Source: a virus
Lineage: Duplodnaviria; Caudoviricetes
IMG/VR virus record: IMGVR_UViG_2740892201_000001
Location: 1 to 64,000 of that record
Strand: one strand, 5' to 3'
Length of the DNA: 64,000 nucleotides
Shown: positions 1 through 64,000 of the stretch, one piece after another
Layout: each line of letters begins with the position of its first letter
Position numbering within the stretch: position 1 is the stretch's first letter
The notes under the pieces: generated by a model
The model's input: the letters and a program-made list of their open reading frames with translations, nothing else
What the model was told of the DNA's origin: nothing
Databases searched by the model: none
Made by a program: the position numbers and the translations under genes

Positions 1-201
1 TCACGCGGCGGACTTCATCGACTGACCGCAGGACTGTTTCCAGCATTTGTAATCTTTGTATTCCCAGCGAGATGACCGGCCGTATTTTTTCGGCGGTGGC
101 AGATTGCCTTTCTGGATTTGCTTGTAGAAGTACCGATCGGTGAATCCAGAATCGCTTACCATGAACTTCATGTCAACAAGGGAATCGTCGCGTAATTCCA
201 T
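1..201 (-). CDS. Excisionase / recombination directionality factor, TorI/AlpA family
   Basis: 66 aa, DSLVDMKFM..SGF...Y..I..G.LP...RW pattern resembles KplE1 TorI; located at prophage end. Confidence 0.8.
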   Translation of the reverse strand: MELRDDSLVDMKFMVSDSGFTDRYFYKQIQKGNLPPPKKYGRSSRWEYKDYKCWKQSCGQSMKSAA

Positions 202-203
202 AT

Positions 204-302
204 CTACTCCTTATACGGCCAGCGCAGAGCCAGCACGATGCAAATTAAAAAGGCGAGCCATATGAGGAACTCGCCGGGGGAGATGTCGTGGATGGTGTTC
301 AT
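204..302 (-). CDS. Small membrane protein (32 aa)
   Basis: Manual translation MNTIHDISPGEFLIWLAFLICIVLALRWPYKE; start overlaps upstream stop. Confidence 0.5.
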   Translation of the reverse strand: MNTIHDISPGEFLIWLAFLICIVLALRWPYKE

Positions 303-607
303 GATGGCGGCATAATGGAGTTCATGCTTGCAGCCAGATCTGATCGGTACTTTGATAGGTCTCTATCGAATTCTTTAAAGGGAAGGCTTTTCCTGCACCT
401 CTGCAACGTGTACCCACAACGGGCCATGTACCAGAGAAAGGTATCGACGACGTAGATATGACCGTCACGTGCATTACCATTCTCGTTCGCATTCTGGATT
501 GTGTTGTGCATGGCCTTGAACAGGTCTTTCTGGTTATGGAAGTCGCGGAACTCAGGCGGCATGTAATCACCGCTTTTTAGCCAGGCATAAAGTGGATCAT
601 CAGACAT
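299..607 (-). CDS. Hypothetical phage protein
   Basis: 102 aa ORF with GAGGAG SD in leftward operon. Confidence 0.75.
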   Translation of the reverse strand: MSDDPLYAWLKSGDYMPPEFRDFHNQKDLFKAMHNTIQNANENGNARDGHIYVVDTFLWYMARCGYTLQRCRKSLPFKEFDRDLSKYRSDLAASMNSIMPPS

Positions 608-649
608 AACAACTCCTCACGCAGAGCGCGATAGTGAATAGGGTGGGAG

Positions 650-973
650 TTACTTGAGGGTGATGTGGGGGACTTTGCCAGTAGAGATCGCTTCATAGAG
701 CCAGCGGGCCATTGCTTTGTGATTGCACCCGCTACGATATTCCACCACCTGAGATAGCGCTTCGATTGCGCTTTCATATCTGAGCTCAACTTCGTTCCGA
801 ATGGGGCGGAATTGACACGAATGCGTTTGCCAGCAGATTTCTTCTTTTGCTTGGAGAATCACATGAAAATCGGATATGAAAACAATTTTGCATGGCATCC
901 AATCCAGCGCGCGCTTAACTTCACACTCGCACCCCACAGGCGGCAGGCCTTCTCCATTCCATTCAATGCTCAT
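650..973 (-). CDS. Hypothetical phage protein (WNGEGLPPVG motif)
   Basis: 107 aa; motif common in lambdoid early genes; coupled overlap. Confidence 0.75.
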   Translation of the reverse strand: MSIEWNGEGLPPVGCECEVKRALDWMPCKIVFISDFHVILQAKEEICWQTHSCQFRPIRNEVELRYESAIEALSQVVEYRSGCNHKAMARWLYEAISTGKVPHITLK

Positions 974-1182
974 GCAACCCTCCTTTGCTGCTTAGCGCGC
1001 TCAATGCGCTCGTAGTCGCTGCGGCAATCCTCATCGCAGAAACATCCCGCCGTCACTGCCTCTTCGCAGTAATAGCAGGCACCGGTAAACAACATTTCTG
1101 GATGCTTTCGGTTAGCCAAGGCAATCTCAATCCTCTGCTGCTCGCGTTGTGCGGCTTCATCTGCTGGGTCTGGAAAGTTCAT
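970..1182 (-). CDS. DksA/TraR-like C4 zinc protein
   Basis: D.AD.A N-terminus, CxxC...FCxxxC. Confidence 0.65.
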   Translation of the reverse strand: MNFPDPADEAAQREQQRIEIALANRKHPEMLFTGACYYCEEAVTAGCFCDEDCRSDYERIERAKQQRRVA

Positions 1183-1448
1183 GCTGCCACCTCCGTAAAT
1201 GCCTTCTCACACCAGATAGAGATGTAGGTAATCTGGTCCTGCATTTCCTGCAGGGTCTTCGCTTCGCCGGTGCGGATTTCGTGGTTAATCAGTGCACGGA
1301 TGAGGTGCTCTAATTTCGAGTAATAGCCGAGGCGCTGCTGCGTTTCCTGACCGGCAGTTTTGCCATGCTTAACGACGTTCTTCACGTAAAGGATGAAGTC
1401 GCTGGCACCACCTTCTATTGTGTATTTGTCACCGATTTCGATATGCAT
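1179..1448 (-). CDS. DUF5405-like phage protein
   Basis: 89 aa, IEIGDKY.I...LGYY.KL pattern. Confidence 0.6.
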   Translation of the reverse strand: MHIEIGDKYTIEGGASDFILYVKNVVKHGKTAGQETQQRLGYYSKLEHLIRALINHEIRTGEAKTLQEMQDQITYISIWCEKAFTEVAA

Positions 1449-1464
1449 TTTGGTTTCCTATAGG

Positions 1465-1492
1465 CAATAAAAAACCCCGCCGTGGCGAGGTT
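1465..1492 (-). terminator. Rho-independent terminator
   Basis: A-tract followed by ACCCCGCC-GT-GGCGAGGT stem on + strand. Confidence 0.75.
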
Positions 1493-1509
1493 CATTGATG
1501 GGTAAAATT

Positions 1510-1788
1510 TTATCTGTGCTGCTGTCGGTGCTCTTCTATGACCTGGCGAGCTACGGTGGGATTCTTCTCATGACGATTCACGTAATACTCAAATGGATCT
1601 GATATCCCCATCTGCGATACCCGTTTGTCATGCTCTTCGCGAAGCCGCTGCTCTATGTATGCCACGACATCAACCTTCCCTGACCTTGATAACTTAAGGG
1701 CTTCCGCCTTTACCTGCATGTAAAATGGAAGATTGTTGTTTAGGAAATCGGAAACATCGATAGCATAATAGTCTTTCATGGGCTTCAC
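1510..1788 (-). CDS. Hypothetical protein, AT-rich moron-like; start uncertain
   Basis: 92 aa ORF followed by terminator; lower GC than flanks. Confidence 0.55.
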   Translation of the reverse strand: MKPMKDYYAIDVSDFLNNNLPFYMQVKAEALKLSRSGKVDVVAYIEQRLREEHDKRVSQMGISDPFEYYVNRHEKNPTVARQVIEEHRQQHR

Positions 1789-1944
1789 CTGATCAGGTCC
1801 AGAGAATAATTAACCGCAATTTGGGCAACATTAGTTAATCATTCGACAACCATCATGACTACCTGGACTCCTCTCAAATTTGGTTTCGATACCGTAATAA
1901 TTGTCACCAACTATTCCTGCGAAATCCTTGATCAGCCTTGACGC

Positions 1945-2184
1945 TTAGCTCTCATTTTTCTGATAAATCGGGTCAGTGCCGCGCGGGAACTGCAGCGAAG
2001 CATTCCTATAATGCTGCAATCTCTCCCTGAAATACTCCCTCATCGCTTCAGGCTGCTGCATCTCCACCTCATGCGGGATAACAGGCATATTCATACGCTC
2101 CTTGTATGCGACTCCTGACGCGGCTAAATCCACGTTAATCCTGTCGCGCTCTTCTCTGCTGCGTGCTGCTAAGTTGTGTGACAT
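1945..2184 (-). CDS. holE: DNA polymerase III theta subunit homologue (HolE/Hot)
   Basis: NLA.....E.D..NVDLAASGVAYKER.NMPV...YFRERL signature. Confidence 0.9.
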   Translation of the reverse strand: MSHNLAARSREERDRINVDLAASGVAYKERMNMPVIPHEVEMQQPEAMREYFRERLQHYRNASLQFPRGTDPIYQKNES

Positions 2185-2214
2185 GGCGATGTCCTCCTGT
2201 GGGGAGTATATCGC

Positions 2215-2724
2215 TTATTCGTGCAGGGAGGGTGCTGCGGCTAGCAATGCCTGATATCTACGCTTCATCGCCACTTCTTTAAACCGCTCATCCAGCCAAA
2301 TCTCCTCCAGCATCTCTGTTGTCGGCTCAACCGGCACCAGCTTCCAGCCATCAGGCGCGAGCTCCGCCAGGTTGATAGCGGGCGCGGTGCGGGTGAATAG
2401 ATTGATAATCCGCCGGGGGTCTGCGTTAGGCGTTACCGGGTCGACAGTGAACAGATATCCGCAACCGTGATTCTTAACGTCCCGCAATTCCTGATCGTCT
2501 GTCCACGCCACGGGCGGCTGCTTCTGCAGCTCTGCCAGCTTCGCCTCAGCTGCTTCTGCGCGCTGTGACAGGTGTTGCCAGACTGCTCGGGCCACATTCA
2601 TATCCCACGACATGTAATCGTTTCCATCACCGTTCTTACAGCGGCGGCGGTCTATGGATTGCTCAAACCTTTCCGCCATAAATTCTTCGAACTCTTTCCG
2701 TCTGCTATCACTTAACTTTCCCAT
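2215..2724 (-). CDS. Ead/Ea22-like phage early protein
   Basis: RAEAAEAKLAEL..QPVAW and PDGWKLVPVEPT.EM motifs. Confidence 0.7.
   Translation of the reverse strand: MGKLSDSRRKEFEEFMAERFEQSIDRRRCKNGDGNDYMSWDMNVARAVWQHLSQRAEAAEAKLAELQKQPPVAWTDDQELRDVKNHGCGYLFTVDPVTPNADPRRIINLFTRTAPAINLAELAPDGWKLVPVEPTTEMLEEIWLDERFKEVAMKRRYQALLAAAPSLHE
2364..2546. repeat. ~180 bp segment shared with 49068-49249
   Basis: Near-identical DNA encoding PVAWTD.QELRDVKNHGCGYLFTVDPVT...RRIINLFTR in both prophages. Confidence 0.9.
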
Positions 2725-3002
2725 TATTCGATCACCTCATAGCCTGCTGCGCGGATGGCCTTAATATCGTCATTACGGATATTGCACATGCAGGTAATTT
2801 CATCGTGCGTGTAGCCGATTTGAATGATTGGCTCCAGCTTAACCGGCTGCGTGGTCAGGGCGGCCAGTGCAATCTTAATTAATGACAACTCCATCTCGGT
2901 GTCTTCATCAAAACCGAAAGGTATGTCATCGCGCGCCGCTTCAGCATCAGCTATCCATGATTTGGCGTGTTCAATCAGCGCCTGCTTCTCTTCGTTTGTC
3001 AT
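2724..3002 (-). CDS. Hypothetical phage protein (Eaa-like), start MTNEEKQ
   Basis: GGAG SD; IALAAL motif; ATGA overlap. Confidence 0.7.
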   Translation of the reverse strand: MTNEEKQALIEHAKSWIADAEAARDDIPFGFDEDTEMELSLIKIALAALTTQPVKLEPIIQIGYTHDEITCMCNIRNDDIKAIRAAGYEVIE

Positions 3003-3439
3003 GATGTCTCTCCTGCGCGGAGTTGGGCGGCGAAATCCTCGGCCCGGCATGCTGTAATGCGATGGCCGCGCTGAATTGTTGGGTCTGTTTCTGAGTCGGA
3101 AATTACGCGCTGATGATGCGCGAACGATGCGACAGCATCAGCCCGCACAGAGTTGAGGTAGGCGGCGGTGGCTGGGGTTGGTGGCATCCAGTCTATAGCA
3201 GGGACATAAACTGATTTTTCGGCAGCGCTATTCCAGTTACCTTCACCCTGAACTACAGAGCACTCTTTCAGGTATTCCTTCTGCGCCGCATTCTCAGCCG
3301 CCAGCGCGTCACGCTGTGCTTTGAGTTCGGCTATCTGCTTTCTTAGTCCATCGCCGCAGCTATGGGAGCCACTCTGTCCTCTTCTCCACGAAAATCCACA
3401 GTCGCAGTTAAAATTTTCACCAACTTCATTTACGTTCAT
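2999..3439 (-). CDS. Hypothetical phage protein (Ead-like) with Cys/His insert
   Basis: ALAAENA, TPAT.AYL.VRA and FAAQLR motifs; start at MNVNEVG after GGGG SD. Confidence 0.7.
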   Translation of the reverse strand: MNVNEVGENFNCDCGFSWRRGQSGSHSCGDGLRKQIAELKAQRDALAAENAAQKEYLKECSVVQGEGNWNSAAEKSVYVPAIDWMPPTPATAAYLNSVRADAVASFAHHQRVISDSETDPTIQRGHRITACRAEDFAAQLRAGETS

Positions 3440-3488
3440 TCTCTTACCCCTTATGCCGCTGTCAGGCTCAATGCCGCGGTGAAAATAG

Positions 3489-3884
3489 TTAGTCCAGGTA
3501 GCCCGGATTGAGCCCGAGCGCAATTACCCGCGCCCGGCGCTTAGCTGCGCTGATTGCCTGCTTCCTGCGTTCCGCATCGAATCCGCCTCCGCTGATGATG
3601 ATTGGCACCGAGTTAAGCGGCACCAGTCGCTTTGGTTTGCGTTCCAGCGTGTAGGTATGGTCAAACACTCTGCCAACCTTCACCGGGTCGGATGAGGTGA
3701 TAGAGATTGATTTGCATGGCTTAAGGCATTCGCGCATCTGGTGGTTAAACTCACCGAGCGTCATATGAAAAAGGGCGCATAATTCGCGCCCGGTCATTGG
3801 TCTTTTGGATAGCTGGAAGGTGACTTTCTCTTTGAATCCGCTGTTCGGGTGATTGTTGCGCCGGTACTGAGCGAGTTTTCGCAT
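3489..3884 (-). CDS. Putative HTH protein, paralogue of 49528-49932
   Basis: QLSK.P.TGREL and AAKRRAR.IA.GL shared with prophage 2 gene. Confidence 0.7.
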   Translation of the reverse strand: MRKLAQYRRNNHPNSGFKEKVTFQLSKRPMTGRELCALFHMTLGEFNHQMRECLKPCKSISITSSDPVKVGRVFDHTYTLERKPKRLVPLNSVPIIISGGGFDAERRKQAISAAKRRARVIALGLNPGYLD

Positions 3885-3886
3885 GG

Positions 3887-4702
3887 TTACTCTCCTCCGT
3901 CTCCTTCCAGAACGCTATATTCAGCGCTCAGGACAGATGCGTTATCCTGATCCACGTCGCTTTCGGCTTTCTCATCCAGCACCACGGCCTTCTGCATTTC
4001 GATGCTGACCGGAAGGTATTTGAACAGGCGGCGGATAACTGTCTTCTTCGCCATTTCTTCCCAGTGGGTAACCCACGGGCCATTGGATGACGCCTTGCTC
4101 TGCGCCTTGACCTTCTCGACCTGCTTAGCGGTCATGACTTCAAACTGCGTGCCGCCATCCTTGAGGCGTGCAACCGCGTAAACGTGGGTGATTGGTGCAT
4201 CCTCGTTATCGCCCGGGCGGTGAATCAGGTTTTCATCCAGGCCATACTCGAAGCTGAACTCATCATCGGCGCGCACCACACGGGCAGACAGGCTGACGAT
4301 TTGTCCTGAGCGTCGGGCAAGGTCAATCATGCCGCGGTAGCCGATAATTAGCTGGACGTTCGACTGGCCTGATTTAGAGCGGCCATTACCGAACGGCAGC
4401 AGGTAGGCATGACCCAATGCGCTACCGGGTTCAAGACCAAGCTGTGAGCACTGGACAACGGCACCAATAAAGCTGCTCTGGTCGCAAGTTGCCAGCGCCG
4501 GTGTCTTGCGAATCTCGGTGGTGACGATGCGAATCATTCGGTCGGCCGTCATGTGGCGGGGAAGCGCGGCTGCAAGCTGGCTCTTCATGGCTGGCTGGTT
4601 CATGAAGCCGACCAGTGTCTGCTCAGGCGTTTTGTTGGCAACCTGCTTGCTCTGCTGCGTCTTCTGCAGGTCAGCGCTGGCGATAGGTGGCTGGTTACTC
4701 AT
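3887..4702 (-). CDS. recT: Recombination protein RecT
   Basis: [61 protein letters not shown]. Confidence 0.97.
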
Positions 4703-5513
4703 TCCTTAACTCCTTCGCCCAATAGGGCAGTGATAGGGTTGCGATGCCCGGCCATTCATTCCGTGACAGGCATTCTGCGAAAGTGTGGATGTTTCGTTTG
4801 TACTCAGCACGACCGGCATCCTTTGCCTGCTGGTCCATGATGAACACCTGTACCGGATAGCGGCCACAGTCAATTGACGTGCTTACAGCAAGGAACGCGA
4901 ATGTAGGTGTTTCATCGAAGTGCGATTCATAGCCGTCCGAGTAGAAGGCGTCCTGAACGTGATAGCGGTATGAGTAAAAGTCTTTCTGGAACTTGATGAT
5001 GTCGGCCGTGCTTTTTACATCCACACACCAGTTAAAATCGGTGATAATTTTGTCCGGCCGGCAGCGGGATAAAACGCCGGTGTCGCGGTCATTCCAGTAA
5101 ATGCTCGCTTCTGCATTTCCCTGCGCCTCAAGCATCCACCGGGCAATCGGATGAGCCATGGCGCTGTCACGCATCAGCCTCAGCTTCCGATTGTCGTCGT
5201 GCGTGATAGGCGTAACTCCTTCAGCCTCGCACCGTTCCATGAACTCCTTTTCTTTCTCCTTGCCCGCAGTAGTCCGGCGGTTAACCTCCGGGCCTATCTC
5301 AAAGCGCTTGCTGAACTCGTCAGGCTCAAGCAGCAGGCAGTGCAGGGCAGTGCCTAAATCCAGCGCAGCCGTCTTTTCCTCATCAACCGGCGCATGCTTC
5401 CGCCACTGGTAGATGGCCGGGCTTATCGCAATATCATCCAGTTGCGATTTGCTGATGCCCGGGCCACCGTGATAGTCCTCGTTGCTGATGTCGTAGTAGA
5501 TGCCAGGCTGCAT
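4695..5513 (-). CDS. recE: Exonuclease VIII (RecE C-terminal PD-(D/E)XK domain only)
   Basis: [36 protein letters not shown]; adjacent to recT. Confidence 0.93.
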
Positions 5514-5824
5514 TACGCCGCCTCCTGATTTCCATGCTTGTTGCGGTAGATTTCGATCGCCACTTCCCGCCGCGCCGCAATGACCATTGCATCACGCAGA
5601 AGCGTCTCAGCGGCTTCGTGCATGTCATCGTCACTGTCGAACATCTCAATGGCGGGATGGTCATAATGACGTAGCAAGAAAGCGCACAGAGCAGGCATCA
5701 GCGGGTTCGTTTTGTGCTGGTTCATCCGCGCATCGACTTCAGCGGCGATAAGCTCCAGCTCGCTCTCTGGTAGGTTGTCAGCAATATCCTGCACTTCATT
5801 TCGGGCCGTTCTGTTCAGTCTCAT
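5513..5824 (-). CDS. Hypothetical protein (gam position), start MRLNRT
   Basis: ATGA overlap with upstream small ORF. Confidence 0.65.
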
Positions 5825-5934
5825 TGCATCGCTCTCCGCAGTAACCGCATTGCCATCGCCCACTTGGCGCCATCACCAAACAGGTGAGCCTCTCTAGAAA
5901 GCTCCTGAGCCTTCGTGAAGTAACGTGATTTCAT
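5821..5934 (-). CDS. Kil-like small protein (37 aa)
   Basis: Manual translation [37 protein letters not shown]; directly follows cIII, as lambda kil does. Confidence 0.55.
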   Translation of the reverse strand: MKSRYFTKAQELSREAHLFGDGAKWAMAMRLLRRAMQ

Positions 5935-5936
5935 GA

Positions 5937-6074
5937 TTAAGGTCTCCCTGGCTGGTTTAGGGTGTCGATAAGGTTGCGCCAGCCAGTGCGGAGGCGGCGG
6001 GTAATGGTGTCGAGCAGTGATTCGTTTAACTGAGCAGCGCCCACGATGGCGCCGCCCGCGATGGCATAGTTCAT
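5937..6074 (-). CDS. cIII: CIII protease inhibitor
   Basis: MNYAIAG...ESLLDTITRRLRTGWRNLIDTLNQPG matches lambdoid CIII. Confidence 0.88.
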   Translation of the reverse strand: MNYAIAGGAIVGAAQLNESLLDTITRRLRTGWRNLIDTLNQPGRP

Positions 6075-6225
6075 CGTGGGTTCCTTGATTCGATAGGGTT
6101 GGTGTAAAAAGAAGGGGGCCATTGCGGCCCCATAAGGTGTGTTACGTTCTGGTTATCTATCCTGCTGAAATCTCAGCGTTGGTGCGTAGCACCTCAAAGC
6201 CGTCTAAGCAGGCGGCTTTACGGTG

Positions 6226-6423
6226 TCACTCAGTTGGATGATTAAGGTTGGAGAAGTGAGTCACCTCTGAAAACGCATAACGCTTTTTGAATTCGCCATT
6301 CGTATATATGTAGTAATCACCCTCATGCTCTCGCCAATGACCAAACTCATAATCCCCATCAACAAAGAGCAGGACTAGCCTGCAAGTAATTGGTTTCCTT
6401 TCACTGCACTTAATCCATTCCAT
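6226..6423 (-). CDS. DUF551 family protein
   Basis: MEWIKCSER.P ... VTH pattern. Confidence 0.7.
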   Translation of the reverse strand: MEWIKCSERKPITCRLVLLFVDGDYEFGHWREHEGDYYIYTNGEFKKRYAFSEVTHFSNLNHPTE

Positions 6424-6442
6424 CCTCTCTCTCCTGTAGTGG

Positions 6443-6604
6443 TTACTGGCTCTGATGGGAAATTCTGACCAGTTTTTCTATCAAGTCTTCCACGCTTAAT
6501 CCGCGGTCATCACAACTTTCGGCCAGGTATTCAATGCCACTATCTTCGATAAACTGCGCGAGTACTTCTGCCTCTTCTGGCTTAAGTGTTAAATCTTCAC
6601 TCAT
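6443..6604 (-). CDS. Small acidic hypothetical protein (53 aa)
   Basis: Manual translation MSEDLTLKPEEAEVL...; GGAGG SD. Confidence 0.55.
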   Translation of the reverse strand: MSEDLTLKPEEAEVLAQFIEDSGIEYLAESCDDRGLSVEDLIEKLVRISHQSQ

Positions 6605-6605
6605 C

Positions 6606-6686
6606 TCAACCTCCTGCTATAAACCCCAGCACCATCAGCACGCCAAACACAAACCAGCCAAATACATAATCTCTGTCGCTTAACAT
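6606..6686 (-). CDS. Small membrane peptide (26 aa)
   Basis: MLSDRDYVFGWFVFGVLMVLGFIAGG; GGAGG SD. Confidence 0.45.
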   Translation of the reverse strand: MLSDRDYVFGWFVFGVLMVLGFIAGG

Positions 6687-6725
6687 GGGGCCTCCAGATG
6701 TGAAAAAGGCCGCCTAAGCGACCTG

Positions 6726-6998
6726 TTATTTGCCCGTCAGGGCCTTGGCTACATCAAGTGCCGTCTCGCACCCAATTAACCCCTTAGTGAAGTTATCTGC
6801 CATCTCCTGATCAGCAGAATCGAAAAGCTTGTCGCGATCCTCTTCGCCGTCTTCACCCGAAAATACCGGCCCCAGAGAAACCTCAGCACCGTCAACGCGG
6901 ATAGCGATGCTTAGCTTCGGGTTATCATCATCGTCATACTCCTTGGTGATGAGAACCTGACGACCGTTTGCTTCAAATAGCTTTGCCCACTGCTCCAT
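6726..6998 (-). CDS. Hypothetical acidic protein
   Basis: GAGGTG SD; followed by terminator at ~6702-6725. Confidence 0.7.
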   Translation of the reverse strand: MEQWAKLFEANGRQVLITKEYDDDDNPKLSIAIRVDGAEVSLGPVFSGEDGEEDRDKLFDSADQEMADNFTKGLIGCETALDVAKALTGK

Positions 6999-7000
6999 GC

Positions 7001-7240
7001 TCACCTCGCTGTAACTGTTTCTGACTTGCGGTAACCCGCGTTGAATAATGCAATCTCAGGCAGACACACTGATGTGCTCTTATGCCTGTCACGCAGAGAA
7101 GGGGAGGAGCAGGCCTTCTCGACTCTCTGGTTGCAGCTGGATAAGGTGCTGACGATGCGGCGCTCGAAACGTGCCTGCTCGATAGACTGCGATGCTTTCT
7201 TGGCGTTATAAGCCGCCATGCGACGCTGATTTCTGTTCAT
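7001..7240 (-). CDS. N: N-type antitermination protein
   Basis: Arg-rich N-terminus NRNQRR; C-terminal VCLPEIALF.AGYRKS..VTAR; boxA/boxB present in both operons. Confidence 0.75.
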   Translation of the reverse strand: MNRNQRRMAAYNAKKASQSIEQARFERRIVSTLSSCNQRVEKACSSPSLRDRHKSTSVCLPEIALFNAGYRKSETVTAR

Positions 7241-7297
7241 GGGTATTCCTCGATGATTTCATTCATGCGCCCTGTTACAGACGCAGGGTGAAGCCAC

Positions 7298-7501
7298 TTA
7301 GTGTTTGAAATTGCCGCTGTAGTCAGGCATTGAGCGCATGCTTTTAATTTCAGAGTCCCACTGCTTTAAAAGGCTTAAACGCTGGCTCTGCAATTCCAGG
7401 CTATCCAAATAGCGGATGGCTGGATTTTCGAGTTGGTGATTAACCCGAGAGATTTGATTTTGAATGTTAATAACTTTCTGGCGTTGTTCTGCGTATGTCA
7501 T
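7298..7501 (-). CDS. Hypothetical protein, first ORF of PL operon
   Basis: 67 aa ORF with GAGGG SD. Confidence 0.55.
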   Translation of the reverse strand: MTYAEQRQKVINIQNQISRVNHQLENPAIRYLDSLELQSQRLSLLKQWDSEIKSMRSMPDYSGNFKH

Positions 7502-7783
7502 CCTGCCACCCTCACTCATTGGCGACTAAGTCGCCGGTATTACTGCTGAATTTTCTGACTTGGTGTAAACAAATCCGGTCTATTTGCACGGGGGCATACG
7601 AGAGAAGCACCTGCCTGTTTACTGCCTTCTCTGGTACATGCATTGTTCTGCATGCGGTTCGTGTTCCATTGCCAGCTCACCCGGCCTAACTCGCCCTCCA
7701 GGGCTACTATGTTGCTAAGTCAATTGCGGTCTAACTGCGTCAGTGCACAGTTCCGGCACTGCCTGTTCGGTTAAACGTTCGTT

Positions 7784-7818
7784 CCTGTGTATTCACAGGG
7801 TCATATTGTTAAAGAGCA
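7784..7818 (-). promoter_or_regulatory. nutL (boxA TGCTCTTTAACAA plus boxB hairpin CCTGTG-AATA-CACAGG)
   Basis: boxA consensus followed by short hairpin just downstream of PL. Confidence 0.8.
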
Positions 7819-7858
7819 TCACCGTCCTGGTGAGTAGTGCGTCCTGCTGATGGGATAG

Positions 7859-7894
7859 ATATTATGCGTGATGCGCATATGCGTCAAGCGCATA
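7859..7894 (-). promoter_or_regulatory. PL (TTGACG-17-TAATAT) with two TATGCG-N5-CGCATA operators
   Basis: Palindromes at 7863-7879 and 7878-7894; same motif recurs at OR. Confidence 0.8.
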
Positions 7895-7984
7895 ATTAAT
7901 CGTGTTTGTGTGTTTTTGGGATTGTTTTGCGTATGCGTATGAAACAGAAAGAGATTTATTTTTAGGCAGGATGTGCAGCAGGCA

Positions 7985-8008
7985 CAAAAAAGCCCGCACA
8001 TGGCGGGC
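7985..8008 (-). terminator. cI terminator
   Basis: A6-GCCCGC-N4-GCGGGC downstream of cI. Confidence 0.75.
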
Positions 8009-8027
8009 TAGATTGCGAAAGGGGAGG

Positions 8028-8717
8028 CTATCCGTGGCGTCGGTACTGTTGGGATTGGCTGAGCATTACCCGGCCAGCTACATGAAGCATATCCATTTCT
8101 TCTTCAGAAATGGTCCACTCACGATAGCGCGGGTTGTCAGATATGACGATTAGCTCGCTTTTGACTTTCTGCAGGCGCTTAACGAACATGTCGCCGTTGT
8201 AGTCAAAGACGTAGATGCCATCACCATCAAAGCTGCTTACGGCGACATCCACAAAAATCAGATCGCCTGGCTCTATAGTGCCTTCCATACTGTCACCGCG
8301 AACGTTGATGAGCTTCACAGATGACTCCGGCCGGTTACCGAATATGACCCTTGCTTGATCGGGAACATATTCAATAGACCTTATGACTTCAACGACATCC
8401 TTTGAGGGCGAACCATCTCCGGCGCTTGCTGAAACATCAAGAACATCAATCCTGTACACATCTTTTCTCCCCTTTTTTATAATGGAACCAATACTGTATG
8501 AATCTACAGTATCATTCGCCTCATTGGAAGAGAATAGCTCAGATACAGGAACTGCGAGAGCTTCCGCAATTTTATGTATAAGTGAATCACTGTAGCCCTG
8601 CATCCCACGCTCAAGGCGAGATAGGTTCCCCACGTCGCTATCCACGCGCAACGCGAGTTCATTCAGGGTCATCTTATTCGCTTTGCGAATCTGTCTAATT
8701 TTGTCGCCTATTTTCAT
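8028..8717 (-). CDS. cI: CI-like repressor (HTH plus S24 peptidase)
   Basis: N-terminal HTH, ASAG cleavage site, V.GDSM, FVKRL. Confidence 0.92.
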   Translation of the reverse strand: MKIGDKIRQIRKANKMTLNELALRVDSDVGNLSRLERGMQGYSDSLIHKIAEALAVPVSELFSSNEANDTVDSYSIGSIIKKGRKDVYRIDVLDVSASAGDGSPSKDVVEVIRSIEYVPDQARVIFGNRPESSVKLINVRGDSMEGTIEPGDLIFVDVAVSSFDGDGIYVFDYNGDMFVKRLQKVKSELIVISDNPRYREWTISEEEMDMLHVAGRVMLSQSQQYRRHG

Positions 8718-8737
8718 GGCGGATATTCAACCTTTTT

Positions 8738-8802
8738 TATGCGCGTCACGCAAAGCGCCTTGCGCATATTTTATAATTCGCATATTATGCGTATAGCGCA
8801 TT
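8738..8802 (+). promoter_or_regulatory. OR operators and PR (TTGCGC-17-TATTAT)
   Basis: Three TATGCG-N5-CGCATA-like sites (8738, 8752, 8786) between divergent cI and cro. Confidence 0.8.
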
Positions 8803-8815
8803 TAGGAGGTGCATT

Positions 8816-9043
8816 ATGCCAACACCATTAAGGAAAATGCGTGTAGAGAAAAAGCTGACAATTTCTGAGGTAGCCATCGCAACGCAACTTGACGTTGGAA
8901 ACCTCAGCCGAATCGAAAGGGGAATTCAGGTTCCATCTCTCGAAACGGCAGAGAAGTTGTCCCGGTTCTTCAAAGGGAAGATCACCGAAATGCAGATTCT
9001 CTACCCGCAGCGTTACATGAAGTCAGCCGATACCGCGGCTTAA
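8816..9043 (+). CDS. cro: Cro-like HTH repressor
   Basis: Recognition helix DVGNLSRIERG nearly identical to that of CI; divergent position. Confidence 0.88.
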   Translation: MPTPLRKMRVEKKLTISEVAIATQLDVGNLSRIERGIQVPSLETAEKLSRFFKGKITEMQILYPQRYMKSADTAA

Positions 9044-9050
9044 GCAATAC

Positions 9051-9090
9051 CGCTCTTTATAAATCTGACCTCCCTCGGAATACCAGGGAA
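9051..9090 (+). promoter_or_regulatory. nutR (boxA CGCTCTTTA plus boxB-like hairpin)
   Basis: Consensus boxA directly after cro. Confidence 0.8.
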
Positions 9091-9150
9091 CTTACGTAGT
9101 GACTTGCTCACCGCAATGTCACGCAAGTTATTCAACTAAAGGAATTTTAC

Positions 9151-9453
9151 ATGATGGAAATTGCAAGCTATCGCAAAAAGGCGAGAGAGATTGAAAGCCA
9201 GTTACTGAACAAACTGGCTGAACGTGGACAGGGAACACTGGCGAAGGTGCTGGACCTGGACGACGCAGCTGTAAGCCGCATGAAGCGCCCATCAGGAAAG
9301 CAGCGTCACAGCTTCTTCCAGATGATGAGTCTGGCGCTGGCGTATCTGGATGTGGTGTCACCGGAGTCGGAAATGGCTCAGAGGTTGTTGCGTATTGAGC
9401 AGCTACTGACAAAAGAAAAAGCCCCGAGCTGCGCTAACAGCTTCGAGGCCTGA
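9151..9453 (+). CDS. cII: CII-like activator
   Basis: ARE IES.LLNKLA..GQ..LA..L......VSRMK; position after nutR. Confidence 0.8.
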   Translation: MMEIASYRKKAREIESQLLNKLAERGQGTLAKVLDLDDAAVSRMKRPSGKQRHSFFQMMSLALAYLDVVSPESEMAQRLLRIEQLLTKEKAPSCANSFEA

Positions 9454-9490
9454 TGCACGAATCTTACTGGATCAACGTGCAGGAGTAATT

Positions 9491-10330
9491 ATGAGTTCTT
9501 TATTATCGCTTTACAAGGCAAAAGAGAAAAACGGCACGGAAACAACGGTTAAGAAAACATTTCTGGTACCGCTGGCTGAGCTTTACGTCGAGCCGGGCTA
9601 CAACGTTCGTGAAATCGACCAGGAGCACGTCGCTGAATTCCGCGATGCTTTCATCGCAGGTGAATTTGTTCCGCCGCTGGCGGTACAGGTGACAGAGCAG
9701 GGCATCAAGATTATCGACGGCCACCATCGGTATTACGGCGCAAAAATGGCGTCTGAAGCCGGACACGAAATACCGCGTCTTGAGTGCAAGGACTTCTCAG
9801 GTTCTGAAGCTGATCGCATTGCATTCATGGTCACCAGCTCACAGGGTAAAGCGCTTTCTCCTCTGGAGCGCGCGGCGGCATATCAGCGCCTGCTGAATCA
9901 GGGATGGACGCCAGCTGAGATTGCCAAGAAGGTTAAGCGCTCTCCGGCAGATGTGGATCAGCATCTTCAGCTACTGGAGTGTGGCGATGGCCTGATAGCC
10001 ATGGTGAAGGCTGGCGAGGTAGCACCGACAACGGCTGTCGCACTCTCGCGTGAGCATGGCCCGAAAGCGGAAGCCGTGGCGCAGGTTCAGATGGAGAAGG
10101 CTAAAGCCGCAGGAAAAACCAAACTGACGCGCTCAGCAGCTATTCCTCAGTTCAGCGCAGCCAAAGCACGCCGCCTGGCTGAATTATTGGTTGATGCTGA
10201 GTTTGACCGTGATGGCGGCTTCGACAGCCTGATCCTTTCTCATGGCACCACTGAAGAGATAAAGCGGATTCTCGCTGATTATCGCTCAGGCATTCCTTCT
10301 GACGGGGGCGGCGATGAATCTTGCGCATGA
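9491..10330 (+). CDS. ParB/Srx N-terminal domain protein
   Basis: YNVR, IIDGHHR, LSPLERA, HTH; paralogous to N-terminus of 55257-56720. Confidence 0.8.
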   Translation: MSSLLSLYKAKEKNGTETTVKKTFLVPLAELYVEPGYNVREIDQEHVAEFRDAFIAGEFVPPLAVQVTEQGIKIIDGHHRYYGAKMASEAGHEIPRLECKDFSGSEADRIAFMVTSSQGKALSPLERAAAYQRLLNQGWTPAEIAKKVKRSPADVDQHLQLLECGDGLIAMVKAGEVAPTTAVALSREHGPKAEAVAQVQMEKAKAAGKTKLTRSAAIPQFSAAKARRLAELLVDAEFDRDGGFDSLILSHGTTEEIKRILADYRSGIPSDGGGDESCA

Positions 10331-11237
10331 CAATGTATCACCAATCAGGCCCGCTCTCAGGGCCGTGGAGCAACGTGTGGCAGATACAGACGATGGATAC
10401 ACGCGTCTGGCAAACGAGCTGTACGAAGAGCTGATAGGGGCCAACCTGACCAGGAATCAGGCGAAGGTTGCGCATGCTGTTTGCCGGAAAACATACGGCT
10501 TCAACAAAAAGATGGATCGCATTGCTGACAGCCAGATTAGCCAGATTACCCGGCTGCCCAGGCAGAAGGTAAACAAGGCAAAAAATGAGTTAATTCAGAT
10601 GGGTGTATTGGTCCGGGAAGGCATGCTAATCGGTCCGAATAAGAATCTCACAGAGTGGGAAATTCCAGAGTGTCACCAAGATGGTGTCACTGTCACCAAA
10701 TCAGTGACAAAAAGTGTCACCAAAACGGTGACAGGGTTGTCACCAAAACAGGGACACACAAAAGACACTATTACAAAAGACAAGAAAGACAGTAAACATA
10801 CGTCAGAGGATTCTGGCGAATCCTCCGACACACCCCTGAAGAATCTACCGGTCATTCGGCCTGAAGCAGCTACCCATTCACCGAAAGGTGACAAGTGGGG
10901 AACAGCTGACGACCTGAAGGCTGCCGAGTGGATTTTCAGTAAAGTGCAGATGGTCACCCCGACAGCACAACAACCAAACTGGCCCGCCTGGGCTAACGAC
11001 ATCCGCCTGATGAGAGGCGCCCTTGAGGCAACGCATCACGATATCTGCGAAACCTTCAAGTGGGCCAACGCCGATCACTTCTGGCAGACCAATATCCTCA
11101 GCCCTGCAAAACTCCGCGCCAAATGGGACACACTCCGGGCGCAGATGAGCCAGCCAGGGCGTAACCGGCAGTCAGCGCCTCAGCAACCCGCTCAGCACTG
11201 GAACAGCCGCGAAGCCTGGGAGAATGAATTCCTATGA
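10314..11237 (+). CDS. O: Lambda O-like replication initiator
   Basis: VADTDDGYTRLANEL, RKTYGFNKK.DRI, WANDIRLMR, FWQTNILSP.KLR.KW. Confidence 0.93.
   Translation: MNLAHDNVSPIRPALRAVEQRVADTDDGYTRLANELYEELIGANLTRNQAKVAHAVCRKTYGFNKKMDRIADSQISQITRLPRQKVNKAKNELIQMGVLVREGMLIGPNKNLTEWEIPECHQDGVTVTKSVTKSVTKTVTGLSPKQGHTKDTITKDKKDSKHTSEDSGESSDTPLKNLPVIRPEAATHSPKGDKWGTADDLKAAEWIFSKVQMVTPTAQQPNWPAWANDIRLMRGALEATHHDICETFKWANADHFWQTNILSPAKLRAKWDTLRAQMSQPGRNRQSAPQQPAQHWNSREAWENEFL
10671..10756. repeat. Replication origin iterons (TGTCACCAA-N-GTGACA, four copies)
   Basis: Four repeats in the middle of O followed by A-rich tract. Confidence 0.85.
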
Positions 11238-11938
11238 GAAATCTCGTATCAGCAATTCAGAACCGTGATGCAGGCGCACTGGCTCGCATTGCAGGAGATG
11301 GCCCGCGCCCGGTTGAGCGTGGAGTGCATGAAGACGTTGAGCGTCTTGTCGATGCTCTGTTTTCGAACCTGAAGCAGGTGTTTCCGGCATCGGTCAGCAC
11401 TGCATGGCGCAATCCGAACGACGAAGCAGCAGCGAAACGCCAGTGGATCGCCGCCTTCGCTGAGAACGGTATTCACAACAAGCAGCAACTTTCAGCAGGC
11501 ATGAAGCTGGCGCGTGCAAGTGGTTCGCCGTTCCTGCCATCTCCCGGACAGTTTATCGAGTGGTGCAAGCAGGGCGAACATCGCGCCGCGGGTTTGCCAG
11601 CCGATGAAGAGCTTTATGACATGTTCCGTCTGTACTGCCGGGACCGTGGCATGTACGACAGCAGCGAAGAGTTCCCGTGGGAAAGCCCGGCATGTTTTCA
11701 CATGGTGACAGCGGTCTACAACCAGGTGCGCTCATTCAACCTGACTGATGCAGAATGCCGCAAACGCCTGGGCGATGAGCTGCGCAAGATGTCCCGCCGC
11801 ATTGAGTCTGGTGAGGTCATCCCTCCACCGCGCAAACAGATTCCTCAACTCCACATCCCAACCGGTAACGAAAAGGCACTGGATCATCTTGCCGACATTC
11901 GCCGCCGCTTTGGTCTGAAGGGTGGCCGCCATGACTGA
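11234..11938 (+). CDS. P: Lambda P-like helicase loader
   Basis: KRQWI.AFAENGI, PFLPSPGQFI.WCK. Confidence 0.92.
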   Translation: MRNLVSAIQNRDAGALARIAGDGPRPVERGVHEDVERLVDALFSNLKQVFPASVSTAWRNPNDEAAAKRQWIAAFAENGIHNKQQLSAGMKLARASGSPFLPSPGQFIEWCKQGEHRAAGLPADEELYDMFRLYCRDRGMYDSSEEFPWESPACFHMVTAVYNQVRSFNLTDAECRKRLGDELRKMSRRIESGEVIPPPRKQIPQLHIPTGNEKALDHLADIRRRFGLKGGRHD

Positions 11939-12083
11939 AATGAACCGTATCCGCTTTGAGCGACTGTATCGCAGCGTTCACGGTGACAAGCACAACCTGA
12001 CCCGATCACATCTTGGCTATCAGGATGCTGTGGTAGACCGGGCGTTTTTCTTCTGGCTTGAGGGAAGGGAGAGTGCCGCATGA
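11931..12083 (+). CDS. Hypothetical protein (50 aa)
   Basis: Manual translation MTEMNRIRFERLYRS...; fills gap with coupled overlaps. Confidence 0.6.
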   Translation: MTEMNRIRFERLYRSVHGDKHNLTRSHLGYQDAVVDRAFFFWLEGRESAA

Positions 12084-12304
12084 CACAGGTAACTCAACTG
12101 GTAATCACACAGCCGCTGATGCGTCAGGCCCGTAACATTCAGCTGGCAATTATCGACCTGGCTAAGAAGCGCGACCTGAAGCCTGAGCAGTTCCGGGCCC
12201 ACCTGAACGCTATCGACATGCTGGCGCGTGAAGCACATGACCTGATGGTTGACGCGGAAGATGAGCAGCAGCCAGCCAAAGGCCAGAAACGGGGAGGATT
12301 TTGA
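12080..12304 (+). CDS. Hypothetical protein
   Basis: 74 aa, ATGA overlap, SD present. Confidence 0.7.
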   Translation: MTQVTQLVITQPLMRQARNIQLAIIDLAKKRDLKPEQFRAHLNAIDMLAREAHDLMVDAEDEQQPAKGQKRGGF

Positions 12305-12305
12305 T

Positions 12306-12497
12306 ATGAGCAAAGAATTACCGACGGTTGTTGCAGAGAACCTCATGACCATCGCGCCAGACCTGACGATTAAAGTTGTTGTTCTCAGTAACGGGCAGCG
12401 GGTCATCCCTGAGGATGATATGAAGCGGGCCTGTGAGTGGCTCGGAGTAGACCTCAGCAGCCTTGAAGTCGATGCCTTTTTCCGGGTGCAGGATTAA
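12306..12497 (+). CDS. Hypothetical protein (VL.NGQRVI motif), start MSKELP
   Basis: GGAGG SD before 12306. Confidence 0.6.
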   Translation: MSKELPTVVAENLMTIAPDLTIKVVVLSNGQRVIPEDDMKRACEWLGVDLSSLEVDAFFRVQD

Positions 12498-12513
12498 AAG
12501 TTAAAGGTGAACC

Positions 12514-12708
12514 ATGAACAACGTAATCCCCTTAAAACGCTCTGAGCACGTCATATCGGACGCGGAGCTGGATAAGCTGGCTATCGATATCAGCCGGTTC
12601 GCTCAGAAGCATGCAGGCACACTCAGCCTGAGCCACGGCATCAGGAAGTTACTCAGCGACGCATTAAAGCGAGACAAACGCGATGGAGAAAGCAACGTTC
12701 CTGCTTAG
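12514..12708 (+). CDS. Hypothetical protein
   Basis: 64 aa, AGGTG SD. Confidence 0.6.
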   Translation: MNNVIPLKRSEHVISDAELDKLAIDISRFAQKHAGTLSLSHGIRKLLSDALKRDKRDGESNVPA

Positions 12709-13117
12709 GAGCGACAACATCCGACAGAACTGCATCACCGCCATCCAGCAACTACCCGCCAATCCCGACAAGCCTCTGCAGGTAACCATCCAGGAAGACA
12801 CCAGAAGCCTTGCGCAAAACCGCATGCTTTGGGCCTGCCTGCATGATGTATCAAGCCAGGTGGTGTGGTACGGGAAGAAACTCGACGCAGAGAGCTGGAA
12901 GCATATTTTCAGCGCCAGCCTGAAAGGGCAGGAGACGGTGCCGGGTATCAATGGCGGCTTCGTGGTGCTGGGCCAGTCAACAAGCAAAATGCGCGTCAGT
13001 GAGATGCGTGACCTAATCACACTTATCCATGCCTTCGGTGCCGAGCGGAACGTCAGGTTTAGCGACGAGTCAGCGCGGGCGGCTGAATGGGCTAATCGAT
13101 TCGGGAGTAGAGCATGA
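12683..13117 (+). CDS. ninB: NinB/Orf recombination mediator
   Basis: RSLAQN.MLWACL.DVS.QV.W.G, GQSTSKMRV.EM..LI. Confidence 0.92.
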   Translation: MEKATFLLRSDNIRQNCITAIQQLPANPDKPLQVTIQEDTRSLAQNRMLWACLHDVSSQVVWYGKKLDAESWKHIFSASLKGQETVPGINGGFVVLGQSTSKMRVSEMRDLITLIHAFGAERNVRFSDESARAAEWANRFGSRA

Positions 13118-13419
13118 GCAAATTAACCACTGCAATTCTGGATGTGCTTTCTGATGGTGAATGGCACACCTCCAAAGAAATCACCGACCGCGCCTGCGTG
13201 ATGGCCTCAGCTAAGCGAAAAAACGTGGCTGTAGCTCTTCACGACATGACTGACAGCAACAAGATAAAACGTCAGCGGTTTGGCAATACCGACCACGATT
13301 ACCAGTACCGCATGGGAACGGTAAACATGGGCTTTGGCCGCAGCTACAACATGGCGATGCTGGACAGTCTGTTATCAACCGTCAGAGGTGCTCATGCGAA
13401 TGACATGGTTCGTGCATGA
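13114..13419 (+). CDS. Winged-HTH hypothetical protein
   Basis: ILDVLSDGEWHTSKEI pattern. Confidence 0.65.
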   Translation: MSKLTTAILDVLSDGEWHTSKEITDRACVMASAKRKNVAVALHDMTDSNKIKRQRFGNTDHDYQYRMGTVNMGFGRSYNMAMLDSLLSTVRGAHANDMVRA

Positions 13420-13594
13420 CCCTGTAGACACTGACACCGCCGCCGAACTCCTTTCCCGCTACGCCTCCCGTAATATCAAAACTCAGAAGACCCTCTCAGC
13501 AGACCCACGCCTGTGGCTGGTGAGCGCCTTGCTGCCTGAGTTCCGGGAAGAGCCAAAACCTAGCCGTCAGTATAAAAACCCAATGTGGAGCTGA
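13394..13594 (+). CDS. Conserved nin-region hypothetical protein
   Basis: GAGGT SD; TWF.H...A.EL..RY...W.VSA.LPE pattern. Confidence 0.65.
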   Translation: MRMTWFVHDPVDTDTAAELLSRYASRNIKTQKTLSADPRLWLVSALLPEFREEPKPSRQYKNPMWS

Positions 13595-13596
13595 AG

Positions 13597-13851
13597 ATGA
13601 AAATCCTATGGAACACCTTGCTTCGTGCCTCTGCCTTTGCGGCTGAAAAGCTATATGGCGAGAAAGTAACGCAGGTCGATGTCTGGCTGGAAAGCGGCCG
13701 GCAGTTAATGCTGATGGACCGCGATGAATCGGAGAGGCTGGTCCGGGTATGTCGACAGCTGAAAGACGAGTGGACTGAGCAGGAAAAGCAGGAACTGCGT
13801 CAGGCTATCAGTACCATCCGTCAGCATGAAAAGGGGCATCCTAATGCGTGA
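13597..13851 (+). CDS. Hypothetical protein
   Basis: GGAG SD; in operon. Confidence 0.6.
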   Translation: MKILWNTLLRASAFAAEKLYGEKVTQVDVWLESGRQLMLMDRDESERLVRVCRQLKDEWTEQEKQELRQAISTIRQHEKGHPNA

Positions 13852-14119
13852 GCGCTGCTGCCGCTGCCACACCATCCTCACCTCAGAAGACAAGTATCAC
13901 TACGGGGCCAACTGCGAAAACTGCGAGGTAGATCGCCGCTATGAAGACCACGAACGGGACCAGCCAATCAAGTCAGCCTACTGGCGCTGGCGAGCCATCT
14001 GCTTCTGTGTGCGCTTTCTGTTCTGCGGCGCTGCCAGAGTCAGTGGTGTACTGCTGCACAAGCTGCGAAATAAGCCTGATGCAGGACCCACACTTTCGGA
14101 TGTGCGGAGAGAGCCATGA
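13844..14119 (+). CDS. Cys-rich hypothetical protein
   Basis: CxxC...CxxC; coupled start. Confidence 0.5.
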   Translation: MRERCCRCHTILTSEDKYHYGANCENCEVDRRYEDHERDQPIKSAYWRWRAICFCVRFLFCGAARVSGVLLHKLRNKPDAGPTLSDVRREP

Positions 14120-14123
14120 GTGA
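13941..14123 (+). CDS. NinF-like zinc finger (overlapping frame)
   Basis: CAFC...VYCC.SC...LM.DP resembles NinF. Confidence 0.5.
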   Translation: MKTTNGTSQSSQPTGAGEPSASVCAFCSAALPESVVYCCTSCEISLMQDPHFRMCGESHE

Positions 14124-14364
14124 CCAAAAAATACAGATAATTTGTGGGGTTCTGCCGGCTCTATTGCGACAGCTGGTTGCGGATAATGAAGTAGTTGTTA
14201 TCGACAGCATCGCTCGAAGCAGAGTGTCAGTTAAAGCTCTCGAAATGCCATCTGCTGCAAGTTTTGAGCGCACGCAAGAGGCATGGCAGGAGAAACCTAA
14301 TCGCCGAGCAGGTTTTGCATCAGCACGTAGGCAGGCGAAGAAAAACAGGAGACGTCATGGCTAA
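14116..14364 (+). CDS. Hypothetical protein
   Basis: 82 aa, GGAG SD, basic C-terminus. Confidence 0.6.
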   Translation: MSDQKIQIICGVLPALLRQLVADNEVVVIDSIARSRVSVKALEMPSAASFERTQEAWQEKPNRRAGFASARRQAKKNRRRHG

Positions 14365-14992
14365 AGGCGCCAAGCTGCCGAAGCCGAAGAAATGCCCTAT
14401 CTGCTCCACCGAATACACCCCCCGAAGTTCACTCCAGAAAGTCTGCCACAACTACCGATGCGCCATGAAATTCACCGCTATACGTGAAGCGGAGAAGCGT
14501 GTGCGTGAAGCAGGAAAAGAGGCAAGACGGCAAAGAGATGACCTTAAGCGAAGGAGGGAAGGGTTGAAAACCCAGGCGGACTGGATGAAAGAGGCTCAGG
14601 CAGCATTTAACCGGTACATCAGATGGCGCGACCACGGTAAAGATTGTGCAAGTCATGATGGGCCACTTATCAGCAACAGCAATTACCTCACCGGCAGTGC
14701 AGTAGACGCCAGTCACTACCGCTCACGCGGCGCAGCACCCCACCTCAGGTTTAACGTTTTCAACGTCCACGCTGCTTGCACCCGGTGCAACAGGCAGTTA
14801 AGCGGCAACGCAGTTGAGTTCAGGATACGCCTGATTAAGCGCATAGGCCTTGAGCGCGTAGAGAGACTTGAGGCAGACAACACACCACGCAAATTCGATA
14901 TCGAGTACCTGAAGCGGGTGAAAGCCATATTCACGCGCCGGGCACGCCATTACGAGAAATTGCGTAAACGTCAGATGGAGCGTGCAGCATGA
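14357..14992 (+). CDS. ninG: NinG/Rap junction endonuclease
   Basis: KKC..C, AQAAFN.YIR.RD, DASHYRSRG, LRF...N.H..C..CN..LSGN. Confidence 0.9.
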   Translation: MAKGAKLPKPKKCPICSTEYTPRSSLQKVCHNYRCAMKFTAIREAEKRVREAGKEARRQRDDLKRRREGLKTQADWMKEAQAAFNRYIRWRDHGKDCASHDGPLISNSNYLTGSAVDASHYRSRGAAPHLRFNVFNVHAACTRCNRQLSGNAVEFRIRLIKRIGLERVERLEADNTPRKFDIEYLKRVKAIFTRRARHYEKLRKRQMERAA

Positions 14993-15111
14993 CCCAATAC
15001 CTCAGAGAAAAGTGGCTCAGGCTACTGCTCAACTTCAGACCAATCACCCCAGCCATTCAGCCCGCTCACATTCAATCGTGGGACATCCAGCCTAAGAGGA
15101 AGAAACGATGA
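14989..15111 (+). CDS. YlcG-like small protein (40 aa)
   Basis: MTQYLREKWLRL...; ATGA overlaps at both ends. Confidence 0.5.
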   Translation: MTQYLREKWLRLLLNFRPITPAIQPAHIQSWDIQPKRKKR

Positions 15112-15875
15112 GTCTTGAAGCAACCGTTAAGTACCACTTCCCGAAGACAGCAAGCTTTGCAGGTATGCCGCCTGCAACAGCCTCAGACGCATTATCTGGC
15201 ACTGACTACATGGCAGCAATGGGAATGACGCAAAGTCGCGCTCCGCTGGGTTACAGTGCGTTTATGGGGAAAGTTGGAGTAAGCGATAACGACGCCCGAC
15301 GCGCCGTATCGTTATTAACTGAATATGCCTTGAGTACCTGCGATAAGGTTGCCGCCCTTCGCAAGCTAGACCCAGATGTTAAACCAGCTGTAATGCAAAC
15401 TCTCGCAACTTATGCGTACATGGATTATTGCCGCAGTGCGGCCAGCGTCAAACCGTGCGAATGCTGCCAGGCTAAAGGATTTATTGAGGCTGACGTGTTC
15501 AGTATGAAGTCGCCGCTTTCGGGTGGCGCCGCTCGGAGTGTGAAGGAAGTCGTCCGGGTTCTCTGCAAGACCTGTAACGGTAAGGGCGTCGTGTCGTCGT
15601 CATGCCGGGACTGCTGCGGGAGGGGGCGGGCGGTTGATCGCAAGTTGACTGAAGAGCAGGGCGTGCCGGTGATGGGCGACTGTAAGCGATGCTGTGGTCG
15701 TGGGTATGAGCGTATCCCATCGACTGACGTGCATCGAACCGTGGATGGATTAACTGACGCGATATCTCTCGACACCTGGAAGAAGTCGGTAAAGCCATTC
15801 TATGACGGGCTTATCGGCAAGATTGAGATTGAGGAATCGTGGGCCAATGCCTCGCTAAATAAGGTCACAGGATAG
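15108..15875 (+). CDS. Q: Late antiterminator Q (zinc-finger type)
   Basis: DYCRSAAS, repeated CxxCxGxG; followed by PR' and tR'. Confidence 0.9.
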   Translation: MSLEATVKYHFPKTASFAGMPPATASDALSGTDYMAAMGMTQSRAPLGYSAFMGKVGVSDNDARRAVSLLTEYALSTCDKVAALRKLDPDVKPAVMQTLATYAYMDYCRSAASVKPCECCQAKGFIEADVFSMKSPLSGGAARSVKEVVRVLCKTCNGKGVVSSSCRDCCGRGRAVDRKLTEEQGVPVMGDCKRCCGRGYERIPSTDVHRTVDGLTDAISLDTWKKSVKPFYDGLIGKIEIEESWANASLNKVTG

Positions 15876-15912
15876 CGCAATCAGAAATAGCTCATTATTT
15901 TATCGTGGGCTA

Positions 15913-15941
15913 TTTACTTTTCCCGAAACTGGGGATATGAT
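15913..15941 (+). promoter_or_regulatory. Late promoter PR' (TTTACT-17-TATGAT)
   Basis: Sigma70 match immediately after Q. Confidence 0.7.
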
Positions 15942-16017
15942 TCCCAACAGTTGAAGTTGCGCGCTGTTGTTTAACGCGGTAACTTAATCCAGTCAGTTCC
16001 ATCGATTTGTGATAATC

Positions 16018-16060
16018 AAAGCGCCTTACGGTCTCACCAACTGCGAGGGCGTTTTTTATT
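16018..16060 (+). terminator. tR' terminator
   Basis: GCGCCTT...GAGGGCGT stem plus T-tract. Confidence 0.75.
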
Positions 16061-16131
16061 TCTATACCCTGCAGAGGATAAGCAATACCGCATACCCTGT
16101 AGCGGATAAGTAACACCACTGAACTATTCCA

Positions 16132-16166
16132 AAAGGTCGCCATTAGAGCGGCCTTTTCTCGTTTTT
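16132..16166 (+). terminator. Second late-leader terminator
   Basis: AAAAGGTCGC-N7-GCGGCCTTTT. Confidence 0.7.
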
Positions 16167-16271
16167 CGCCCATGCCAATCAAAATCGACTCTCACCTTTT
16201 CCTGTGTGGCATCGGGCGATCTTTTCTTCTAACAGCAATGAGCCGGTCTCACCGGGTTGCCGGAGACGGCT

Positions 16272-16685
16272 ATGGCAGCAGAATTCTTCTCAAAAGAGAT
16301 ACTCCTCGGGCTGGGCGGCGCTCTGTCGGTTGGCATTAACGGCTGGCTGGCTTTCAGTCGGTACTGGATAAGCAACAGGGCAAAGAACGCCAACGACAAC
16401 CAGCAAATCGACATGCTCGATAAGCAGGAAAAGTACATCGAACGGCTGGAGAAGACCAACTCTGAGCTCAGGGCGGACAATGCCGCCAAGGATGAAACCA
16501 TCCGCCAGTACTGGAAGACGATCGCCGACACTCAGGCCCGCCTGCAGATTATCGAAAGCTCACAGAAGCATCTGGAAGAGCAGAACGAAAGCCTGAAAGC
16601 GCAGGTCAGGGAGCTGACCACATCAAACATGAACCTCGTATCTCAGATAGCTGAGATGCGTAACGAATTGAGGGTATCGCGATGA
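16272..16685 (+). CDS. Single-TM coiled-coil protein, putative holin/antiholin
   Basis: N-terminal hydrophobic segment, long coiled coil; first late gene. Confidence 0.6.
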   Translation: MAAEFFSKEILLGLGGALSVGINGWLAFSRYWISNRAKNANDNQQIDMLDKQEKYIERLEKTNSELRADNAAKDETIRQYWKTIADTQARLQIIESSQKHLEEQNESLKAQVRELTTSNMNLVSQIAEMRNELRVSR

Positions 16686-16921
16686 TTAGAGATAAGAATG
16701 GCGACCCCGTAATCACCTGGCAAATGCTCGTCGTCATTCTGGCGACCACTTTCGGCATCTACGCCTGTGGCGTCGTGTCAGGCTATTTCTACTTCCGCGG
16801 CGAGTATCTGGCTAAAGCTGATGCCCGCGACCGGGTGGTTAACGAAATCAAAAAGCAGGTAGACCAGCTTCCGACTCAGCAGGAGTTAAAGCAGGTTGTG
16901 AAACAGGATGAGAAGAAATGA
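16682..16921 (+). CDS. Single-TM lysis-associated protein
   Basis: 79 aa, one TM, coupled to endolysin. Confidence 0.6.
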   Translation: MIRDKNGDPVITWQMLVVILATTFGIYACGVVSGYFYFRGEYLAKADARDRVVNEIKKQVDQLPTQQELKQVVKQDEKK

Positions 16922-17385
16922 GCCAGATTATCCCGATCCTGAATTTTGAAGAGGGTTTCCGAGCGCGCCCTTATGTTGACAGCGAAGGATACCCGACTGT
17001 CGGAACCGGATTTCTGATTGGGCCTAAGGGCGCTGCAATCAGTAACTACACATTCTCTCTTTCAAAGAACGTCTCAGACGTGTGGCTTCAGGAGCTGGTA
17101 GACACGAAAACAGCAGAGATGAAGGCGTCACCTGCCGTTTATGCCGCACTGAAAAACTGCAACCCGGCGCGCACTGATGTGCTTATCAGCATGGCATATC
17201 AGCTCGGCACTCAGGGGCTGGCAGGTTTCAAAAACACACTGCAAATGATTGCGGTTGGTAACTTCACTGGCGCTGCTGCAGGGATGATGAATAGCCTCTG
17301 GGCGAAGCAGACCCCTAAACGGGCGTTGCGTCACGCTGATGTCATGCGAACCGGTACATACGACGTTTACAAGGGGCTGATATGA
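16918..17385 (+). CDS. Endolysin, GH24 T4-type lysozyme
   Basis: EEG.R..PY.D.EGYPT.G.G, MAYQLG..G, S.WAKQTP.RA. Confidence 0.93.
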   Translation: MSQIIPILNFEEGFRARPYVDSEGYPTVGTGFLIGPKGAAISNYTFSLSKNVSDVWLQELVDTKTAEMKASPAVYAALKNCNPARTDVLISMAYQLGTQGLAGFKNTLQMIAVGNFTGAAAGMMNSLWAKQTPKRALRHADVMRTGTYDVYKGLI

Positions 17386-17726
17386 ACTTCGCTATCTGGC
17401 TCCTCATCATCGTAGCCACCGTGATTGCCGTTCTGCTCATCCGCAAGTACACCAGTCTGGAGTTTGTCGCCCATGCAAAGCTTCTATTCAAGGCGTACAG
17501 CGTATGGCTTGCATCAGCTGGTTCCGCACTTAGCGCGTGGGTGCAGTCATTCCCGCAAAATGCGCTCGATGCATGGAATGTGCTGCCGCCTGATATCAAA
17601 TCGTTTCTGCCTCAAAACTACCTCGGCATGATAGGCGCATTCATGGTAGCGATGGGCGTTATTGCTCAGTTTGTGCGGCAGAAAAAGTTGCTCGCCAGTA
17701 AGCAGGAAATGGAGAGTCAGCCATGA
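17382..17726 (+). CDS. Three-TM putative holin
   Basis: Three hydrophobic segments and basic C-terminus. Confidence 0.65.
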   Translation: MNFAIWLLIIVATVIAVLLIRKYTSLEFVAHAKLLFKAYSVWLASAGSALSAWVQSFPQNALDAWNVLPPDIKSFLPQNYLGMIGAFMVAMGVIAQFVRQKKLLASKQEMESQP

Positions 17727-18019
17727 CGCTTATTACTTCACTGTTCTCAGGTTGGTGGACAGAGATTCTCGCCGGCGCAGCTGTTCTGGTCGCGCTGTTT
17801 GCCAGTTACTTCGGCGGAAAGAAAATCGGCACCACACAGACGCAAGCTAAAGCAGAAGTAACGGCAGCGCAGAAAGAAACCCAGCAGGCTGAAAGGGTAG
17901 CCAAAAAGCAAAGCGAAATTACCCAGGCGGTGAAAAATGTACAGCAGGATAATAACTCTGTTAGCGATGACGATGCTCGCAGCCGGATGCGGGTCAGCAA
18001 ATACCACACCGACGACTGA
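17723..18019 (+). CDS. i-spanin-like protein
   Basis: N-terminal TM plus helical domain; overlapped by lipoprotein ORF. Confidence 0.7.
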   Translation: MTLITSLFSGWWTEILAGAAVLVALFASYFGGKKIGTTQTQAKAEVTAAQKETQQAERVAKKQSEITQAVKNVQQDNNSVSDDDARSRMRVSKYHTDD

Positions 18020-18164
18020 GTATATTTACACCGATTCATCCTGCACAGCATTCCAGCCAATTATCACCCACGGAAAAGACCCAGACGTTATGGATGTTCG
18101 CACTGTGCGGGCTATCAACACGCTCAACGACACTTACGACAGAATCTGCGGGAATAAAAAATGA
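17937..18164 (+). CDS. o-spanin-like lipoprotein
   Basis: Lipobox LAAGC in alternate frame overlapping i-spanin. Confidence 0.75.
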   Translation: MYSRIITLLAMTMLAAGCGSANTTPTTEYIYTDSSCTAFQPIITHGKDPDVMDVRTVRAINTLNDTYDRICGNKK

Positions 18165-18412
18165 CAACAGAACAGTTTGCATATTGGCTTCAGGGGTTTG
18201 CTGAAGTGAATGGTGCGCCACCAAATTCCCAGCAGTGGGACGTCATCAAAGAGCACTTGCAGCTTTGCTTTGTGAAAGTCACGGGAAGCCAGACGAAGCT
18301 GCCTGGTATTGAAGAATTCATTAAGCAGCAGAATCAGCAGAAGCAGGGCAATTTCCCATACGTAGTTGGCACTGGCTACCCGTTACCTCACCCAACAACT
18401 ATTACTTGCTGA
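18161..18412 (+). CDS. Hypothetical protein (QF.YWLQGF.E family)
   Basis: 83 aa, common phage motif. Confidence 0.7.
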   Translation: MTTEQFAYWLQGFAEVNGAPPNSQQWDVIKEHLQLCFVKVTGSQTKLPGIEEFIKQQNQQKQGNFPYVVGTGYPLPHPTTITC

Positions 18413-18420
18413 GGCGATGA

Positions 18421-18687
18421 ATGAACACCCTCAAGCGAGCCTGGATATGGCTCATCACCAAAAAGGATAATGCAGTGAGTGAGCCTATTGCTGATACCAC
18501 GGTTGTGACAGATGACCCGACTACCGTTACCGCCGATACTGCCACTGAGTCCGCAACACCGGCAGCAGAAGTGAAAGCGGGAGTGCAGGACTTTGAAGCA
18601 GCACTGGCTTTCGTAGAGAGCGGCGTAGCGCAATTAGGCGCAGCGGCTAAAGATGAGCTCAAAGCACTGGCTAAGAAGTATCTCTGA
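18421..18687 (+). CDS. Hypothetical Ala/Thr-rich protein; start may be GTG 18475
   Basis: ORF with GV.DFEAAL.FVE.G C-terminus. Confidence 0.65.
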   Translation: MNTLKRAWIWLITKKDNAVSEPIADTTVVTDDPTTVTADTATESATPAAEVKAGVQDFEAALAFVESGVAQLGAAAKDELKALAKKYL

Positions 18688-18693
18688 CATCTT

Positions 18694-18957
18694 TCAATAT
18701 TGTGTAATGCGGTACAGTGCCTGCTCAGCTTCGTTTTGGCTCATTCCACCATGCACGTTCGCAGGGAAAACTATCTCGCTCCCTGAAAGAACCCATATAC
18801 CTTTGTGAGTGGGATGACGCGACAACTCCTGACCCTCCACTATCGGGAATGACTTATCAACCACGCTCACGCAATAGCCGTTGATGCTGTGAATTATAAG
18901 CGCCCACTGTGGACGTGAGCTGATAGAGACCCTTCTGACTACAACTGCATTATCCAT
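18694..18957 (-). CDS. Hypothetical protein, counter-oriented moron
   Basis: 87 aa, opposite strand within late operon. Confidence 0.55.
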   Translation of the reverse strand: MDNAVVVRRVSISSRPQWALIIHSINGYCVSVVDKSFPIVEGQELSRHPTHKGIWVLSGSEIVFPANVHGGMSQNEAEQALYRITQY

Positions 18958-19229
18958 TCGAATAGTTTAAGCATGTTATCAATAAGCAAATGATAACTGA
19001 TGTCCCGAATCAGTCACACACCTAAAGAAACACTCCAGCCAGTCCCTCTGGAACAAAGCGCCCTGACTTAAGTAAGAAGCGTCCGCATAGCGGAATCCTC
19101 CCGTGGATTCGGTCAGCAAGCGCAAGGGGCAAGCAGGGTTATAGGCGAAAGCTGAATTCCCCGACATGCGGTGAACGCCCACCGTGCGAGTTGCAGGCGT
19201 GGCACTCTGAGAGAAGAGGTTATTCATAC

Positions 19230-19601
19230 ATGGCTAAAACAAAATGGCCTAAGTTGCCACGTTTACTGGTTCCACTATTCCATTGCGCCAACATATATCT
19301 TTGCCGCAGCAGGGATGAGTGGGTGCAGGCTGAGACGTGCATTGGATTACCCCCTACTGACCTATTGCTCAGCAATGGTAGATGCAGGCACTTCGTTGAT
19401 GATCAGACCGGCGAAAATCTTTATCTGATTGGCGTGTTCGACAACAGCCTTGCAACTCTGGTTCACGAGTGCGCTCACGCAACCTTTTACTGCTGCAGTG
19501 ATGTTGGCGTTAGCGTACAGACAGACCGGCCAAACGAAACCTATTGCTACTTGCTGGATAGAATGTTTAGTCACTTCCAGCCTTACATCAAACAGGAATA
19601 A
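19230..19601 (+). CDS. HExxH-motif protein upstream of terminase
   Basis: LVHECAH; GAGG SD before MAKTKWP. Confidence 0.7.
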
Positions 19602-19606
19602 GAAAT

Positions 19607-20098
19607 ATGGCCGCACCAAAGGGCAACCGATTCTGGGAGGCTCGCAGTAGTCATGGGCGAAACCCTACATTCGGTTCGCCTGAAGAGCTGTGGCAAGCCT
19701 GCATTGAATACTTCGAATGGGTGGAAGCTAACCCACTCTGGGAGATGAAGCCATTCGCTTATCAGGGTGAAGTGGTTCAGGAACCCGTCGCCAAAATGCG
19801 TGCGATGACTCTGACCGGCCTATGCCTGTTCCTCGATATCGGCGACGAGACATGGCGAAATTACAGAGCGAAGCAAGATTTTATTGGGGTCGTCACGCGA
19901 GCAGAGAAGGTTATTTACGACCAGAAGTTCTCAGGCGCCGCTGCTGACCTGTTAAACCCGAACATCATTGCTCGCGACCTCGGCCTTGCCGATAAGCGCG
20001 AGGTTCATAAGACAATCACTGACCTGACTGATGAAGAGTTAGATCGCAAACTCCTGGAGCTAACCAATGCAAAATCTCAGCCGGGAGCAGAAGATTGA
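19607..20098 (+). CDS. terS: Terminase small subunit, P22 gp3-like
   Basis: [20 protein letters not shown]; AKMRAMT; [12 protein letters not shown]. Confidence 0.95.
19871..19892 (+). other. Putative pac site
   Basis: AAGCAAGATTTTATTGGGGTCG lies at the position of the P22 pac sequence (AAGATTTATCTG) inside terS. Confidence 0.5.
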
Positions 20099-21515
20099 GC
20101 TGGTAAAGCTGCTGGAAGAGAAGAAACGACGCGAGAACGTTTATCGCTACCGTGGCTTCTATCAGTCACGTCACCCCTGGCAGAAGCGATTCATTGCCAG
20201 CACCAAAGAATATTCACAGTCAGCTCTCATCGCTGCTAACCGTGTTGGCAAGACTGAGACAGCGACATACATCGACGCCATCCATGCGATGGGCGATTAC
20301 CCGGATGAATGGACGGGCCACAGGTTTGATCATGCGCCGCTTATCTGGGTGCTTGGCTACTCCGGTGAGAAATGCCGCGACCTGCTTCAGACGCCAATCA
20401 TCGGGCGAAAGACAGATAACGGCTGGGAAGGTGGCCTGATACCCGGTGAGCTGATCACCGGCGTTGAGGCTATGACCGGCACGCCAAACGCCGTCCGCTC
20501 CGTGTACATCAAGCACAAGTCAGGCGGCACAGCAAAGATTCAGTTCTGGTCCTACTCGCAGGGCCAGCACGCATTAATGGGTGACAGCGTCGACTGGTTC
20601 CACATCGACGAAGAGCCCAAAGACCCCGACATCTTCCCGCAGGTTCTGACGCGCACAGCGACCGGTGACCGAGGGAATGGCGGGCGTGGCATTCTGACGT
20701 TCACACCAGAGAACGGACGAACCGACCTCGTTATCGGATTCATGGACACGCCAAGCGCGGCACAGACGTGCATGAATGTTGGCTGGGATGATGCGCCACA
20801 CCTGAGCGAAAAAGTTAAGACGGAGCTTCTGGCGTCGTTCCCTGCGCATCAGCGCGACATGCGAACCAAAGGCATCCCGATGCTGGGCCATGGTCGAATC
20901 TATGACCTCGCTGATGATGCCATCATGTGTCAGCCGTTCCCATGCCCCGATCACTTCTTTGTCATTGACGGTCAGGACTTTGGCTGGGACCACCCGCAGG
21001 CGCACGTTCAGCTTTGGGAAGACCGGGATGAAGACGTTGTCTATGTCGCTCACGTCTGGAAGGCCAGAGAGAAAAAGGCTGATGAAGCGTGGCGGATGGT
21101 TAAACGCTGGGCCGATGGTGTTCCCGTTGCATGGCCTCACGATGGCCTTCAGCACGAGAAGGGCGGCGGTCAGCAGCTTAAAGAGCAATACAAAGCTGAA
21201 GGCTTCAGGATGCTGGCAGAGCACGCGACATGGCCAGACGGCAATTACAAGGTCGAGCCTGGCATCCATGAGATTCGCGAGCGCATGCTTGATGGCAAGT
21301 TCAAGGTATTCAGCACATGCCCGGAATTCTTTGAGGAGTTCCGCATGTATCACCGCGATGAGCACGGCAAGATTGTGGCGATCAACGATGACGTCCTGTC
21401 AGCCGTTCGCTACGCCTACATGATGCGCCGGTCAGGCAAGCAGATGTTCAGCATCAAATCACCCCGCAAGAAGGCTCGCTTAGCCACCACAGAATACAAC
21501 CTATTCGGGAGTTAA
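20067..21515 (+). CDS. terL: Terminase large subunit (P22 gp2-like)
   Basis: AANRVGKT Walker A, HIDEEP Walker [23 protein letters not shown]. Confidence 0.95.
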
Positions 21516-21517
21516 CC

Positions 21518-21790
21518 ATGGGTATCGAAACCGGCGCTCTGGCTGCTTACGCTGCCATTGCCTCTGCTGCCGTGGGCGCAGGAACAGCCGTTTACTCGGC
21601 AACACAGAATAAAGCGCCAGGCGTAAAAGGCGCACTGGCTCCAAACGCAGACGCAGCAACAGCGCAGGCAGATGACCTGCTTCGCAAGCGTTCACGTCAG
21701 GACATCAATGCGAACATCCTCAGCGGTTCCGGTGGTGCAGGAAGCGTGGGCGCATCTTCTACCGGACAGAAATCACTCTTAGGCGGTTAG
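21518..21790 (+). CDS. Small Gly/Ala-rich virion protein preceding portal
   Basis: C-terminal KSLLG motif; position before T7-type portal. Confidence 0.75.
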   Translation: MGIETGALAAYAAIASAAVGAGTAVYSATQNKAPGVKGALAPNADAATAQADDLLRKRSRQDINANILSGSGGAGSVGASSTGQKSLLGG

Positions 21791-21791
21791 C

Positions 21792-23447
21792 ATGGCGCAG
21801 GAAAACGACGAACTGCTTGACCAGATACTCCGCGACCAGTCGACAATGGAAACATCCCGGTCAGCATGGGAGCAGCTCTGGCAGGAAGTAGCAGAGCGTT
21901 GTTTACCCCGCGGAGCCGACTTCAAGGGTGAGATTCGCGACGGTCAGAAAAAATCTGACAAGGCTATCGACTCAACCCCCATAGTTGCGCTTGAGCGATT
22001 TGCTGCAGCGATGGAGTCTGTAATTACGCCTCGTACACAGACGTGGCACGGCCTGCAGAACGAGCGGTTCAGCGATGACACTGAAGTGCAGGAGTACTTC
22101 GAGGAAGTCACAAAGGTTCTGTTCCGGCTGCGTTATGCACCTTGGGCCAACTTCGCCAACCAGATGAGTGAGAACTACATCTCGCAGGGCGCATTTGGCA
22201 ATGGCTGCATGTATGTCGACGAGTTGCCCGGAAAGGGCATGCGCTACCTGACGTATCACCTTCGTGAGATTTACTACGAGGAGAACTATCAGGGTATCGT
22301 CGACCTCGTTCACCGCAAATTCAAACTCAACGCCCGGCAGGCGGTGCAGCAGTTTGGCAAAGACAATCTGCCGGAGAGCATTCAGCGCGCCTCTGAATCA
22401 GCACCGATGAGCAAGTTCGAGTTCATCCATCGCGTCTGCCCGAACACAGAAATCAAGTTCACCGAAGACGGTAAGCCGAAGCAGGACCACACAGGCATGC
22501 CGTGGGCGTCCTATTACATCTGCAAGGAAGGGCGGAAGATTGTCCAGCAGAGCGGCTATCACACAATGCCTTATTGCATTGGTCGCTACTACAAATCACC
22601 GGGTGAGACTTATGGGCGTGGGCCGGGAATGACAGCGCTGCCCGACATCAAAGTGCTCAACGAGATGAACCGTGAGACGCTGATTGGTGCGCAGCTTGCG
22701 AACCGCCCGCCTATTCTTGTAGCTGATGATGGCGTGCTGGACACCTTCAACCTGACGCCTGCGGCAATCATTCCCGGCGGCATGAGCTCCAATGGCTCAC
22801 CACTGGCCGCGCCTTTCACGTCCGGCTCTCAGCCTAATCTCGGGCTGGAGATGATGGACCAGAAGCGCCAGCTGATTAATGACGTCTTCCTCGTCACGCT
22901 GTTCCAGATTCTGGTGGACAACCCACAGATGACGGCGACAGAGGCCATGCTGCGCGCTCAGGAAAAAGGCCAGCTAATGGCCCCGACCGCCGGTCGCATT
23001 ATGTCCGAGCAGCTTGGCCCGATGATTGAGCGTGAGATTGATATATGCGCCCGCAACGGCCTGCTGCCCGATCCGCCTCAGCAGCTTATCGATGCCGGAA
23101 TGGAATATGACATCGACTACAAATCCCCACTCGTGCGCATGCAGCGCGCAGAGCAGGGGCAGGGCATCCTCACCACGCTGGGAGTTGTCAGTCAGGCCGC
23201 ACAGTTCGATCCAAGCGTGCTCGGCCTTGTGAAGTACGGCAAGGCAATCAGGGAACTGGCTGACATCAACGGCATGCCGCTTTCACTGCTACTCACCGAA
23301 GAGGAAGAGCAGGAGGCTAAGGCGGCTCAGGCACAGCAGGAGCAGCTGAACAACCTGCTTAATGCTGCACCGAACATCGCAACCGCAGCTGACAAACTGG
23401 CATCTGCCAACCAGAAAGCCAATACACCACTACCCGCACCGCAATAA
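21792..23447 (+). CDS. Portal / head-to-tail connector (T7 gp8 / BPP-1-like)
   Basis: GE.YGRGP, MTATE...R.QEK motifs. Confidence 0.93.
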   Translation: MAQENDELLDQILRDQSTMETSRSAWEQLWQEVAERCLPRGADFKGEIRDGQKKSDKAIDSTPIVALERFAAAMESVITPRTQTWHGLQNERFSDDTEVQEYFEEVTKVLFRLRYAPWANFANQMSENYISQGAFGNGCMYVDELPGKGMRYLTYHLREIYYEENYQGIVDLVHRKFKLNARQAVQQFGKDNLPESIQRASESAPMSKFEFIHRVCPNTEIKFTEDGKPKQDHTGMPWASYYICKEGRKIVQQSGYHTMPYCIGRYYKSPGETYGRGPGMTALPDIKVLNEMNRETLIGAQLANRPPILVADDGVLDTFNLTPAAIIPGGMSSNGSPLAAPFTSGSQPNLGLEMMDQKRQLINDVFLVTLFQILVDNPQMTATEAMLRAQEKGQLMAPTAGRIMSEQLGPMIEREIDICARNGLLPDPPQQLIDAGMEYDIDYKSPLVRMQRAEQGQGILTTLGVVSQAAQFDPSVLGLVKYGKAIRELADINGMPLSLLLTEEEEQEAKAAQAQQEQLNNLLNAAPNIATAADKLASANQKANTPLPAPQ

Positions 23448-23464
23448 CCACCTGAAGGGATGAC

Positions 23465-23749
23465 ATGAGCAGATTAATTCTGAGGCGTGCGCGTGCCTTC
23501 AGGGCGGTATTCGGCACCACCGGCAAACGCACCAGAGAGCAGGAGATTGTTCTCAAGGTGCTGGGTGACTTCTGCCGGGTGAATAAGTCCAGCGTGACGG
23601 TATCACCCATTCACCGGCAGGTAGACCCGCTGGCAACGTGTGTGGCTGAAGGTCGTCGCGAAGTGATGAGCCGCATCTCCCAATATCTTCAGCTCGACCA
23701 GGAAGAGCTGATCCGAATTATCAACGAGGCAGAGAAAACCGATGTTTAA
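23465..23749 (+). CDS. Bbp19-like protein
   Basis: VL.DFC...EGRREV motif between portal and scaffold. Confidence 0.7.
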   Translation: MSRLILRRARAFRAVFGTTGKRTREQEIVLKVLGDFCRVNKSSVTVSPIHRQVDPLATCVAEGRREVMSRISQYLQLDQEELIRIINEAEKTDV

Positions 23750-24422
23750 CATTCGTGACCTTATTCGCGTTTACATGAACGAAGCCGGTGAAGCCGACCA
23801 GTCTGGCGCAGGTGACATTCTTCAATCGGGCACTGAAGGCCAGCCGCCATCAACCAGTACCAATCTGCTGGGCGGTGACGAACAGCCGCAGGCCGCAGAT
23901 CCGTTCCTCTCAGCACTTCCTGCAGAGGGTGATGCAGAAGGCTGGGGCAACGTCTGGAACAAACTCGGGCGACCTGAGACGGCTGATGGCTATGAGCTGC
24001 CAGTACCAGAAGGTGACAGCGGTGAGTTTGCCGGCGCGGCCAGCGGCAAGATGCATGAGCTTGGGCTCAGCAAGTCGCAGGCTCAGGGTATCGCTGAGTG
24101 GTACAACACCCAGCAGTCGCAAATGGTTGAGCAGTTCAATCAGCAGCGCGAGCAACAGGCCACAGAGAATGTTGCTGCCATCCGTAAGGAGTGGGGCAAT
24201 AACTTCGACACCAATGTTGCAGTCGCCAACAAGGCCATCTCGGCGTACCTGGCACCTGAAGCCATTCAGGCGCTGAAAGAGAGCGGGCTGGGTAGCAATC
24301 CTCACATCGTCAAAGCATTCCACAAAATCGGCCAGTCGCTTTCCGAGGCGAAGGTCATCAATGGCGAGCCGTCTCAGAGCGGACCCAAATCAACAGAAGA
24401 CATCTTCTACGGAAGCAACTAA
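23742..24422 (+). CDS. Capsid scaffolding protein
   Basis: LGRPETADGY, GLSK.QA, EWG..FD.N motifs. Confidence 0.8.
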   Translation: MFNIRDLIRVYMNEAGEADQSGAGDILQSGTEGQPPSTSTNLLGGDEQPQAADPFLSALPAEGDAEGWGNVWNKLGRPETADGYELPVPEGDSGEFAGAASGKMHELGLSKSQAQGIAEWYNTQQSQMVEQFNQQREQQATENVAAIRKEWGNNFDTNVAVANKAISAYLAPEAIQALKESGLGSNPHIVKAFHKIGQSLSEAKVINGEPSQSGPKSTEDIFYGSN

Positions 24423-24436
24423 AGGAACCATAACCG

Positions 24437-25435
24437 ATGGCTATTATTGGTAACACGGCCCTTACCCTGGCCGACTGGGCTAAGCGTCAGGACCCCGACC
24501 TGAAACAGGCTCGCATCATTGAGATGCTGAACCAGAAGAACCCTATCCTGCTGGATATGCCGTTCATCGAATCCAACGCACCTACTCACCACCGCACCAC
24601 CGTCCGCACCTCGCTGCCCGCCGCTCAGTGGCGTCGCATCAACAAGGGTGTGAGCAAAGGCAAATCGACCACAGCGCAGGTCGATGAAGCTGTTGCGATC
24701 ATGGAAACCTACTCCGAGGTAGACAAAGAGCTGGCTGACCTGAACGGCAACACCGGTGCATTCCGCCTGTCTGAAGCACAGGCATTTTTGGAAGGTATGA
24801 ACCAGCAGATGGCTTCGACCCTTTTCTATGGTGACAAGTCTCAAGACCCCGCGTCGTTCGATGGTTTTGCTACGCGCTATAGTGAGCTTGATGCGCAGAA
24901 CGGCAAAAACATCCTCAATGCAGGCGGCACCGGCGACAACCTGACCTCAATCTACATTGTTGGATGGGGTGATCAGACTGTCCACGGGCTCTATCCAAAA
25001 GGCTCGCGAGCTGGGTTGTTCCACAAAGACCTGGGCGAACAAACCCTGAAGGATGAAGACGGCGGACAGTATCAGGGCTATCGCGATCACTTCCAGTGGA
25101 AAACCGGCCTTGCTGTCCGTGACTGGCGCTATGTGGTGCGCATCGCAAATATCGACGTGACCAAAATGCTGGATGAAAAATCAAACGGAAAGTTCGCTAC
25201 AGACCTGGTGCGCCTGATGATTGCAGCGACGCACATCCTGCCAGACCGCAGTGCACGCATGGGTATCTACATGAACCGCACGCTGGGTGGCTTCTTTGAC
25301 ATGCAGGCGGTGGAGAAACCATCTCTCGGCCTGAACATCATCAAAGACACCGAAGGCCGTCCATGGACTGATTTCCGTGGCATGCCGTTCCGCGAAACCG
25401 ATGCCATTATCGATGGCGAAACTGCTGTAGCGTAA
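24437..25435 (+). CDS. Major capsid protein (epsilon15 gp7 / BPP-1-like)
   Basis: TLADWAKR, SEVDK.LA, TSIY.VGWG, GL.VRDWRYVVRIANID. Confidence 0.92.
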   Translation: MAIIGNTALTLADWAKRQDPDLKQARIIEMLNQKNPILLDMPFIESNAPTHHRTTVRTSLPAAQWRRINKGVSKGKSTTAQVDEAVAIMETYSEVDKELADLNGNTGAFRLSEAQAFLEGMNQQMASTLFYGDKSQDPASFDGFATRYSELDAQNGKNILNAGGTGDNLTSIYIVGWGDQTVHGLYPKGSRAGLFHKDLGEQTLKDEDGGQYQGYRDHFQWKTGLAVRDWRYVVRIANIDVTKMLDEKSNGKFATDLVRLMIAATHILPDRSARMGIYMNRTLGGFFDMQAVEKPSLGLNIIKDTEGRPWTDFRGMPFRETDAIIDGETAVA

Positions 25436-25446
25436 GGAGCTAAGCA

Positions 25447-26148
25447 ATGGCAATTCTTGATAATGAGCTGACGTTCTCGAACGCTCAGGCGGTCACTGCG
25501 ACCGCCGTATCAACCAACGTGGTTGACCTCGGTGTCGACCGCGATATCGGTATCGGTGAGCCGGTTTATCTGGCTGTGCAGGTTGGTGCAGCATTTGCTG
25601 GACTGACTTCACTCACCGTTACGCTGCAAACCAGCCCGGATAACAGCGCATGGTCAACCCTGTATCAGTCTGCGGCGATCCCCGTAGCCGACCTGACTGC
25701 AGGTGCACAGCCAGTTCGTGTTGTTGTTCCGTCACGCACTGAGCGCTATCTGCGCGTCAACTATACCGTGGCAGGTACCGGCACCGCTGGCACCGTTACA
25801 GCATCGCTGCTGCTCGGTCCGGATGGCTATCGGGCTTACCCGGCTGGCTCTCCGACGCCAGACTTCTCAGCGGTCACTAACGTTTCTGTTACCGGCGTAA
25901 GCGTCAGCCCGACGACGGCAAGCGTGGCTGTAGGTGCGAACGTGACCCTGACAGCCAGCGTGTCGCCTTCTGACGCGAGCAACCCGGCGATTTCTGCAAC
26001 CTCATCTAACACCGCAGTGGCAACCGTGACTCGTTCCGGCAATACCATCACGGTGAAAGGTGTTGCAGCAGGCACGGCAACTATCACCGTCACCACCGCA
26101 GACGGCGGCCACACTGCGACCAGCACCATCACGGTTACTGCATCGTAA
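25447..26148 (+). CDS. Capsid cement protein (Bbp16-like) fused to Big_2 Ig-like domain
   Basis: MAILD.EL.FS..QAVTATA.STN, RYLR.NYTV; then VTGVSVSP..SSN.AVATV..GTATITVT.DG. Confidence 0.85.
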   Translation: MAILDNELTFSNAQAVTATAVSTNVVDLGVDRDIGIGEPVYLAVQVGAAFAGLTSLTVTLQTSPDNSAWSTLYQSAAIPVADLTAGAQPVRVVVPSRTERYLRVNYTVAGTGTAGTVTASLLLGPDGYRAYPAGSPTPDFSAVTNVSVTGVSVSPTTASVAVGANVTLTASVSPSDASNPAISATSSNTAVATVTRSGNTITVKGVAAGTATITVTTADGGHTATSTITVTAS

Positions 26149-26166
26149 CTCTGGTGTATCAGACTC

Positions 26167-26190
26167 AGCCCTCTTCGGAGGGCTTTTTTA
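26167..26190 (+). terminator. Terminator after head genes
   Basis: AGCCCTC-TTCG-GAGGGCT-TTTTT. Confidence 0.9.
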
Positions 26191-26200
26191 ATGGTGAGAT

Positions 26201-26803
26201 ATGACTACCAAGATAATCGTCATAAACCGCGCTTTAGTGAAGCTGGGCGAAGAGCGCCTGATGAGCGAGACGGACAACAACAAAGCTTCCAGAACGATCG
26301 AGGCGATTTATGACGGTTTGCTTGAAAGCCTGCTGCGTGACTATCGCTGGGCGTTCTCCATCAGGCGGGCAAAGCTTGCGGCCCTCAGTGATTCTCCAGC
26401 TTATGGATACTCGCACCAGTATCAGCTTCCCTCTGATTTCCTCCGGATGGATGAGGTGCTTAATAGCGCGCTGATGAGTCCGCTATGTGGTGCTATTGAC
26501 CAGCTTCGTGATTCACCCTGGCAGATTGAAGGCCGGAAGATACTGACCGACATCGAGGCCCCGCTGCACCTCCGTTACGGCGCTAAAGTCACAGACCCGT
26601 CGCAGTGGGATAGCTCATTCGCTGAAGCTTTCGCCTGTCTGCTTGCTTATGAGATGTGCGAATCCATCACGCAGTCCTCAACCAAAAAGCAGGCGGCCGG
26701 ACAGGACTTCGAAACGGCGATCAAGGCAGCACGCGCTGCCAGCGCTATTGAGCGCCCCCGCATTAAGCAGCAGGAAACATCCTGGTTAACATCGAGGTTA
26801 TAA
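26201..26803 (+). CDS. Tail tubular protein A (T7 gp11-like)
   Basis: N.AL.KLG, W.F, Y.LPSD.LR, IEG..I.T motifs. Confidence 0.8.
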   Translation: MTTKIIVINRALVKLGEERLMSETDNNKASRTIEAIYDGLLESLLRDYRWAFSIRRAKLAALSDSPAYGYSHQYQLPSDFLRMDEVLNSALMSPLCGAIDQLRDSPWQIEGRKILTDIEAPLHLRYGAKVTDPSQWDSSFAEAFACLLAYEMCESITQSSTKKQAAGQDFETAIKAARAASAIERPRIKQQETSWLTSRL

Positions 26804-29113
26804 ATGCCATCAGCTTCCCCATCACTCAATAGCTTCAATGCCGGTGAGTTTTCCCCGCTGATGATGGGGCAGACCAACTTTGAAAAGTGGTCATCCGGCG
26901 TTAAGTCGATGCTGAATTTCATCCCTCGCTCTCAGGGTCCTGCAGAGCGCCGCGGCGGCACCTACTTCGTTTCTGAAGTGAAAAACTCAGGACAGCGAGT
27001 ATGGCTGGCTAAGTTCGAGTTCAACACTACGCAGGCGTTTATTCTTGAGTTTGGCCCTCAGTACATCCGATTCTATTCCGACCATGGCGTAGCGCTTAAC
27101 TCAGACGGCGGAACCCTGGAGGTAGAGACTCCATTTGTCGCTGGCGAACTGACTAACAGTGATGGCGGGTTTGGCCTTTCGATGGTTCAGAGCGGCGATG
27201 TCATCTACATCTGCACGCATACCGGCAACCTGCCTCCGTACAAACTGTCGCGGGAGTCCAATACAAACTGGACGATTGAGCCTTTCGATTACTCCGGAGC
27301 GCACGGACCGTTTCGCGATATCAACTCAGACCGCACCATCACAGTTCACACAGACCAGTTCCGCATCTGGTCGGCCAATGGAGCAACGCGCCCGGATGGT
27401 ACACCTACAACAACCACTCAATGCACCATCTCTGCAAACTCAGCCATTTTCGATTCGAGACATGTGGGCGGGCTCTTCTACATTGAATCGAGCACTGATG
27501 CCGTAACTGATGGTACCGGCAAGGGCGGCTATATTCCGGCTTGGGAGGCAGGGACCACATCAACATTTGCCGTAGGCATGTTTTGCAGAAGTGATGGCAA
27601 ATACTACGAAGATTTGGACGGTTCGCAGACTGGCGCAACTCAGCCTACGTGGACGGCAGGTGCTCATCGTGACGGGCCATCAAACGCATCACTCTGGCGG
27701 TATTCGAACGGCGGCTGGGGAATCATTCAGATCACCTCTGTCGTCAGCAGCACACAGGCCGTAGGCAAAATCCTGACAGAGCTTCCTCCGAGCGTTCGTG
27801 AGTCAACCGGCAATACTTATAAATGGGCGTTTGGTGAGTGGTCTCCCAAATACGGCTTCCCAACAAAGGTGGCTTTCTATAAGAACCGCCTCCTGTTCGC
27901 GGCTCGTGGCAAGCTGTGGTTCTCCGTAGCTTCCGACTATGAGAACTTCACCACCATGACGAATGGGTATGAGGTTCAGTCTGACGATGCAATTAACGTT
28001 CAGATTGAAGCTGATTCAACCAACACCATTCAATGGCTGGCGCCCGGTTCATCTCTGTTGGTTGGCACCGCGGGTGGAGAGCATACATGCTCACCTTCAA
28101 CCACAACGGCTGCATTCGGGCCTGACAACATTCAGATAACCAAAGAGTCATCCTATGGCTCAAAAGGCGTCAACGCAGAGCAGGTTGGCGCTACGTCAAT
28201 GTTTGTTCAGCGCGCCGGATGCAAAGTCAGGGCAGTCCTGTCTGACTTAGAGAGCGGCTCATACAGTACCAGCGACGTGACAATCCTCGCGGAGCACATA
28301 ACCCGTGCCGGCATTGTCGATATGGCCTGGCAGCAGGAGCCGGACTATGTGCTTTGGGTCGTACTCGCTGATGGCTCGCTGGTCGCAATGACCTACAACG
28401 ATGAGCAGAAAGTTACCGCGTGGCATCGTCACGATTTGAATGGCGATGTGGAGGCTGTCTCCTGCATCCCGGACCCTGACGGTATAAGGGATGACCTGTG
28501 GGTCGTGGTGAAGCGAATCGTCAACGGGGAAACAAAGCGCTATGTCGAGTACCTGAGGGCGGCCTGGGACGCCTCTACTGAATCGCTATCAGAAGCGTTC
28601 TATGTTGACTGCGGCCTTAGCTATCGTGGCGAGCCAACCAAAAGCATCTCAGGCCTGTCGCATCTTGAAGGTGAAAAAGTATCAGTGGTCACTGACGGAG
28701 CGGTGCATACAGAGGCTGTTGTTACCGGTGGTGGTATCTCCCTTGAAACATCGGCATCAGTCGTTCACGTAGGCCTGCCATATCGTTCTGAGCTTGTCAC
28801 CCTGCCACTGGAGGCAGGCGGCACGGCCGGCACCTCGCAGGGTAAAACCAAGCGTATCAGCAAGCTGACACTCAGATTCGTTAATACGCTGGGTGGAAAG
28901 GCAGGCCAGTTGGGCGGCAAATATCTGGACACCATAGAGAGCCGCGACTACTCAGACCTCATGGATAACCCGCCTGCTGCCTTTACTGATGACCGGGATA
29001 TCGATTTCGCCGGAGGTTATGACACTCAGGGGTGCATCAGGGTGGTTCAGGACCAGCCCTTGCCGATGACACTGGTTGCTATCTATCCACGCTCATGGAC
29101 AACTGGCGAATGA
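26804..29113 (+). CDS. Tail tubular protein B / nozzle (T7 gp12-like)
   Basis: SFNAGE.SP, RRGG, AW.RH, GL.HLEG, Q.QPLP.T. Confidence 0.88.
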   Translation: MPSASPSLNSFNAGEFSPLMMGQTNFEKWSSGVKSMLNFIPRSQGPAERRGGTYFVSEVKNSGQRVWLAKFEFNTTQAFILEFGPQYIRFYSDHGVALNSDGGTLEVETPFVAGELTNSDGGFGLSMVQSGDVIYICTHTGNLPPYKLSRESNTNWTIEPFDYSGAHGPFRDINSDRTITVHTDQFRIWSANGATRPDGTPTTTTQCTISANSAIFDSRHVGGLFYIESSTDAVTDGTGKGGYIPAWEAGTTSTFAVGMFCRSDGKYYEDLDGSQTGATQPTWTAGAHRDGPSNASLWRYSNGGWGIIQITSVVSSTQAVGKILTELPPSVRESTGNTYKWAFGEWSPKYGFPTKVAFYKNRLLFAARGKLWFSVASDYENFTTMTNGYEVQSDDAINVQIEADSTNTIQWLAPGSSLLVGTAGGEHTCSPSTTTAAFGPDNIQITKESSYGSKGVNAEQVGATSMFVQRAGCKVRAVLSDLESGSYSTSDVTILAEHITRAGIVDMAWQQEPDYVLWVVLADGSLVAMTYNDEQKVTAWHRHDLNGDVEAVSCIPDPDGIRDDLWVVVKRIVNGETKRYVEYLRAAWDASTESLSEAFYVDCGLSYRGEPTKSISGLSHLEGEKVSVVTDGAVHTEAVVTGGGISLETSASVVHVGLPYRSELVTLPLEAGGTAGTSQGKTKRISKLTLRFVNTLGGKAGQLGGKYLDTIESRDYSDLMDNPPAAFTDDRDIDFAGGYDTQGCIRVVQDQPLPMTLVAIYPRSWTTGE

Positions 29114-29553
29114 AAATAATCCCCTATGAACCTCAACACCTGCTGGAAATCACCCCTCAGAAAAGCCAGTCATCACTGGAAAGAACGCCAGAGCGTGCTC
29201 ATCAGTTAGCCAGCTATCACAGTTTCACTGGTGTGATTGATGATCGCGTTGTCGCTATCGGGGGGCTGGTTGAGCTTAACCCTATCCGGGCGTATCTGTA
29301 CCTGATTGTCACAGAAGACATCCCACACCAGTGGACTCAGCTGTACCGGGCGGCAAGGCGGCTTATTGATGCGGGTCTGAATGACTATGTCAGGCTCGAA
29401 ACCATGTCCTCCTTTCCGGAGGCAGAAAGGTGGCTTGAGCTGATCGGCTTTGAGTATGAGGGAACCATGCGCCGTGCAGGGCCAGATGGTGAGGACGCCA
29501 AAATGTACAGCATAGTGAGGTCTGGTGATGCAATTTACACAGGCAGTAAATAA
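29110..29553 (+). CDS. GNAT-like protein (T7 gp13 position)
   Basis: RWLELIGFEYEG.MR motif; ATGA overlap. Confidence 0.7.
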   Translation: MKIIPYEPQHLLEITPQKSQSSLERTPERAHQLASYHSFTGVIDDRVVAIGGLVELNPIRAYLYLIVTEDIPHQWTQLYRAARRLIDAGLNDYVRLETMSSFPEAERWLELIGFEYEGTMRRAGPDGEDAKMYSIVRSGDAIYTGSK

Positions 29554-30007
29554 CAACCCAGCCGCATGGTCATCCGTTGCCTCATCGGGTCTGAGCAGCG
29601 TAAGCACAATGGCTCAGGGCTACACGGCATCACGCAACAGCAACTACAACGCGTCACTGCTTGATCAGCAGGCGCGTACTGTTGCGCTACAGACCGGCTC
29701 GCAAACTGCGCAGATTCGCAGGCAGGGGAGTCAGGCTCTTGCGGGTCAGTCCGCTGCGTTTGCTGATAATGGCACCGGGAGCGGAGGGAGTAACGCACTC
29801 ATTCAGCGCTCAACTGCGATCGACACTGAGATGGACGCGGCAACTGCTGACTATAACGGCAGAATGCAGATGGCTGAGCTGCAGAATCAGGCGTCCGCAC
29901 AGCGGGCTCAGGCAAAAGCACAGCGTCCCGGTCTGGTCAGTCTGCTGGGTGGCATCAGTGGCGCGGCAGGAAGTTACTACAGCACTTCGGCAATGACAAA
30001 ACGGTAG
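29525..30007 (+). CDS. Internal virion/ejection protein (gp14-like)
   Basis: Gln/Ala/Ser-rich; G.Q.AA.A..G...GS motif. Confidence 0.75.
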   Translation: MMQFTQAVNNNPAAWSSVASSGLSSVSTMAQGYTASRNSNYNASLLDQQARTVALQTGSQTAQIRRQGSQALAGQSAAFADNGTGSGGSNALIQRSTAIDTEMDAATADYNGRMQMAELQNQASAQRAQAKAQRPGLVSLLGGISGAAGSYYSTSAMTKR

Positions 30008-30014
30008 GTTAATA

Positions 30015-32621
30015 ATGGCACGAATTCCGGTATACGATCGTCAGGTAGGGTTACGCGCTGGCGGCCCATCTCCGGTTAGCCTGCCGTCGCAGTCAACTGA
30101 TACTCAGATGCTCCAGCAGGGCGTCAACTCCTTTGCCGATGCGGCCGTCAGATTGCAGCAGCAGCAGAACTCAGTTCGCGGCACGCAGTACATGACTGAC
30201 TTTGTTAACTCTCAGTCATCACTAGGCAAGGCGCTGAATGACGCTCAGCAGCAATCGAAAGACGGCATCGACTACATCCCGGCTGCACAGCAACTGATTA
30301 AGCAACACCAGGAAGATTTCTTCTCCCAGCACCCCGGCATGAGCGACACCGAAAAGCAGGACTACACCCTTCGCTGGGCGCAGTCACGCGGCCAGCTTGA
30401 GAATCAGGCGATTAACTGGGGCCAGAATCAGGCTAAGCAGATTTCAGTCGCTAACCTGAATGACAGCGCGGCTGCGGTTGGGAATGCGATTCTGCAGGAC
30501 CCTAACACAGCCAAAGCGCTTGCCGTTGCCCACCTGCAGGCGATAGACCAGAGCGATCTGGACCCGGCAACGAAGACTGAGATTGCCAGCCGCTCCCGAA
30601 ACATGTGGGCGCTGTCTGCAGCGCAGTACGGCATCCAGAAAGATGCTCAACATGTAATCGACCAGCACGGTGCATTTCAGGCAGCTCAGACCGTTGGTGC
30701 CGGTGATGGCGCATCAATGCCATCAGGCTCGCCTTCCACTCTGGCTACCCGAAATAACAACCCGCTGAATATCCGCTTCAGCAATACGAATAATTGGGCG
30801 GGAAAGGGCGGCGATAACGGCACTGGCTTTGAGCAGTTTGACACGCCTGACCACGGATTCCGTGCGGGCCTCAAGCTGATGCGTAACCACATCAACAATG
30901 GCAGCGATACCCTCTCCAGTTTAATCAGTAAGTGGGCGCCGGCAGGAGACAACAACAACCCTGTCCAGTATGCGCAGTCAGTGAGCCAGCAAACCGGCAT
31001 TCCTGTCGACGCAAAACTTAACCCTAATGACCCGCAGCAAATGACGGCTGTCGCCAAAGCAATGGCGCGTCAGGAAGGATATGGCGCTCCGGTGAGCGAC
31101 TCTCAACTGAGCCGGGCATGGTCATCACAGAGAGATCCGAATCAGCTTGCCCCTGGCGTTCCATGGGGTCAGCTAACCCCTCAGCAGACAAATGGGATCA
31201 TTAATCAGGCGCAGGCAAAGGTTGATCAGCAGAATACGCAGCGCCGCCTGCTGATGCAGGACCAGATGCGCAACGACACCGCCCTGATTGAGTCTGGCAA
31301 TCCGGTCGCAAACCCGATCAGCCGCGAGCAGTGGATGAGCACAGCACCGCATGACGCCACACCTGAGCAGCTGACTATTCTGGATAAGCAGTTCCAGCAG
31401 TACGCACTGCTGAATCAGCTGCAGCCCATCTACTCCGACATCAATACGAAGTCGGCGGGTGAGGGGCTGGCGTCAGTGCAAGGCATCAGGCCAACGGGAA
31501 GCGAGGACGATTTTGCTTTCCGCCAGCAGCGTTACCAGCAGGCTATCCAGAAATATCAGCAAGTAATCGGCGCTCGTGAAAAAGACCCGGGCGGCTGGCT
31601 GGCCCAGAACTCCCCTGAAGTGAAGGCGGCTTACCAGACCTACCAGCAGGACCCGTCTCAGGGTGCGTTGCTGGCTCAGGCTATTCTGGTGGACAAGTCC
31701 CGGCTTGGAATAAAGAGCAAGGACGTTCTTCCGGATGCGCTGGCTGATGGCATTCTGCAGCAGATTGACACCAGCAAGGAGCAGAGCGTGGCTGCGATTC
31801 AGAATATCGCCGGTCAGTTCGGCCCCTATGCAGATCAGGTTATGCAGCAGGTGCAGAAGAAAGCGGGTCCCGTTCTTCAGGTCGTGATGGCAACGGATAA
31901 CCCGCGTTCGGCGAATACCTTGTGGCAGAACCGCAACGTGAAGACCGGCGATATCAAAGACGCAATCAATACGGATAACAAGGGTGCATCTGACTCTGCA
32001 GACAGTGAGTGGGCCAGCCAGTCAAAGGACTTTGCAACCACGATGGTTAATCAGCCTGGTGGCGTTGGCGTCTGGAATAACTTCAACGAACAGGGCCGCC
32101 GTCTGACCTACCTCAACATTCAGAAAGGTATGAGCCCGGGCGATGCAGCAAAGCAGGCCTATCAGGATGTTCTCGGTTCGCAGTATCAGACGCAGGGCTC
32201 ATGGCGGCTGCCGGTTAAGTACGGACTGGATTTGAGTGATGTAAGAGATGGCGCAAATCATTATCTGGAAAACCTGAAGGCAGACCAGATTATGCCGTTG
32301 CAGGGTGACCCGCGGCTGGGTGATGAAATAAACCGGCAGCAAAGCCTTTCTCGAATTCGTGATAATGCAGAGTGGGTAACCAACGCTGATGAAACCGGCC
32401 TGATTCTAACGCTGAATGGTCTGGTGGTTAACGGCAGCAACGGAACGCCTATCACCGCCAACTTCAATGACCTGTCTAAAGCGGGCCAGCAGAATCGAGG
32501 GCTGATCAACAGCATCGGCAAGTTCTTCTCATCGCCAACCAAGTTTGACGCGAAGAAAGGCGGCATGACGCCGGAGCGCGCATTGTTCGGTGATAACTTC
32601 CAGCAAGGAGTACAGCGTTGA
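30015..32621 (+). CDS. Internal virion protein with lysozyme-like domain
   Basis: RNNNPLNIR...F.TP..G..A...I.KWAP...N.P..Y insert; Gln-rich helical body. Confidence 0.8.
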   Translation: MARIPVYDRQVGLRAGGPSPVSLPSQSTDTQMLQQGVNSFADAAVRLQQQQNSVRGTQYMTDFVNSQSSLGKALNDAQQQSKDGIDYIPAAQQLIKQHQEDFFSQHPGMSDTEKQDYTLRWAQSRGQLENQAINWGQNQAKQISVANLNDSAAAVGNAILQDPNTAKALAVAHLQAIDQSDLDPATKTEIASRSRNMWALSAAQYGIQKDAQHVIDQHGAFQAAQTVGAGDGASMPSGSPSTLATRNNNPLNIRFSNTNNWAGKGGDNGTGFEQFDTPDHGFRAGLKLMRNHINNGSDTLSSLISKWAPAGDNNNPVQYAQSVSQQTGIPVDAKLNPNDPQQMTAVAKAMARQEGYGAPVSDSQLSRAWSSQRDPNQLAPGVPWGQLTPQQTNGIINQAQAKVDQQNTQRRLLMQDQMRNDTALIESGNPVANPISREQWMSTAPHDATPEQLTILDKQFQQYALLNQLQPIYSDINTKSAGEGLASVQGIRPTGSEDDFAFRQQRYQQAIQKYQQVIGAREKDPGGWLAQNSPEVKAAYQTYQQDPSQGALLAQAILVDKSRLGIKSKDVLPDALADGILQQIDTSKEQSVAAIQNIAGQFGPYADQVMQQVQKKAGPVLQVVMATDNPRSANTLWQNRNVKTGDIKDAINTDNKGASDSADSEWASQSKDFATTMVNQPGGVGVWNNFNEQGRRLTYLNIQKGMSPGDAAKQAYQDVLGSQYQTQGSWRLPVKYGLDLSDVRDGANHYLENLKADQIMPLQGDPRLGDEINRQQSLSRIRDNAEWVTNADETGLILTLNGLVVNGSNGTPITANFNDLSKAGQQNRGLINSIGKFFSSPTKFDAKKGGMTPERALFGDNFQQGVQR

Positions 32622-34288
32622 CGATTTACACACAAGACCCGGGTCAGGGTATTAACCAGCCAATCGGCAATGCCGCGTCAGGTCTTGGTGAATCGCTTGC
32701 TGCTACTTTCGAGCAGGGGTTTGAAGAAGGACCGTTTAACTCTGCATTGCGCCTTAACCGCGCTTACGGACAGTTAAATGATACCTCATCAGCGATGGTG
32801 CCGAAGGCACAGGCTGACGCGACGCTGAAGCAGTACGGTGTCAAAAGCATCAACATCCCGGATGAGGGCGTTACCCAGACATATCTGGATAATGTGGTAT
32901 CGAACCGAAAGGACACGCTGGCGAAGCAGCAGATCGCCGCTGCAGCTCCATCTGGCTTTGTTGCCACGCCTCTTAACGTGATGGCAAACCTCGCTGGCGC
33001 AATGGCAGACCCGGGCAACCTTGCTTTGGCTCTGGTGCCGTTCGCTGGCGAGGCGCGCGCAGCGACATTGCTTGGGCGTGCCGGAGAGAGATTTCTGCAG
33101 GGCGCAGCAATGGGCGGACTCCAGACCGGCGCAACTCTTCCGACCATGGCAATGGCATCGGCGGCGGAGGGTGATGATTTCACGCTGGGAAGCGCCATGG
33201 AGAACCTTTTCTATGGCACGGTCGGCGGCGGCCTGCTTCATGCCGGTGGCGGAGTAATTGCCGATTTGGTTAGGGGGCGCCGGCCCACCGTCACCAGTGA
33301 GTCGCCACTTGAAACAACAGCGCGTGTTGAGCCTGTTTCTGAGCCGGTATCGCCGAGTCGCGTATCAGCAGGTGAGCCTGATAATGCATCGCCGTTACTT
33401 GACCAGACCATTTCACGTGAGGCTGACAATTACGCCTACAGCCGCGCATATGATGACGTGATCCCTGAGTATCAGCAGTCGCTTCAGAACCTGCAGCAGG
33501 GCCGAATCGATAACGTAGCTGACCTGCGGGCGGAGATGGCCGCAAATGAGCATGCAGCCAGTCGGCTGGATGCAACGCTTAAATCGCGGACTGAACAATA
33601 TCAGCAACAGCGTATTAAGTATCGCGATGCACGTCAGCGAGCGCTGGCCGATATTGAAAGTGAAAAGCAGGCTCTCTCTTCACGTAACGACGAAATAAAT
33701 CAGGCTCTGGAAGGTAATGCCGCGGCAGAGAAAGCCTCAGGGGAGCTAAGCGCAATCGGTCGCGGAGAAATCCCTGACGGACTGGCAGGAAGAATCAGCG
33801 ATCGTGCCGGTCAGATAAAGTCCGGGCTGCAGCGCACCTCTCTTGCTGAGGGGGTTCGAACAGCCGCGCAGAGAATCGACGAAGCCCACTGGACTCAGCG
33901 ACAGAATGCTTTTAGAGCAGGACTGTCGCACATGATGCAGGGTAAAGCGCCAGACGTTGAGCCTTTCTTCGATATGACCGCGCCCGAACTGCGGGAGCCA
34001 TCAATCGAGCAAATCAGAAAAGGCCCGCGCAGCGATACCGAGCCATCTACAGTGAACGCCAGCAGGGATGCAGAAGCAGACTACCAGCGAGCAAGTCGTG
34101 ATGATGCTGACCTGCTGAATGCTCAGGAAGATTTTGAATCTGAGCTGGCGCTGGCTAAAAGCCGTGTCGATGAGCTGGACTCGCCGGAACTGCGTGAGGC
34201 GCTGGGTGAAATTCAGAAGCAAGCCAGTGACGAAAGTCTGGTCAAAGGGTATCAGGAATATGCAGCCTGTATGCTCAGGAGAATGTAA
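32618..34288 (+). CDS. Internal virion/ejection protein (TTG start)
   Basis: 556 aa; AAGGAG SD; DP.N...LVPF.G motif. Confidence 0.75.
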   Translation: MTIYTQDPGQGINQPIGNAASGLGESLAATFEQGFEEGPFNSALRLNRAYGQLNDTSSAMVPKAQADATLKQYGVKSINIPDEGVTQTYLDNVVSNRKDTLAKQQIAAAAPSGFVATPLNVMANLAGAMADPGNLALALVPFAGEARAATLLGRAGERFLQGAAMGGLQTGATLPTMAMASAAEGDDFTLGSAMENLFYGTVGGGLLHAGGGVIADLVRGRRPTVTSESPLETTARVEPVSEPVSPSRVSAGEPDNASPLLDQTISREADNYAYSRAYDDVIPEYQQSLQNLQQGRIDNVADLRAEMAANEHAASRLDATLKSRTEQYQQQRIKYRDARQRALADIESEKQALSSRNDEINQALEGNAAAEKASGELSAIGRGEIPDGLAGRISDRAGQIKSGLQRTSLAEGVRTAAQRIDEAHWTQRQNAFRAGLSHMMQGKAPDVEPFFDMTAPELREPSIEQIRKGPRSDTEPSTVNASRDAEADYQRASRDDADLLNAQEDFESELALAKSRVDELDSPELREALGEIQKQASDESLVKGYQEYAACMLRRM

Positions 34289-36828
34289 TGGCTAATCAGT
34301 TTCTGACGCAGTGCGAGCAGGCAGTCAACAAGGCAGCCGGGCGTGAACTGTCTGAGCAGGAAATGGAAACGCTGGTGCGCGACATGGAAAATACCGTGAA
34401 GCGTATCCGGGCTGAGAATGAGGGAATTTCACTGCAGGATGCGGCGCTACGTGCAGCGGAAGAGTTAGGTAATCAGGAAAAGCTGGCAAACGTCATTGAG
34501 GCGCGTAACAAGGCAATCAATACCCGGGTGGCAGCTGAGCGACTGGCATTTCTGCGAGACAGCTTCCCGGATCGGCCAGACATTGGGCTGTCAGCTATTC
34601 TTGTTGGTCGCAACGAGGCTCGAACCGGTAGCCGATCATCTGCTTCATCAGAGCAGTTTCAGTTGCGCTCTAAATACCTTTCATGCCTGAACCATGACCT
34701 CGAACAGGCTGACGTGCTGAAGTTCCTTGCGGCCGGCACAAATGATGCTGAGGTTGCGGATGCGATGTGGCGACTGGGTAAGGGTGAGTCTACTACTGGC
34801 CTGCGGGCTGAGTCAGTGAAGATTGCGGAGATTATCACCAAGTGGCAGGAAGCAGCTCGCATTGACGCGAACAAGGCTGGCGCATGGATTCGCAAAATGC
34901 CTGGCTACATTGCCCGTCAGGGGCATGACATGATGAAAATCCGCGCCGCGGGCTTTGATGCGTGGAAGCAGTCAATCCTGCCACGGCTGGACAATGCCAC
35001 TTTTGAGGGTGTTACAGACACTGATGCTTTTCTGCGAAACGTATATGACGGTCTGGCATCTGGTGTCCATCTGTCCTCCGAAAAGCCTGACTGGATGAAA
35101 GGCTTCAAAGGCTCGCAGAACGTAGCACGACGTGCCAGTCAGGAGCGCGTGCTGCACTTTAAAGACGGTATTGCATGGCACGAGTACAATCAGCAATACG
35201 GTGTTGGCAGCCTGCGTGAGGCGATATTTGGCGGCCTTGAATCCTCAGCCCGCAACACTGGTCTGATGCGCGTCCTGGGTACAAACCCGGAGAACATGCT
35301 TAACTATCTGGCCGACACGGTTTCTAACGATCTGCGCGGCAATGAAAAAGGCATGCGCGCCTTCACGGATGCGCGCCGAAGCCAGATTAAAAGCCAGATG
35401 GCAGAGGTGACCGGCGCAACAAACATCCCAGGCTCAACTGCGCTTGCCCGCTTTGGCTCAACCACCCGCGCCGTGGATTCAATGATTAAGCTTGGCGGCG
35501 CGCTGATTTCATCCTTCAACGACCTTGCCAGTAACGCGCTGGAACTCCGCTATCAGGGGAAGAGTTTCCCGCAGGCGCTGACTGAGTCTATTCAGGGGCG
35601 ACTTAAGCGATACTCTGCACCTGAGCAGAAGCAGATTCTCAGCTCACTTGGCGTTTACGCCGACTCAATGCGTGATGAAATCCTGCAGCGCTTCTCAGGC
35701 GACGTTACTCTTCCCGGCAAGGTTTCCCGTCTACAGCGCCAGTTCTTCAAGCTCAACGGCCTTAACTGGTGGACAGATGCTTCACGTAACACGACGGCCA
35801 CGATGATTTCTCACTGGCTGGCTGACAACGCCGGTTCCGTACACGCATCGCTGAACGGCGATTTAAAGCGCGCCCTTGACCTGCACGGCATTGGTGAGGC
35901 TGAGTGGAACGTCTATCGCCAGATGGATTTGAAAGGCTCTGAAGGCCGCAAATTCATGACGCCTGACGGAATTGATTCAATCCCCGACGACGTCATCGCG
36001 AAGTATGTTTCCGATCGCAATGTTAACGTGAACGAGAAAAGCCTTCAGGCAGGCCGTGAGCAACTGGCTGATAAGTTACGTGGATATGTGCTCGATCGCG
36101 TCATGGTAGCAATGACAGAGCCTACGGCACGAACCCGCGCACTGATGAAGCAGGGGACGCAACCGGGAACGGTAGAAGGTGAACTGCTTCGCTTTATCGG
36201 ACAGTACAAATCCTTTACCGCATCTTTCATGCAGCAGGCGCTGGGTCGTGAAGTGTTTGGTCGCGGCTACACACCTGCACCGCTGGGTCAGGGGCGATGG
36301 GGTAGCGTGCAGAACGCACTGTTTAAAAGCGGGAAGGGTGAGATGGTTGGGCTGGCTCAGCTTTTCCTGTGGATGACCACGTTCGGATATCTATCCATGC
36401 AGACAAAGCTGATGCTGAAGGGGCAGACGCCACGACCGGCAGATAGCAAAACATTGCTGGCAGCAGCGGCGCAGGGTGGCGGGCTGGGGATATTCGGAGA
36501 CTTCCTTTTCGGCGAAGCAAACCGATTTGGTAATGGTCCGGTAACCTCTCTGGCAGGTCCAGTCGCCGGTAACCTTGATGAGATCGTGACGCTTTTTCAG
36601 AAAGCCAGAGCAGGTGACGCTAAGGCGGGGGATGCCTTCAGATTTAGTGTAGACCACACGCCATTCATCAACCTTTTCTGGGCGCGGCCGGTAATGAACT
36701 ACCTCATCCTTAATCAGCTGCAGGAGTCTTTATCTCCCGGCTCCCTGCATCGTTATGAGCAGAACATCAGGAAAAATCAGGGCAACGATTTTCTTGTGCC
36801 GCCGTCTCAATTCATGCTCGGCCGATAA
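34288..36828 (+). CDS. Large internal virion protein
   Basis: 846 aa; R.LHFKD...W..Y, QGGGLGIFGDFL, P..NL.W. Confidence 0.8.
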   Translation: MANQFLTQCEQAVNKAAGRELSEQEMETLVRDMENTVKRIRAENEGISLQDAALRAAEELGNQEKLANVIEARNKAINTRVAAERLAFLRDSFPDRPDIGLSAILVGRNEARTGSRSSASSEQFQLRSKYLSCLNHDLEQADVLKFLAAGTNDAEVADAMWRLGKGESTTGLRAESVKIAEIITKWQEAARIDANKAGAWIRKMPGYIARQGHDMMKIRAAGFDAWKQSILPRLDNATFEGVTDTDAFLRNVYDGLASGVHLSSEKPDWMKGFKGSQNVARRASQERVLHFKDGIAWHEYNQQYGVGSLREAIFGGLESSARNTGLMRVLGTNPENMLNYLADTVSNDLRGNEKGMRAFTDARRSQIKSQMAEVTGATNIPGSTALARFGSTTRAVDSMIKLGGALISSFNDLASNALELRYQGKSFPQALTESIQGRLKRYSAPEQKQILSSLGVYADSMRDEILQRFSGDVTLPGKVSRLQRQFFKLNGLNWWTDASRNTTATMISHWLADNAGSVHASLNGDLKRALDLHGIGEAEWNVYRQMDLKGSEGRKFMTPDGIDSIPDDVIAKYVSDRNVNVNEKSLQAGREQLADKLRGYVLDRVMVAMTEPTARTRALMKQGTQPGTVEGELLRFIGQYKSFTASFMQQALGREVFGRGYTPAPLGQGRWGSVQNALFKSGKGEMVGLAQLFLWMTTFGYLSMQTKLMLKGQTPRPADSKTLLAAAAQGGGLGIFGDFLFGEANRFGNGPVTSLAGPVAGNLDEIVTLFQKARAGDAKAGDAFRFSVDHTPFINLFWARPVMNYLILNQLQESLSPGSLHRYEQNIRKNQGNDFLVPPSQFMLGR

Positions 36829-37015
36829 GCCTTTTGAAAGCTTCACCAACCCAAACCACAAAAGCCATTGAGTAATAGGCCCATGCGAACATCAGTACCA
36901 TCGCCGGGCCCACCAGAAACCCCCACCAGTCCAGATAAGGGATGGAGATAATAGATAGCACCGCCGCCGCAATGGCGGTCATTTCAATGTCGCTTGTCTG
37001 AATGTTTCGCATCAA
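36812..37015 (-). CDS. Small two-TM membrane protein, counter-oriented
   Basis: 67 aa hydrophobic; GAGGG SD. Confidence 0.6.
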   Translation of the reverse strand: MMRNIQTSDIEMTAIAAAVLSIISIPYLDWWGFLVGPAMVLMFAWAYYSMAFVVWVGEAFKRLIGRA

Positions 37016-37069
37016 CCCTCTTACCGCAGGATTTACCTGTGGGGATTACACACGCCCGGAGAAAGGCAG

Positions 37070-37915
37070 ATGACAGTCTCATCCACCCAAAGTTACGTGG
37101 AGTATAACGCTGACGGGGTCACGGCGACATTCACCATTCCCTTTTACTTCCTGCTGAACAGCGACATCTCGGTGATGATTGCAGACTCGGCGGGGAATAT
37201 CAGCGAGCCGGTTAATGGCACTGACTTCACCGTCACTGGCGCGGGAGATAGCGGAGGTGGATCCCTCACTTTCGGCGCTGTCACCGCGACAGAAAACACT
37301 ATCCTTATTTACCGGAATCCACCGGTAACACAGGAAACAAAGTACTACGAGAACGGCAAGTTCCCCGCCTCATCTCATGAGGCTGCACTGGATAAGCTGA
37401 CAATGCTCATTCAGGAGTTCGGCTGGCGCTTCGACTCGTTAACCCTGAAGAAACCCAGCTTCTTCGCCGGCTATTACGACGCTCTAAATAACCGCATCAG
37501 CAACCTTGCAGACCCCGCTGCAGAGACAGACGCGGTGCCAAAGCGCTATGTCGACAGCTCTGTCTCAGACTTCAAGAAATACGTAGACGATGAAGTTTCA
37601 GCAGAGGCTGCAATCCGTGCTGCCGCTGATTTGGCTGAAGCTAATGCGCGTGCTGCTGCCGACGCCAATATTCAGGAGCAGCTAACTGGAAACGTTCCTC
37701 TCGAATCCAGCGCGTTCTCTCCTATCTCCTGGCATAAGCAGACGATAGACAACAGCGTAAATATTCCTGCTGGCATGAATGCATGGTCATTCGGGCCCGA
37801 CATGACCATCTCAGATGGTCAGCAGGTAGTCATACCTGAAGGCAGCCACTGGACCATTGCAGATGGACAACTGGTTACTGCATCAGCCTCCAACGTCGAT
37901 TATGGCGAACTCTAA
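37070..37915 (+). CDS. Tail fibre adaptor (T7 gp17 N-terminal domain)
   Basis: Y.ADG.T.TF.IPF, HE.ALDKLTM.IQ, I.NLADP..DA..K.YVD. Confidence 0.88.
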   Translation: MTVSSTQSYVEYNADGVTATFTIPFYFLLNSDISVMIADSAGNISEPVNGTDFTVTGAGDSGGGSLTFGAVTATENTILIYRNPPVTQETKYYENGKFPASSHEAALDKLTMLIQEFGWRFDSLTLKKPSFFAGYYDALNNRISNLADPAAETDAVPKRYVDSSVSDFKKYVDDEVSAEAAIRAAADLAEANARAAADANIQEQLTGNVPLESSAFSPISWHKQTIDNSVNIPAGMNAWSFGPDMTISDGQQVVIPEGSHWTIADGQLVTASASNVDYGEL

Positions 37916-37924
37916 GGAAACCTC

Positions 37925-38209
37925 ATGGCAGCATCACTGCAGTTAAAAGGCGGCACAGCCGCAAAGGTCGCCGCGTATACGCCATTGGCGCGTGAAGTCG
38001 TAATCGACACCGACAACTGGCTGCTGGTTATAGGCGACGGCACCACGGCAGGTGGCAAGCCTCTTACGGTAGCCTCCGCGGCGAAATGGACTACTGGACG
38101 GACGTTCTCATTTACAGGTGCAGCAACTGGATCAGCAACGGGAGTCGATGGTTCAGCGAACGTATCAATTGCGCTGACGCTCGGCGCTGTCGACCTCGGC
38201 ACCCTGTAA
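37925..38209 (+). CDS. Short Mtd_N-like tail fibre linker protein
   Basis: QLKGGT...E.VIDTD...IGDG.TAGG; A.KW.T.RT fibre repeat. Confidence 0.75.
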   Translation: MAASLQLKGGTAAKVAAYTPLAREVVIDTDNWLLVIGDGTTAGGKPLTVASAAKWTTGRTFSFTGAATGSATGVDGSANVSIALTLGAVDLGTL

Positions 38210-38218
38210 GGAGGATGA

Positions 38219-38776
38219 ATGGCAGCCTCTATTCAGGTTAAGCGCGGTACAACCGCAAAGGTCGCAGCATACACGCCACTTGAGGGAGAGCTGGTGCTGG
38301 ACCTCACAACCAAGAAACTTTATGTGGGTGACGGTAGCACGGCGGGAGGAAATCAGATTGTTGCAAGTAAGAAGGGCGTGACTGACGCAACGAGCGCAGC
38401 AACAGGTGAAGTTGGTGAAGTGCTTACAGCCACGACATCAAATACCGCTGTAACGACCGCCACCGCACTAAACGCAACCTCGCTGGTGCTTACTCCTGGT
38501 GACTGGGATGTCAGTGGCGTCATCCGCTTTGACACAACAATAGCGGCGCTTACTTCGCTGATCGGCGGGTTAAACACCACGTCAGCGACGCAGCCTTCTT
38601 TCCCAAACTGCTATCAACTGATGAGTACGCTTAACACGGCCACCCAGCAATTTGCGGTTCCTACGCAGCGCATCAACGTATCAGCAAACACAACAATCTA
38701 TCTGGTGGCATACACCAGCTTCACTTCGGGAACCGTTACTGTTAACGGGCACATCCGCGCACGCAGGGCGAGGTAA
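38219..38776 (+). CDS. Mtd_N-like receptor-binding protein
   Basis: QVKRGT...GELV.D...VGDG.TAGG; C-terminal beta domain LTPGDWDV...I.ARR. Confidence 0.75.
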   Translation: MAASIQVKRGTTAKVAAYTPLEGELVLDLTTKKLYVGDGSTAGGNQIVASKKGVTDATSAATGEVGEVLTATTSNTAVTTATALNATSLVLTPGDWDVSGVIRFDTTIAALTSLIGGLNTTSATQPSFPNCYQLMSTLNTATQQFAVPTQRINVSANTTIYLVAYTSFTSGTVTVNGHIRARRAR

Positions 38777-38778
38777 TA

Positions 38779-40419
38779 ATGAGTAACTTGCACGTAAACA
38801 CCTTATGGCCGACTGACAATTCCTTGTCCGTTGATGTCAAAGACCTCGCTGGACGAATTAAGCGCAGTGTCAACGTTCTGACATATGGCGCCGACCCAAC
38901 CGGCACATATGACAGCACTGCAGCTTTCAACCGCGCAGCTGCTGCTTCCGGTGGCGATCTCGTCGAAGTAAGCCCTGATGGCAATGGTAATGCCACTTAT
39001 AAGGTGCTGAGCGCTACGAATTCTGCTGTATGGTCAATTCACCCAGGCGTAACAATTACCGGTAAAAGCAATGCTGGTTCAGCAGGCGGTGGTGTGCCTG
39101 ACTTTTCCAATCTTACTGGCCGGGCATTCAACATGTCCCCGGGCGGGCAAATGGGATTGCGTCTTGGCAGCACATCACCATGGCTGACGGCCAGCTTTCG
39201 TGACCCAATCGAGTATATTTCGGAAACTGTGTCAGTTGCCAAATCTGGCGGCTATGGCTTAGTAGGCGCAAGCCGTGCAAGTGATGACCCGGCAGCCAAC
39301 ATGAATACGATCGGCGTCGGCGCATTCGGTTACAACGACTACGCGACAGCACCTAACCCTGTATGGGCATCGTATATGGAAGGGCGCAGGAACGCCGGGA
39401 CGGGGCCGCTTTTCGGTCTTGAGATGGACTTTGTGAACCTGGGTACAGATTTCAAAGAGACGACCGTCAACACCATCGACCCGTACAGTGCAAATTCGCC
39501 AGTGATTGGCCTTCGCCTAAGTGCTGGCGGCGGCGTTGGTGGGAATCCTTGCTCAACAGGCATGGACTTCAGTCCAAACGGAACAACGTGGAATAATGGC
39601 ATTATGTTCCGCGCTGGCAGCCTGACTGATGGCAAAGCCATCGGTATGCCTGCCGACTATGCAATTAACTATTACGACGCCACTGGTGCGATCATCGGCG
39701 TACGCAATGGCTATGGCAGCTTCCTGACAGACATCGGTGACGCCAACACAACCTGCGTGACCGACCAGGTTATCCGAAACCGAACCACTGGCAAGACGGC
39801 GGATGGAGATTATCTTTATCTTCTGCAGGCGCGCTATTACCCTGCAAGTGCGTCGGCAATCTCTAACCAGCTGGTCTTCAAGCAGGTCTCCACTTATCGC
39901 ACCTCTGCAATCCTGACTGCTAACAACGATACAGCTGTAGCGGTAGGCATCGCGATCAATGAGTTTTCCAACAACAGCGTTGCGCCAAACATTGATGCGT
40001 CCCTTTCACTCGGTACAGCGGCTTATCGGTGGGGGCAGATTTACTCATCCACATCGACTATCAGCACATCGGACGGGAATCTGAAAACTGATATTCGCGA
40101 CCTGACGGATGTGGAAAAGCGTGTTGCTTCAAAAGTAAAAGGCCTGATAAAGATGTTCCGCTTTAAGGAAGACAAGGAACAGAAAGGTGAGGACGCCCGA
40201 ATTCATACCGGCGTAATTGCTCAGGATGTTATCGCAGCGTTTGAAGGGGAAGGTCTTGATCCTTTCCGGTATGGCATCGTTTGTCTGGATAAGTGGGATG
40301 CTATTCCAGAGCAAAGAGACGACAAGACCGGAAAGGTAATCAGAGAGGCGAAGGCCGCAGGCGAGCGCTACGGCATTCGTTATGAAGAGCTGATGTGCTT
40401 TGTTATTTGCTCGATCTGA
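38779..40419 (+). CDS. Tailspike with C-terminal intramolecular chaperone (S74)
   Basis: VNV..YGADPTG..DSTAAF; TSD.NLK.DI, H.GVIAQ, YGIRYEEL. Confidence 0.88.
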   Translation: MSNLHVNTLWPTDNSLSVDVKDLAGRIKRSVNVLTYGADPTGTYDSTAAFNRAAAASGGDLVEVSPDGNGNATYKVLSATNSAVWSIHPGVTITGKSNAGSAGGGVPDFSNLTGRAFNMSPGGQMGLRLGSTSPWLTASFRDPIEYISETVSVAKSGGYGLVGASRASDDPAANMNTIGVGAFGYNDYATAPNPVWASYMEGRRNAGTGPLFGLEMDFVNLGTDFKETTVNTIDPYSANSPVIGLRLSAGGGVGGNPCSTGMDFSPNGTTWNNGIMFRAGSLTDGKAIGMPADYAINYYDATGAIIGVRNGYGSFLTDIGDANTTCVTDQVIRNRTTGKTADGDYLYLLQARYYPASASAISNQLVFKQVSTYRTSAILTANNDTAVAVGIAINEFSNNSVAPNIDASLSLGTAAYRWGQIYSSTSTISTSDGNLKTDIRDLTDVEKRVASKVKGLIKMFRFKEDKEQKGEDARIHTGVIAQDVIAAFEGEGLDPFRYGIVCLDKWDAIPEQRDDKTGKVIREAKAAGERYGIRYEELMCFVICSI

Positions 40420-41671
40420 TATCTGGGGAGGCACTGCCTCCCTTTCTATGCAAAATCTCGTTATGCACAGCGCTACATAATGCTATTACAGCGCATATGT
40501 GAAGCAAGTATGCAACCCGAAAATATGAAGCATAAACTGTTGGTGAGAAGCCGATCATTACTACACTGGCCATCCCGCAAGAAATAGCTATTAGCGGAAC
40601 GGTAGTTCTGTCCAGCCCTCTAATCAGCAGTGCAGAATTGAACATAATGCATACAGAATAAATCATTGTAAACAACATGTTAGCCCATCCAGAAAGAGAT
40701 GAGAATTTTTCAGGCCACGGATAGAGCAAATCAGGGGAAAGCCAATTAAAGAAAAATCTTGAGAGTCCATGACCAGATAGACTCGTAATCAAAGATAATA
40801 CCATGTATGTAAATATGACAAAGCATGAAGCTAAGTGGAGGAATCCTAGTTTCCTGCCCCTGTTTAAATAAATCAGAACTGCAGACAGGCAAAATATTGG
40901 TATGTTATATGGCATGCTGTAAGTGCTGCCAAGCCGGTCAATTCCAAACATAACTTTGGTCAGGATGCTGTATTCTCCGAATCCAGGCATCCATGTAGCT
41001 GATTCAGCTGCAAATCGCAATGAGTTCCCAGGAGCACTGAACATTATAAGAGAGCATATTGCCAGAACCGATATGTAAATAATTGAATACCAAGAGGGTC
41101 TTACTTTTTTCAAAACCAGCATCAAGATTGATATTAGCAAAAGAAAAATCGCTGACTGCTCAGAAAAAGATGCGATTAATAATGCTAGTATTGAAAGTGT
41201 GGAGTTAATCACTCCTCTCTTCATGCTGGAGAAAACGCTAAGTGAATATATTGCAAGAGAAAAAGGTATAATATAATTATAGGCGCCAGTTACCCAAAAA
41301 AAAGAATCTTCATTGATCATTCTTGGTGTTAGCAACAAAATCACTGCAGCAGCTATAGTGGTATAAAACCCTACACTATTAGTTGCGAGCTTACTTATAG
41401 AGCAAACTAAAACAATGAAAGATGTCGGAATGATAATTTTCCAAAAGGTTTCAATTCCTATTGTAGCAGTCAGTAACCCCTCTAAAGTTACTCGTCCGCT
41501 CCATGTGTCATATCTATATAAAAGGAAATCTACCAACCCCCTTGATTCAAGCGCTTTTGAGAAAAACACATCATCATTAGCACCCCTGAGAGAAAGATGC
41601 TGGAACATAATCGCGTAGAAAATGCAGGCCATTGCAATGACACATAGTAACTTTATTTTACTTGCATTCAT
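40403..41671 (-). CDS. GtrC-like serotype-specific glucosyltransferase (multi-TM)
   Basis: NDD..F, Y.TWSGR, W.TGA.NY, APGN..R, GFSPTVY; AT-rich; in gtr operon. Confidence 0.8.
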   Translation of the reverse strand: MNASKIKLLCVIAMACIFYAIMFQHLSLRGANDDVFFSKALESRGLVDFLLYRYDTWSGRVTLEGLLTATIGIETFWKIIIPTSFIVLVCSISKLATNSVGFYTTIAAAVILLLTPRMINEDSFFWVTGAYNYIIPFSLAIYSLSVFSSMKRGVINSTLSILALLIASFSEQSAIFLLLISILMLVLKKVRPSWYSIIYISVLAICSLIMFSAPGNSLRFAAESATWMPGFGEYSILTKVMFGIDRLGSTYSMPYNIPIFCLSAVLIYLNRGRKLGFLHLASCFVIFTYMVLSLITSLSGHGLSRFFFNWLSPDLLYPWPEKFSSLSGWANMLFTMIYSVCIMFNSALLIRGLDRTTVPLIAISCGMASVVMIGFSPTVYASYFRVAYLLHICAVIALCSAVHNEILHRKGGSASPDIRSSK

Positions 41672-42104
41672 ACCTGATCCCTCTTGCCTTGACTTTATCT
41701 TCATTGATAATCACAGCTATCTCTCCAGAAAGGCCGCCCAGAAGGCTTATGTTCCTGATTGATGCTTCAAATCCCGATCTGTCATAAACAGAATTGACCT
41801 TAAAAAACCTGCTAACATCAGGCCTGCTCACAATAGAGGATTTTACAACGACCCACTCATCAGATTTATTTTTTCTCGCATATATGACAGCATGATTGTT
41901 AGGGTGCTCAGGATTTAAAGCCCATCCTTTTACCGTCATGAATTTTTCGTTAAAATAGCAGCTATCAATTGATGTGAAATCTTTATTGTCATCAAAGCTT
42001 GGAACTTCTACCGTTTTGTAACTGTTCCAAGATAGAAATAATAGCGACGATACCATCACGCAGGCTGAAATTAAAAGGGCAAAAGAAATTTTCAGAGCAT
42101 TCAT
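41658..42104 (-). CDS. Membrane-anchored periplasmic accessory protein of gtr locus
   Basis: N-terminal TM; ID.C...V.GWA...RPDV...SGF. Confidence 0.7.
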
Positions 42105-43021
42105 TTTTCGTCCCTCTTTATAACATACCGGGGTCTTTGTTTCGTCTCGACATAGATTCTTCCGATATACTCGCCAAGAACTCCAATGCCTATGAGTTGC
42201 ACCCCGCCAAGAAACAGAATAGATACCAGAATCGAAGGATAACCAGCGACGGGATTCCCCCAGATCAGCTTGTCAGCAATCATCCACACGCCATAAAGAA
42301 AAGACAGGGCGGCAACGAAAAATCCGATATAGGTCCACATGCGCAGTGGGAAAGTTGAGAAAGAGGTTATCCCCTCTAAGGCCAGGTTCCAAAGTTTCCA
42401 GCCATTGAATTTTGTGCTGCCTGCAACGCGTTCTGCACGGGCATATTCAACGATATCGGTTTTTCCGCCAACCCATGACAGAATTCCCTTCATAAAAAGG
42501 TTTCGCTCAGGCAAAAGCTTGATGCTCTCAACCACATCGCGTGACATCAGGCGGAAGTCGCCAACGTTCTCTTCAATTTTTGGCGAGCTAATTTTGTTGT
42601 GCAGCCTGTAGAACCACTCCGCAGTCTTGCGCTTCATGTGTCCATCAGTGCTTCTGTCAATCCGCTTAGCCAGGACCATATCGGCCCCTGCCTGCCAGCG
42701 CTCAATCAGCTTAGGTATGACTTCCAGCGGGTCCTGCAAATCAACGTCAATTGGGATAATGGCATCACCAGTGGCATTTTCGATTCCTGCAAATAGAGCT
42801 GCTTCCTTGCCGAAGTTTCTTGTAAAGAATACGTTTCGGACCAGTGGATCTTCCTCCTGCATATCCTTCATCAGCTGCGCCGTGAAATCGGTGCTGCCGT
42901 CATCTACGAAGACAATTTCTATTTCATATGGCTTCAGGAATTCTTTATGTCTGACTGCGCTGTAAAAGAACCTTATTGCGTCTTCTTCATTGTAGACAGG
43001 AACGACTAACGAAATTTTCAT
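42101..43021 (-). CDS. gtrB: Bactoprenol glucosyltransferase GtrB
   Basis: [41 protein letters not shown]. Confidence 0.97.
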
Positions 43022-43377
43022 TGTTTCTCTCTAAATATTACATATTTCGAATAAAGGAAGCCGCATACAAGACTGATCCCCGAGAATAACACTAACGTTA
43101 CGATCGGATTTATTTTCAGTTTATCGCCATATCCACCTACGAGCGTAGCAACCATGCCCATAAAGAATACGTACATCATGTATCGAAAGGTTGTGGCCTC
43201 AGCGCTGAAAGTCCATCTAGCGTTAGCGAAAAAGGAAAACGTGACAGCAACGCAGAATGCGATGAAATTTGACAGAGATTGGGTTTGTCCGTTCTTGATG
43301 CAGATAGCAAACACGACCCAATGAATCAGCGTGTTGAGAACTCCAATCGTCATGTAGCGGGCAAATAATTTAGCCAT
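43018..43377 (-). CDS. gtrA: Bactoprenol-glucose flippase GtrA
   Basis: [26 protein letters not shown]. Confidence 0.96.
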
Positions 43378-43457
43378 GTTGACACCTGAAAATTTTGATA
43401 CGGGATTTTGTCATTGAGATAGGTGATGATCAAGGAATCGATCATTTGCGTGAGGCA

Positions 43458-43523
43458 ATAAAAAAGCCCGGCGACCGGGCAATGACTCAACCGCGCCTCT
43501 CTGAGCAGGCTACGGGGTGGGTT
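43458..43523 (-). ncRNA. Candidate sRNA A
   Basis: RpoS-like -10 CTACCCT (43529-35); terminator GCCCGG/CCGGGC plus U-tract. Confidence 0.4.
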
Positions 43524-43567
43524 TTGTCAGGGTAGGTCATCATCACAACAGGAGCCAGGCGGGAGGC

Positions 43568-43720
43568 AAAAAATTACCCACCCCCGAGGCGGGTGGCGGG
43601 CATAATTTGTGGTGGAGCCAGTGACACTCTTTTGAGGCATCTCATGATTGTGACGAGGTTTAAGGCGAGCCAGCCATGCGCCTCTTCAGCCAGCGGTAGG
43701 AGCGCGGGCCTGTACACAAC
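43568..43720 (-). ncRNA. Candidate sRNA B
   Basis: TTGTAA-16-TACCAT (43754-43727); terminator CCACCC/GGGTGG plus U6. Confidence 0.35.
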
Positions 43721-43785
43721 AGTCATATGGTAGGGGGCTGAGCTGGTATTACAAGCGTAAGCGGTAACTAATTTGGGGGATGCGC

Positions 43786-43852
43786 AAAAAAAAGCCCACC
43801 AGAGGCGGGCAACCATAAATTTATCAACACATATCAGTGAGGAGAACCTCAC
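43786..43852 (-). ncRNA. Candidate sigma28-dependent sRNA C
   Basis: FliA-type promoter, 5' hairpin GTGAGG/CCTCAC, terminator plus U8. Confidence 0.55.
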
Positions 43853-43857
43853 AGCAA

Positions 43858-43884
43858 GTATCGCCAACCCGAAGAAAAACTTTA
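43858..43884 (-). promoter_or_regulatory. Sigma28 (FliA)-type promoter
   Basis: TAAAGTTT-N11-GGCGATAC versus consensus TAAAGTTT-N11-GCCGATAA. Confidence 0.6.
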
Positions 43885-43933
43885 GCCTTACGTCTCGTTT
43901 TTAATGGTTATCTACTCACCGATTTCAGAGCGC

Positions 43934-44003
43934 AAAAAAGCCCGCGTTACGCAGGCATCAATTGGGACAAAAAGGAAAAATCTCAGTATCAGCATCCGCT
44001 GAC
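43934..44003 (-). ncRNA. Candidate sRNA D (homologue of 51574-51642)
   Basis: -10 TATGGT, 5' hairpin TCAGC/GCTGA, core TTGTCCCAATTGA, terminator plus U6. Confidence 0.55.
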
Positions 44004-44194
44004 AGTCGCACCATACAGGGTTCCGGGCCAATAGATAGTGATGAATCTGGCAATAGCGAAACGTGAGCAAGTTATGTATTTTCGTCATGCAAAACTATGC
44101 AGCGCTCGGGCTATAGAGCATAAATTCAGCACCAGCTGCAGCTTTACAATTTTGCTACTCGCTTCGCCTTGATCAAATCCACCGATCGATATTA

Positions 44195-44210
44195 CTGTTT
44201 ATTCATACAG
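44195..44210. promoter_or_regulatory. LexA (SOS) box
   Basis: CTGTTTATTCATACAG (CTG-N10-CAG) upstream of umuD-like operon. Confidence 0.85.
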
Positions 44211-44233
44211 TATTTATCAGAGGAGGATTACTG

Positions 44234-44473
44234 ATGGCGCGAGACTACGAGATAAAGCCTGCATTCGTACAGGCGATCACATTGGACCGACTAGGGCGTC
44301 AGATAGTGACGACCAGCGCATTCCAGGCGAAGCTGGAGGCCGTAAACCATCACTGGACGCTGCAGCAGTGCAACCAGTGGATACGACGCGAACAGAATAT
44401 GTTCATGGAGCTGGCGACAGAAAACGGTGACAACCGCACCTACGCCCTGCGTAATATGGGATATGTGAGGTAG
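44234..44473 (+). CDS. SOS-regulated hypothetical protein
   Basis: 79 aa; GGAGG SD; I..AF..AI...VTT..F...L...N..W pattern usual before UmuD-like genes. Confidence 0.75.
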   Translation: MARDYEIKPAFVQAITLDRLGRQIVTTSAFQAKLEAVNHHWTLQQCNQWIRREQNMFMELATENGDNRTYALRNMGYVR

Positions 44474-44475
44474 TC

Positions 44476-44799
44476 ATGGGATTTCAGTCACCGGCGCAGG
44501 ATTACGTCGAGAGCCGTCTCGATCTCAACAGGCTGTTTGCACCTCACCCAAACCACATGCTCCGGATAGAGACGCCAGGCGGATTCGCTCTGATAGACCG
44601 ATCGCTTCAGGCGAAGCCGGGCGACACGGTCGCATTCCAGTTCGACGATTACCCGCAACTGGGGAAACTATTCAGCACAGGCATCATCACTCAGGATGGA
44701 GAGACGTTAGAAGGGAATGGGCTTGAGGGGGTCGTGGTGCTTGGGAAGGTGACTGCCGAGGTTCTGACTCTATACGAGCCTTACCGACCGACAATCTGA
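44476..44799 (+). CDS. HumD/UmuD'-like protein (degenerate S24)
   Basis: MGFQSPAQDYVE.RLDLN, DRSL...GD, GKVT; lacks GDSM. Confidence 0.8.
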   Translation: MGFQSPAQDYVESRLDLNRLFAPHPNHMLRIETPGGFALIDRSLQAKPGDTVAFQFDDYPQLGKLFSTGIITQDGETLEGNGLEGVVVLGKVTAEVLTLYEPYRPTI

Positions 44800-44810
44800 G
44801 GCGAAAGGGG

Positions 44811-45983
44811 CTATGCCCCTTTACCATCCAGCCAGTCAGCCCAATGTTGCATCATCTCAATACGGTTATTAAGATACTGGGCATGGTTATAAATTCCTCG
44901 CGTACCTTGCGAGTTCACGTGCGCCAGCTGGGCCTCAATAGCATCACTGTTCCAGTGAAGTTCGTTCATGACGGTGCTGAACTGGTGACGGAATCCGTGC
45001 CCACTGGTTTGCCCCTCATATCCAATCCTTCTTATCACACCGAGCACGGTATTCTCGCTGATAGGCTTCTTCTGGTCAGTACGGCCCGGGAAGCAGAGCA
45101 GGTACTGGCCGGTGACCTTTTTCAGGAAAGTCAGCAGTTCGACTACCTGATCAGACATAGGCACTATGTGTATACGCCGACCCTTCATTACTTCGGCGTC
45201 AATCGTGATAAGTCTATTTTCAAAGTCGACGTTCGCCCATGCCATCGAGCGTAACTCTTTTGTACGCAGAGCGGTGTAGTGAAGAACCTGCGCCGCAATC
45301 TTTGCAATCACGCTTCCACCATACCCTTCAAGCGCCCTGTGGAACTCCCGTATACGGTTAATTGGAAGGAAAGGGTAGTTCTCCTTTCTGTATCCTCGCA
45401 GGGCATCGACAAGGTCTGGCGCGGGGTTGTACTTAGCTCGCCCGGTTACGATCGCATACCGGAAAACCTCGCCACACCTCCTCCTGGCCTTATCCGCTCT
45501 CTCCATCGCGCCACGTTCTTCGAAAAGCCTGATGACCTTCAGCAGAACCATTGGCTCAACCTCTTCCATTTTCAGGTGACCGATGATCGGCAAAATGTCG
45601 TCTGTGAACATCCGGTGTAGCTCATCCGCATAACCCGGGGACCAGACTTTAGACTTGTGGGCATACCATTCCCCGAAGATATCGCCAAAGGTGTCAGCAT
45701 TAGCCTCTTTCTCTTTCTTCTTCAGCGACTGCTTCTGCTCGGCAGGATCAACGCCAGCAAGCAGCTTCATCTTGGCCTCAGACTGGCGGGCCCGGGCTTC
45801 TGTAAGCGATATCTCAGGATAGGGCCCAATTACTAGCGTCTTTTCTTTCCCGTCAAACCGGTAACGCAGCCGCCAGACCTTTTTGCCGGTAGGGGGAACG
45901 AAAAGGAACAGACCGCCAGAATCGGCCAGGCGATATGACTTTTCCTTAGGGCGTGCAGCATCAATCTGCTTGACGGTCAGCAT
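44811..45983 (-). CDS. intS: IntS-like tyrosine integrase (prophage 1)
   Basis: MLTVKQI.AA.PKEK.YRL; R, HGFR, LAH and Y catalytic residues. Confidence 0.93.
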   Translation of the reverse strand: MLTVKQIDAARPKEKSYRLADSGGLFLFVPPTGKKVWRLRYRFDGKEKTLVIGPYPEISLTEARARQSEAKMKLLAGVDPAEQKQSLKKKEKEANADTFGDIFGEWYAHKSKVWSPGYADELHRMFTDDILPIIGHLKMEEVEPMVLLKVIRLFEERGAMERADKARRRCGEVFRYAIVTGRAKYNPAPDLVDALRGYRKENYPFLPINRIREFHRALEGYGGSVIAKIAAQVLHYTALRTKELRSMAWANVDFENRLITIDAEVMKGRRIHIVPMSDQVVELLTFLKKVTGQYLLCFPGRTDQKKPISENTVLGVIRRIGYEGQTSGHGFRHQFSTVMNELHWNSDAIEAQLAHVNSQGTRGIYNHAQYLNNRIEMMQHWADWLDGKGA

Positions 45984-45984
45984 G

Positions 45985-46031
45985 TGGGCATAATTCCGGG
46001 CATAGTTTTTGGTGTGCCCACAATATGCCCG
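45985..46031. repeat. Integrase arm-type sites (GGGCATA direct and inverted copies)
   Basis: TGGGCATA, CGGGCATA, TGTGCCCA, TATGCCCG just upstream of int. Confidence 0.65.
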
Positions 46032-46146
46032 CAAAAAGTCGGCGTAGTCAATTCATGTCGGTTCGCGTCGGTTGTATATGATTTGCGGTAAAGGGTGTTT
46101 CTGAAGGGGTTTTGTTCGTGTCGGTGGAGGCGGGTTCTGTAGAATG

Positions 46147-46221
46147 TGGTGTCCCCTGCAGGAATCGAACCTGCAACTAGCCCTTAGGAGGGGCTCGTTA
46201 TATCCATTTAACTAAGGGGAC
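46147..46221 (-). tRNA. argW: tRNA-Arg(CCT)
   Basis: GTCCCCTTAGTTAAATGGATATAACGAGCCC-CTCCTAA-GGGCTAGTTGCAGGTTCGATTCCTGCAGGGGACACCA cloverleaf with CCA end. Confidence 0.97.
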
Positions 46222-46260
46222 TTCGTTTGCGGAAGTTTTGAAGTTGTTCCGACGGTTCGC

Positions 46261-46290
46261 ATCCTATCGTAAAACCTCAGATTTTTACAA
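46261..46290 (-). promoter_or_regulatory. tRNA promoter (TTGTAA-18-TAGGAT)
   Basis: Sigma70-like hexamers upstream of tRNA. Confidence 0.55.
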
Positions 46291-46361
46291 GCCTTGCATT
46301 CTACTTTGTTTCGCTCGGTTTCCCTTACTTCTCCTTTAACATCGCCTCGTTCACTTGCCAA

Positions 46362-46404
46362 TGAGTACACATTGAGTACAGAATGCCTTTAGGAATTGTG
46401 TACA
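46362..46404. repeat. Integrase arm-type sites TGWGTACA, three copies
   Basis: TGAGTACA 46362 and 46373; TGTGTACA 46397. Confidence 0.65.
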
Positions 46405-46414
46405 GGACATCATT

Positions 46415-47584
46415 GTGGCGCTGAGTGATACCAAATTAAGAAGCATCAATGGCAAAGCTTACAACGGACCAGCGGAACTAACCGATGGTGACGGGCTGAG
46501 CGTTCGCATCACTCCATCTGGCACGATTACATTTCAGCACCGCTACCGCTGGAATGGAAAGCCTGTGCGTCTCACTGTCGGTCGCTACCCTTCAACATCG
46601 CTGAAAGATGCCCGCATTGCCGTAGGTGAGATGCGTGGATTGTACACGAAGGGGGTTAACCCAAAAACCTATTTTGCCGGAAGCACTGGTGTACTGACTC
46701 TTAAGGAGTGCCTGGATAACTGGTGGGAAAAATATGTTAAAGACCTAAAGCACAATACACAGGTGCTGTACAAATCAGTTGTGTACAACACCATGTACAA
46801 CGAATTCGAAGATGTGCCTGTTGCCAACATCCCTGTATCAGCCTGGGTCCAGTTCTTTGATAAACAGGAAAACCTGAATAAGAAGAAAGCCCGCGTTCTG
46901 TTGCTTCAACTCCGCTCAGTCATTCACTGGTGCATCAGCCGGCAGCTGATACCTTCATGTGAGATCACAAAACTGAGCGTCAAAAATATTGGCAAGAAGC
47001 CAGACGTTGGTGATCGAGTTCTGACCTATAGCGAGTTAGCAAAAATATGGGTGGCGCTTGAGAACAGCAAGATCGTCACTTCCAACAGGTTGCTTCATCA
47101 GATGCTATTGCTGTGGGGCGCTCGCTTGTCTGAGCTTCGCCTGGCTAACGCTGCTGAGTTTAATACCACCGATTGGATATGGACCACACCATCCGAACAT
47201 TCAAAGATGGGCAACATCATCAGGCGTCCTATCTTTGAGCAAATGAAGCCCATGGTGGAGCGCCTGCTAAATAGCGGGAATAAGGTTTTGTTTCCGGGGC
47301 AAGAACTCGACAAAGCTATTGATCGCTCTTCATCGAATTTGTACATGCGGAAACTGAGAGAGGCTATTGATATTCCTGAATGGCGCACCCACGACTTCCG
47401 CCGTTCATTGGTGACTAACTTATCAAGTGAGGGAGTCATGCCCCATGTCACTGAGAAAATGCTGGGGCATGAACTTGGTGGTGTCATGGCTGTGTACAAC
47501 AAACACGACTGGCTGGAAGATCAAAGAAAGGCATATGAGTTGTATGCAGATAAAATATTCTGGCACGTCAAACAGCTCGGTTAA
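46415..47584 (+). CDS. Tyrosine integrase (prophage 2), GTG start
   Basis: Arm-binding N-domain DGDGLSVR..P.G; GAR.SEL, HDFRR, LGH, VY. Confidence 0.93.
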   Translation: MALSDTKLRSINGKAYNGPAELTDGDGLSVRITPSGTITFQHRYRWNGKPVRLTVGRYPSTSLKDARIAVGEMRGLYTKGVNPKTYFAGSTGVLTLKECLDNWWEKYVKDLKHNTQVLYKSVVYNTMYNEFEDVPVANIPVSAWVQFFDKQENLNKKKARVLLLQLRSVIHWCISRQLIPSCEITKLSVKNIGKKPDVGDRVLTYSELAKIWVALENSKIVTSNRLLHQMLLLWGARLSELRLANAAEFNTTDWIWTTPSEHSKMGNIIRRPIFEQMKPMVERLLNSGNKVLFPGQELDKAIDRSSSNLYMRKLREAIDIPEWRTHDFRRSLVTNLSSEGVMPHVTEKMLGHELGGVMAVYNKHDWLEDQRKAYELYADKIFWHVKQLG

Positions 47585-47750
47585 TCCCTCCATCACAAAT
47601 CCATTTCTCAACCGCTCTGCGGCTATACCGCGCCGGATGTGTTAGCACTGGCGCTGGAAATCCATGCTGTTTGCGCAGCCGCCAGAGTGCCGTTCTCGCT
47701 TTACCAATTTCGTCCAAAACTTCTTTTTCACTCATAAAGTCGTGGTGCAT
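47568..47750 (-). CDS. AlpA-like excisionase
   Basis: FM..KEV...IG..RT.LWR.....FP.P; convergent with int. Confidence 0.8.
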   Translation of the reverse strand: MHHDFMSEKEVLDEIGKARTALWRLRKQHGFPAPVLTHPARYSRRAVEKWICDGGINRAV

Positions 47751-47800
47751 ATTCTTCTCCACACATTCCTGCTGCATCAGGTTTGTTTAGCCGTGACACG

Positions 47801-48148
47801 TCACGGCGTATTGATATTCAACTTCAGTTCATGCCAGCCGCTGGTGGCCCAGCACGCTGCTTCACCCTGGCAAGGGCATGACTGCACCGGCAGCTGCTCT
47901 TTGCACTTCCCGCACTGCTGGTGGGACAGCACTTCCAGCTGCTGCATCAGCTCAGCAGCATCCTTCCGAATTAACAGCGCTATGTACTCGTTCAGCTCAT
48001 ATGGTTCACGACCGAAGCGGCGTGTGGCGCAGTTCTGCGCCAGCATCACCAGTTCCTGACTATCCAGCGCCAGCTCCAGTTTTTTACCACCGGCAGCGGC
48101 CTGTCTGGCACGCTGCGCGGCTTTGCGTTCGGCGGGGGATTTAGGCAT
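47801..48148 (-). CDS. Hypothetical protein with C-terminal Cys cluster
   Basis: KSPAERKAAQRARQ; CxxC...CxC...C. Confidence 0.75.
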   Translation of the reverse strand: MPKSPAERKAAQRARQAAAGGKKLELALDSQELVMLAQNCATRRFGREPYELNEYIALLIRKDAAELMQQLEVLSHQQCGKCKEQLPVQSCPCQGEAACWATSGWHELKLNINTP

Positions 48149-48278
48149 TTGTCACCGCCGCTTTAACGGCTTGCCACACAATTTCAAGTATCGATGACCA
48201 GGCCAGATATGTATGAATACCCGCCACAAATCCAAACCCAACAACCATGGCATACAGTAAAGCGTTGCACTTAGACAT
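48141..48278 (-). CDS. Small membrane protein (45 aa)
   Basis: Manual translation MSKCNALLYAMVVGFGFVAG...; coupled overlaps. Confidence 0.5.
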   Translation of the reverse strand: MSKCNALLYAMVVGFGFVAGIHTYLAWSSILEIVWQAVKAAVTNA

Positions 48279-48937
48279 CACTCCACCTCCACGCGCTTAA
48301 ACTCAATGACCCACACCCACGGGTTAGCCAGCCAGCTGTCATCGCCGTAGATAGACTTCCATAACGTAACGAAGGAACCGCGTGCGCTCAGCTGGTGCTG
48401 AGTCCAGCCGGGCTGATAATGACGCCAGAAACCGCCCCGTAACTGCTCCACGCCTTCCGCGCGTGCATCGACTTCACTGATATCGTACATCCGCTCCACA
48501 CGAACGCCGGTAATCTCCAGCGTTATGCGGGAAGCCCAGCGCGGCATGTGGATGGATGGGCGCCAGCGGCCTTCTTTCGGCCAATCGTCTGGAATAGTTG
48601 CGCGGTAAGCCATGTCGTGGCTGTATTGGTCAATGTTGTATCTTGCCCACGTCTCACGCACCCACAAGCGATCACCAATTGCACCAAAAGGACAGGTGTA
48701 GCCCTCATCATCGCTGGCCACACCAAAAACTTTTTTCTTGGCTGGCTGAAGGTAGCCATCTTTATCGACCATGCCGGGCGTATACCAGCGCGCGTTAAAG
48801 TCCGTTTTCAGTTCCATATTCATCGGACAGAAATCGGCAGAAGGCTGCACCCGCATGATCCGGCGCGTCTGAGTCTTTCTGCCGTCGAGAACTGCACGAA
48901 CCATGTCGGCGTTAAAGATGACTGGACGCTCTTTCAT
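48278..48937 (-). CDS. ASCH/PUA-like phage protein
   Basis: MVRA.LDGRKTQTRR, GDRLWVRE, W.PSIHMPRWASR, NPWVWVIEF. Confidence 0.85.
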   Translation of the reverse strand: MKERPVIFNADMVRAVLDGRKTQTRRIMRVQPSADFCPMNMELKTDFNARWYTPGMVDKDGYLQPAKKKVFGVASDDEGYTCPFGAIGDRLWVRETWARYNIDQYSHDMAYRATIPDDWPKEGRWRPSIHMPRWASRITLEITGVRVERMYDISEVDARAEGVEQLRGGFWRHYQPGWTQHQLSARGSFVTLWKSIYGDDSWLANPWVWVIEFKRVEVE

Positions 48938-49515
48938 TTCGCCTCCTCAATGTTGCGCAGGATGGCGGCGCGGCACAAGTTGAATCCTTCAGCTCTTGAC
49001 TCAAGGGCTTTCTGAGCATCAACCGGCCTGCTGAAAGGTTCAACAACCATTTCATCTGGCACCAGCCCCGCCAGGCTGACGGCGGGCGCGGGGCGGGTGA
49101 ATAGATTGATAATCCGCCGGGGGGCTGCGTTAGACGTTACTGGGTCTACAGTGAACAAATATCCGCAACCGTGATTTTTAACGTCCCGCAATTCCTGCTC
49201 GTCTGTCCACGCCACAGGCTGCTGCTTCTCCAGCTCTGCCAGCTTCGCCCGCATCACACTGCGCTCAGCATCAAGGTTATCAATCGCACGCTCAGCCGTT
49301 GCCAGCTTCGCCTCTGCTGCTTCTGCGCGCTGCTGCCAAGCAAGAGCGCCTTCAAGGTTCTTCTGCACTTCCTGTTCCAGCGCCCGGAATGCTTCGGCAA
49401 TAGCTGCAGCAGACTCGTCGATTGCTTTCCGGCGAGTGGTGACATCAACGTCACGCGAACCCGGCGCACCATATTTCGGATACAGCGCTTCAACTAACTC
49501 ATTCAGCTTTTCCAT
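48934..49515 (-). CDS. Ead/Ea22-like protein
   Basis: Shares central module with 2215-2724; GFN.CRAA.L. Confidence 0.7.
   Translation of the reverse strand: MEKLNELVEALYPKYGAPGSRDVDVTTRRKAIDESAAAIAEAFRALEQEVQKNLEGALAWQQRAEAAEAKLATAERAIDNLDAERSVMRAKLAELEKQQPVAWTDEQELRDVKNHGCGYLFTVDPVTSNAAPRRIINLFTRPAPAVSLAGLVPDEMVVEPFSRPVDAQKALESRAEGFNLCRAAILRNIEEAK
49068..49249. repeat. ~180 bp segment shared with 2364-2546
   Basis: Direct-orientation near-identical copy. Confidence 0.9.
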
Positions 49516-49527
49516 TACTCACCATCC

Positions 49528-49932
49528 TTAACCCATGCATTCCAGATACAGCCCGCTGGCAATCAGACGGGCGCGGCGTTTTGCTGCTTCTCGGTGGCGC
49601 TTCTTTGCCTCTTCAGAGCAGTCATTCCTGTAGTTGATCACCATTGGCTTACATGGTGGGGAGGCAACACGACGTGGATTTCTGACCAGGGTGTAAGTGC
49701 GGTCAATATAGCCGCCGCCAAGGCTGATTTGATTAGAGGCTTCAACCTGCAGCGTTTCGCCTCCTCTGCGTAATATGTGAATAACTAAACGGTTGAACTC
49801 ACTGAGGGTCATACCGAGACGTTCTGCCAACTCCCGGCCCGTTGCCGGGCCCTTTGATAACTGCCAGGCTAACTTTTCACTGAATCCGGCATTCGCCCCA
49901 TTGCTGCGCCGGAATTGGGCGACCTTTTTCAT
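49528..49932 (-). CDS. Putative HTH protein, paralogue of 3489-3884
   Basis: TGRELAERLGM HTH-like segment. Confidence 0.7.
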   Translation of the reverse strand: MKKVAQFRRSNGANAGFSEKLAWQLSKGPATGRELAERLGMTLSEFNRLVIHILRRGGETLQVEASNQISLGGGYIDRTYTLVRNPRRVASPPCKPMVINYRNDCSEEAKKRHREAAKRRARLIASGLYLECMG

Positions 49933-50372
49933 GACACCACCTTCAGGGTTACCGTGCGTGAGCGGAGTAAATCCATTTCCATTTGGGAAATGATGTTGAT
50001 CGCATGTGAAATACCCGGTTGCTGGTGGTTACCCAGTGTTGTTACAGCGCGGCGGGCTTCCCCAAGTGCTTCACCACGCAATGTTCGAATCCACTGATTA
50101 CAGGCTGGAGTGGCAAGCGCTGCATTCAGATCGTCAATCAGGGTCATATCAGCCCCGGCAATCTGAAGCGCCGCGATGGTATCAGGCAGGACGCTGTTGA
50201 TACGCAGCACCTCTCCAGCCATGAGATTGGCGCGAACGGTGGCCACGTCGAGACGTGATGCCAGTTCAGTTACCATCTTCGCCATGTCCATAAGAGAGGT
50301 TTCTTTGCCGATGTTCTTAGCGAACTGGTGGCCGGCAGCGACGACTTCTTTGTTCGATTTAAAATGATGCAT
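49929..50372 (-). CDS. Hypothetical phage protein, start MHHFKSN
   Basis: GAGGG SD; ELASRLDV and TPA motifs. Confidence 0.7.
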   Translation of the reverse strand: MHHFKSNKEVVAAGHQFAKNIGKETSLMDMAKMVTELASRLDVATVRANLMAGEVLRINSVLPDTIAALQIAGADMTLIDDLNAALATPACNQWIRTLRGEALGEARRAVTTLGNHQQPGISHAINIISQMEMDLLRSRTVTLKVVS

Positions 50373-50382
50373 GTCATCGCCC

Positions 50383-50547
50383 TCAGTGAATGGTGATGTT
50401 GATGGTTTTATTAAGCCGCTCAGCTTCACGCTGCGCCTTAATGGGATTACTGATTACCGACCCGTCAGGCATAACCCAGCCGTTGAGGATATGGCTGTAG
50501 GGCAGGGTGATAATGCCTACGGTGATATGGTCGTTTGGCTTTTCCAT
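50383..50547 (-). CDS. DUF1317 family protein
   Basis: D.I.VG.ITLPYS....GW..PDG..I.NPIKAQ..AE.LN. Confidence 0.8.
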   Translation of the reverse strand: MEKPNDHITVGIITLPYSHILNGWVMPDGSVISNPIKAQREAERLNKTINITIH

Positions 50548-50684
50548 GAAACTCTCCACACACGATTTTTGGTTGCATGAATCCCTTGCCAGTGACGGCA
50601 ATAAAAAACTTTTGGGATTCGCTTAAGTTGGCTGGTGGGTTACTGCAATAACCCACAGCCCGATTACTCCACACACTTGAAAGG

Positions 50685-50806
50685 TTGCTGCGGTGCCGGG
50701 TGCCTCCCGGTGCTCTGGTCAGACTGACAGACACCAGAGCGGAGACTCTTAGACTGTATGCAATCTTTGTCAGTCTTCCGCGTGCGCTGGCCGCATTCAC
50801 CACAAC
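50685..50806 (-). ncRNA. Multi-stem structured RNA, copy 1
   Basis: GYGGTGAAT...CACCGGGAGGCACCCGGCACCGCAG shared with 59652-59755. Confidence 0.6.
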
Positions 50807-50936
50807 GATAAGGACACTTACTCCACGTCTCTAAAGCGTTCGAAAACACCCGCTTTGCAAATGTCCTTGTCGTTGTGAAAAAGGGCGGTTAAACCAAACC
50901 ATCATGAGTAACCGCCAACACAGCAATTCAGTACTC

Positions 50937-51086
50937 TTAAAACGCTGGTCCGCGAACCACGTTTTCTAATTCACACTTCACACTCACCACACCGGCATCA
51001 CCGCAACAGACAACATCAGCATCTGGAAAGAGCCTCAAAAAAGTAATCAGGTCCCGGAGCGTTGTGTTCGACATGTTTTTAATCAT
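50937..51086 (-). CDS. Hypothetical protein (49 aa), first ORF of PL operon
   Basis: Manual translation MIKNMSNTTLRDLITFLRLFPDADVVCC... Confidence 0.5.
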   Translation of the reverse strand: MIKNMSNTTLRDLITFLRLFPDADVVCCGDAGVVSVKCELENVVRGPAF

Positions 51087-51198
51087 CTCCACAGTACTGC
51101 CCTCACACCACTGCAACTGCTTTAGCGAATCATCCCGATCTTCTTACGCCTCGGGCGGCTACTTCGTGGGCGTCCTGCCTATTCGCTGTTGATAGATT

Positions 51199-51262
51199 CA
51201 TTATTGCCGGAAGTGATAAATCAGTCAACACCGCCGGAGATATTATATATCCTGCGGTGTTT
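51199..51262 (-). promoter_or_regulatory. PL with lambda-like OL1-OL2-OL3
   Basis: 17-bp sites at 51202, 51226 (CAACACCGCCGGAGATA) and 51246; -35 TTGACT; spacing as in lambda. Confidence 0.85.
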
Positions 51263-51366
51263 ATGTCATTGATTGAAATGATATTAAAAATTTTCTGCAC
51301 GCATAATCATCAGATTGAGCATTTAGTAATGTATGTTTTGAGTGTTTTTTGATCGATGGGAGCACC

Positions 51367-51569
51367 ATGAGCAAGCAATCAGAAGAACTTTATGATGAGA
51401 TGTGCAGGGTGGTCGGAGACGTGGTTCTTACGCTTCATGATTACGGAGTTGAATCGAAACAAATGTGATAGCAGATGCACTTAGAACGGCGCTGGCATCG
51501 AAGAATCCCGCCCAGTCTGAGCTACTGGTCAAAGCAATGGAAGCTGCGGTAAAAGTACTGGAGCGTTAG
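51367..51569 (+). pseudogene. Frameshifted FumD/YdhZ (DUF2767)-like gene
   Basis: MSKQSEELYDEMCRVVGDVVL..GVESKQ // VIADALRTALA..SEL..AME; one base missing near 51463. Confidence 0.7.
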
Positions 51570-51573
51570 GCAT

Positions 51574-51642
51574 AAAAAAGCCCGCGCTAGACGGGCATAA
51601 ACTCGTTCAATTGGGGCAAACCATCTGTCAGCATAAGCTGAC
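51574..51642 (-). ncRNA. Candidate sRNA E (homologue of D)
   Basis: -10 TATCAT, 5' hairpin GTCAGC/GCTGAC, core TTGCCCCAATTGA, terminator plus U6. Confidence 0.55.
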
Positions 51643-51720
51643 GATAATAATGATACTTACGATGTGAAAATTAGGAAATAGATGCTCCACAATTTGTTAA
51701 GCACCGCAAATTTTGTGCGA

Positions 51721-51799
51721 AAACAAAAAGGCCCGCCGGACGCGGGCTAGCAGTATCAAAGCATTCAAAAGAGAAGTTTTGAGCATCAGTTGAGCTCAT
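51721..51799 (-). ncRNA. Candidate sigma28-dependent sRNA F in cI 3' UTR
   Basis: FliA-type promoter, 5' hairpin TGAGC/GCTCA, terminator GCCCGC/GCGGGC plus U-tract. Confidence 0.5.
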
Positions 51800-51804
51800 T
51801 CAGA

Positions 51805-51831
51805 TTATCGTCAAATACTGAGAAATCTTTA
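51805..51831 (-). promoter_or_regulatory. Sigma28 (FliA)-type promoter overlapping the cI stop codon
   Basis: TAAAGATT-N11-GACGATAA. Confidence 0.6.
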
Positions 51832-52542
51832 TTGAAATGTCTCTTCAGGCCATTGAGCTTTCACCACCTTACCTATGATCCGGCAACTATGATCACAGTC
51901 TAAAATCCGATAAGCAGGATTGAGCGGCACAAGATAGCTTACACCCGCATCCTTCTCATACTTTTTGAAAGTCACTTCTGAGTCAGCATTCGCAGACGCC
52001 ACGCAGAAGTCGCCAGTCTCAACCGGTTCTGCCGGGTCGATGAGGATCAGCATACCCTCTGGGAAACTTGGACGAACGCCCTGCGGCGCGGTCATTGAGT
52101 GACCCTTCACTTCAAGCCAGAACGCTTTATCGCTGGCTTTCTTAGTTGTAGGGACCCATGCCTTTGCATCTCTGGAGGTAAAACTACCCACCTCAGAAAA
52201 ATCACCAGCCTGGACATAAGTGAACAGGGGGTATTCATAGTGATTTGACCTAATGTTTTCTTCACCAATCGACTGATACATGTCAGCGATCTCAGCAGCA
52301 ATTTTAGGACTAAATTCTCCAACACTTACCTTCAAGAATTTGGCTAATGCTGAGGCATTGCTGGGATTCAGAGCATTTACTCCATTCAGCAAAGATGCGA
52401 CAGCTGATTGACCTACGCCCAGTGCGTCCGCCACAGACTCTTGGGAAATACCCAACTCAGCTTTTTTGCGCTCATAGATTGATTTCAGTCTCTGCGCGTC
52501 TTCGATTTGCTCGTTAGTGAGCGGCTTTTTCTTTGCATTCAT
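51829..52542 (-). CDS. cI: Lambda-type CI repressor
   Basis: KKKPLT.EQ.EDA.RLK.IYE.KK.ELG.SQESVAD; VQAG; FWLEV.G.SMTAP; ends WPEETF. Confidence 0.97.
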
Positions 52543-52618
52543 ATGTGAAATTTATCACCGCACGGGATAAATAACTAACACCGCGCGTGTTGACTATTTT
52601 ACCTCTGGCGGTGATAAT
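52543..52618. promoter_or_regulatory. Lambda-like OR3-OR2-OR1 with PRM and PR
   Basis: TATCACCGCACGGGATA 52553, TAACACCGCGCGTGTTG 52576, TACCTCTGGCGGTGATA 52600; PR TTGACT-17-GATAAT. Confidence 0.95.
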
Positions 52619-52643
52619 TAAGCCTATACATTAGGAGATGATT

Positions 52644-52865
52644 ATGAGCCAGAGAATAAAACTCAAAGATTATGTAGAGCAGTTTGGCCAGACGAAAGCA
52701 GCTACCGATTTAGGCGTTTACCAGAGCGCAATCTTTAAAGCGATTTCACTCAAACGTGACATCACCGTGATCCTCCATGAAGACGGGACGATTTCAGCGG
52801 AAGAAGTGAAACCGTTCCCTGCAAATCGTAAGTGTGATCACAAGTCTATATCGACAGCTTTCTAA
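52644..52865 (+). CDS. cro: Lambda-type Cro
   Basis: QRI.LKDY...[18 protein letters not shown]...AEEVKPFP. Confidence 0.95.
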
Positions 52866-52893
52866 TTTTAACCACAGTTTAGAGGGCTTAACC

Positions 52894-53442
52894 GTGGATC
52901 AGAAGCACTGGCAAGTTGAAAAGCAGCCGGCATGGCTGGTGGTAGCAATAAAGAAGACGATTTCAAGTCTTCCGGGTGGGTACTTAGAAGCAGCTGAATG
53001 GCTGGGTGTAACCGAGGATGCGCTATTTAACCGCCTGCGCACCAATGGCGATCAAATTTTCCCAATGGGTTGGGCAATGGTTCTGCAGCAGGCAAGCGGC
53101 ACAAAGCACATCGCTAATGCCGTGTCCCGTCAATCGAACAGCGTCAACGTACCGCTGGTGGACATTGAGGATGTTGATAACGCGGATATCAATCAGCGCC
53201 TGATGGAGTCGGTTGAGTGGATTGGCAAGCATTCTGCTTACATTCGCAAGGCAACCGCTGATGGCGTGATTGATGCGGCTGAGCGTGAGCAGATTGAAGA
53301 GAACAGCTATCAGGTAATGGCGAAGTGGCAGGAGCATCTGACGCTGCTGTATCGCGTTTTTTGCGCTCCAGAAAAGGTGAACGCCGCTGGATTGCAGTCC
53401 GCGGCGTTCGATGCGACTAAATCAACGTGTGTGGAGAACTAA
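52894..53442 (+). CDS. YmfL-family regulator (cII position), GTG start
   Basis: W.VEKQPAWLV.AI...LPGGY.EAAEWL..L.NRLR. Confidence 0.85.
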   Translation: MDQKHWQVEKQPAWLVVAIKKTISSLPGGYLEAAEWLGVTEDALFNRLRTNGDQIFPMGWAMVLQQASGTKHIANAVSRQSNSVNVPLVDIEDVDNADINQRLMESVEWIGKHSAYIRKATADGVIDAAEREQIEENSYQVMAKWQEHLTLLYRVFCAPEKVNAAGLQSAAFDATKSTCVEN

Positions 53443-53446
53443 TCGC

Positions 53447-53797
53447 GTGATCAATTTAACCAGAAAATCAGGATTACCGCAATTCCGTTGCCTTCCCTCT
53501 GCTGGTGGCCGCTTCAGCAATGAGCCGCTGCGGTATGTGCTTAATGTACCAGGCGTCAGCGAAGAAGTTAACCACGGCTTTGTTGAGTGGGCTGTGGGTG
53601 ATGCTAACCAGCGAATGAGGGCGATCACATGCGAGAACTCGACCGTATTTTTCGAGACAAGCGCGGCATCCCTGTGCGGGTCATCCGCTGGGAGCCAGAA
53701 AACGACCGCGTTATCTACCTGCGTGACAAGTACGAACATGGTGAGTGCTTCAGCTCTCTCGAACGGTTCAAGCAATATTTCAGAGAGGTTGGGGTAA
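53447..53797 (+). CDS. Hypothetical protein, GTG start
   Basis: TGTGTGGAG RBS 10 nt upstream; 3' half overlaps DUF4222 frame. Confidence 0.45.
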   Translation: MINLTRKSGLPQFRCLPSAGGRFSNEPLRYVLNVPGVSEEVNHGFVEWAVGDANQRMRAITCENSTVFFETSAASLCGSSAGSQKTTALSTCVTSTNMVSASALSNGSSNISERLG

Positions 53798-53811
53798 ATC
53801 ATGAGCGTTAA
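53629..53811 (+). CDS. DUF4222 family protein
   Basis: F.D.RG.PVRVIRW...RVIYLR..YEH.EC...L..F. Confidence 0.8.
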   Translation: MRELDRIFRDKRGIPVRVIRWEPENDRVIYLRDKYEHGECFSSLERFKQYFREVGVNHER

Positions 53812-54694
53812 ATTATCTGCATTCGTCTGGGACGGCTGCGCATCATCCGGCATGAAGATCACTATGGTAGCCATCATGGCACGCCTGGCTGACTTCTCAA
53901 GCGACGAAGGCGTTTGCTGGCCTTCAATCGCCACCATCGCCCGTCAGATAGGCGCTGGTCCGAGTACTGTTCGTACTTCGATCCGTAAGCTGGAAAGTGA
54001 TGGCTGGCTGACCAGCACTTCACGTCGCAAAGGTAACCGCAACAACTCCAACATGTATCAGCTGAACGTCAAAAAACTGCGCGAATCAGCTGCTGCTCAC
54101 CTGTCAGAATCTGAGGCGTCAGAATCTGACACATCAAAATTTGACGCATCAAAATCTGATGCACCGAATTTTGACGCGTCAAATTTTCACCCGTCAGAAT
54201 CCAGCAAAAATAACAGTTTTGACCCGCCAGAATCTGGCGACGATCCGTCAGTAAAATCAAAACATGATCCATCAGATAAAAAACCCTTTTGTCAGGTTGC
54301 GTCGCAACCAGACGATGAGTGGTCAATTATCAATCGCTCCCGTCAGGTTTTACGTCACCTGAACAAAACTAGCGGCGCAAAACACACCGAGGCGCAGTCG
54401 TCGATGGGGCACATCAAATCCCGCCTGAAAGACAAGTTCACGGTGGAAGAGCTTTGTCTGGTGGTGGATTACAAGCACGCACACTGGGAAGGCACTGAGG
54501 AATACCAGTACATGCGTCCCAAAACGCTATTCATCCCCGGCAATCTGCCTGGTTACCTCCAGTCAGCCACCAAATGGGATAAGGCCGGTCGCCCGCCGCG
54601 CTCTGAGTGGAGCGCCCTGAAGCGCAACATGCAGCGCGATATCACGGTCATTCCAAAGCCTGACAGCTCAGTGCCTCACGGCTTTCGCGGTTAA
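53801..54694 (+). CDS. Replication initiator (HTH_36 plus phage C-terminal domain)
   Basis: RLADFS.DEG.CWPSI.TIARQ; Y.RP.TLF.P. Confidence 0.9.
   Translation: MSVKLSAFVWDGCASSGMKITMVAIMARLADFSSDEGVCWPSIATIARQIGAGPSTVRTSIRKLESDGWLTSTSRRKGNRNNSNMYQLNVKKLRESAAAHLSESEASESDTSKFDASKSDAPNFDASNFHPSESSKNNSFDPPESGDDPSVKSKHDPSDKKPFCQVASQPDDEWSIINRSRQVLRHLNKTSGAKHTEAQSSMGHIKSRLKDKFTVEELCLVVDYKHAHWEGTEEYQYMRPKTLFIPGNLPGYLQSATKWDKAGRPPRSEWSALKRNMQRDITVIPKPDSSVPHGFRG
54103..54238. repeat. Origin iterons, ~15-bp tandem TCAGAATCTGAC-like repeats
   Basis: At least 7 degenerate copies in the middle of the rep gene. Confidence 0.8.
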
Positions 54695-54706
54695 CGGGAG
54701 AAAATC

Positions 54707-55141
54707 ATGATCAACCACGAATCAAAAATTCTTGAACTGATTACCCGTAATGGTCCGCTGAAGGTCCGCGAACTCTGCAAGCTCATGGGTCTGCATGAGA
54801 CCTCCGTGAAGCGCTTTATCAAACCGCTGTTCACTAAGGGGCTGCTGAAGCGGGCAAGCGACTGGAGCTACTCAATCAACACTGACCCCTTGCCGGTTGA
54901 AAGCGAGAAATTCGCCCGCCTGGCGAAGCAGGCCAGCGAACTTGAGGCGAAAGGGTTCTGCCTGCGAGCTGCACAGGTATGGCGTGAAGCGATGATGGTG
55001 GCGAAGTTCGATGCATCTCGCAATGAAGCCAAAGAGAACTGCGACCGCTGCGCCGTTAAGGGCTCACTCAACTGTGGCAGCTACGGCGGACTCGACACCG
55101 GCCGCATCATTTCAGCCAGTGTGAACAGGGATTTGTTATGA
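54707..55141 (+). CDS. HTH plus PerC-family regulator
   Basis: N-terminal wHTH; A.ELEAKG...RAA.VW. Confidence 0.75.
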   Translation: MINHESKILELITRNGPLKVRELCKLMGLHETSVKRFIKPLFTKGLLKRASDWSYSINTDPLPVESEKFARLAKQASELEAKGFCLRAAQVWREAMMVAKFDASRNEAKENCDRCAVKGSLNCGSYGGLDTGRIISASVNRDLL

Positions 55142-55260
55142 GAACGCACCTGAAGAGCCACTACGAATGCAACGAGATTTTCTACCGGGCCATTCCCACT
55201 GCAGTAGTGATGATTGCCGCCCTGATTTTTGTCCTGACATGGGAGCTGACCACAGCATGA
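55138..55260 (+). CDS. Small membrane protein (40 aa)
   Basis: MRTHLKSHYECNEIFYRAIPTAVVMIAALIFVLTWELTTA; ATGA overlaps at both ends. Confidence 0.55.
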   Translation: MRTHLKSHYECNEIFYRAIPTAVVMIAALIFVLTWELTTA

Positions 55261-56720
55261 GCACGTTATCTCAGTACTACAAACAGAAAGAGCAAAATGG
55301 CACCGGCACCACCGTCAAAAAAACTTTCATGGTACCGTTCGAAGAACTCTACACAGTGGAAGGTGAGCAGGGGCGTCCACTGAATAAAGAACACGCTGAA
55401 AAAATGTGTGAGCTTTGGATGTCAGGTACAGACTTGCCAGCGCTTCTCGTTGAAGTAACTGAACGGGGTGTGAAGATCATTGATGGTCAGCATCGTCATT
55501 ATGGCGCTTATCTGGCAAGAGAAAAGGGGCATCAGATACCCCGAATCGAATGTAAGGATTTTATCGGTACGCCGCTTGAGAAACTGGCAATCCAGACCGG
55601 TAGCAGCGAAGGCCTGCAGATAACGCCAATTGAACGTGCCATCAATTATAACAAGGCAAAAAATCAGGGTCACAGCATCCACGAGATCGCTAAGGCTTTT
55701 CATCGATCAGTAACTGACGTAGAGAATCACCTCCAGCTGCTGTCTTCAGGTGACACACTGCTGGATATGGTGAGCTCAGGAGAAGTATCAGCAACAACAG
55801 CTATGGAGTTGAGCAAGAAGCACGGACCAGCAGCGGGTCGCATTGCAACTGAGCAGCTTGAAAAAGTTAAGGCCTCTGGCAAGAAGAAGCTGACTCGTTC
55901 AGCAGCCATCGTTTCACCGGCAAAACTGCGTGAAAAAATCCGCGCAGAGCATGCAGCATGGTCGCAGGAAACGTTCGGCGATGTAGGTCCGGTTGGTCCT
56001 CTGAAGCACCTGGCAAAAGAGGCGATGGAAGCTGCTGAAGCACCTGATGACCTGTCTGAATGGGCTGACCTTCAGTTTCTGCTGTGGGATGCCATGCGCC
56101 GCGCCGGTATTACTGAAGAAGAGCTCAATTCCGCCATGGAATTGAAACTCAGCGTCAACAAGGCCCGCAACTGGCCCGAACCCAAAGACGGTGAGCCGCG
56201 CGAACACCTGAATGCTGATAGTGAGGAACCCGTTCAGTCTGAAAAAGACTATGGCGATGACCTGCCATTGCTGAAGCACGAAATTCTTGAGAAGAGCGGT
56301 GTTGACGTGTGGGCCTGCGTTCAGGCCGCATTCAAGATGAAAGCTGAGTACACCTACAGCGAATCCAAATGGGCGCATACCTGGGCGGCAGACTCTGTTG
56401 AGAATCCTACCTGTGTGACAGTTCCGGCAGAGACGATTGCCAGTGCAGTACGCCTCATCAAGCAGCACCAGGATGAACAGGCGATCAAAAAGTGGCTATC
56501 AGAGCAGCATGATGACCCTGAACTGGTGACAGAGCAGCTGAACCGCTTCACAGGGACGCTCACTGACTTACGTCAGGATCATCCGTGTACTGCTCAGGAT
56601 TTCATAAAGCTGGTGGAGCAGGTAAATCGGGATTGCTGGTCCAATTACCGCATGCTGCGTCAGGCAGTCCGTGAGGTGGCTGGGCAGATGACAATTCCGG
56701 GTATTGGGGAGACTGCATGA
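55257..56720 (+). CDS. ParB-like domain fused to DUF550 dATP/dGTP pyrophosphohydrolase
   Basis: IIDGQHRH; then H..WS..TFG.VGP.GPLKHL.KE..EA...DLSEWAD...K...N..R.WPEPKDGEPR.H. Confidence 0.85.
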   Translation: MSTLSQYYKQKEQNGTGTTVKKTFMVPFEELYTVEGEQGRPLNKEHAEKMCELWMSGTDLPALLVEVTERGVKIIDGQHRHYGAYLAREKGHQIPRIECKDFIGTPLEKLAIQTGSSEGLQITPIERAINYNKAKNQGHSIHEIAKAFHRSVTDVENHLQLLSSGDTLLDMVSSGEVSATTAMELSKKHGPAAGRIATEQLEKVKASGKKKLTRSAAIVSPAKLREKIRAEHAAWSQETFGDVGPVGPLKHLAKEAMEAAEAPDDLSEWADLQFLLWDAMRRAGITEEELNSAMELKLSVNKARNWPEPKDGEPREHLNADSEEPVQSEKDYGDDLPLLKHEILEKSGVDVWACVQAAFKMKAEYTYSESKWAHTWAADSVENPTCVTVPAETIASAVRLIKQHQDEQAIKKWLSEQHDDPELVTEQLNRFTGTLTDLRQDHPCTAQDFIKLVEQVNRDCWSNYRMLRQAVREVAGQMTIPGIGETA

Positions 56721-57082
56721 AGTTAACCCTCCCGTTCCCGCCAAGCGTTAACACGTACTGGCGTAACACCAGAAAGGGAGTATTGATCAGCGCCTCCGGG
56801 CGCTGTTTCCGCTCCAACGCATTTGCCGCCATTCTTCAGCAGCTCAAACGCCGACCACAGCCGATTACAGTGAACGTGCAGGTTACCGTGCTGCTGTTTC
56901 CTCCAGACAAGCGCCAGCGTGACCTTGATAACTACCTCAAAGCCCTGTTTGACAGCCTCACGCATGCCGGTATATGGGGCGATGACAGGCAGATTAAGCG
57001 ATTCACTGTAGAGTGGGGACCTGTAACCAAAGGCGGTAAGTCTGAGGTGGTAATCAGCGAGTTTCAGCCGGTAGCGGCATAG
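56717..57082 (+). CDS. rusA: RusA Holliday junction resolvase
   Basis: LPFPPSVN.YWR, PPD.R.RD.DN..K...D.L..AG...DD.QI. Confidence 0.95.
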   Translation: MKLTLPFPPSVNTYWRNTRKGVLISASGRCFRSNAFAAILQQLKRRPQPITVNVQVTVLLFPPDKRQRDLDNYLKALFDSLTHAGIWGDDRQIKRFTVEWGPVTKGGKSEVVISEFQPVAA

Positions 57083-57232
57083 GTCCGCAACTGGTTACAT
57101 GACCAGTGAAATTGGGTATAGTGTGTGCTGTACTGGTGATTGCAGTTGCCGTACCAAGGTTGGTCCCGTTCACTTGCAGGTGATGGGGCGGGGCCATTTA
57201 AAAATGTTGTTCCAGTGTGTGGAGAGGTCAAA

Positions 57233-57949
57233 ATGCTGAATCAATCAGCGGGTGCTATTGCGCCTGTAGTCAATGCTATTCAATCCCCGATCATGACCAG
57301 CCGTGAGATTGCCGAACTGACCGGCAAAGAACACAAAAATGTCACTGTAGATATTCGCCGTATGCTGGATGACCTGGGAGAAGATGCGCTGAAATTCCAG
57401 CGTATCTATTTAGATACCATGAACCGACAGCGAACTGAGTATCACCTCGACCGTGAGCACACCGAATGCCTCATCACCGGCTATAGTGCCATTCTCCGCA
57501 TGAAGGTGATTAAGCGGCTACATGAGCTGGAAGACAGCCAGCCAGTTAAAATCCCGCAAACCTTTGCTGAAGCGCTCCGCCTGGCCGCCGAAATGGAAGA
57601 GGAAAAAGAGCGCCTGCAGCTGCAGCTGAATGAAGCTGCACCAAAGGTTGCCTTCGTGGATCGCTATGTCACGGCCACCAGTTCAATGACTTTCCGCCAG
57701 GTGGCAAAACTTCTTGAGGCGAAAGAGCCTGAATTACGCCTGTTCCTGATTGAAAGCCGTGTTATGTACCGCCTGAATGGCGTCCTGACCCCCTACAGCC
57801 AGCACATTGAGGCCGGTCGTTTTGAGGTAAGGACCGGAACCACTACCGAATCAAATTACATGTTCAGTCAGTCCCGGTTTACCGCGAAGGGCGTTCAGTG
57901 GATAGGCGGGCTATGGACGGCGTACAAAGCCGCTGGTGGTGCTGAGTGA
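57233..57949 (+). CDS. Rha/KilA-C antirepressor
   Basis: MTSREIAELTGK.H..V..DIR; PQTFAEALRLAA; PKV.F.D; T.KG..W. Confidence 0.9.
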   Translation: MLNQSAGAIAPVVNAIQSPIMTSREIAELTGKEHKNVTVDIRRMLDDLGEDALKFQRIYLDTMNRQRTEYHLDREHTECLITGYSAILRMKVIKRLHELEDSQPVKIPQTFAEALRLAAEMEEEKERLQLQLNEAAPKVAFVDRYVTATSSMTFRQVAKLLEAKEPELRLFLIESRVMYRLNGVLTPYSQHIEAGRFEVRTGTTTESNYMFSQSRFTAKGVQWIGGLWTAYKAAGGAE

Positions 57950-58962
57950 GGGCATTGCTTACACCTGAAGTAGCGCCGCGCACAGGGATTGTGCTGCTGA
58001 AGCCGGGGCCGGAGCTCATGAGGCTATTTAGTGGCCGCGTGGTTATCAGCACACCTTCAATCGATATGGCAGATCTGCCATCAGGGCGGCTGAATGACGG
58101 CACACAGCCGCTGCTTGATGAACCCTCACTGATTCCCTTCTTCAGTCATGAACGTGTGATAGCGGCTGCTGGTGGGCCTAGTGCGCTGGCATCTTTCGTC
58201 CAGTCATTTGGCTGCTGCCAGTGGGAGCAGTCCGGGACATGGCATCATCATGAGTTCACAGTGTCAGAAATCGAAAACGGCCTGGTTTCTCTGTGCTACA
58301 GCCACGATAATGAGTTCAGGGAAAACGGCGTACCCGGTAGCCTGGAGAATATTGCCAAAGGCAATACTGCGCTCTGGATCATCAGGGCCGCATGCAGCCA
58401 GATGGCATTACCATTCGATCACAACCTGACCCTGCCCGAGCTTTGCTGGTGGGCCACTCTGAATGATGTTATTGACCTGATACCGGAGGCACCGGCCCGG
58501 CGCGTTCTGCGCATGCCAAAGGAGACTATCCAGAGCGGGGAGCTGAAAGAAGCCCGAATTGTTCCGGCTCGACCGGCCCGCGAGGTGATTCAGGATGCTG
58601 CACAGGTCGTCAAAAAGATTATCAGCCTGCACGCGGACCCTGAATCACCGGAATCCTTCATGAAGCGTCCCAAGCGCAAGCGCTGGGAGAGTGAGAAGTA
58701 CACGCGGTGGGTTAAGTCACAGAGCTGTGCATGTTGCGGCATGCAGGCTGACGATCCTCATCACATCATCGGGCATGGTCAGGGAGGCATAGGGACAAAG
58801 GCCCATGATTTATTCGTGATACCGCTTTGCAGGGCGCATCACGACGAATTACACCGCGACCCAAAACTTTTTGAGTCAAAATACGGCAGTCAGGTTGAGC
58901 TGCTATTCAGGTTCCTGGATTTCGCGATTGCAGTCGGCATTATCGGGACAGATAAAAAATAA
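57946..58962 (+). CDS. DUF968 (YdfU-like) protein with HNH-like C-terminus
   Basis: RALLTPE.A...G.VL.KPG; C.CCG...DDPHH; PLCR.HH.ELH. Confidence 0.9.
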   Translation: MRALLTPEVAPRTGIVLLKPGPELMRLFSGRVVISTPSIDMADLPSGRLNDGTQPLLDEPSLIPFFSHERVIAAAGGPSALASFVQSFGCCQWEQSGTWHHHEFTVSEIENGLVSLCYSHDNEFRENGVPGSLENIAKGNTALWIIRAACSQMALPFDHNLTLPELCWWATLNDVIDLIPEAPARRVLRMPKETIQSGELKEARIVPARPAREVIQDAAQVVKKIISLHADPESPESFMKRPKRKRWESEKYTRWVKSQSCACCGMQADDPHHIIGHGQGGIGTKAHDLFVIPLCRAHHDELHRDPKLFESKYGSQVELLFRFLDFAIAVGIIGTDKK

Positions 58963-58983
58963 AATGTGTGGAGAGGATTAAAT

Positions 58984-59370
58984 ATGCGTGACATGTCACA
59001 GGTATTAGAGCGCTGGGCGGGATGGGCTAAATCAGAAAGTAGCGGTGTTGATTACTCAGCAATTGCGGCTGGATTCAAAGGCCTGTTGGCGCAGGATTCA
59101 AAATTAACACTCACCTGCAGCGATAATGATGGATTAGTCATTGAGGGCTGTCTGGCGCGGCTTAAAGAAAAGCGCCCGGATGAGCATGCGATCATTGTGC
59201 TTCATTACTTTTTCAATATCTCAAAGCGCAACCTTGCTAAACAGGCCAGGCGCGATGAAAAAATAGTGAGAATTGAAATTCAGATGGCTGAGGGTTTCAT
59301 TGAAGGTTGTCTGGCAATGCTGGATGTGCGGCTGGATATGGATGCCGAACTGACGCCGAAAAAATATTGA
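58984..59370 (+). CDS. Q: Late antiterminator Q (short type)
   Basis: MRD...VLERW..W, CSD.DGL.I, AEGFI.G.L. Confidence 0.9.
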   Translation: MRDMSQVLERWAGWAKSESSGVDYSAIAAGFKGLLAQDSKLTLTCSDNDGLVIEGCLARLKEKRPDEHAIIVLHYFFNISKRNLAKQARRDEKIVRIEIQMAEGFIEGCLAMLDVRLDMDAELTPKKY

Positions 59371-59471
59371 AAAAACCTCTCACGCGGTCCGCATTTTCCT
59401 TAGTAATCTGATAAGGTCAATTACAAGCAGTGCAGCTTATCTGCTAAAAGTCAGTTCTAAACGTGGATGTC

Positions 59472-59511
59472 AAGGCGCCTCTGGCCTCACCAGCCTGGAG
59501 GCGTTTTTATT
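59472..59511 (+). terminator. tR' terminator
   Basis: GCGCCTCTGG/CCTGGAGGCGT plus T-tract. Confidence 0.75.
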
Positions 59512-59651
59512 GTAAACATCCCTGCAAGGGATGGTGAAAAGATTATCCACACTGAGGGATAGAAAAATTAACCCTGTTGCCGACGGGCAAGGCAGTTACC
59601 GCTTTAGCGTCAGGGTTTCTAAATGCCCGACTCTGCACTAAGATGACTTCA

Positions 59652-59755
59652 CTGCGGTGAATCCCATCTAAGCGATGGGGCGTGATGGCAAATGTTATGC
59701 GGAACGCGAGCCTGAAGCCATAACAGGGCTCACCGGGAGGCACCCGGCACCGCAG
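59652..59755 (+). ncRNA. Multi-stem structured RNA, copy 2
   Basis: Closing stem CTGCGGTG/CACCGCAG with four inner hairpins. Confidence 0.6.
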
Positions 59756-59776
59756 ACCATCCAATTTTCTAAATTC

Positions 59777-59808
59777 AAAGGCTCACTTCGGTGGGCCTTT
59801 TCGTTTTT
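59777..59808 (+). terminator. Late-leader terminator
   Basis: AAAGGCTCAC-TTCG-GTGGGCCTTT. Confidence 0.8.
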
Positions 59809-59905
59809 GCGCACGCCAATCAGCCTCCACACACATTTTGACGCCGTGGCGTTGCGCAATTTCCTTCTGACTACCGACAGCACCTGCCAATTAACGGAGG
59901 TGAGG

Positions 59906-60268
59906 ATGAAACGCATGCCGGACAAAGACGTTGGGTTCTGGGCAAGCCTGATTGCCTGGCTTTACGCCCACAAAAACGAAACCGGCTATGCGGGTCTGGC
60001 CGGAGTCATGGCGATTCTCAGAGCCACTTACGTTGGCAAAGACGCATGGTCACGCCGCCTGCTTGATGCAGCGATGTGCAGTGTCTTCGCCTTCTTCCTG
60101 CAGCCAAGCCTGCAGGTAATTGGTTCGGTGTTTAACTGGCACTTCAGTGAAGACATTACGCGGGTTGCTGCGGTCTTTCTTGGGTTCCTCGGTGTTGACT
60201 ACGTGTCAACGAAGATACGCCGCCAGATAGATAAGCGACTGGGGGACAGTAATGCTGACAGCCAATAG
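59906..60268 (+). CDS. Lambda-family holin with dual-start motif (Met-Lys-Arg-Met)
   Basis: MKRMPDK; three TMs; GFLGVD; GGAGG SD. Confidence 0.88.
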   Translation: MKRMPDKDVGFWASLIAWLYAHKNETGYAGLAGVMAILRATYVGKDAWSRRLLDAAMCSVFAFFLQPSLQVIGSVFNWHFSEDITRVAAVFLGFLGVDYVSTKIRRQIDKRLGDSNADSQ

Positions 60269-60884
60269 TTTTCAGCTCGCGACCGGCGTTAGCAATGCGC
60301 TGCGTGATGCCTGGTTTCCTCACATAGCGGCAAGCCTCTCAGCGTTCCAGATAAGCACGCCATTACGGCAGGCTCACTTTCTGGCGCAGACAGGTCATGA
60401 ATCAGCCGGGTTCCTGAAGGTAGAAGAGGGACTGAATTACAGTGAGAACGCGCTGACTGCCATGTTTGGCAAGCGCATTACTGCTGAGCAGGCCCGCGCC
60501 TATGGTCGTAATGCGATGCATGCGGCTAACCAGAAGATGATCGCCAGCATCATTTACGCAAACCGTAACGGGAATGGTGATGTTGTTTCGGGGGATGGGT
60601 ACCGCTATCGCGGTCGCGGCCTGATTCAGATTACCGGCAAAGCCAACTATGCAGCACTGGTGAAACAGCTTGGCGCTGATGTGGTGGCTAATCCTGATTT
60701 ATTGCTGGGCTATCGCTTTGCTGCGATGTCTGCGGCGGCATGGTGGAAGAATAACGGCCTGAACGAGCTGGCTGATTCTGATGATGTTATCCGCATCACC
60801 AGAATCATTAACGGTGGCACCAATGGTCTGGACGACCGGAAATCCCGCTTATCAAAATCTAAGGGAATTCTATGTTCAACGTAA
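60252..60884 (+). CDS. Endolysin, GH19 family
   Basis: FLAQ.GHES, YRGRGLIQITG..NY, INGG.NGL.DR. Confidence 0.93.
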   Translation: MLTANSFQLATGVSNALRDAWFPHIAASLSAFQISTPLRQAHFLAQTGHESAGFLKVEEGLNYSENALTAMFGKRITAEQARAYGRNAMHAANQKMIASIIYANRNGNGDVVSGDGYRYRGRGLIQITGKANYAALVKQLGADVVANPDLLLGYRFAAMSAAAWWKNNGLNELADSDDVIRITRIINGGTNGLDDRKSRLSKSKGILCST

Positions 60885-61327
60885 TCGGCTTTATCCGAAA
60901 CAATTCAGGTCTGGTCATCATCGGTCTTATCTGCGTGGCGCTGTGGGGGCTGAACGCCAGTAATTCACAGCTGAAGGCAACGAACGACAGACTTGAGAAG
61001 CTGGCAAACAGCAAAGACGAGCAGATTAACGACCTGCGCTCCAAGAACGATGGCCTCGCATCGAGCGTCACTGAGCTGGTAACAGCTGTTAAGCAACAAA
61101 ACGATGTGATGAGTCAGGTCGCAGAGCAGCGTGCCGTAACAGCCCAGCAGAACCGGAAACTACAGAATGAAATCAAGCGTTACCTTGCGGCGGACAAGTG
61201 TGCTGTTGCTCCTGTTCCCCCTGATGCTGCTGACAGGCTGCGCGACGCAGCAAAAGCCGCTGGTGGAGTACCGGGCAATCAAAGAACCACGGTTAAGCCT
61301 GCCAGCGGAACTGACCACGCCGATTGA
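60872..61327 (+). CDS. i-spanin (Rz-like)
   Basis: N-terminal TM plus coiled coil. Confidence 0.85.
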   Translation: MFNVIGFIRNNSGLVIIGLICVALWGLNASNSQLKATNDRLEKLANSKDEQINDLRSKNDGLASSVTELVTAVKQQNDVMSQVAEQRAVTAQQNRKLQNEIKRYLAADKCAVAPVPPDAADRLRDAAKAAGGVPGNQRTTVKPASGTDHAD

Positions 61328-61451
61328 GGTGCCGGCCGTTCCTGATGCCATGAGCTTTGGTGACAGCGTTGGGCTTAATGCAGTGCTTTATGGCGCGCTC
61401 GGTCAGTGCAATATCGACCGTGCAGCCATAAGGGCACTGGAGCAGAAATAG
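61167..61451 (+). CDS. o-spanin lipoprotein (Rz1-like)
   Basis: Lipobox LLTGC; Pro-rich; CN.DR..I. Confidence 0.85.
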   Translation: MKSSVTLRRTSVLLLLFPLMLLTGCATQQKPLVEYRAIKEPRLSLPAELTTPIEVPAVPDAMSFGDSVGLNAVLYGALGQCNIDRAAIRALEQK

Positions 61452-61501
61452 CCGATTTGCAGCAATACATTAGATGCAGCGTCTTTAATAAATGTTAAAG
61501 A

Positions 61502-61521
61502 AGCCCATCTAAGGATGGGCT
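61502..61521. terminator. Hairpin terminator between convergent genes
   Basis: AGCCCATC-TAAG-GATGGGCT. Confidence 0.6.
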
Positions 61522-61527
61522 AGTAGT

Positions 61528-61866
61528 TTACTCATCCATGAATTTTTGACGGCGATAGTCATCATAATCACTTTGTTCACGGCAGTCTTCACAGACTATC
61601 CCATCATGCTCCCAAATGTGGTCATAAGCCTCTATCAACTCAGCCCCTTCAAGCACCTTGTTGCAATCATTGTGGTGCTCACCCGGGTCCGTATAGCCTT
61701 CACAAGCATGGCTCATGAAGGGTGTCAAGACTGACTTTTGGGCAGGGGATAGTGTTGAAAAGCCTCTATCTACCGCAAGTTTTGCTATGCCTGCTACCTT
61801 ACTATCTTCGTTGTGGAAGGCGTCATGTTTTAAAAGCGTTTCGAGCAGATTTTCTTCAATGCCCAT
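61528..61866 (-). CDS. Acidic Cys4 moron protein under sigma28-type promoter
   Basis: 112 aa; AAGGAGG SD; GIAK...D.G...LS..QK; C..C and CxxC. Confidence 0.75.
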   Translation of the reverse strand: MGIEENLLETLLKHDAFHNEDSKVAGIAKLAVDRGFSTLSPAQKSVLTPFMSHACEGYTDPGEHHNDCNKVLEGAELIEAYDHIWEHDGIVCEDCREQSDYDDYRRQKFMDE

Positions 61867-61894
61867 ACATCCTCCTTTTATGAATGCTTCATCA

Positions 61895-61921
61895 TTATCG
61901 GCTTAACATTAGTTTTATTTA
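61895..61921 (-). promoter_or_regulatory. Sigma28 (FliA) promoter, consensus core
   Basis: TAAA-N15-GCCGATAA. Confidence 0.7.
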
Positions 61922-61994
61922 AAGTTGATTGACAAAGGATAACGGTTAGCCACTCTGTGAAGCGTTGCGAAGCTGTGCTTATTATTTGCTTCCG

Positions 61995-62008
61995 TAGGAT
62001 TAATCTTA
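61995..62008. promoter_or_regulatory. Possible RcsAB box
   Basis: TAAGATTAATCCTA on minus strand versus consensus TAAGAATATTCCTA. Confidence 0.4.
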
Positions 62009-62044
62009 AGGATAAATTGTACCCTCCATTAATAAGGAGGTTTT

Positions 62045-62260
62045 ATGCTTGATAACTATTTAAAGTCTGCTGGCGGAGCTACTTCACCAGAGAAGCAAAG
62101 AGTCATTGCTTTAAATGCTGCGTTAGAACTTGCAAAGGCAGCGTTAGGAGCTTCCTCAGCAAATACAAACTCAACCCGCGTAGCTGACTCTCTCAATGGC
62201 GTAGCTCGAAATATTGAAGCTTTAGCCGATGCAATCCAGGCAGCAGCAAAAGTTAAGTAG
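62045..62260 (+). CDS. Small Ala-rich moron protein
   Basis: 71 aa; TAAGGAGG SD; own terminator at 62267-62292. Confidence 0.75.
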   Translation: MLDNYLKSAGGATSPEKQRVIALNAALELAKAALGASSANTNSTRVADSLNGVARNIEALADAIQAAAKVK

Positions 62261-62407
62261 TTACACAGCCGCTCAAGGGCGGCTTTTTATTTTGTGCTGA
62301 AAACTGCATTTACCGAGTTCAATTTTCAGCATAAACATACTGAATCATCGGCTGGTGGTTTCACCATTGCCGAGAGTTAAACACAAAAATCCAGCAGGAA
62401 ACTCTAA

Positions 62408-63865
62408 ATGGAAGTGATGATTGATGGCATTCGCTATGCGCCGATAACTGAACGGCCATCGAATATCGGTATCGCCATCAGCACCCATAATCGCCATGAC
62501 GTCATTTCCCGCTCACTGGATCACCAACTAAAGTTTCTGCCAGCCGGTGCGCTGGTGGTCGTTATTGATGATGGTTCAGCAATACCAGTGACAGCGCCTG
62601 AAGGTGTAAAGGTCATTCGGCATGACGCATCTCGCGGCATTGTGGCCGCTAAGAACGCGAGCCTTGAGGCGCTGATTGATTCCGGTTGTGAGCATCTCTT
62701 TCTGTGGGACGATGATGCCTGGCCGATTGCTGGTGGCTGGGAGCGCCCCTACATCGAATCACCTGAGCCGCATCTGGCTTACCAGTTTCAGGACTTTGCC
62801 ACAGGTCAGAAACTGAATGATATTGCGGTGCTTTATCGTGATGACCGGCATGTAGCCTATACCGGCCAGCGCGGCGTGATGCTCTATTACCACCGCAGCG
62901 CGATAGAGAAGGTTGGCGGGTTCGATTCCATCTATCAGCGCGGCATGTACGAGCACTCAGATTTAGCGCTGCGCATCCACAATGCCGGGTTAACGAGCTG
63001 GGCGTTCGCTGATGTGACTGGTTCAGGCAAGCTGATTTATTCGCTTGATGAACATCAGGCTGTAGAACGTTCAGTACCAAAGCCTGACCGTGAAGCGCAG
63101 GTGAAGCGCAACGTCACGATTCACAATGAGCGCAGGAACAGCGGTTACACCGGTTACGCAGACTACCGGCAGCAGCGCAACGTGGTAATTACCACACTGC
63201 TGACCAGCCAGCCGGACCCGCAGCGCGGCACCAGAATCACGCCATCGCCTGACCTGCTGGCTGAATGGGCGGCATCGGTAAAAGGTGGTGACGCTGTGGT
63301 GCTGGCCGATGAGCTGACTACTGCACCTGCAGGCGCATCGCTGGTAGCCGTCCCTGATGTGAAGATGAACGTCTACTTCAGGCGCTGGCTGCATATCTGG
63401 CAGCACCTGCGCGATCATCCTGAATATCATTACGTCTGGTGTACCGATGTTACTGACGTTGAGATGCTGCGTGAACCGTGGCAAGGGATGGAGCAGGGCA
63501 AAATTTACGCTGGTTCCGAACCTAAAACCTACGCAGACGCATGGGCGAAGCAGCAGCATCCTGAAGGTGTCTATCAGGCATTTCTCTCTGAACACCAGAA
63601 TGAAGTGATGCTGAATGCAGGCCTTCTCGGTGGCAGTCGTGCAGACGTAATGGCAATAGCGCACGGTATTATCCGGCTGTATTACCACCTCGAATCGCTG
63701 CGCTTCTGGAGTCAGGAAGTAAGTGCAGCGGCTGTTGGCGACATGATTGCCTTTGGCATAGTGGCTCATCGCTACAGCGACAGGCTGGTGACCGGCCCAT
63801 ATGTGCACACAGTATTTAAGTCAGAAGGCATCGGTAAGGAGTTCGCCTGGTGGAAGCACAAATAA
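62408..63865 (+). CDS. Two-domain GT-A glycosyltransferase (GT2 plus second DxxD domain)
   Basis: IAISTHNR, VIDDGS, KNA.L, LWDDD, GGFD, EH.D; second domain WCTDVTDV, LNAGLLGG. Confidence 0.85.
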   Translation: MEVMIDGIRYAPITERPSNIGIAISTHNRHDVISRSLDHQLKFLPAGALVVVIDDGSAIPVTAPEGVKVIRHDASRGIVAAKNASLEALIDSGCEHLFLWDDDAWPIAGGWERPYIESPEPHLAYQFQDFATGQKLNDIAVLYRDDRHVAYTGQRGVMLYYHRSAIEKVGGFDSIYQRGMYEHSDLALRIHNAGLTSWAFADVTGSGKLIYSLDEHQAVERSVPKPDREAQVKRNVTIHNERRNSGYTGYADYRQQRNVVITTLLTSQPDPQRGTRITPSPDLLAEWAASVKGGDAVVLADELTTAPAGASLVAVPDVKMNVYFRRWLHIWQHLRDHPEYHYVWCTDVTDVEMLREPWQGMEQGKIYAGSEPKTYADAWAKQQHPEGVYQAFLSEHQNEVMLNAGLLGGSRADVMAIAHGIIRLYYHLESLRFWSQEVSAAAVGDMIAFGIVAHRYSDRLVTGPYVHTVFKSEGIGKEFAWWKHK

Positions 63866-64000
63866 GTTTTGTGGTTGTGGGCCATCACTCACGCAGGCAT
63901 CAGGCAGAACGCCTTGCACAGCTGCTTAACGCTCACCTGCTGATTGATGAGGATCATCATGGCGCGAACTGGAACCATCGCCGCGCCATCGATTGGGCCA
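63850..64000 (+). CDS. Probable second glycosyltransferase (partial, GTG start)
   Basis: TAAGGAG SD; MEAQISFVVVGHHSRRHQAERLA...DEDHHGANWNHRRA. Confidence 0.6.
   Translation, partial: MEAQISFVVVGHHSRRHQAERLAQLLNAHLLIDEDHHGANWNHRRAIDWA

Follow-up and report, generated by a model that had tools for sequence, protein, structure and literature searches.

A start-associated word repeated at the ribosome-binding sites of early genes in an AH07/SfV-like temperate phage

Results

The stretch of DNA analyzed here (the window) comprises the first 64,000 nucleotides of the 88,421-bp record IMGVR_UViG_2740892201_000001 and contains both early operons of a temperate, AH07/SfV-like phage, present as a Pantoea-type prophage. 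In these operons a start-associated word, (GU)n-GGAG-A, takes the local form of the 9-mer TGTGTGGAG. On the minus strand, copy a (47757..47765) is the Shine-Dalgarno region of a xis/Cox-like gene, with GGAG 6 nt ahead of the ATG at 47750-47748, and is also present in AH07; copy b (50554..50562) has the same role for the DUF1317 gene (ATG 50547). Copy c (50667..50675, minus strand) lies 12 nt past a partial STnc100-like structure and 10 nt ahead of hairpin b/c; it overlaps an open frame, and its gene start, a GTG 10 nt downstream, is unconvincing. On the plus strand, copy d (53428..53436) is located within the last codons of CII (CP76) and supplies the Shine-Dalgarno region for the gene that follows (phrog_1170), which starts with GTG at 53447 here and with ATG in other lineages, while copies e (57216..57224) and f (58965..58973) are the Shine-Dalgarno regions of the antirepressor gene (Rha/ANT, ATG 57233) and the Q gene (ATG 58984), respectively. 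The word is thus the Shine-Dalgarno region of five free-standing early genes, i.e., xis, DUF1317, the gene after cII, the antirepressor gene, and Q, with a GGAG-to-start spacing of 6 to 10 nt. A short form, TGTGGAGA (51085..51092, minus strand), provides the ribosome site for the small gene that comes first after pL (ATG 51074).

An earlier note on this DNA, made by reading the sequence, had listed six copies and placed the word at the ribosome-binding sites of key early genes. All six coordinates and strands were correct, the placement was confirmed for five copies, and the partial copy noted at 51087 is present as GTGGAGA at 51086-92. The statement that the word always occurs in the transcribed sense holds for six of seven copies, since the seventh, copy g (59825..59833), which had been missed, is a minus-strand copy in the plus-strand late leader and hence antisense to local transcription; on the transcribed plus strand, the word's complement, CUCCACACA, falls in the hairpin II loop of the late leader. 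A ten-letter form of the word is identical ahead of the main early genes and occurs once, as a mirror form, at the head of the late genes.

The repetition is real and not a matter of chance. Seven exact copies of TGTGTGGAG compare with 0.58 expected in the window, a number reached in 0 of 100 shuffles, so that the enrichment over shuffled sequence for which the note had proposed a count was found; for the whole 88,421-bp record, an order-3 Markov model gives an expectation of 0.27 (P 1.5e-8), and the word ranks top for over-representation among all 9-mers. Sites with one mismatch showed no excess (9, for 16 sites in total, versus 14.8 expected). The word is specific to the early operons of the phage: all seven copies fall inside 47757-59833, and none was found outside 47.7-59.8 kb of the 88-kb record, in agreement with its reported absence from prophage 1. 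GTGGAGA occurs at 12 sites in the record, six of them in the 11-kb early region and one in the 28-kb late region, and the 11-mer form occurs 0 times and once in two whole Pantoea genomes (5.0 and 4.3 Mb). The overlap of copy d with the last CII codons and of copy c with an open frame would fit a by-product of protein coding or composition, but the counts above, the intergenic location of five copies, and a word that is invariant between variable flanks in 11 to 31 aligned relatives refute this reading, or plain chance, for practical purposes.

The type of word depends on the lineage and is uniform inside each genome, reading GTGTGTGGAGA, GGTGTGGAGA, AGTGGAGAA, or TGTGGAGAA. AH07 has six copies at matching places, and 42 of 42 close viral loci (L002-L043) have both an identical strand layout and copy d. 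Three further loci (L044, L078, and L079) carry GGTGTGGAG at three to four slots and lack TGTGTGGAG, AGTGGAGAA is found at two to four places in 30 of the 33 loci L045-L077, and SfII has TGTGGAGAA at slots c, d, and f. At slot d, nearly all of the 44 genome loci retain GTGGAGA, even where CII identity is as low as 45-55%. Copy c is the one retained in all lineages, SfII included; a start codon is absent after it in other lineages, and a role as ribosome site is therefore not universal among the copies. Overall, the word is a ribosome-binding site that is confined to early operons, exact per genome, and lineage specific at the same slots, and its concerted change between lineages is the pattern that would be expected from a shared trans-acting reader.

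Relatives retain the word at matching slots with unrelated genes downstream, at mosaic joints. At least four different sequences directly follow the word at slot b, two alternative Q alleles part directly 3' of TGTGTGGAGA, and copy e forms a portable cassette of about 55 nt with its hairpin. It is possible, if on the unlikely side, that the word and the hairpins are just such joints of module exchange between phages, i.e., a portable ribosome-binding cassette without a dedicated partner, the copies being alike because recombination spread the cassettes and only joints at gene boundaries survived. At slots b, e, and f, homology among relatives stops immediately 3' of the word; the slot-e cassette and a late-leader block of about 75 nt have variable DNA on both flanks; 14 nt are common to slot a and the predominant form of slot e, and 12 nt to slots e and f; AGTGGAGAAAC plus GCATGA recurs in a second lineage at slot d and at another ribosome site; and GTGGAG is an old feature of slots d and f, being retained at 45-55% CII identity and in SfII. 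However, descent alone leaves lineage-specific words that are uniform per genome at the same slots unexplained, the letters 5' of GGAG add, as read by eye, no pairing with the 16S rRNA tail, and 9 to 11 nt of identity are too short for efficient exchange between slots. The available text on the promoter-early stem-loop (PeSL) cassettes of T4-type phages describes a comparable arrangement, namely, short and conserved stem-loop regulatory cassettes that flank variable genes at module joints, but these join a promoter to a terminator-like stem-loop and have the length needed for recombination with one another, whereas the part shared between slots here is 9 to 14 nt long, includes the ribosome site, and has no promoter (PMC2839356, PMC4122927).

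Hairpins tipped with (T/A)TGCAG had been reported upstream of most copies. The hexamers are all at the reported positions, but only three of the UUGCAG-tipped hairpins hold up, and not every copy has one. In the window, WTGCAG is not enriched (119 versus 125 expected), and neither is ATTGCAGT (5 versus 3.07 expected), since 5 or more were reached in 21 of 100 shuffles; four of the five ATTGCAGT sites lie at 50642-58934, each in the transcribed sense, and the combination TGCAG-N16-45-GTGTGGAG occurs 3 times versus 0.14 expected. Hairpin b/c (50635..50656, minus strand), GUGGGUUA-UUGCAG-UAACCCAC, folds, and the changes of its 3' arm in relatives yield G.U pairs only, which fits an RNA of the minus strand. 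Hairpin d (53379..53409, plus strand; z -2.67), 18 nt ahead of copy d, has a 9-bp outer stem, an inner GGA/UCC stem, and a UUGCAG tip, and is retained in the second lineage with two compensatory pairs. Hairpin e (57162..57195, plus strand) also folds with a UUGCAG tip, and its closing pair covaries (U-A / C-G / U.G in 25 sequences). Judged by folding and pairing-compatible variation, these three are genuine RNA structures and move together with the word as cassettes; the proposed check for co-conservation of hairpin and 9-mer was positive at slots d, e, and f. The 4-bp hairpin CCUG-AUGCAG-CAGG (47768..47781, minus strand; region z -1.75) directly upstream of copy a and the hairpin at 57140 are weak, and a stronger 8-bp hairpin lies near copy a at 47790-47807. 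CGA-TTGCAG-TCG (58925..58936, plus strand, hexamer at 58928), inside the DUF968 gene, found no support as an RNA structure, as the region folds no better than shuffles (z +1.22). GATTGCAGTC of slot f is common to slot d at an equal distance from the word and in a different reading frame.

A bipartite layout with the hairpin 17 to 37 nt upstream of the word is found at three slots in at least 50 loci. Together with the exactness, sense orientation, early-gene restriction, and lineage forms of the word, which fit a sequence-specific reader even without the antisense copy, it is consistent with a site, with or without the UUGCAG hairpin, that is bound or cut by a protein, either a translational repressor or activator of phage or host origin or an endoribonuclease like RegB of T4. 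According to the available text on RegB, this enzyme provides a precedent, as it targets a Shine-Dalgarno form specific to early genes and switches off early messages as a set; its site, however, is GGA with an A-rich 3' part and nothing 5', in contrast to the extension 5' of GGAG found here (PMC1702504). Moreover, Pfam and PHROGs identified neither an RNA-binding nor a RegB-like protein among the early genes and assigned no RNA-binding or nuclease family to the unassigned ones; an ASCH match of the 219-aa protein (0.89; family present in 31% of members) was below the bar of the tool. We therefore consider a protein reader doubtful.

The earlier note had also raised N-independent antitermination with a boxC-like signal. 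A boxC-like, nut-like, or cis-acting RNA of the HK022 put kind, with copies c and d as the pL and pR sites, would agree with their comparable distances from the two promoters, with a hairpin adjoining each of them, with the 14 to 15 nt (GTGGAGAAACTAAC) that they have in common in SfII and the second lineage, and with a terminator-like hairpin seen by eye upstream of copy c. In line with the noted lack of a recognizable N or boxA in prophage 2, an N-like gene was not recognized with Pfam and PHROGs, and a boxA-like word was not enriched (54 versus 47.9 expected). The missing boxA-like partner speaks against antitermination, as do six or seven sites, most of them 6 to 10 nt ahead of start codons, instead of one per operon, the reversed order of word and hairpin between c and d, and a likeness to rrn boxC of 7 to 8 letters only. 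Rfam returned no family over the words and hairpins, and this reading is very improbable.

The head of the late operon contains a full-length STnc100-family RNA (59626..59809, plus strand; Rfam 87 bits, gathering score 47), the short pR'-to-tR' leader, which terminates in a hairpin at 59777-59800 followed by a T run (tR'). A partial STnc100-like structure in the pL operon (50689..50804, minus strand) remained below the gathering score (28.8 bits) and has 25 nt identical to 59731-59755. Directly 3' of the leader, hairpin II (59807..59859, plus strand) consists of a 12-bp stem and a 28-nt loop with the anti-word (U)CUCCACACAC, which was spotted post hoc and lies 16 nt past the tR' terminator. 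The same stem appears in the minimum-energy fold (z -3.2), and one of its pairs covaries (AU 13 / GC 8 / GU 1; score reached in 0 of 500 shuffles). The hairpin II block has variable Q/pR' modules on one side and variable holin modules on the other; the holin gene (59906..60268, plus strand; start chosen by eye), which marks the end of the late leader, has its own distinct Shine-Dalgarno sequence, GGAGGUGAGG.

All 30 homologous late-leader blocks have CTCCACACAC in the loop of a 12-bp stem. In one other lineage (L117, L126, and L155), a homologous hairpin with a covarying stem has the loop UCUCCACUUU, and the Q ribosome sites of L117 (UAAAGUGGAGAU) and L126 (GUAAGUGGAGAA) are complementary to their own loops over 10 and 9 nt, respectively; in L117 the match extends past a 7-nt core at the Q site only. 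The lineage with GGTGTGGAG has a homologous hairpin with an unrelated loop, and no antisense copy of GGTGTGGAG was found in the three whole records L044, L078, and L079 despite three to four uniform sense copies, so a uniform word does not require the hairpin II loop. The six sense copies of L012 are exact although its hairpin is a different one, and in L014 a single letter of the anti-word is mismatched. Since hairpin II is kept in many lineages in which its loop does not match the Q ribosome site of the same phage (L066, L110, and L044), its primary role is probably something other than anti-word pairing. Loop and Q site were both seen in 49 of 60 loci, the remaining 11 being too short; as the two are only 0.5 to 3.9 kb apart, their co-occurrence may be simple linkage. 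Among seven related loci scanned, STnc100 was present in two and the anti-word in four.

Discussion

The repeated word suggests a common switch for the early genes. Our best overall explanation, put forward tentatively and in the awareness that it may well prove wrong, is that the start-associated word acts as a shared translational operator, with an anti-word RNA as the leading candidate for its partner. A shared operator is plausible: the letters beyond GGAG would be retained because a single partner, in addition to the ribosome, reads every copy, and the word would connect excision, antirepression, and late activation. In this lineage, the candidate partner would be the RNA whose hairpin II loop has the exact complement, (U)CUCCACACAC. 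As the complement is located beyond tR', Q-driven read-through would yield an anti-ribosome-site RNA, which might pair over 10 to 11 nt with the ribosome sites of Q, ant, xis, and other early genes and turn them down. The upstream UUGCAG hairpins could stabilize the mRNA or provide a second contact for the partner.

Antisense RNAs that control antirepressor ribosome sites are known, namely, the c4 RNA of P1 and P7, the sar RNA of P22, and the CI RNA of P4. Like the candidate described here, these are structured phage RNAs with a loop complementary to short ribosome-site targets, including an antirepressor operon. They are, however, RNAs of immunity regions that act in lysogens, whereas the candidate loop would be part of a Q-dependent late leader and have six targets in two operons. 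Among pR'-tR' RNAs, those of the STnc100 kind (Rfam RF02076) are known base-pairing small RNAs, and STnc100 itself is described in the available text as a prophage small RNA related to PasD (bioRxiv 10.64898/2026.05.13.724894). Although a member of this family directly precedes hairpin II, the anti-word is outside the family model.

The earlier note had called the feature undescribed, which goes too far, as the start-associated sequences (SAS) and their ESAS companions of Cluster K mycobacteriophages appear to be the closest known feature and are of the same kind. According to the part of the SAS description available, SAS is likewise a short asymmetric word with a Shine-Dalgarno core that is repeated many times a few nucleotides upstream of gene starts, is limited to the nonstructural half of the genome, and precedes genes from different families; the host genome lacks it, and its consensus varies between subclusters. 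Its function is unknown, and the authors left an RNA or protein partner from host or phage possible. The phages, hosts, and sequence (GGGATAGGAGCCC) are unrelated to those studied here, and 11 to 19 sites per genome compare with 6 to 8. SAS copies share one orientation except for a single opposite copy without a gene start; the likeness covers the presence of an opposite copy and not its position, which here is the loop of a late-leader hairpin. Upstream of about half of the SAS sites lies a second feature (ESAS) with the symmetry of an inverted repeat; its arms are conserved in sequence and, in the authors' reading, show no covariation as an RNA hairpin, in contrast to the stems found here, which are unrelated in sequence, have a common tip, and in three cases vary in a pairing-compatible manner.

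A conserved word at the starts of early genes

The phage is temperate, and the region studied is its early part, with a leftward operon on the minus strand and a rightward operon on the plus strand; the nearest named relative is the Pantoea phage AH07 (51% of the query matched, 87% identity). The abundance of the 9-mer TGTGTGGAG, here referred to as the word, held against shuffled sequence, i.e., seven exact copies were found in the window compared to 0.58 expected, and none of 100 shuffles reached seven. In the whole 88,421-bp record, seven copies stood against 0.27 expected under an order-3 Markov model (P = 1.5e-8), and by the same model the word was the most over-represented 9-mer of the record. 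No copy was found outside 47.7-59.8 kb of the 88-kb record. One-mismatch variants were not enriched (16 sites, including the seven exact ones, versus 14.8 expected), and the word is thus sharply defined. An earlier note on this DNA had named six copies (a to f, from left to right), all of which were recovered at 47757-47765, 50554-50562, 50667-50675, 53428-53436, 57216-57224, and 58965-58973; its list was incomplete, since a seventh, antisense copy (g; 59825-59833, minus strand) had been overlooked. Six copies thus read in the sense of transcription and one in the opposite sense, which is not significant taken alone, and the same layout was observed in 42 close loci.

The GGAG of the word is located 6-10 nt before the start codons of five genes. 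After copies a, b, e, and f come an A, 5-9 nt, and the ATG of xis, the DUF1317 gene, the antirepressor gene ant, and Q, respectively. Copy d lies within the final codons of CII, with the GTG of the next gene (phrog_1170) at a distance of 10 nt, and the start at this place is an ATG in other lineages. Copy c, in the pL operon, comes after a partial STnc100-like structure and before a hairpin, without a convincing start codon, and copy g has no gene start. The first gene after pL is served by the short form TGTGGAGA. These positions, for which the gene starts at copies c and d and of the holin were picked by eye, indicate that five or six copies are the Shine-Dalgarno regions of genes standing free of their upstream neighbour. 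An open frame for a Cys-rich product of 61 aa (50664-50849, minus strand) spans the STnc100-like structure, with copy c at its end; the frame is disrupted in the GGTGTGGAG lineage by a length difference of 4 nt and hence probably does not represent a gene.

The heptamer GTGGAGA is present at 12 sites in the whole record, six of them in the 11-kb early region and a single one in the 28-kb late region, and the 11-mer GTGTGTGGAGA occurs zero times and once in two whole Pantoea genomes, neither of which is the actual host. The early skew together with the near absence from the two Pantoea genomes argues for an early-gene phage word and not for a host habit. Among the published matches to the word that were listed, all came from eukaryote or primer contexts.

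Lineage-specific forms and module joints

The comparison covered 80 viral loci around CII homologues, out of at least 599 relatives, and the lineage labels are our own and rest on the loci named. Copy d was present in all 42 loci whose CII is at least 90% identical; minus-strand copies were found there to the left of CII, plus-strand copies to the right, and one final minus-strand copy at the end. Phage AH07 carries six copies at matching places and is devoid of copy e because it has no ant. The window, AH07, and L002-L043 share the form GTGTGTGGAGA. At the sites matching copies a to f (slots a-f), other forms were found, i.e., GGTGTGGAGA at slots c-f and CGTGTGGAGA at slot b, without any TGTGTGGAG, in L044, L078, L079, and prophages of Pantoea latae, P. 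septica, and P. alvi; AGTGGAGAA at two to four places in 30 of the 33 loci L045-L077; and TGTGGAGAA at slots c, d, and f of Shigella phage SfII. GUGGAG(A) is the core shared by all lineages, with a preceding GU tract that varies among them. The strand layout of GTGGAGA is the same in prophages of many enterobacterial genera, and the heptamer is kept at slot d even at a CII identity of 45-55%. The word is hence uniform inside each genome and lineage-specific at the same slots, which is, as far as a comparison of sequences can tell, concerted change.

The word is a ribosome site, and its exactness and the concerted change make it more than that. An extended pairing with the 16S rRNA tail was examined by hand and discarded, as it left one mismatch and brought no gain; a role in an antisense paQ-like promoter was likewise rejected, the sole -10-like hexamer opposite the Q slot not being kept in relatives.

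Several slots coincide with mosaic joints. Directly after TGTGTGGAGA, the 11 sequences aligned at the Q slot split into two unrelated Q alleles (8 and 3 sequences); at slot e, a hairpin-plus-word cassette of some 55 nt has variable DNA on its left and at least three different gene starts on its right; and the eight close relatives compared at slot b continue after the word with at least four different sequences. These joints suggest that the word travels before unrelated genes or marks points of module exchange. A plain portable cassette with no dedicated partner is accordingly among the explanations, possible in our view yet rather doubtful. For conserved regulatory cassettes at module joints, the nearest model, going by the relevant parts of the descriptions, is provided by the PeSL cassettes of T4-type phages (PMC2839356, PMC4122927).

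In a second lineage and in SfII, slot c of the pL operon and slot d of the pR operon agree in 14-15 letters, GTGGAGAAACTAAC (L048, positions 8222 and 10572; SfII locus L165, positions 3601 and 6279), and slot c is followed by a GC-rich hairpin and not by a start codon. In these phages the two slots are twin elements, one per early operon.

Hairpins upstream of the word

Most copies of the word had also been proposed to be accompanied by an upstream hairpin with a (T/A)TGCAG loop. The loop sequence itself was not enriched in the window (119 versus 125 expected), and the association stood for hairpins b/c (50635-50656), d (53379-53409), and e (57162-57195) and failed elsewhere, the claimed hairpin before Q being unsupported (z = +1.22) and the stem before xis weak (4 bp). 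UUGCAG is located at the tip of the three supported hairpins, where the fold closes a U.G pair and a UGCA loop remains. Covariation of the stems, suggested at the time as a check, was indeed observed: hairpin d, a strong fold (z = -2.67), is kept in the second lineage with two compensatory pairs, and the closing pair of hairpin e is U-A, C-G, or U.G across 25 sequences. Hairpin b/c varies to G.U pairs only, which fits an RNA of the transcribed strand. The ribosome-site position of the word and this G.U-only variation point to a site at the RNA rather than the DNA level.

The joint pattern TGCAG-N16-45-GTGTGGAG occurred three times versus 0.14 expected and is conserved at slots d, e, and f of both the close and the GGTGTGGAG lineage, so that the expected co-conservation of word and hairpin motif was found at three slots in two lineages. 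Slots d and f moreover share GATTGCAGTC, equally far from the word and in different reading frames. The sequence ATTGCAGT was counted five times over the window versus 3.07 expected, with four of the five in the early region and in sense orientation. The two-part proposal of word plus hairpin is thus half borne out.

Word and hairpins together had given rise to the idea of an N-independent antitermination signal of the boxC or nut type, which the present data make very improbable. Each early operon has three sites, too many for such a signal, and five of the six coincide with gene starts; the order of word and hairpin is opposite at copies c and d. A boxA-like pattern was found 54 times with at most one mismatch compared to 47.9 expected, and none was located on the correct strand beside copies c or d. 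No Rfam family covered the words or the UUGCAG hairpins, the only matches being STnc100, tRNA, and sub-threshold noise, and no member of the N family was matched among the early genes scanned. The small probability that remains for antitermination is due to the twinship of copies c and d in other lineages, with their 14-15 shared nucleotides.

The word might alternatively be read by a protein, which we consider unlikely, as no candidate was found and the ASCH lead for a 219-aa protein stayed under the bar of the tool. A RegB-like nuclease would be one such reader, and the target of RegB is defined, in the part of PMC1702504 that deals with it, by GGA plus an A-rich 3' consensus with no 5' requirement. 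In contrast, the conserved extension of the present word is on the 5' side (UGUGU), and A, A/G, and G follow on the 3' side; furthermore, no RegB homologue was detected by Pfam/PHROG in 20 early proteins.

An anti-word in the late leader

Q is followed by an STnc100-family RNA (RF02076; 59626-59809) that scored 87 bits versus a gathering score of 47 over model positions 1-206 and ends in a terminator; this RNA is the short pR'-to-tR' leader. Between the end of Q and the STnc100 start (59476-59510), inspection by eye showed a second terminator-like hairpin, with a T run, that is unlisted by the terminator scan. The late RNA shares, in transcript sense, 25 identical nucleotides with the pL operon (59731-59755 and 50688-50712, respectively), the pL copy belonging to the partial, sub-threshold STnc100-like structure at 50689-50804 (minus strand, 28.8 bits); the exact 25-mer is kept in 29 of 80 viral loci (L002-L081) and in AH07.

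Copy g (59825-59833) reads CUCCACACA on the transcribed plus strand, 16 nt beyond the T run of tR'. It is part of a conserved late-leader block of about 75 nt, which was present with CTCCACACAC in 30 of 31 aligned sequences, the 31st, L081, being not homologous; L204 was likewise removed from the block as non-homologous. The neighbours of the block vary, with at least four different Q/pR' modules on one side and three holin modules on the other. Its hairpin II (59807-59859) consists of a 12-bp stem around a 28-nt loop that holds the complement of the word, the anti-word CUCCACACAC. The minimum-energy fold of the region is the same stem (z = -3.24), 93.5% of the alignment cells pair, one pair covaries (AU 13, GC 8, GU 1 in distinct rows), and the covariation score was reached by none of 500 shuffles. 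For most relatives, the complementarity between the loop and the early ribosome sites (GUGUGUGGAGA) extends over 10-11 nt; late-leader hairpins, with stems that are very different yet covarying, were found in many lineages.

Two local explanations for copy g were dismissed. As the ribosome site of a minus-strand gene it would belong to a frame that enters the terminator and variable DNA and in which the length of the T run changes. A function as a cis-acting anti-Shine-Dalgarno sequence for the holin was discarded because an unchanged block precedes three different holin starts; in the fold, the partner of the holin site is a U/C-rich stretch after the stem of hairpin II and not the anti-word.

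Concomitant changes of loop and target were seen for Q in two loop types. In L117, L126, and L155 the hairpin loop reads UCUCCACUUU, and the Q ribosome sites of this lineage, UAAAGUGGAGAU and GUAAGUGGAGAA, are complementary to it over 10 and 9 nt; three letters beside the core thus differ in a matching way. The other two early words of the L126 phage (CAGUGGAGAA) also match the loop over 8 nt, and in L117 only the Q site matches it beyond the 7-nt core. Such co-change was absent in the GGTGTGGAG lineage, in which the homologous hairpin has an unrelated loop and three whole records contained no antisense copy; in L012, with six exact sense copies and another hairpin; in L014, with one mismatch in the anti-word; and in L066 and L110, where no meaningful match of loop and Q site was seen. 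A scan for the close-lineage loop retrieved 61 stretches, one of them a chance match, and 49 of the other 60 show a sense copy upstream, the remaining 11 holding only 15-2556 nt of upstream sequence, i.e., less than the largest spacing seen. This co-occurrence of loop and sense copy may be plain linkage. An exact complement of the own word of the AGTGGAGAA lineage (TTCTCCACT) was detected in the late region of four loci (L062, 18586-18594; L050; L063; L070), where it is unpaired and located in intergenic sequence downstream of the lysis genes. It was rejected as a third matching anti-word, as it is absent from most loci of the same lineage with a full right flank, and may be due to chance.

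The loop is a candidate partner of the word in some lineages and not a general cause of its uniformity. Our tentative preference, to which we attach a little less than an even chance, is that the word serves as a shared operator, with the late-leader loop as its leading partner. Antisense control of the ribosome sites of antirepressor genes is known from P1, P22, and P4, and, as in the c4/sar type of control, the complement CUCCACACAC belongs to a structured RNA, in which the loop that holds it is exposed. Together with its mirror copy, the word might even form a phage-wide riboregulatory switch, a proposal that we regard as unlikely. Once Q lets the RNA polymerase pass tR', the late leader would display the anti-word in its hairpin loop, the anti-word would pair with the ribosome sites of Q, the antirepressor, xis, and other early genes, and this pairing would shut off the early genes as a set and exert negative feedback on Q. 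In this scheme, a GU tract whose length is specific to the lineage would act as an address code against cross-talk between co-resident relatives.

A Salmonella prophage (L110, 15977-17038) and an Enterobacter prophage (L095, 18763-19824) carry a 353-aa DNA methyltransferase-like gene between Q and the late-leader hairpin; this gene looks like a moron inside the late leader.

Relation to the start-associated words of Cluster K mycobacteriophages

The SAS of Cluster K mycobacteriophages is, according to the sections devoted to it in PMC3203893 and PMC12699233, a 13-bp asymmetric word with a Shine-Dalgarno core that is positioned 3-7 bp before the starts of genes of different families. It is confined to the non-structural half of the genome, absent from the host, and found in one orientation except for a single opposite site without a tie to a gene, and about half of the sites have an upstream inverted-repeat feature with a subcluster-specific consensus (PMC3203893, PMC12699233). 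Its function is still termed unverified in the corresponding section from 2025 (PMC12699233).

Like SAS and ESAS as portrayed there, the word is short, asymmetric, and repeated, here with GGAG at its 3' end; it is located a few nucleotides from start codons, here of five genes; it is restricted to the early, non-structural part, here 47.7-59.8 kb of the 88-kb record; and it has one orientation with a rare opposite copy, here six sense and one opposite. Like ESAS, it is preceded by inverted-repeat symmetry at some sites, here hairpins b/c, d, and e. Unlike ESAS, the arms of these hairpins are not sequence-conserved, and the Cluster K consensus in those accounts has just GGAG in common with the word, which is thus analogous and not homologous to the Cluster K SAS.

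Start-associated words in phage genomes have so far, on the evidence of the cited sections, been described solely for Cluster K mycobacteriophages. The same kind of feature is now present in lambdoid, SfV-like phages of Enterobacterales, with their easy genetics and a textbook gene set (xis, ant, Q). Beyond the mycobacteriophage case, these phages offer word forms that change cleanly from lineage to lineage at identical slots and a concrete candidate partner, the late-leader anti-word, which together make the unsolved function of start-associated words directly testable with a few reporter fusions and compensatory mutants. The word is a variant of a known yet unexplained kind of feature in a testable system. 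The logic of the proposed switch would also cover the single opposite-orientation SAS of the Cluster K phages, unexplained since 2011. If the shared operator is real, a translational layer would be added to the lysis-lysogeny circuit. If there is no shared operator, the words still mark module joints and true start codons in a large prophage family.

Gene content of the early region

Based on Pfam assignments, the minus strand carries a Cox-like xis (47568-47777), the DUF1317 gene (start 50547), and cI (51829-52542). The plus strand carries cro (52638-52865), a CP76-type CII (52834-53442), a replication gene with iteron-like repeats, a MarR/PerC-like regulator, a 517-aa protein with a ParB-HTH fused to a dATP/dGTP pyrophosphohydrolase (55167-56720), RusA, the Rha/ANT antirepressor, DUF968, and Q (start 58984). 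The AH07 counterpart of the 517-aa fusion protein is annotated as a partitioning protein. The replication gene, with a Phg_2220_C domain, contains at 54103-54201 a 34-nt inverted repeat as well as GTCAGAATCTGA-like direct repeats, four to five in number and each about 15 nt long; these elements look like origin iterons. The cI/cro intergenic operators (52525-52618) show 89% identity to the lambda OR region, and an inverted pair of TATCACCGC-type sites is located at 52552-52617; the immunity region is lambda-like and the remainder of the phage is not. A sigma-70-like promoter match (9/12) was found at 57094-57122 in the 150-nt gap 5' of the antirepressor cassette, and ant may have its own promoter. 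The tRNA gene at 46150-46221 (minus strand) adjoins the integrase gene (46415-47584) and is likely the attachment site of prophage 2.
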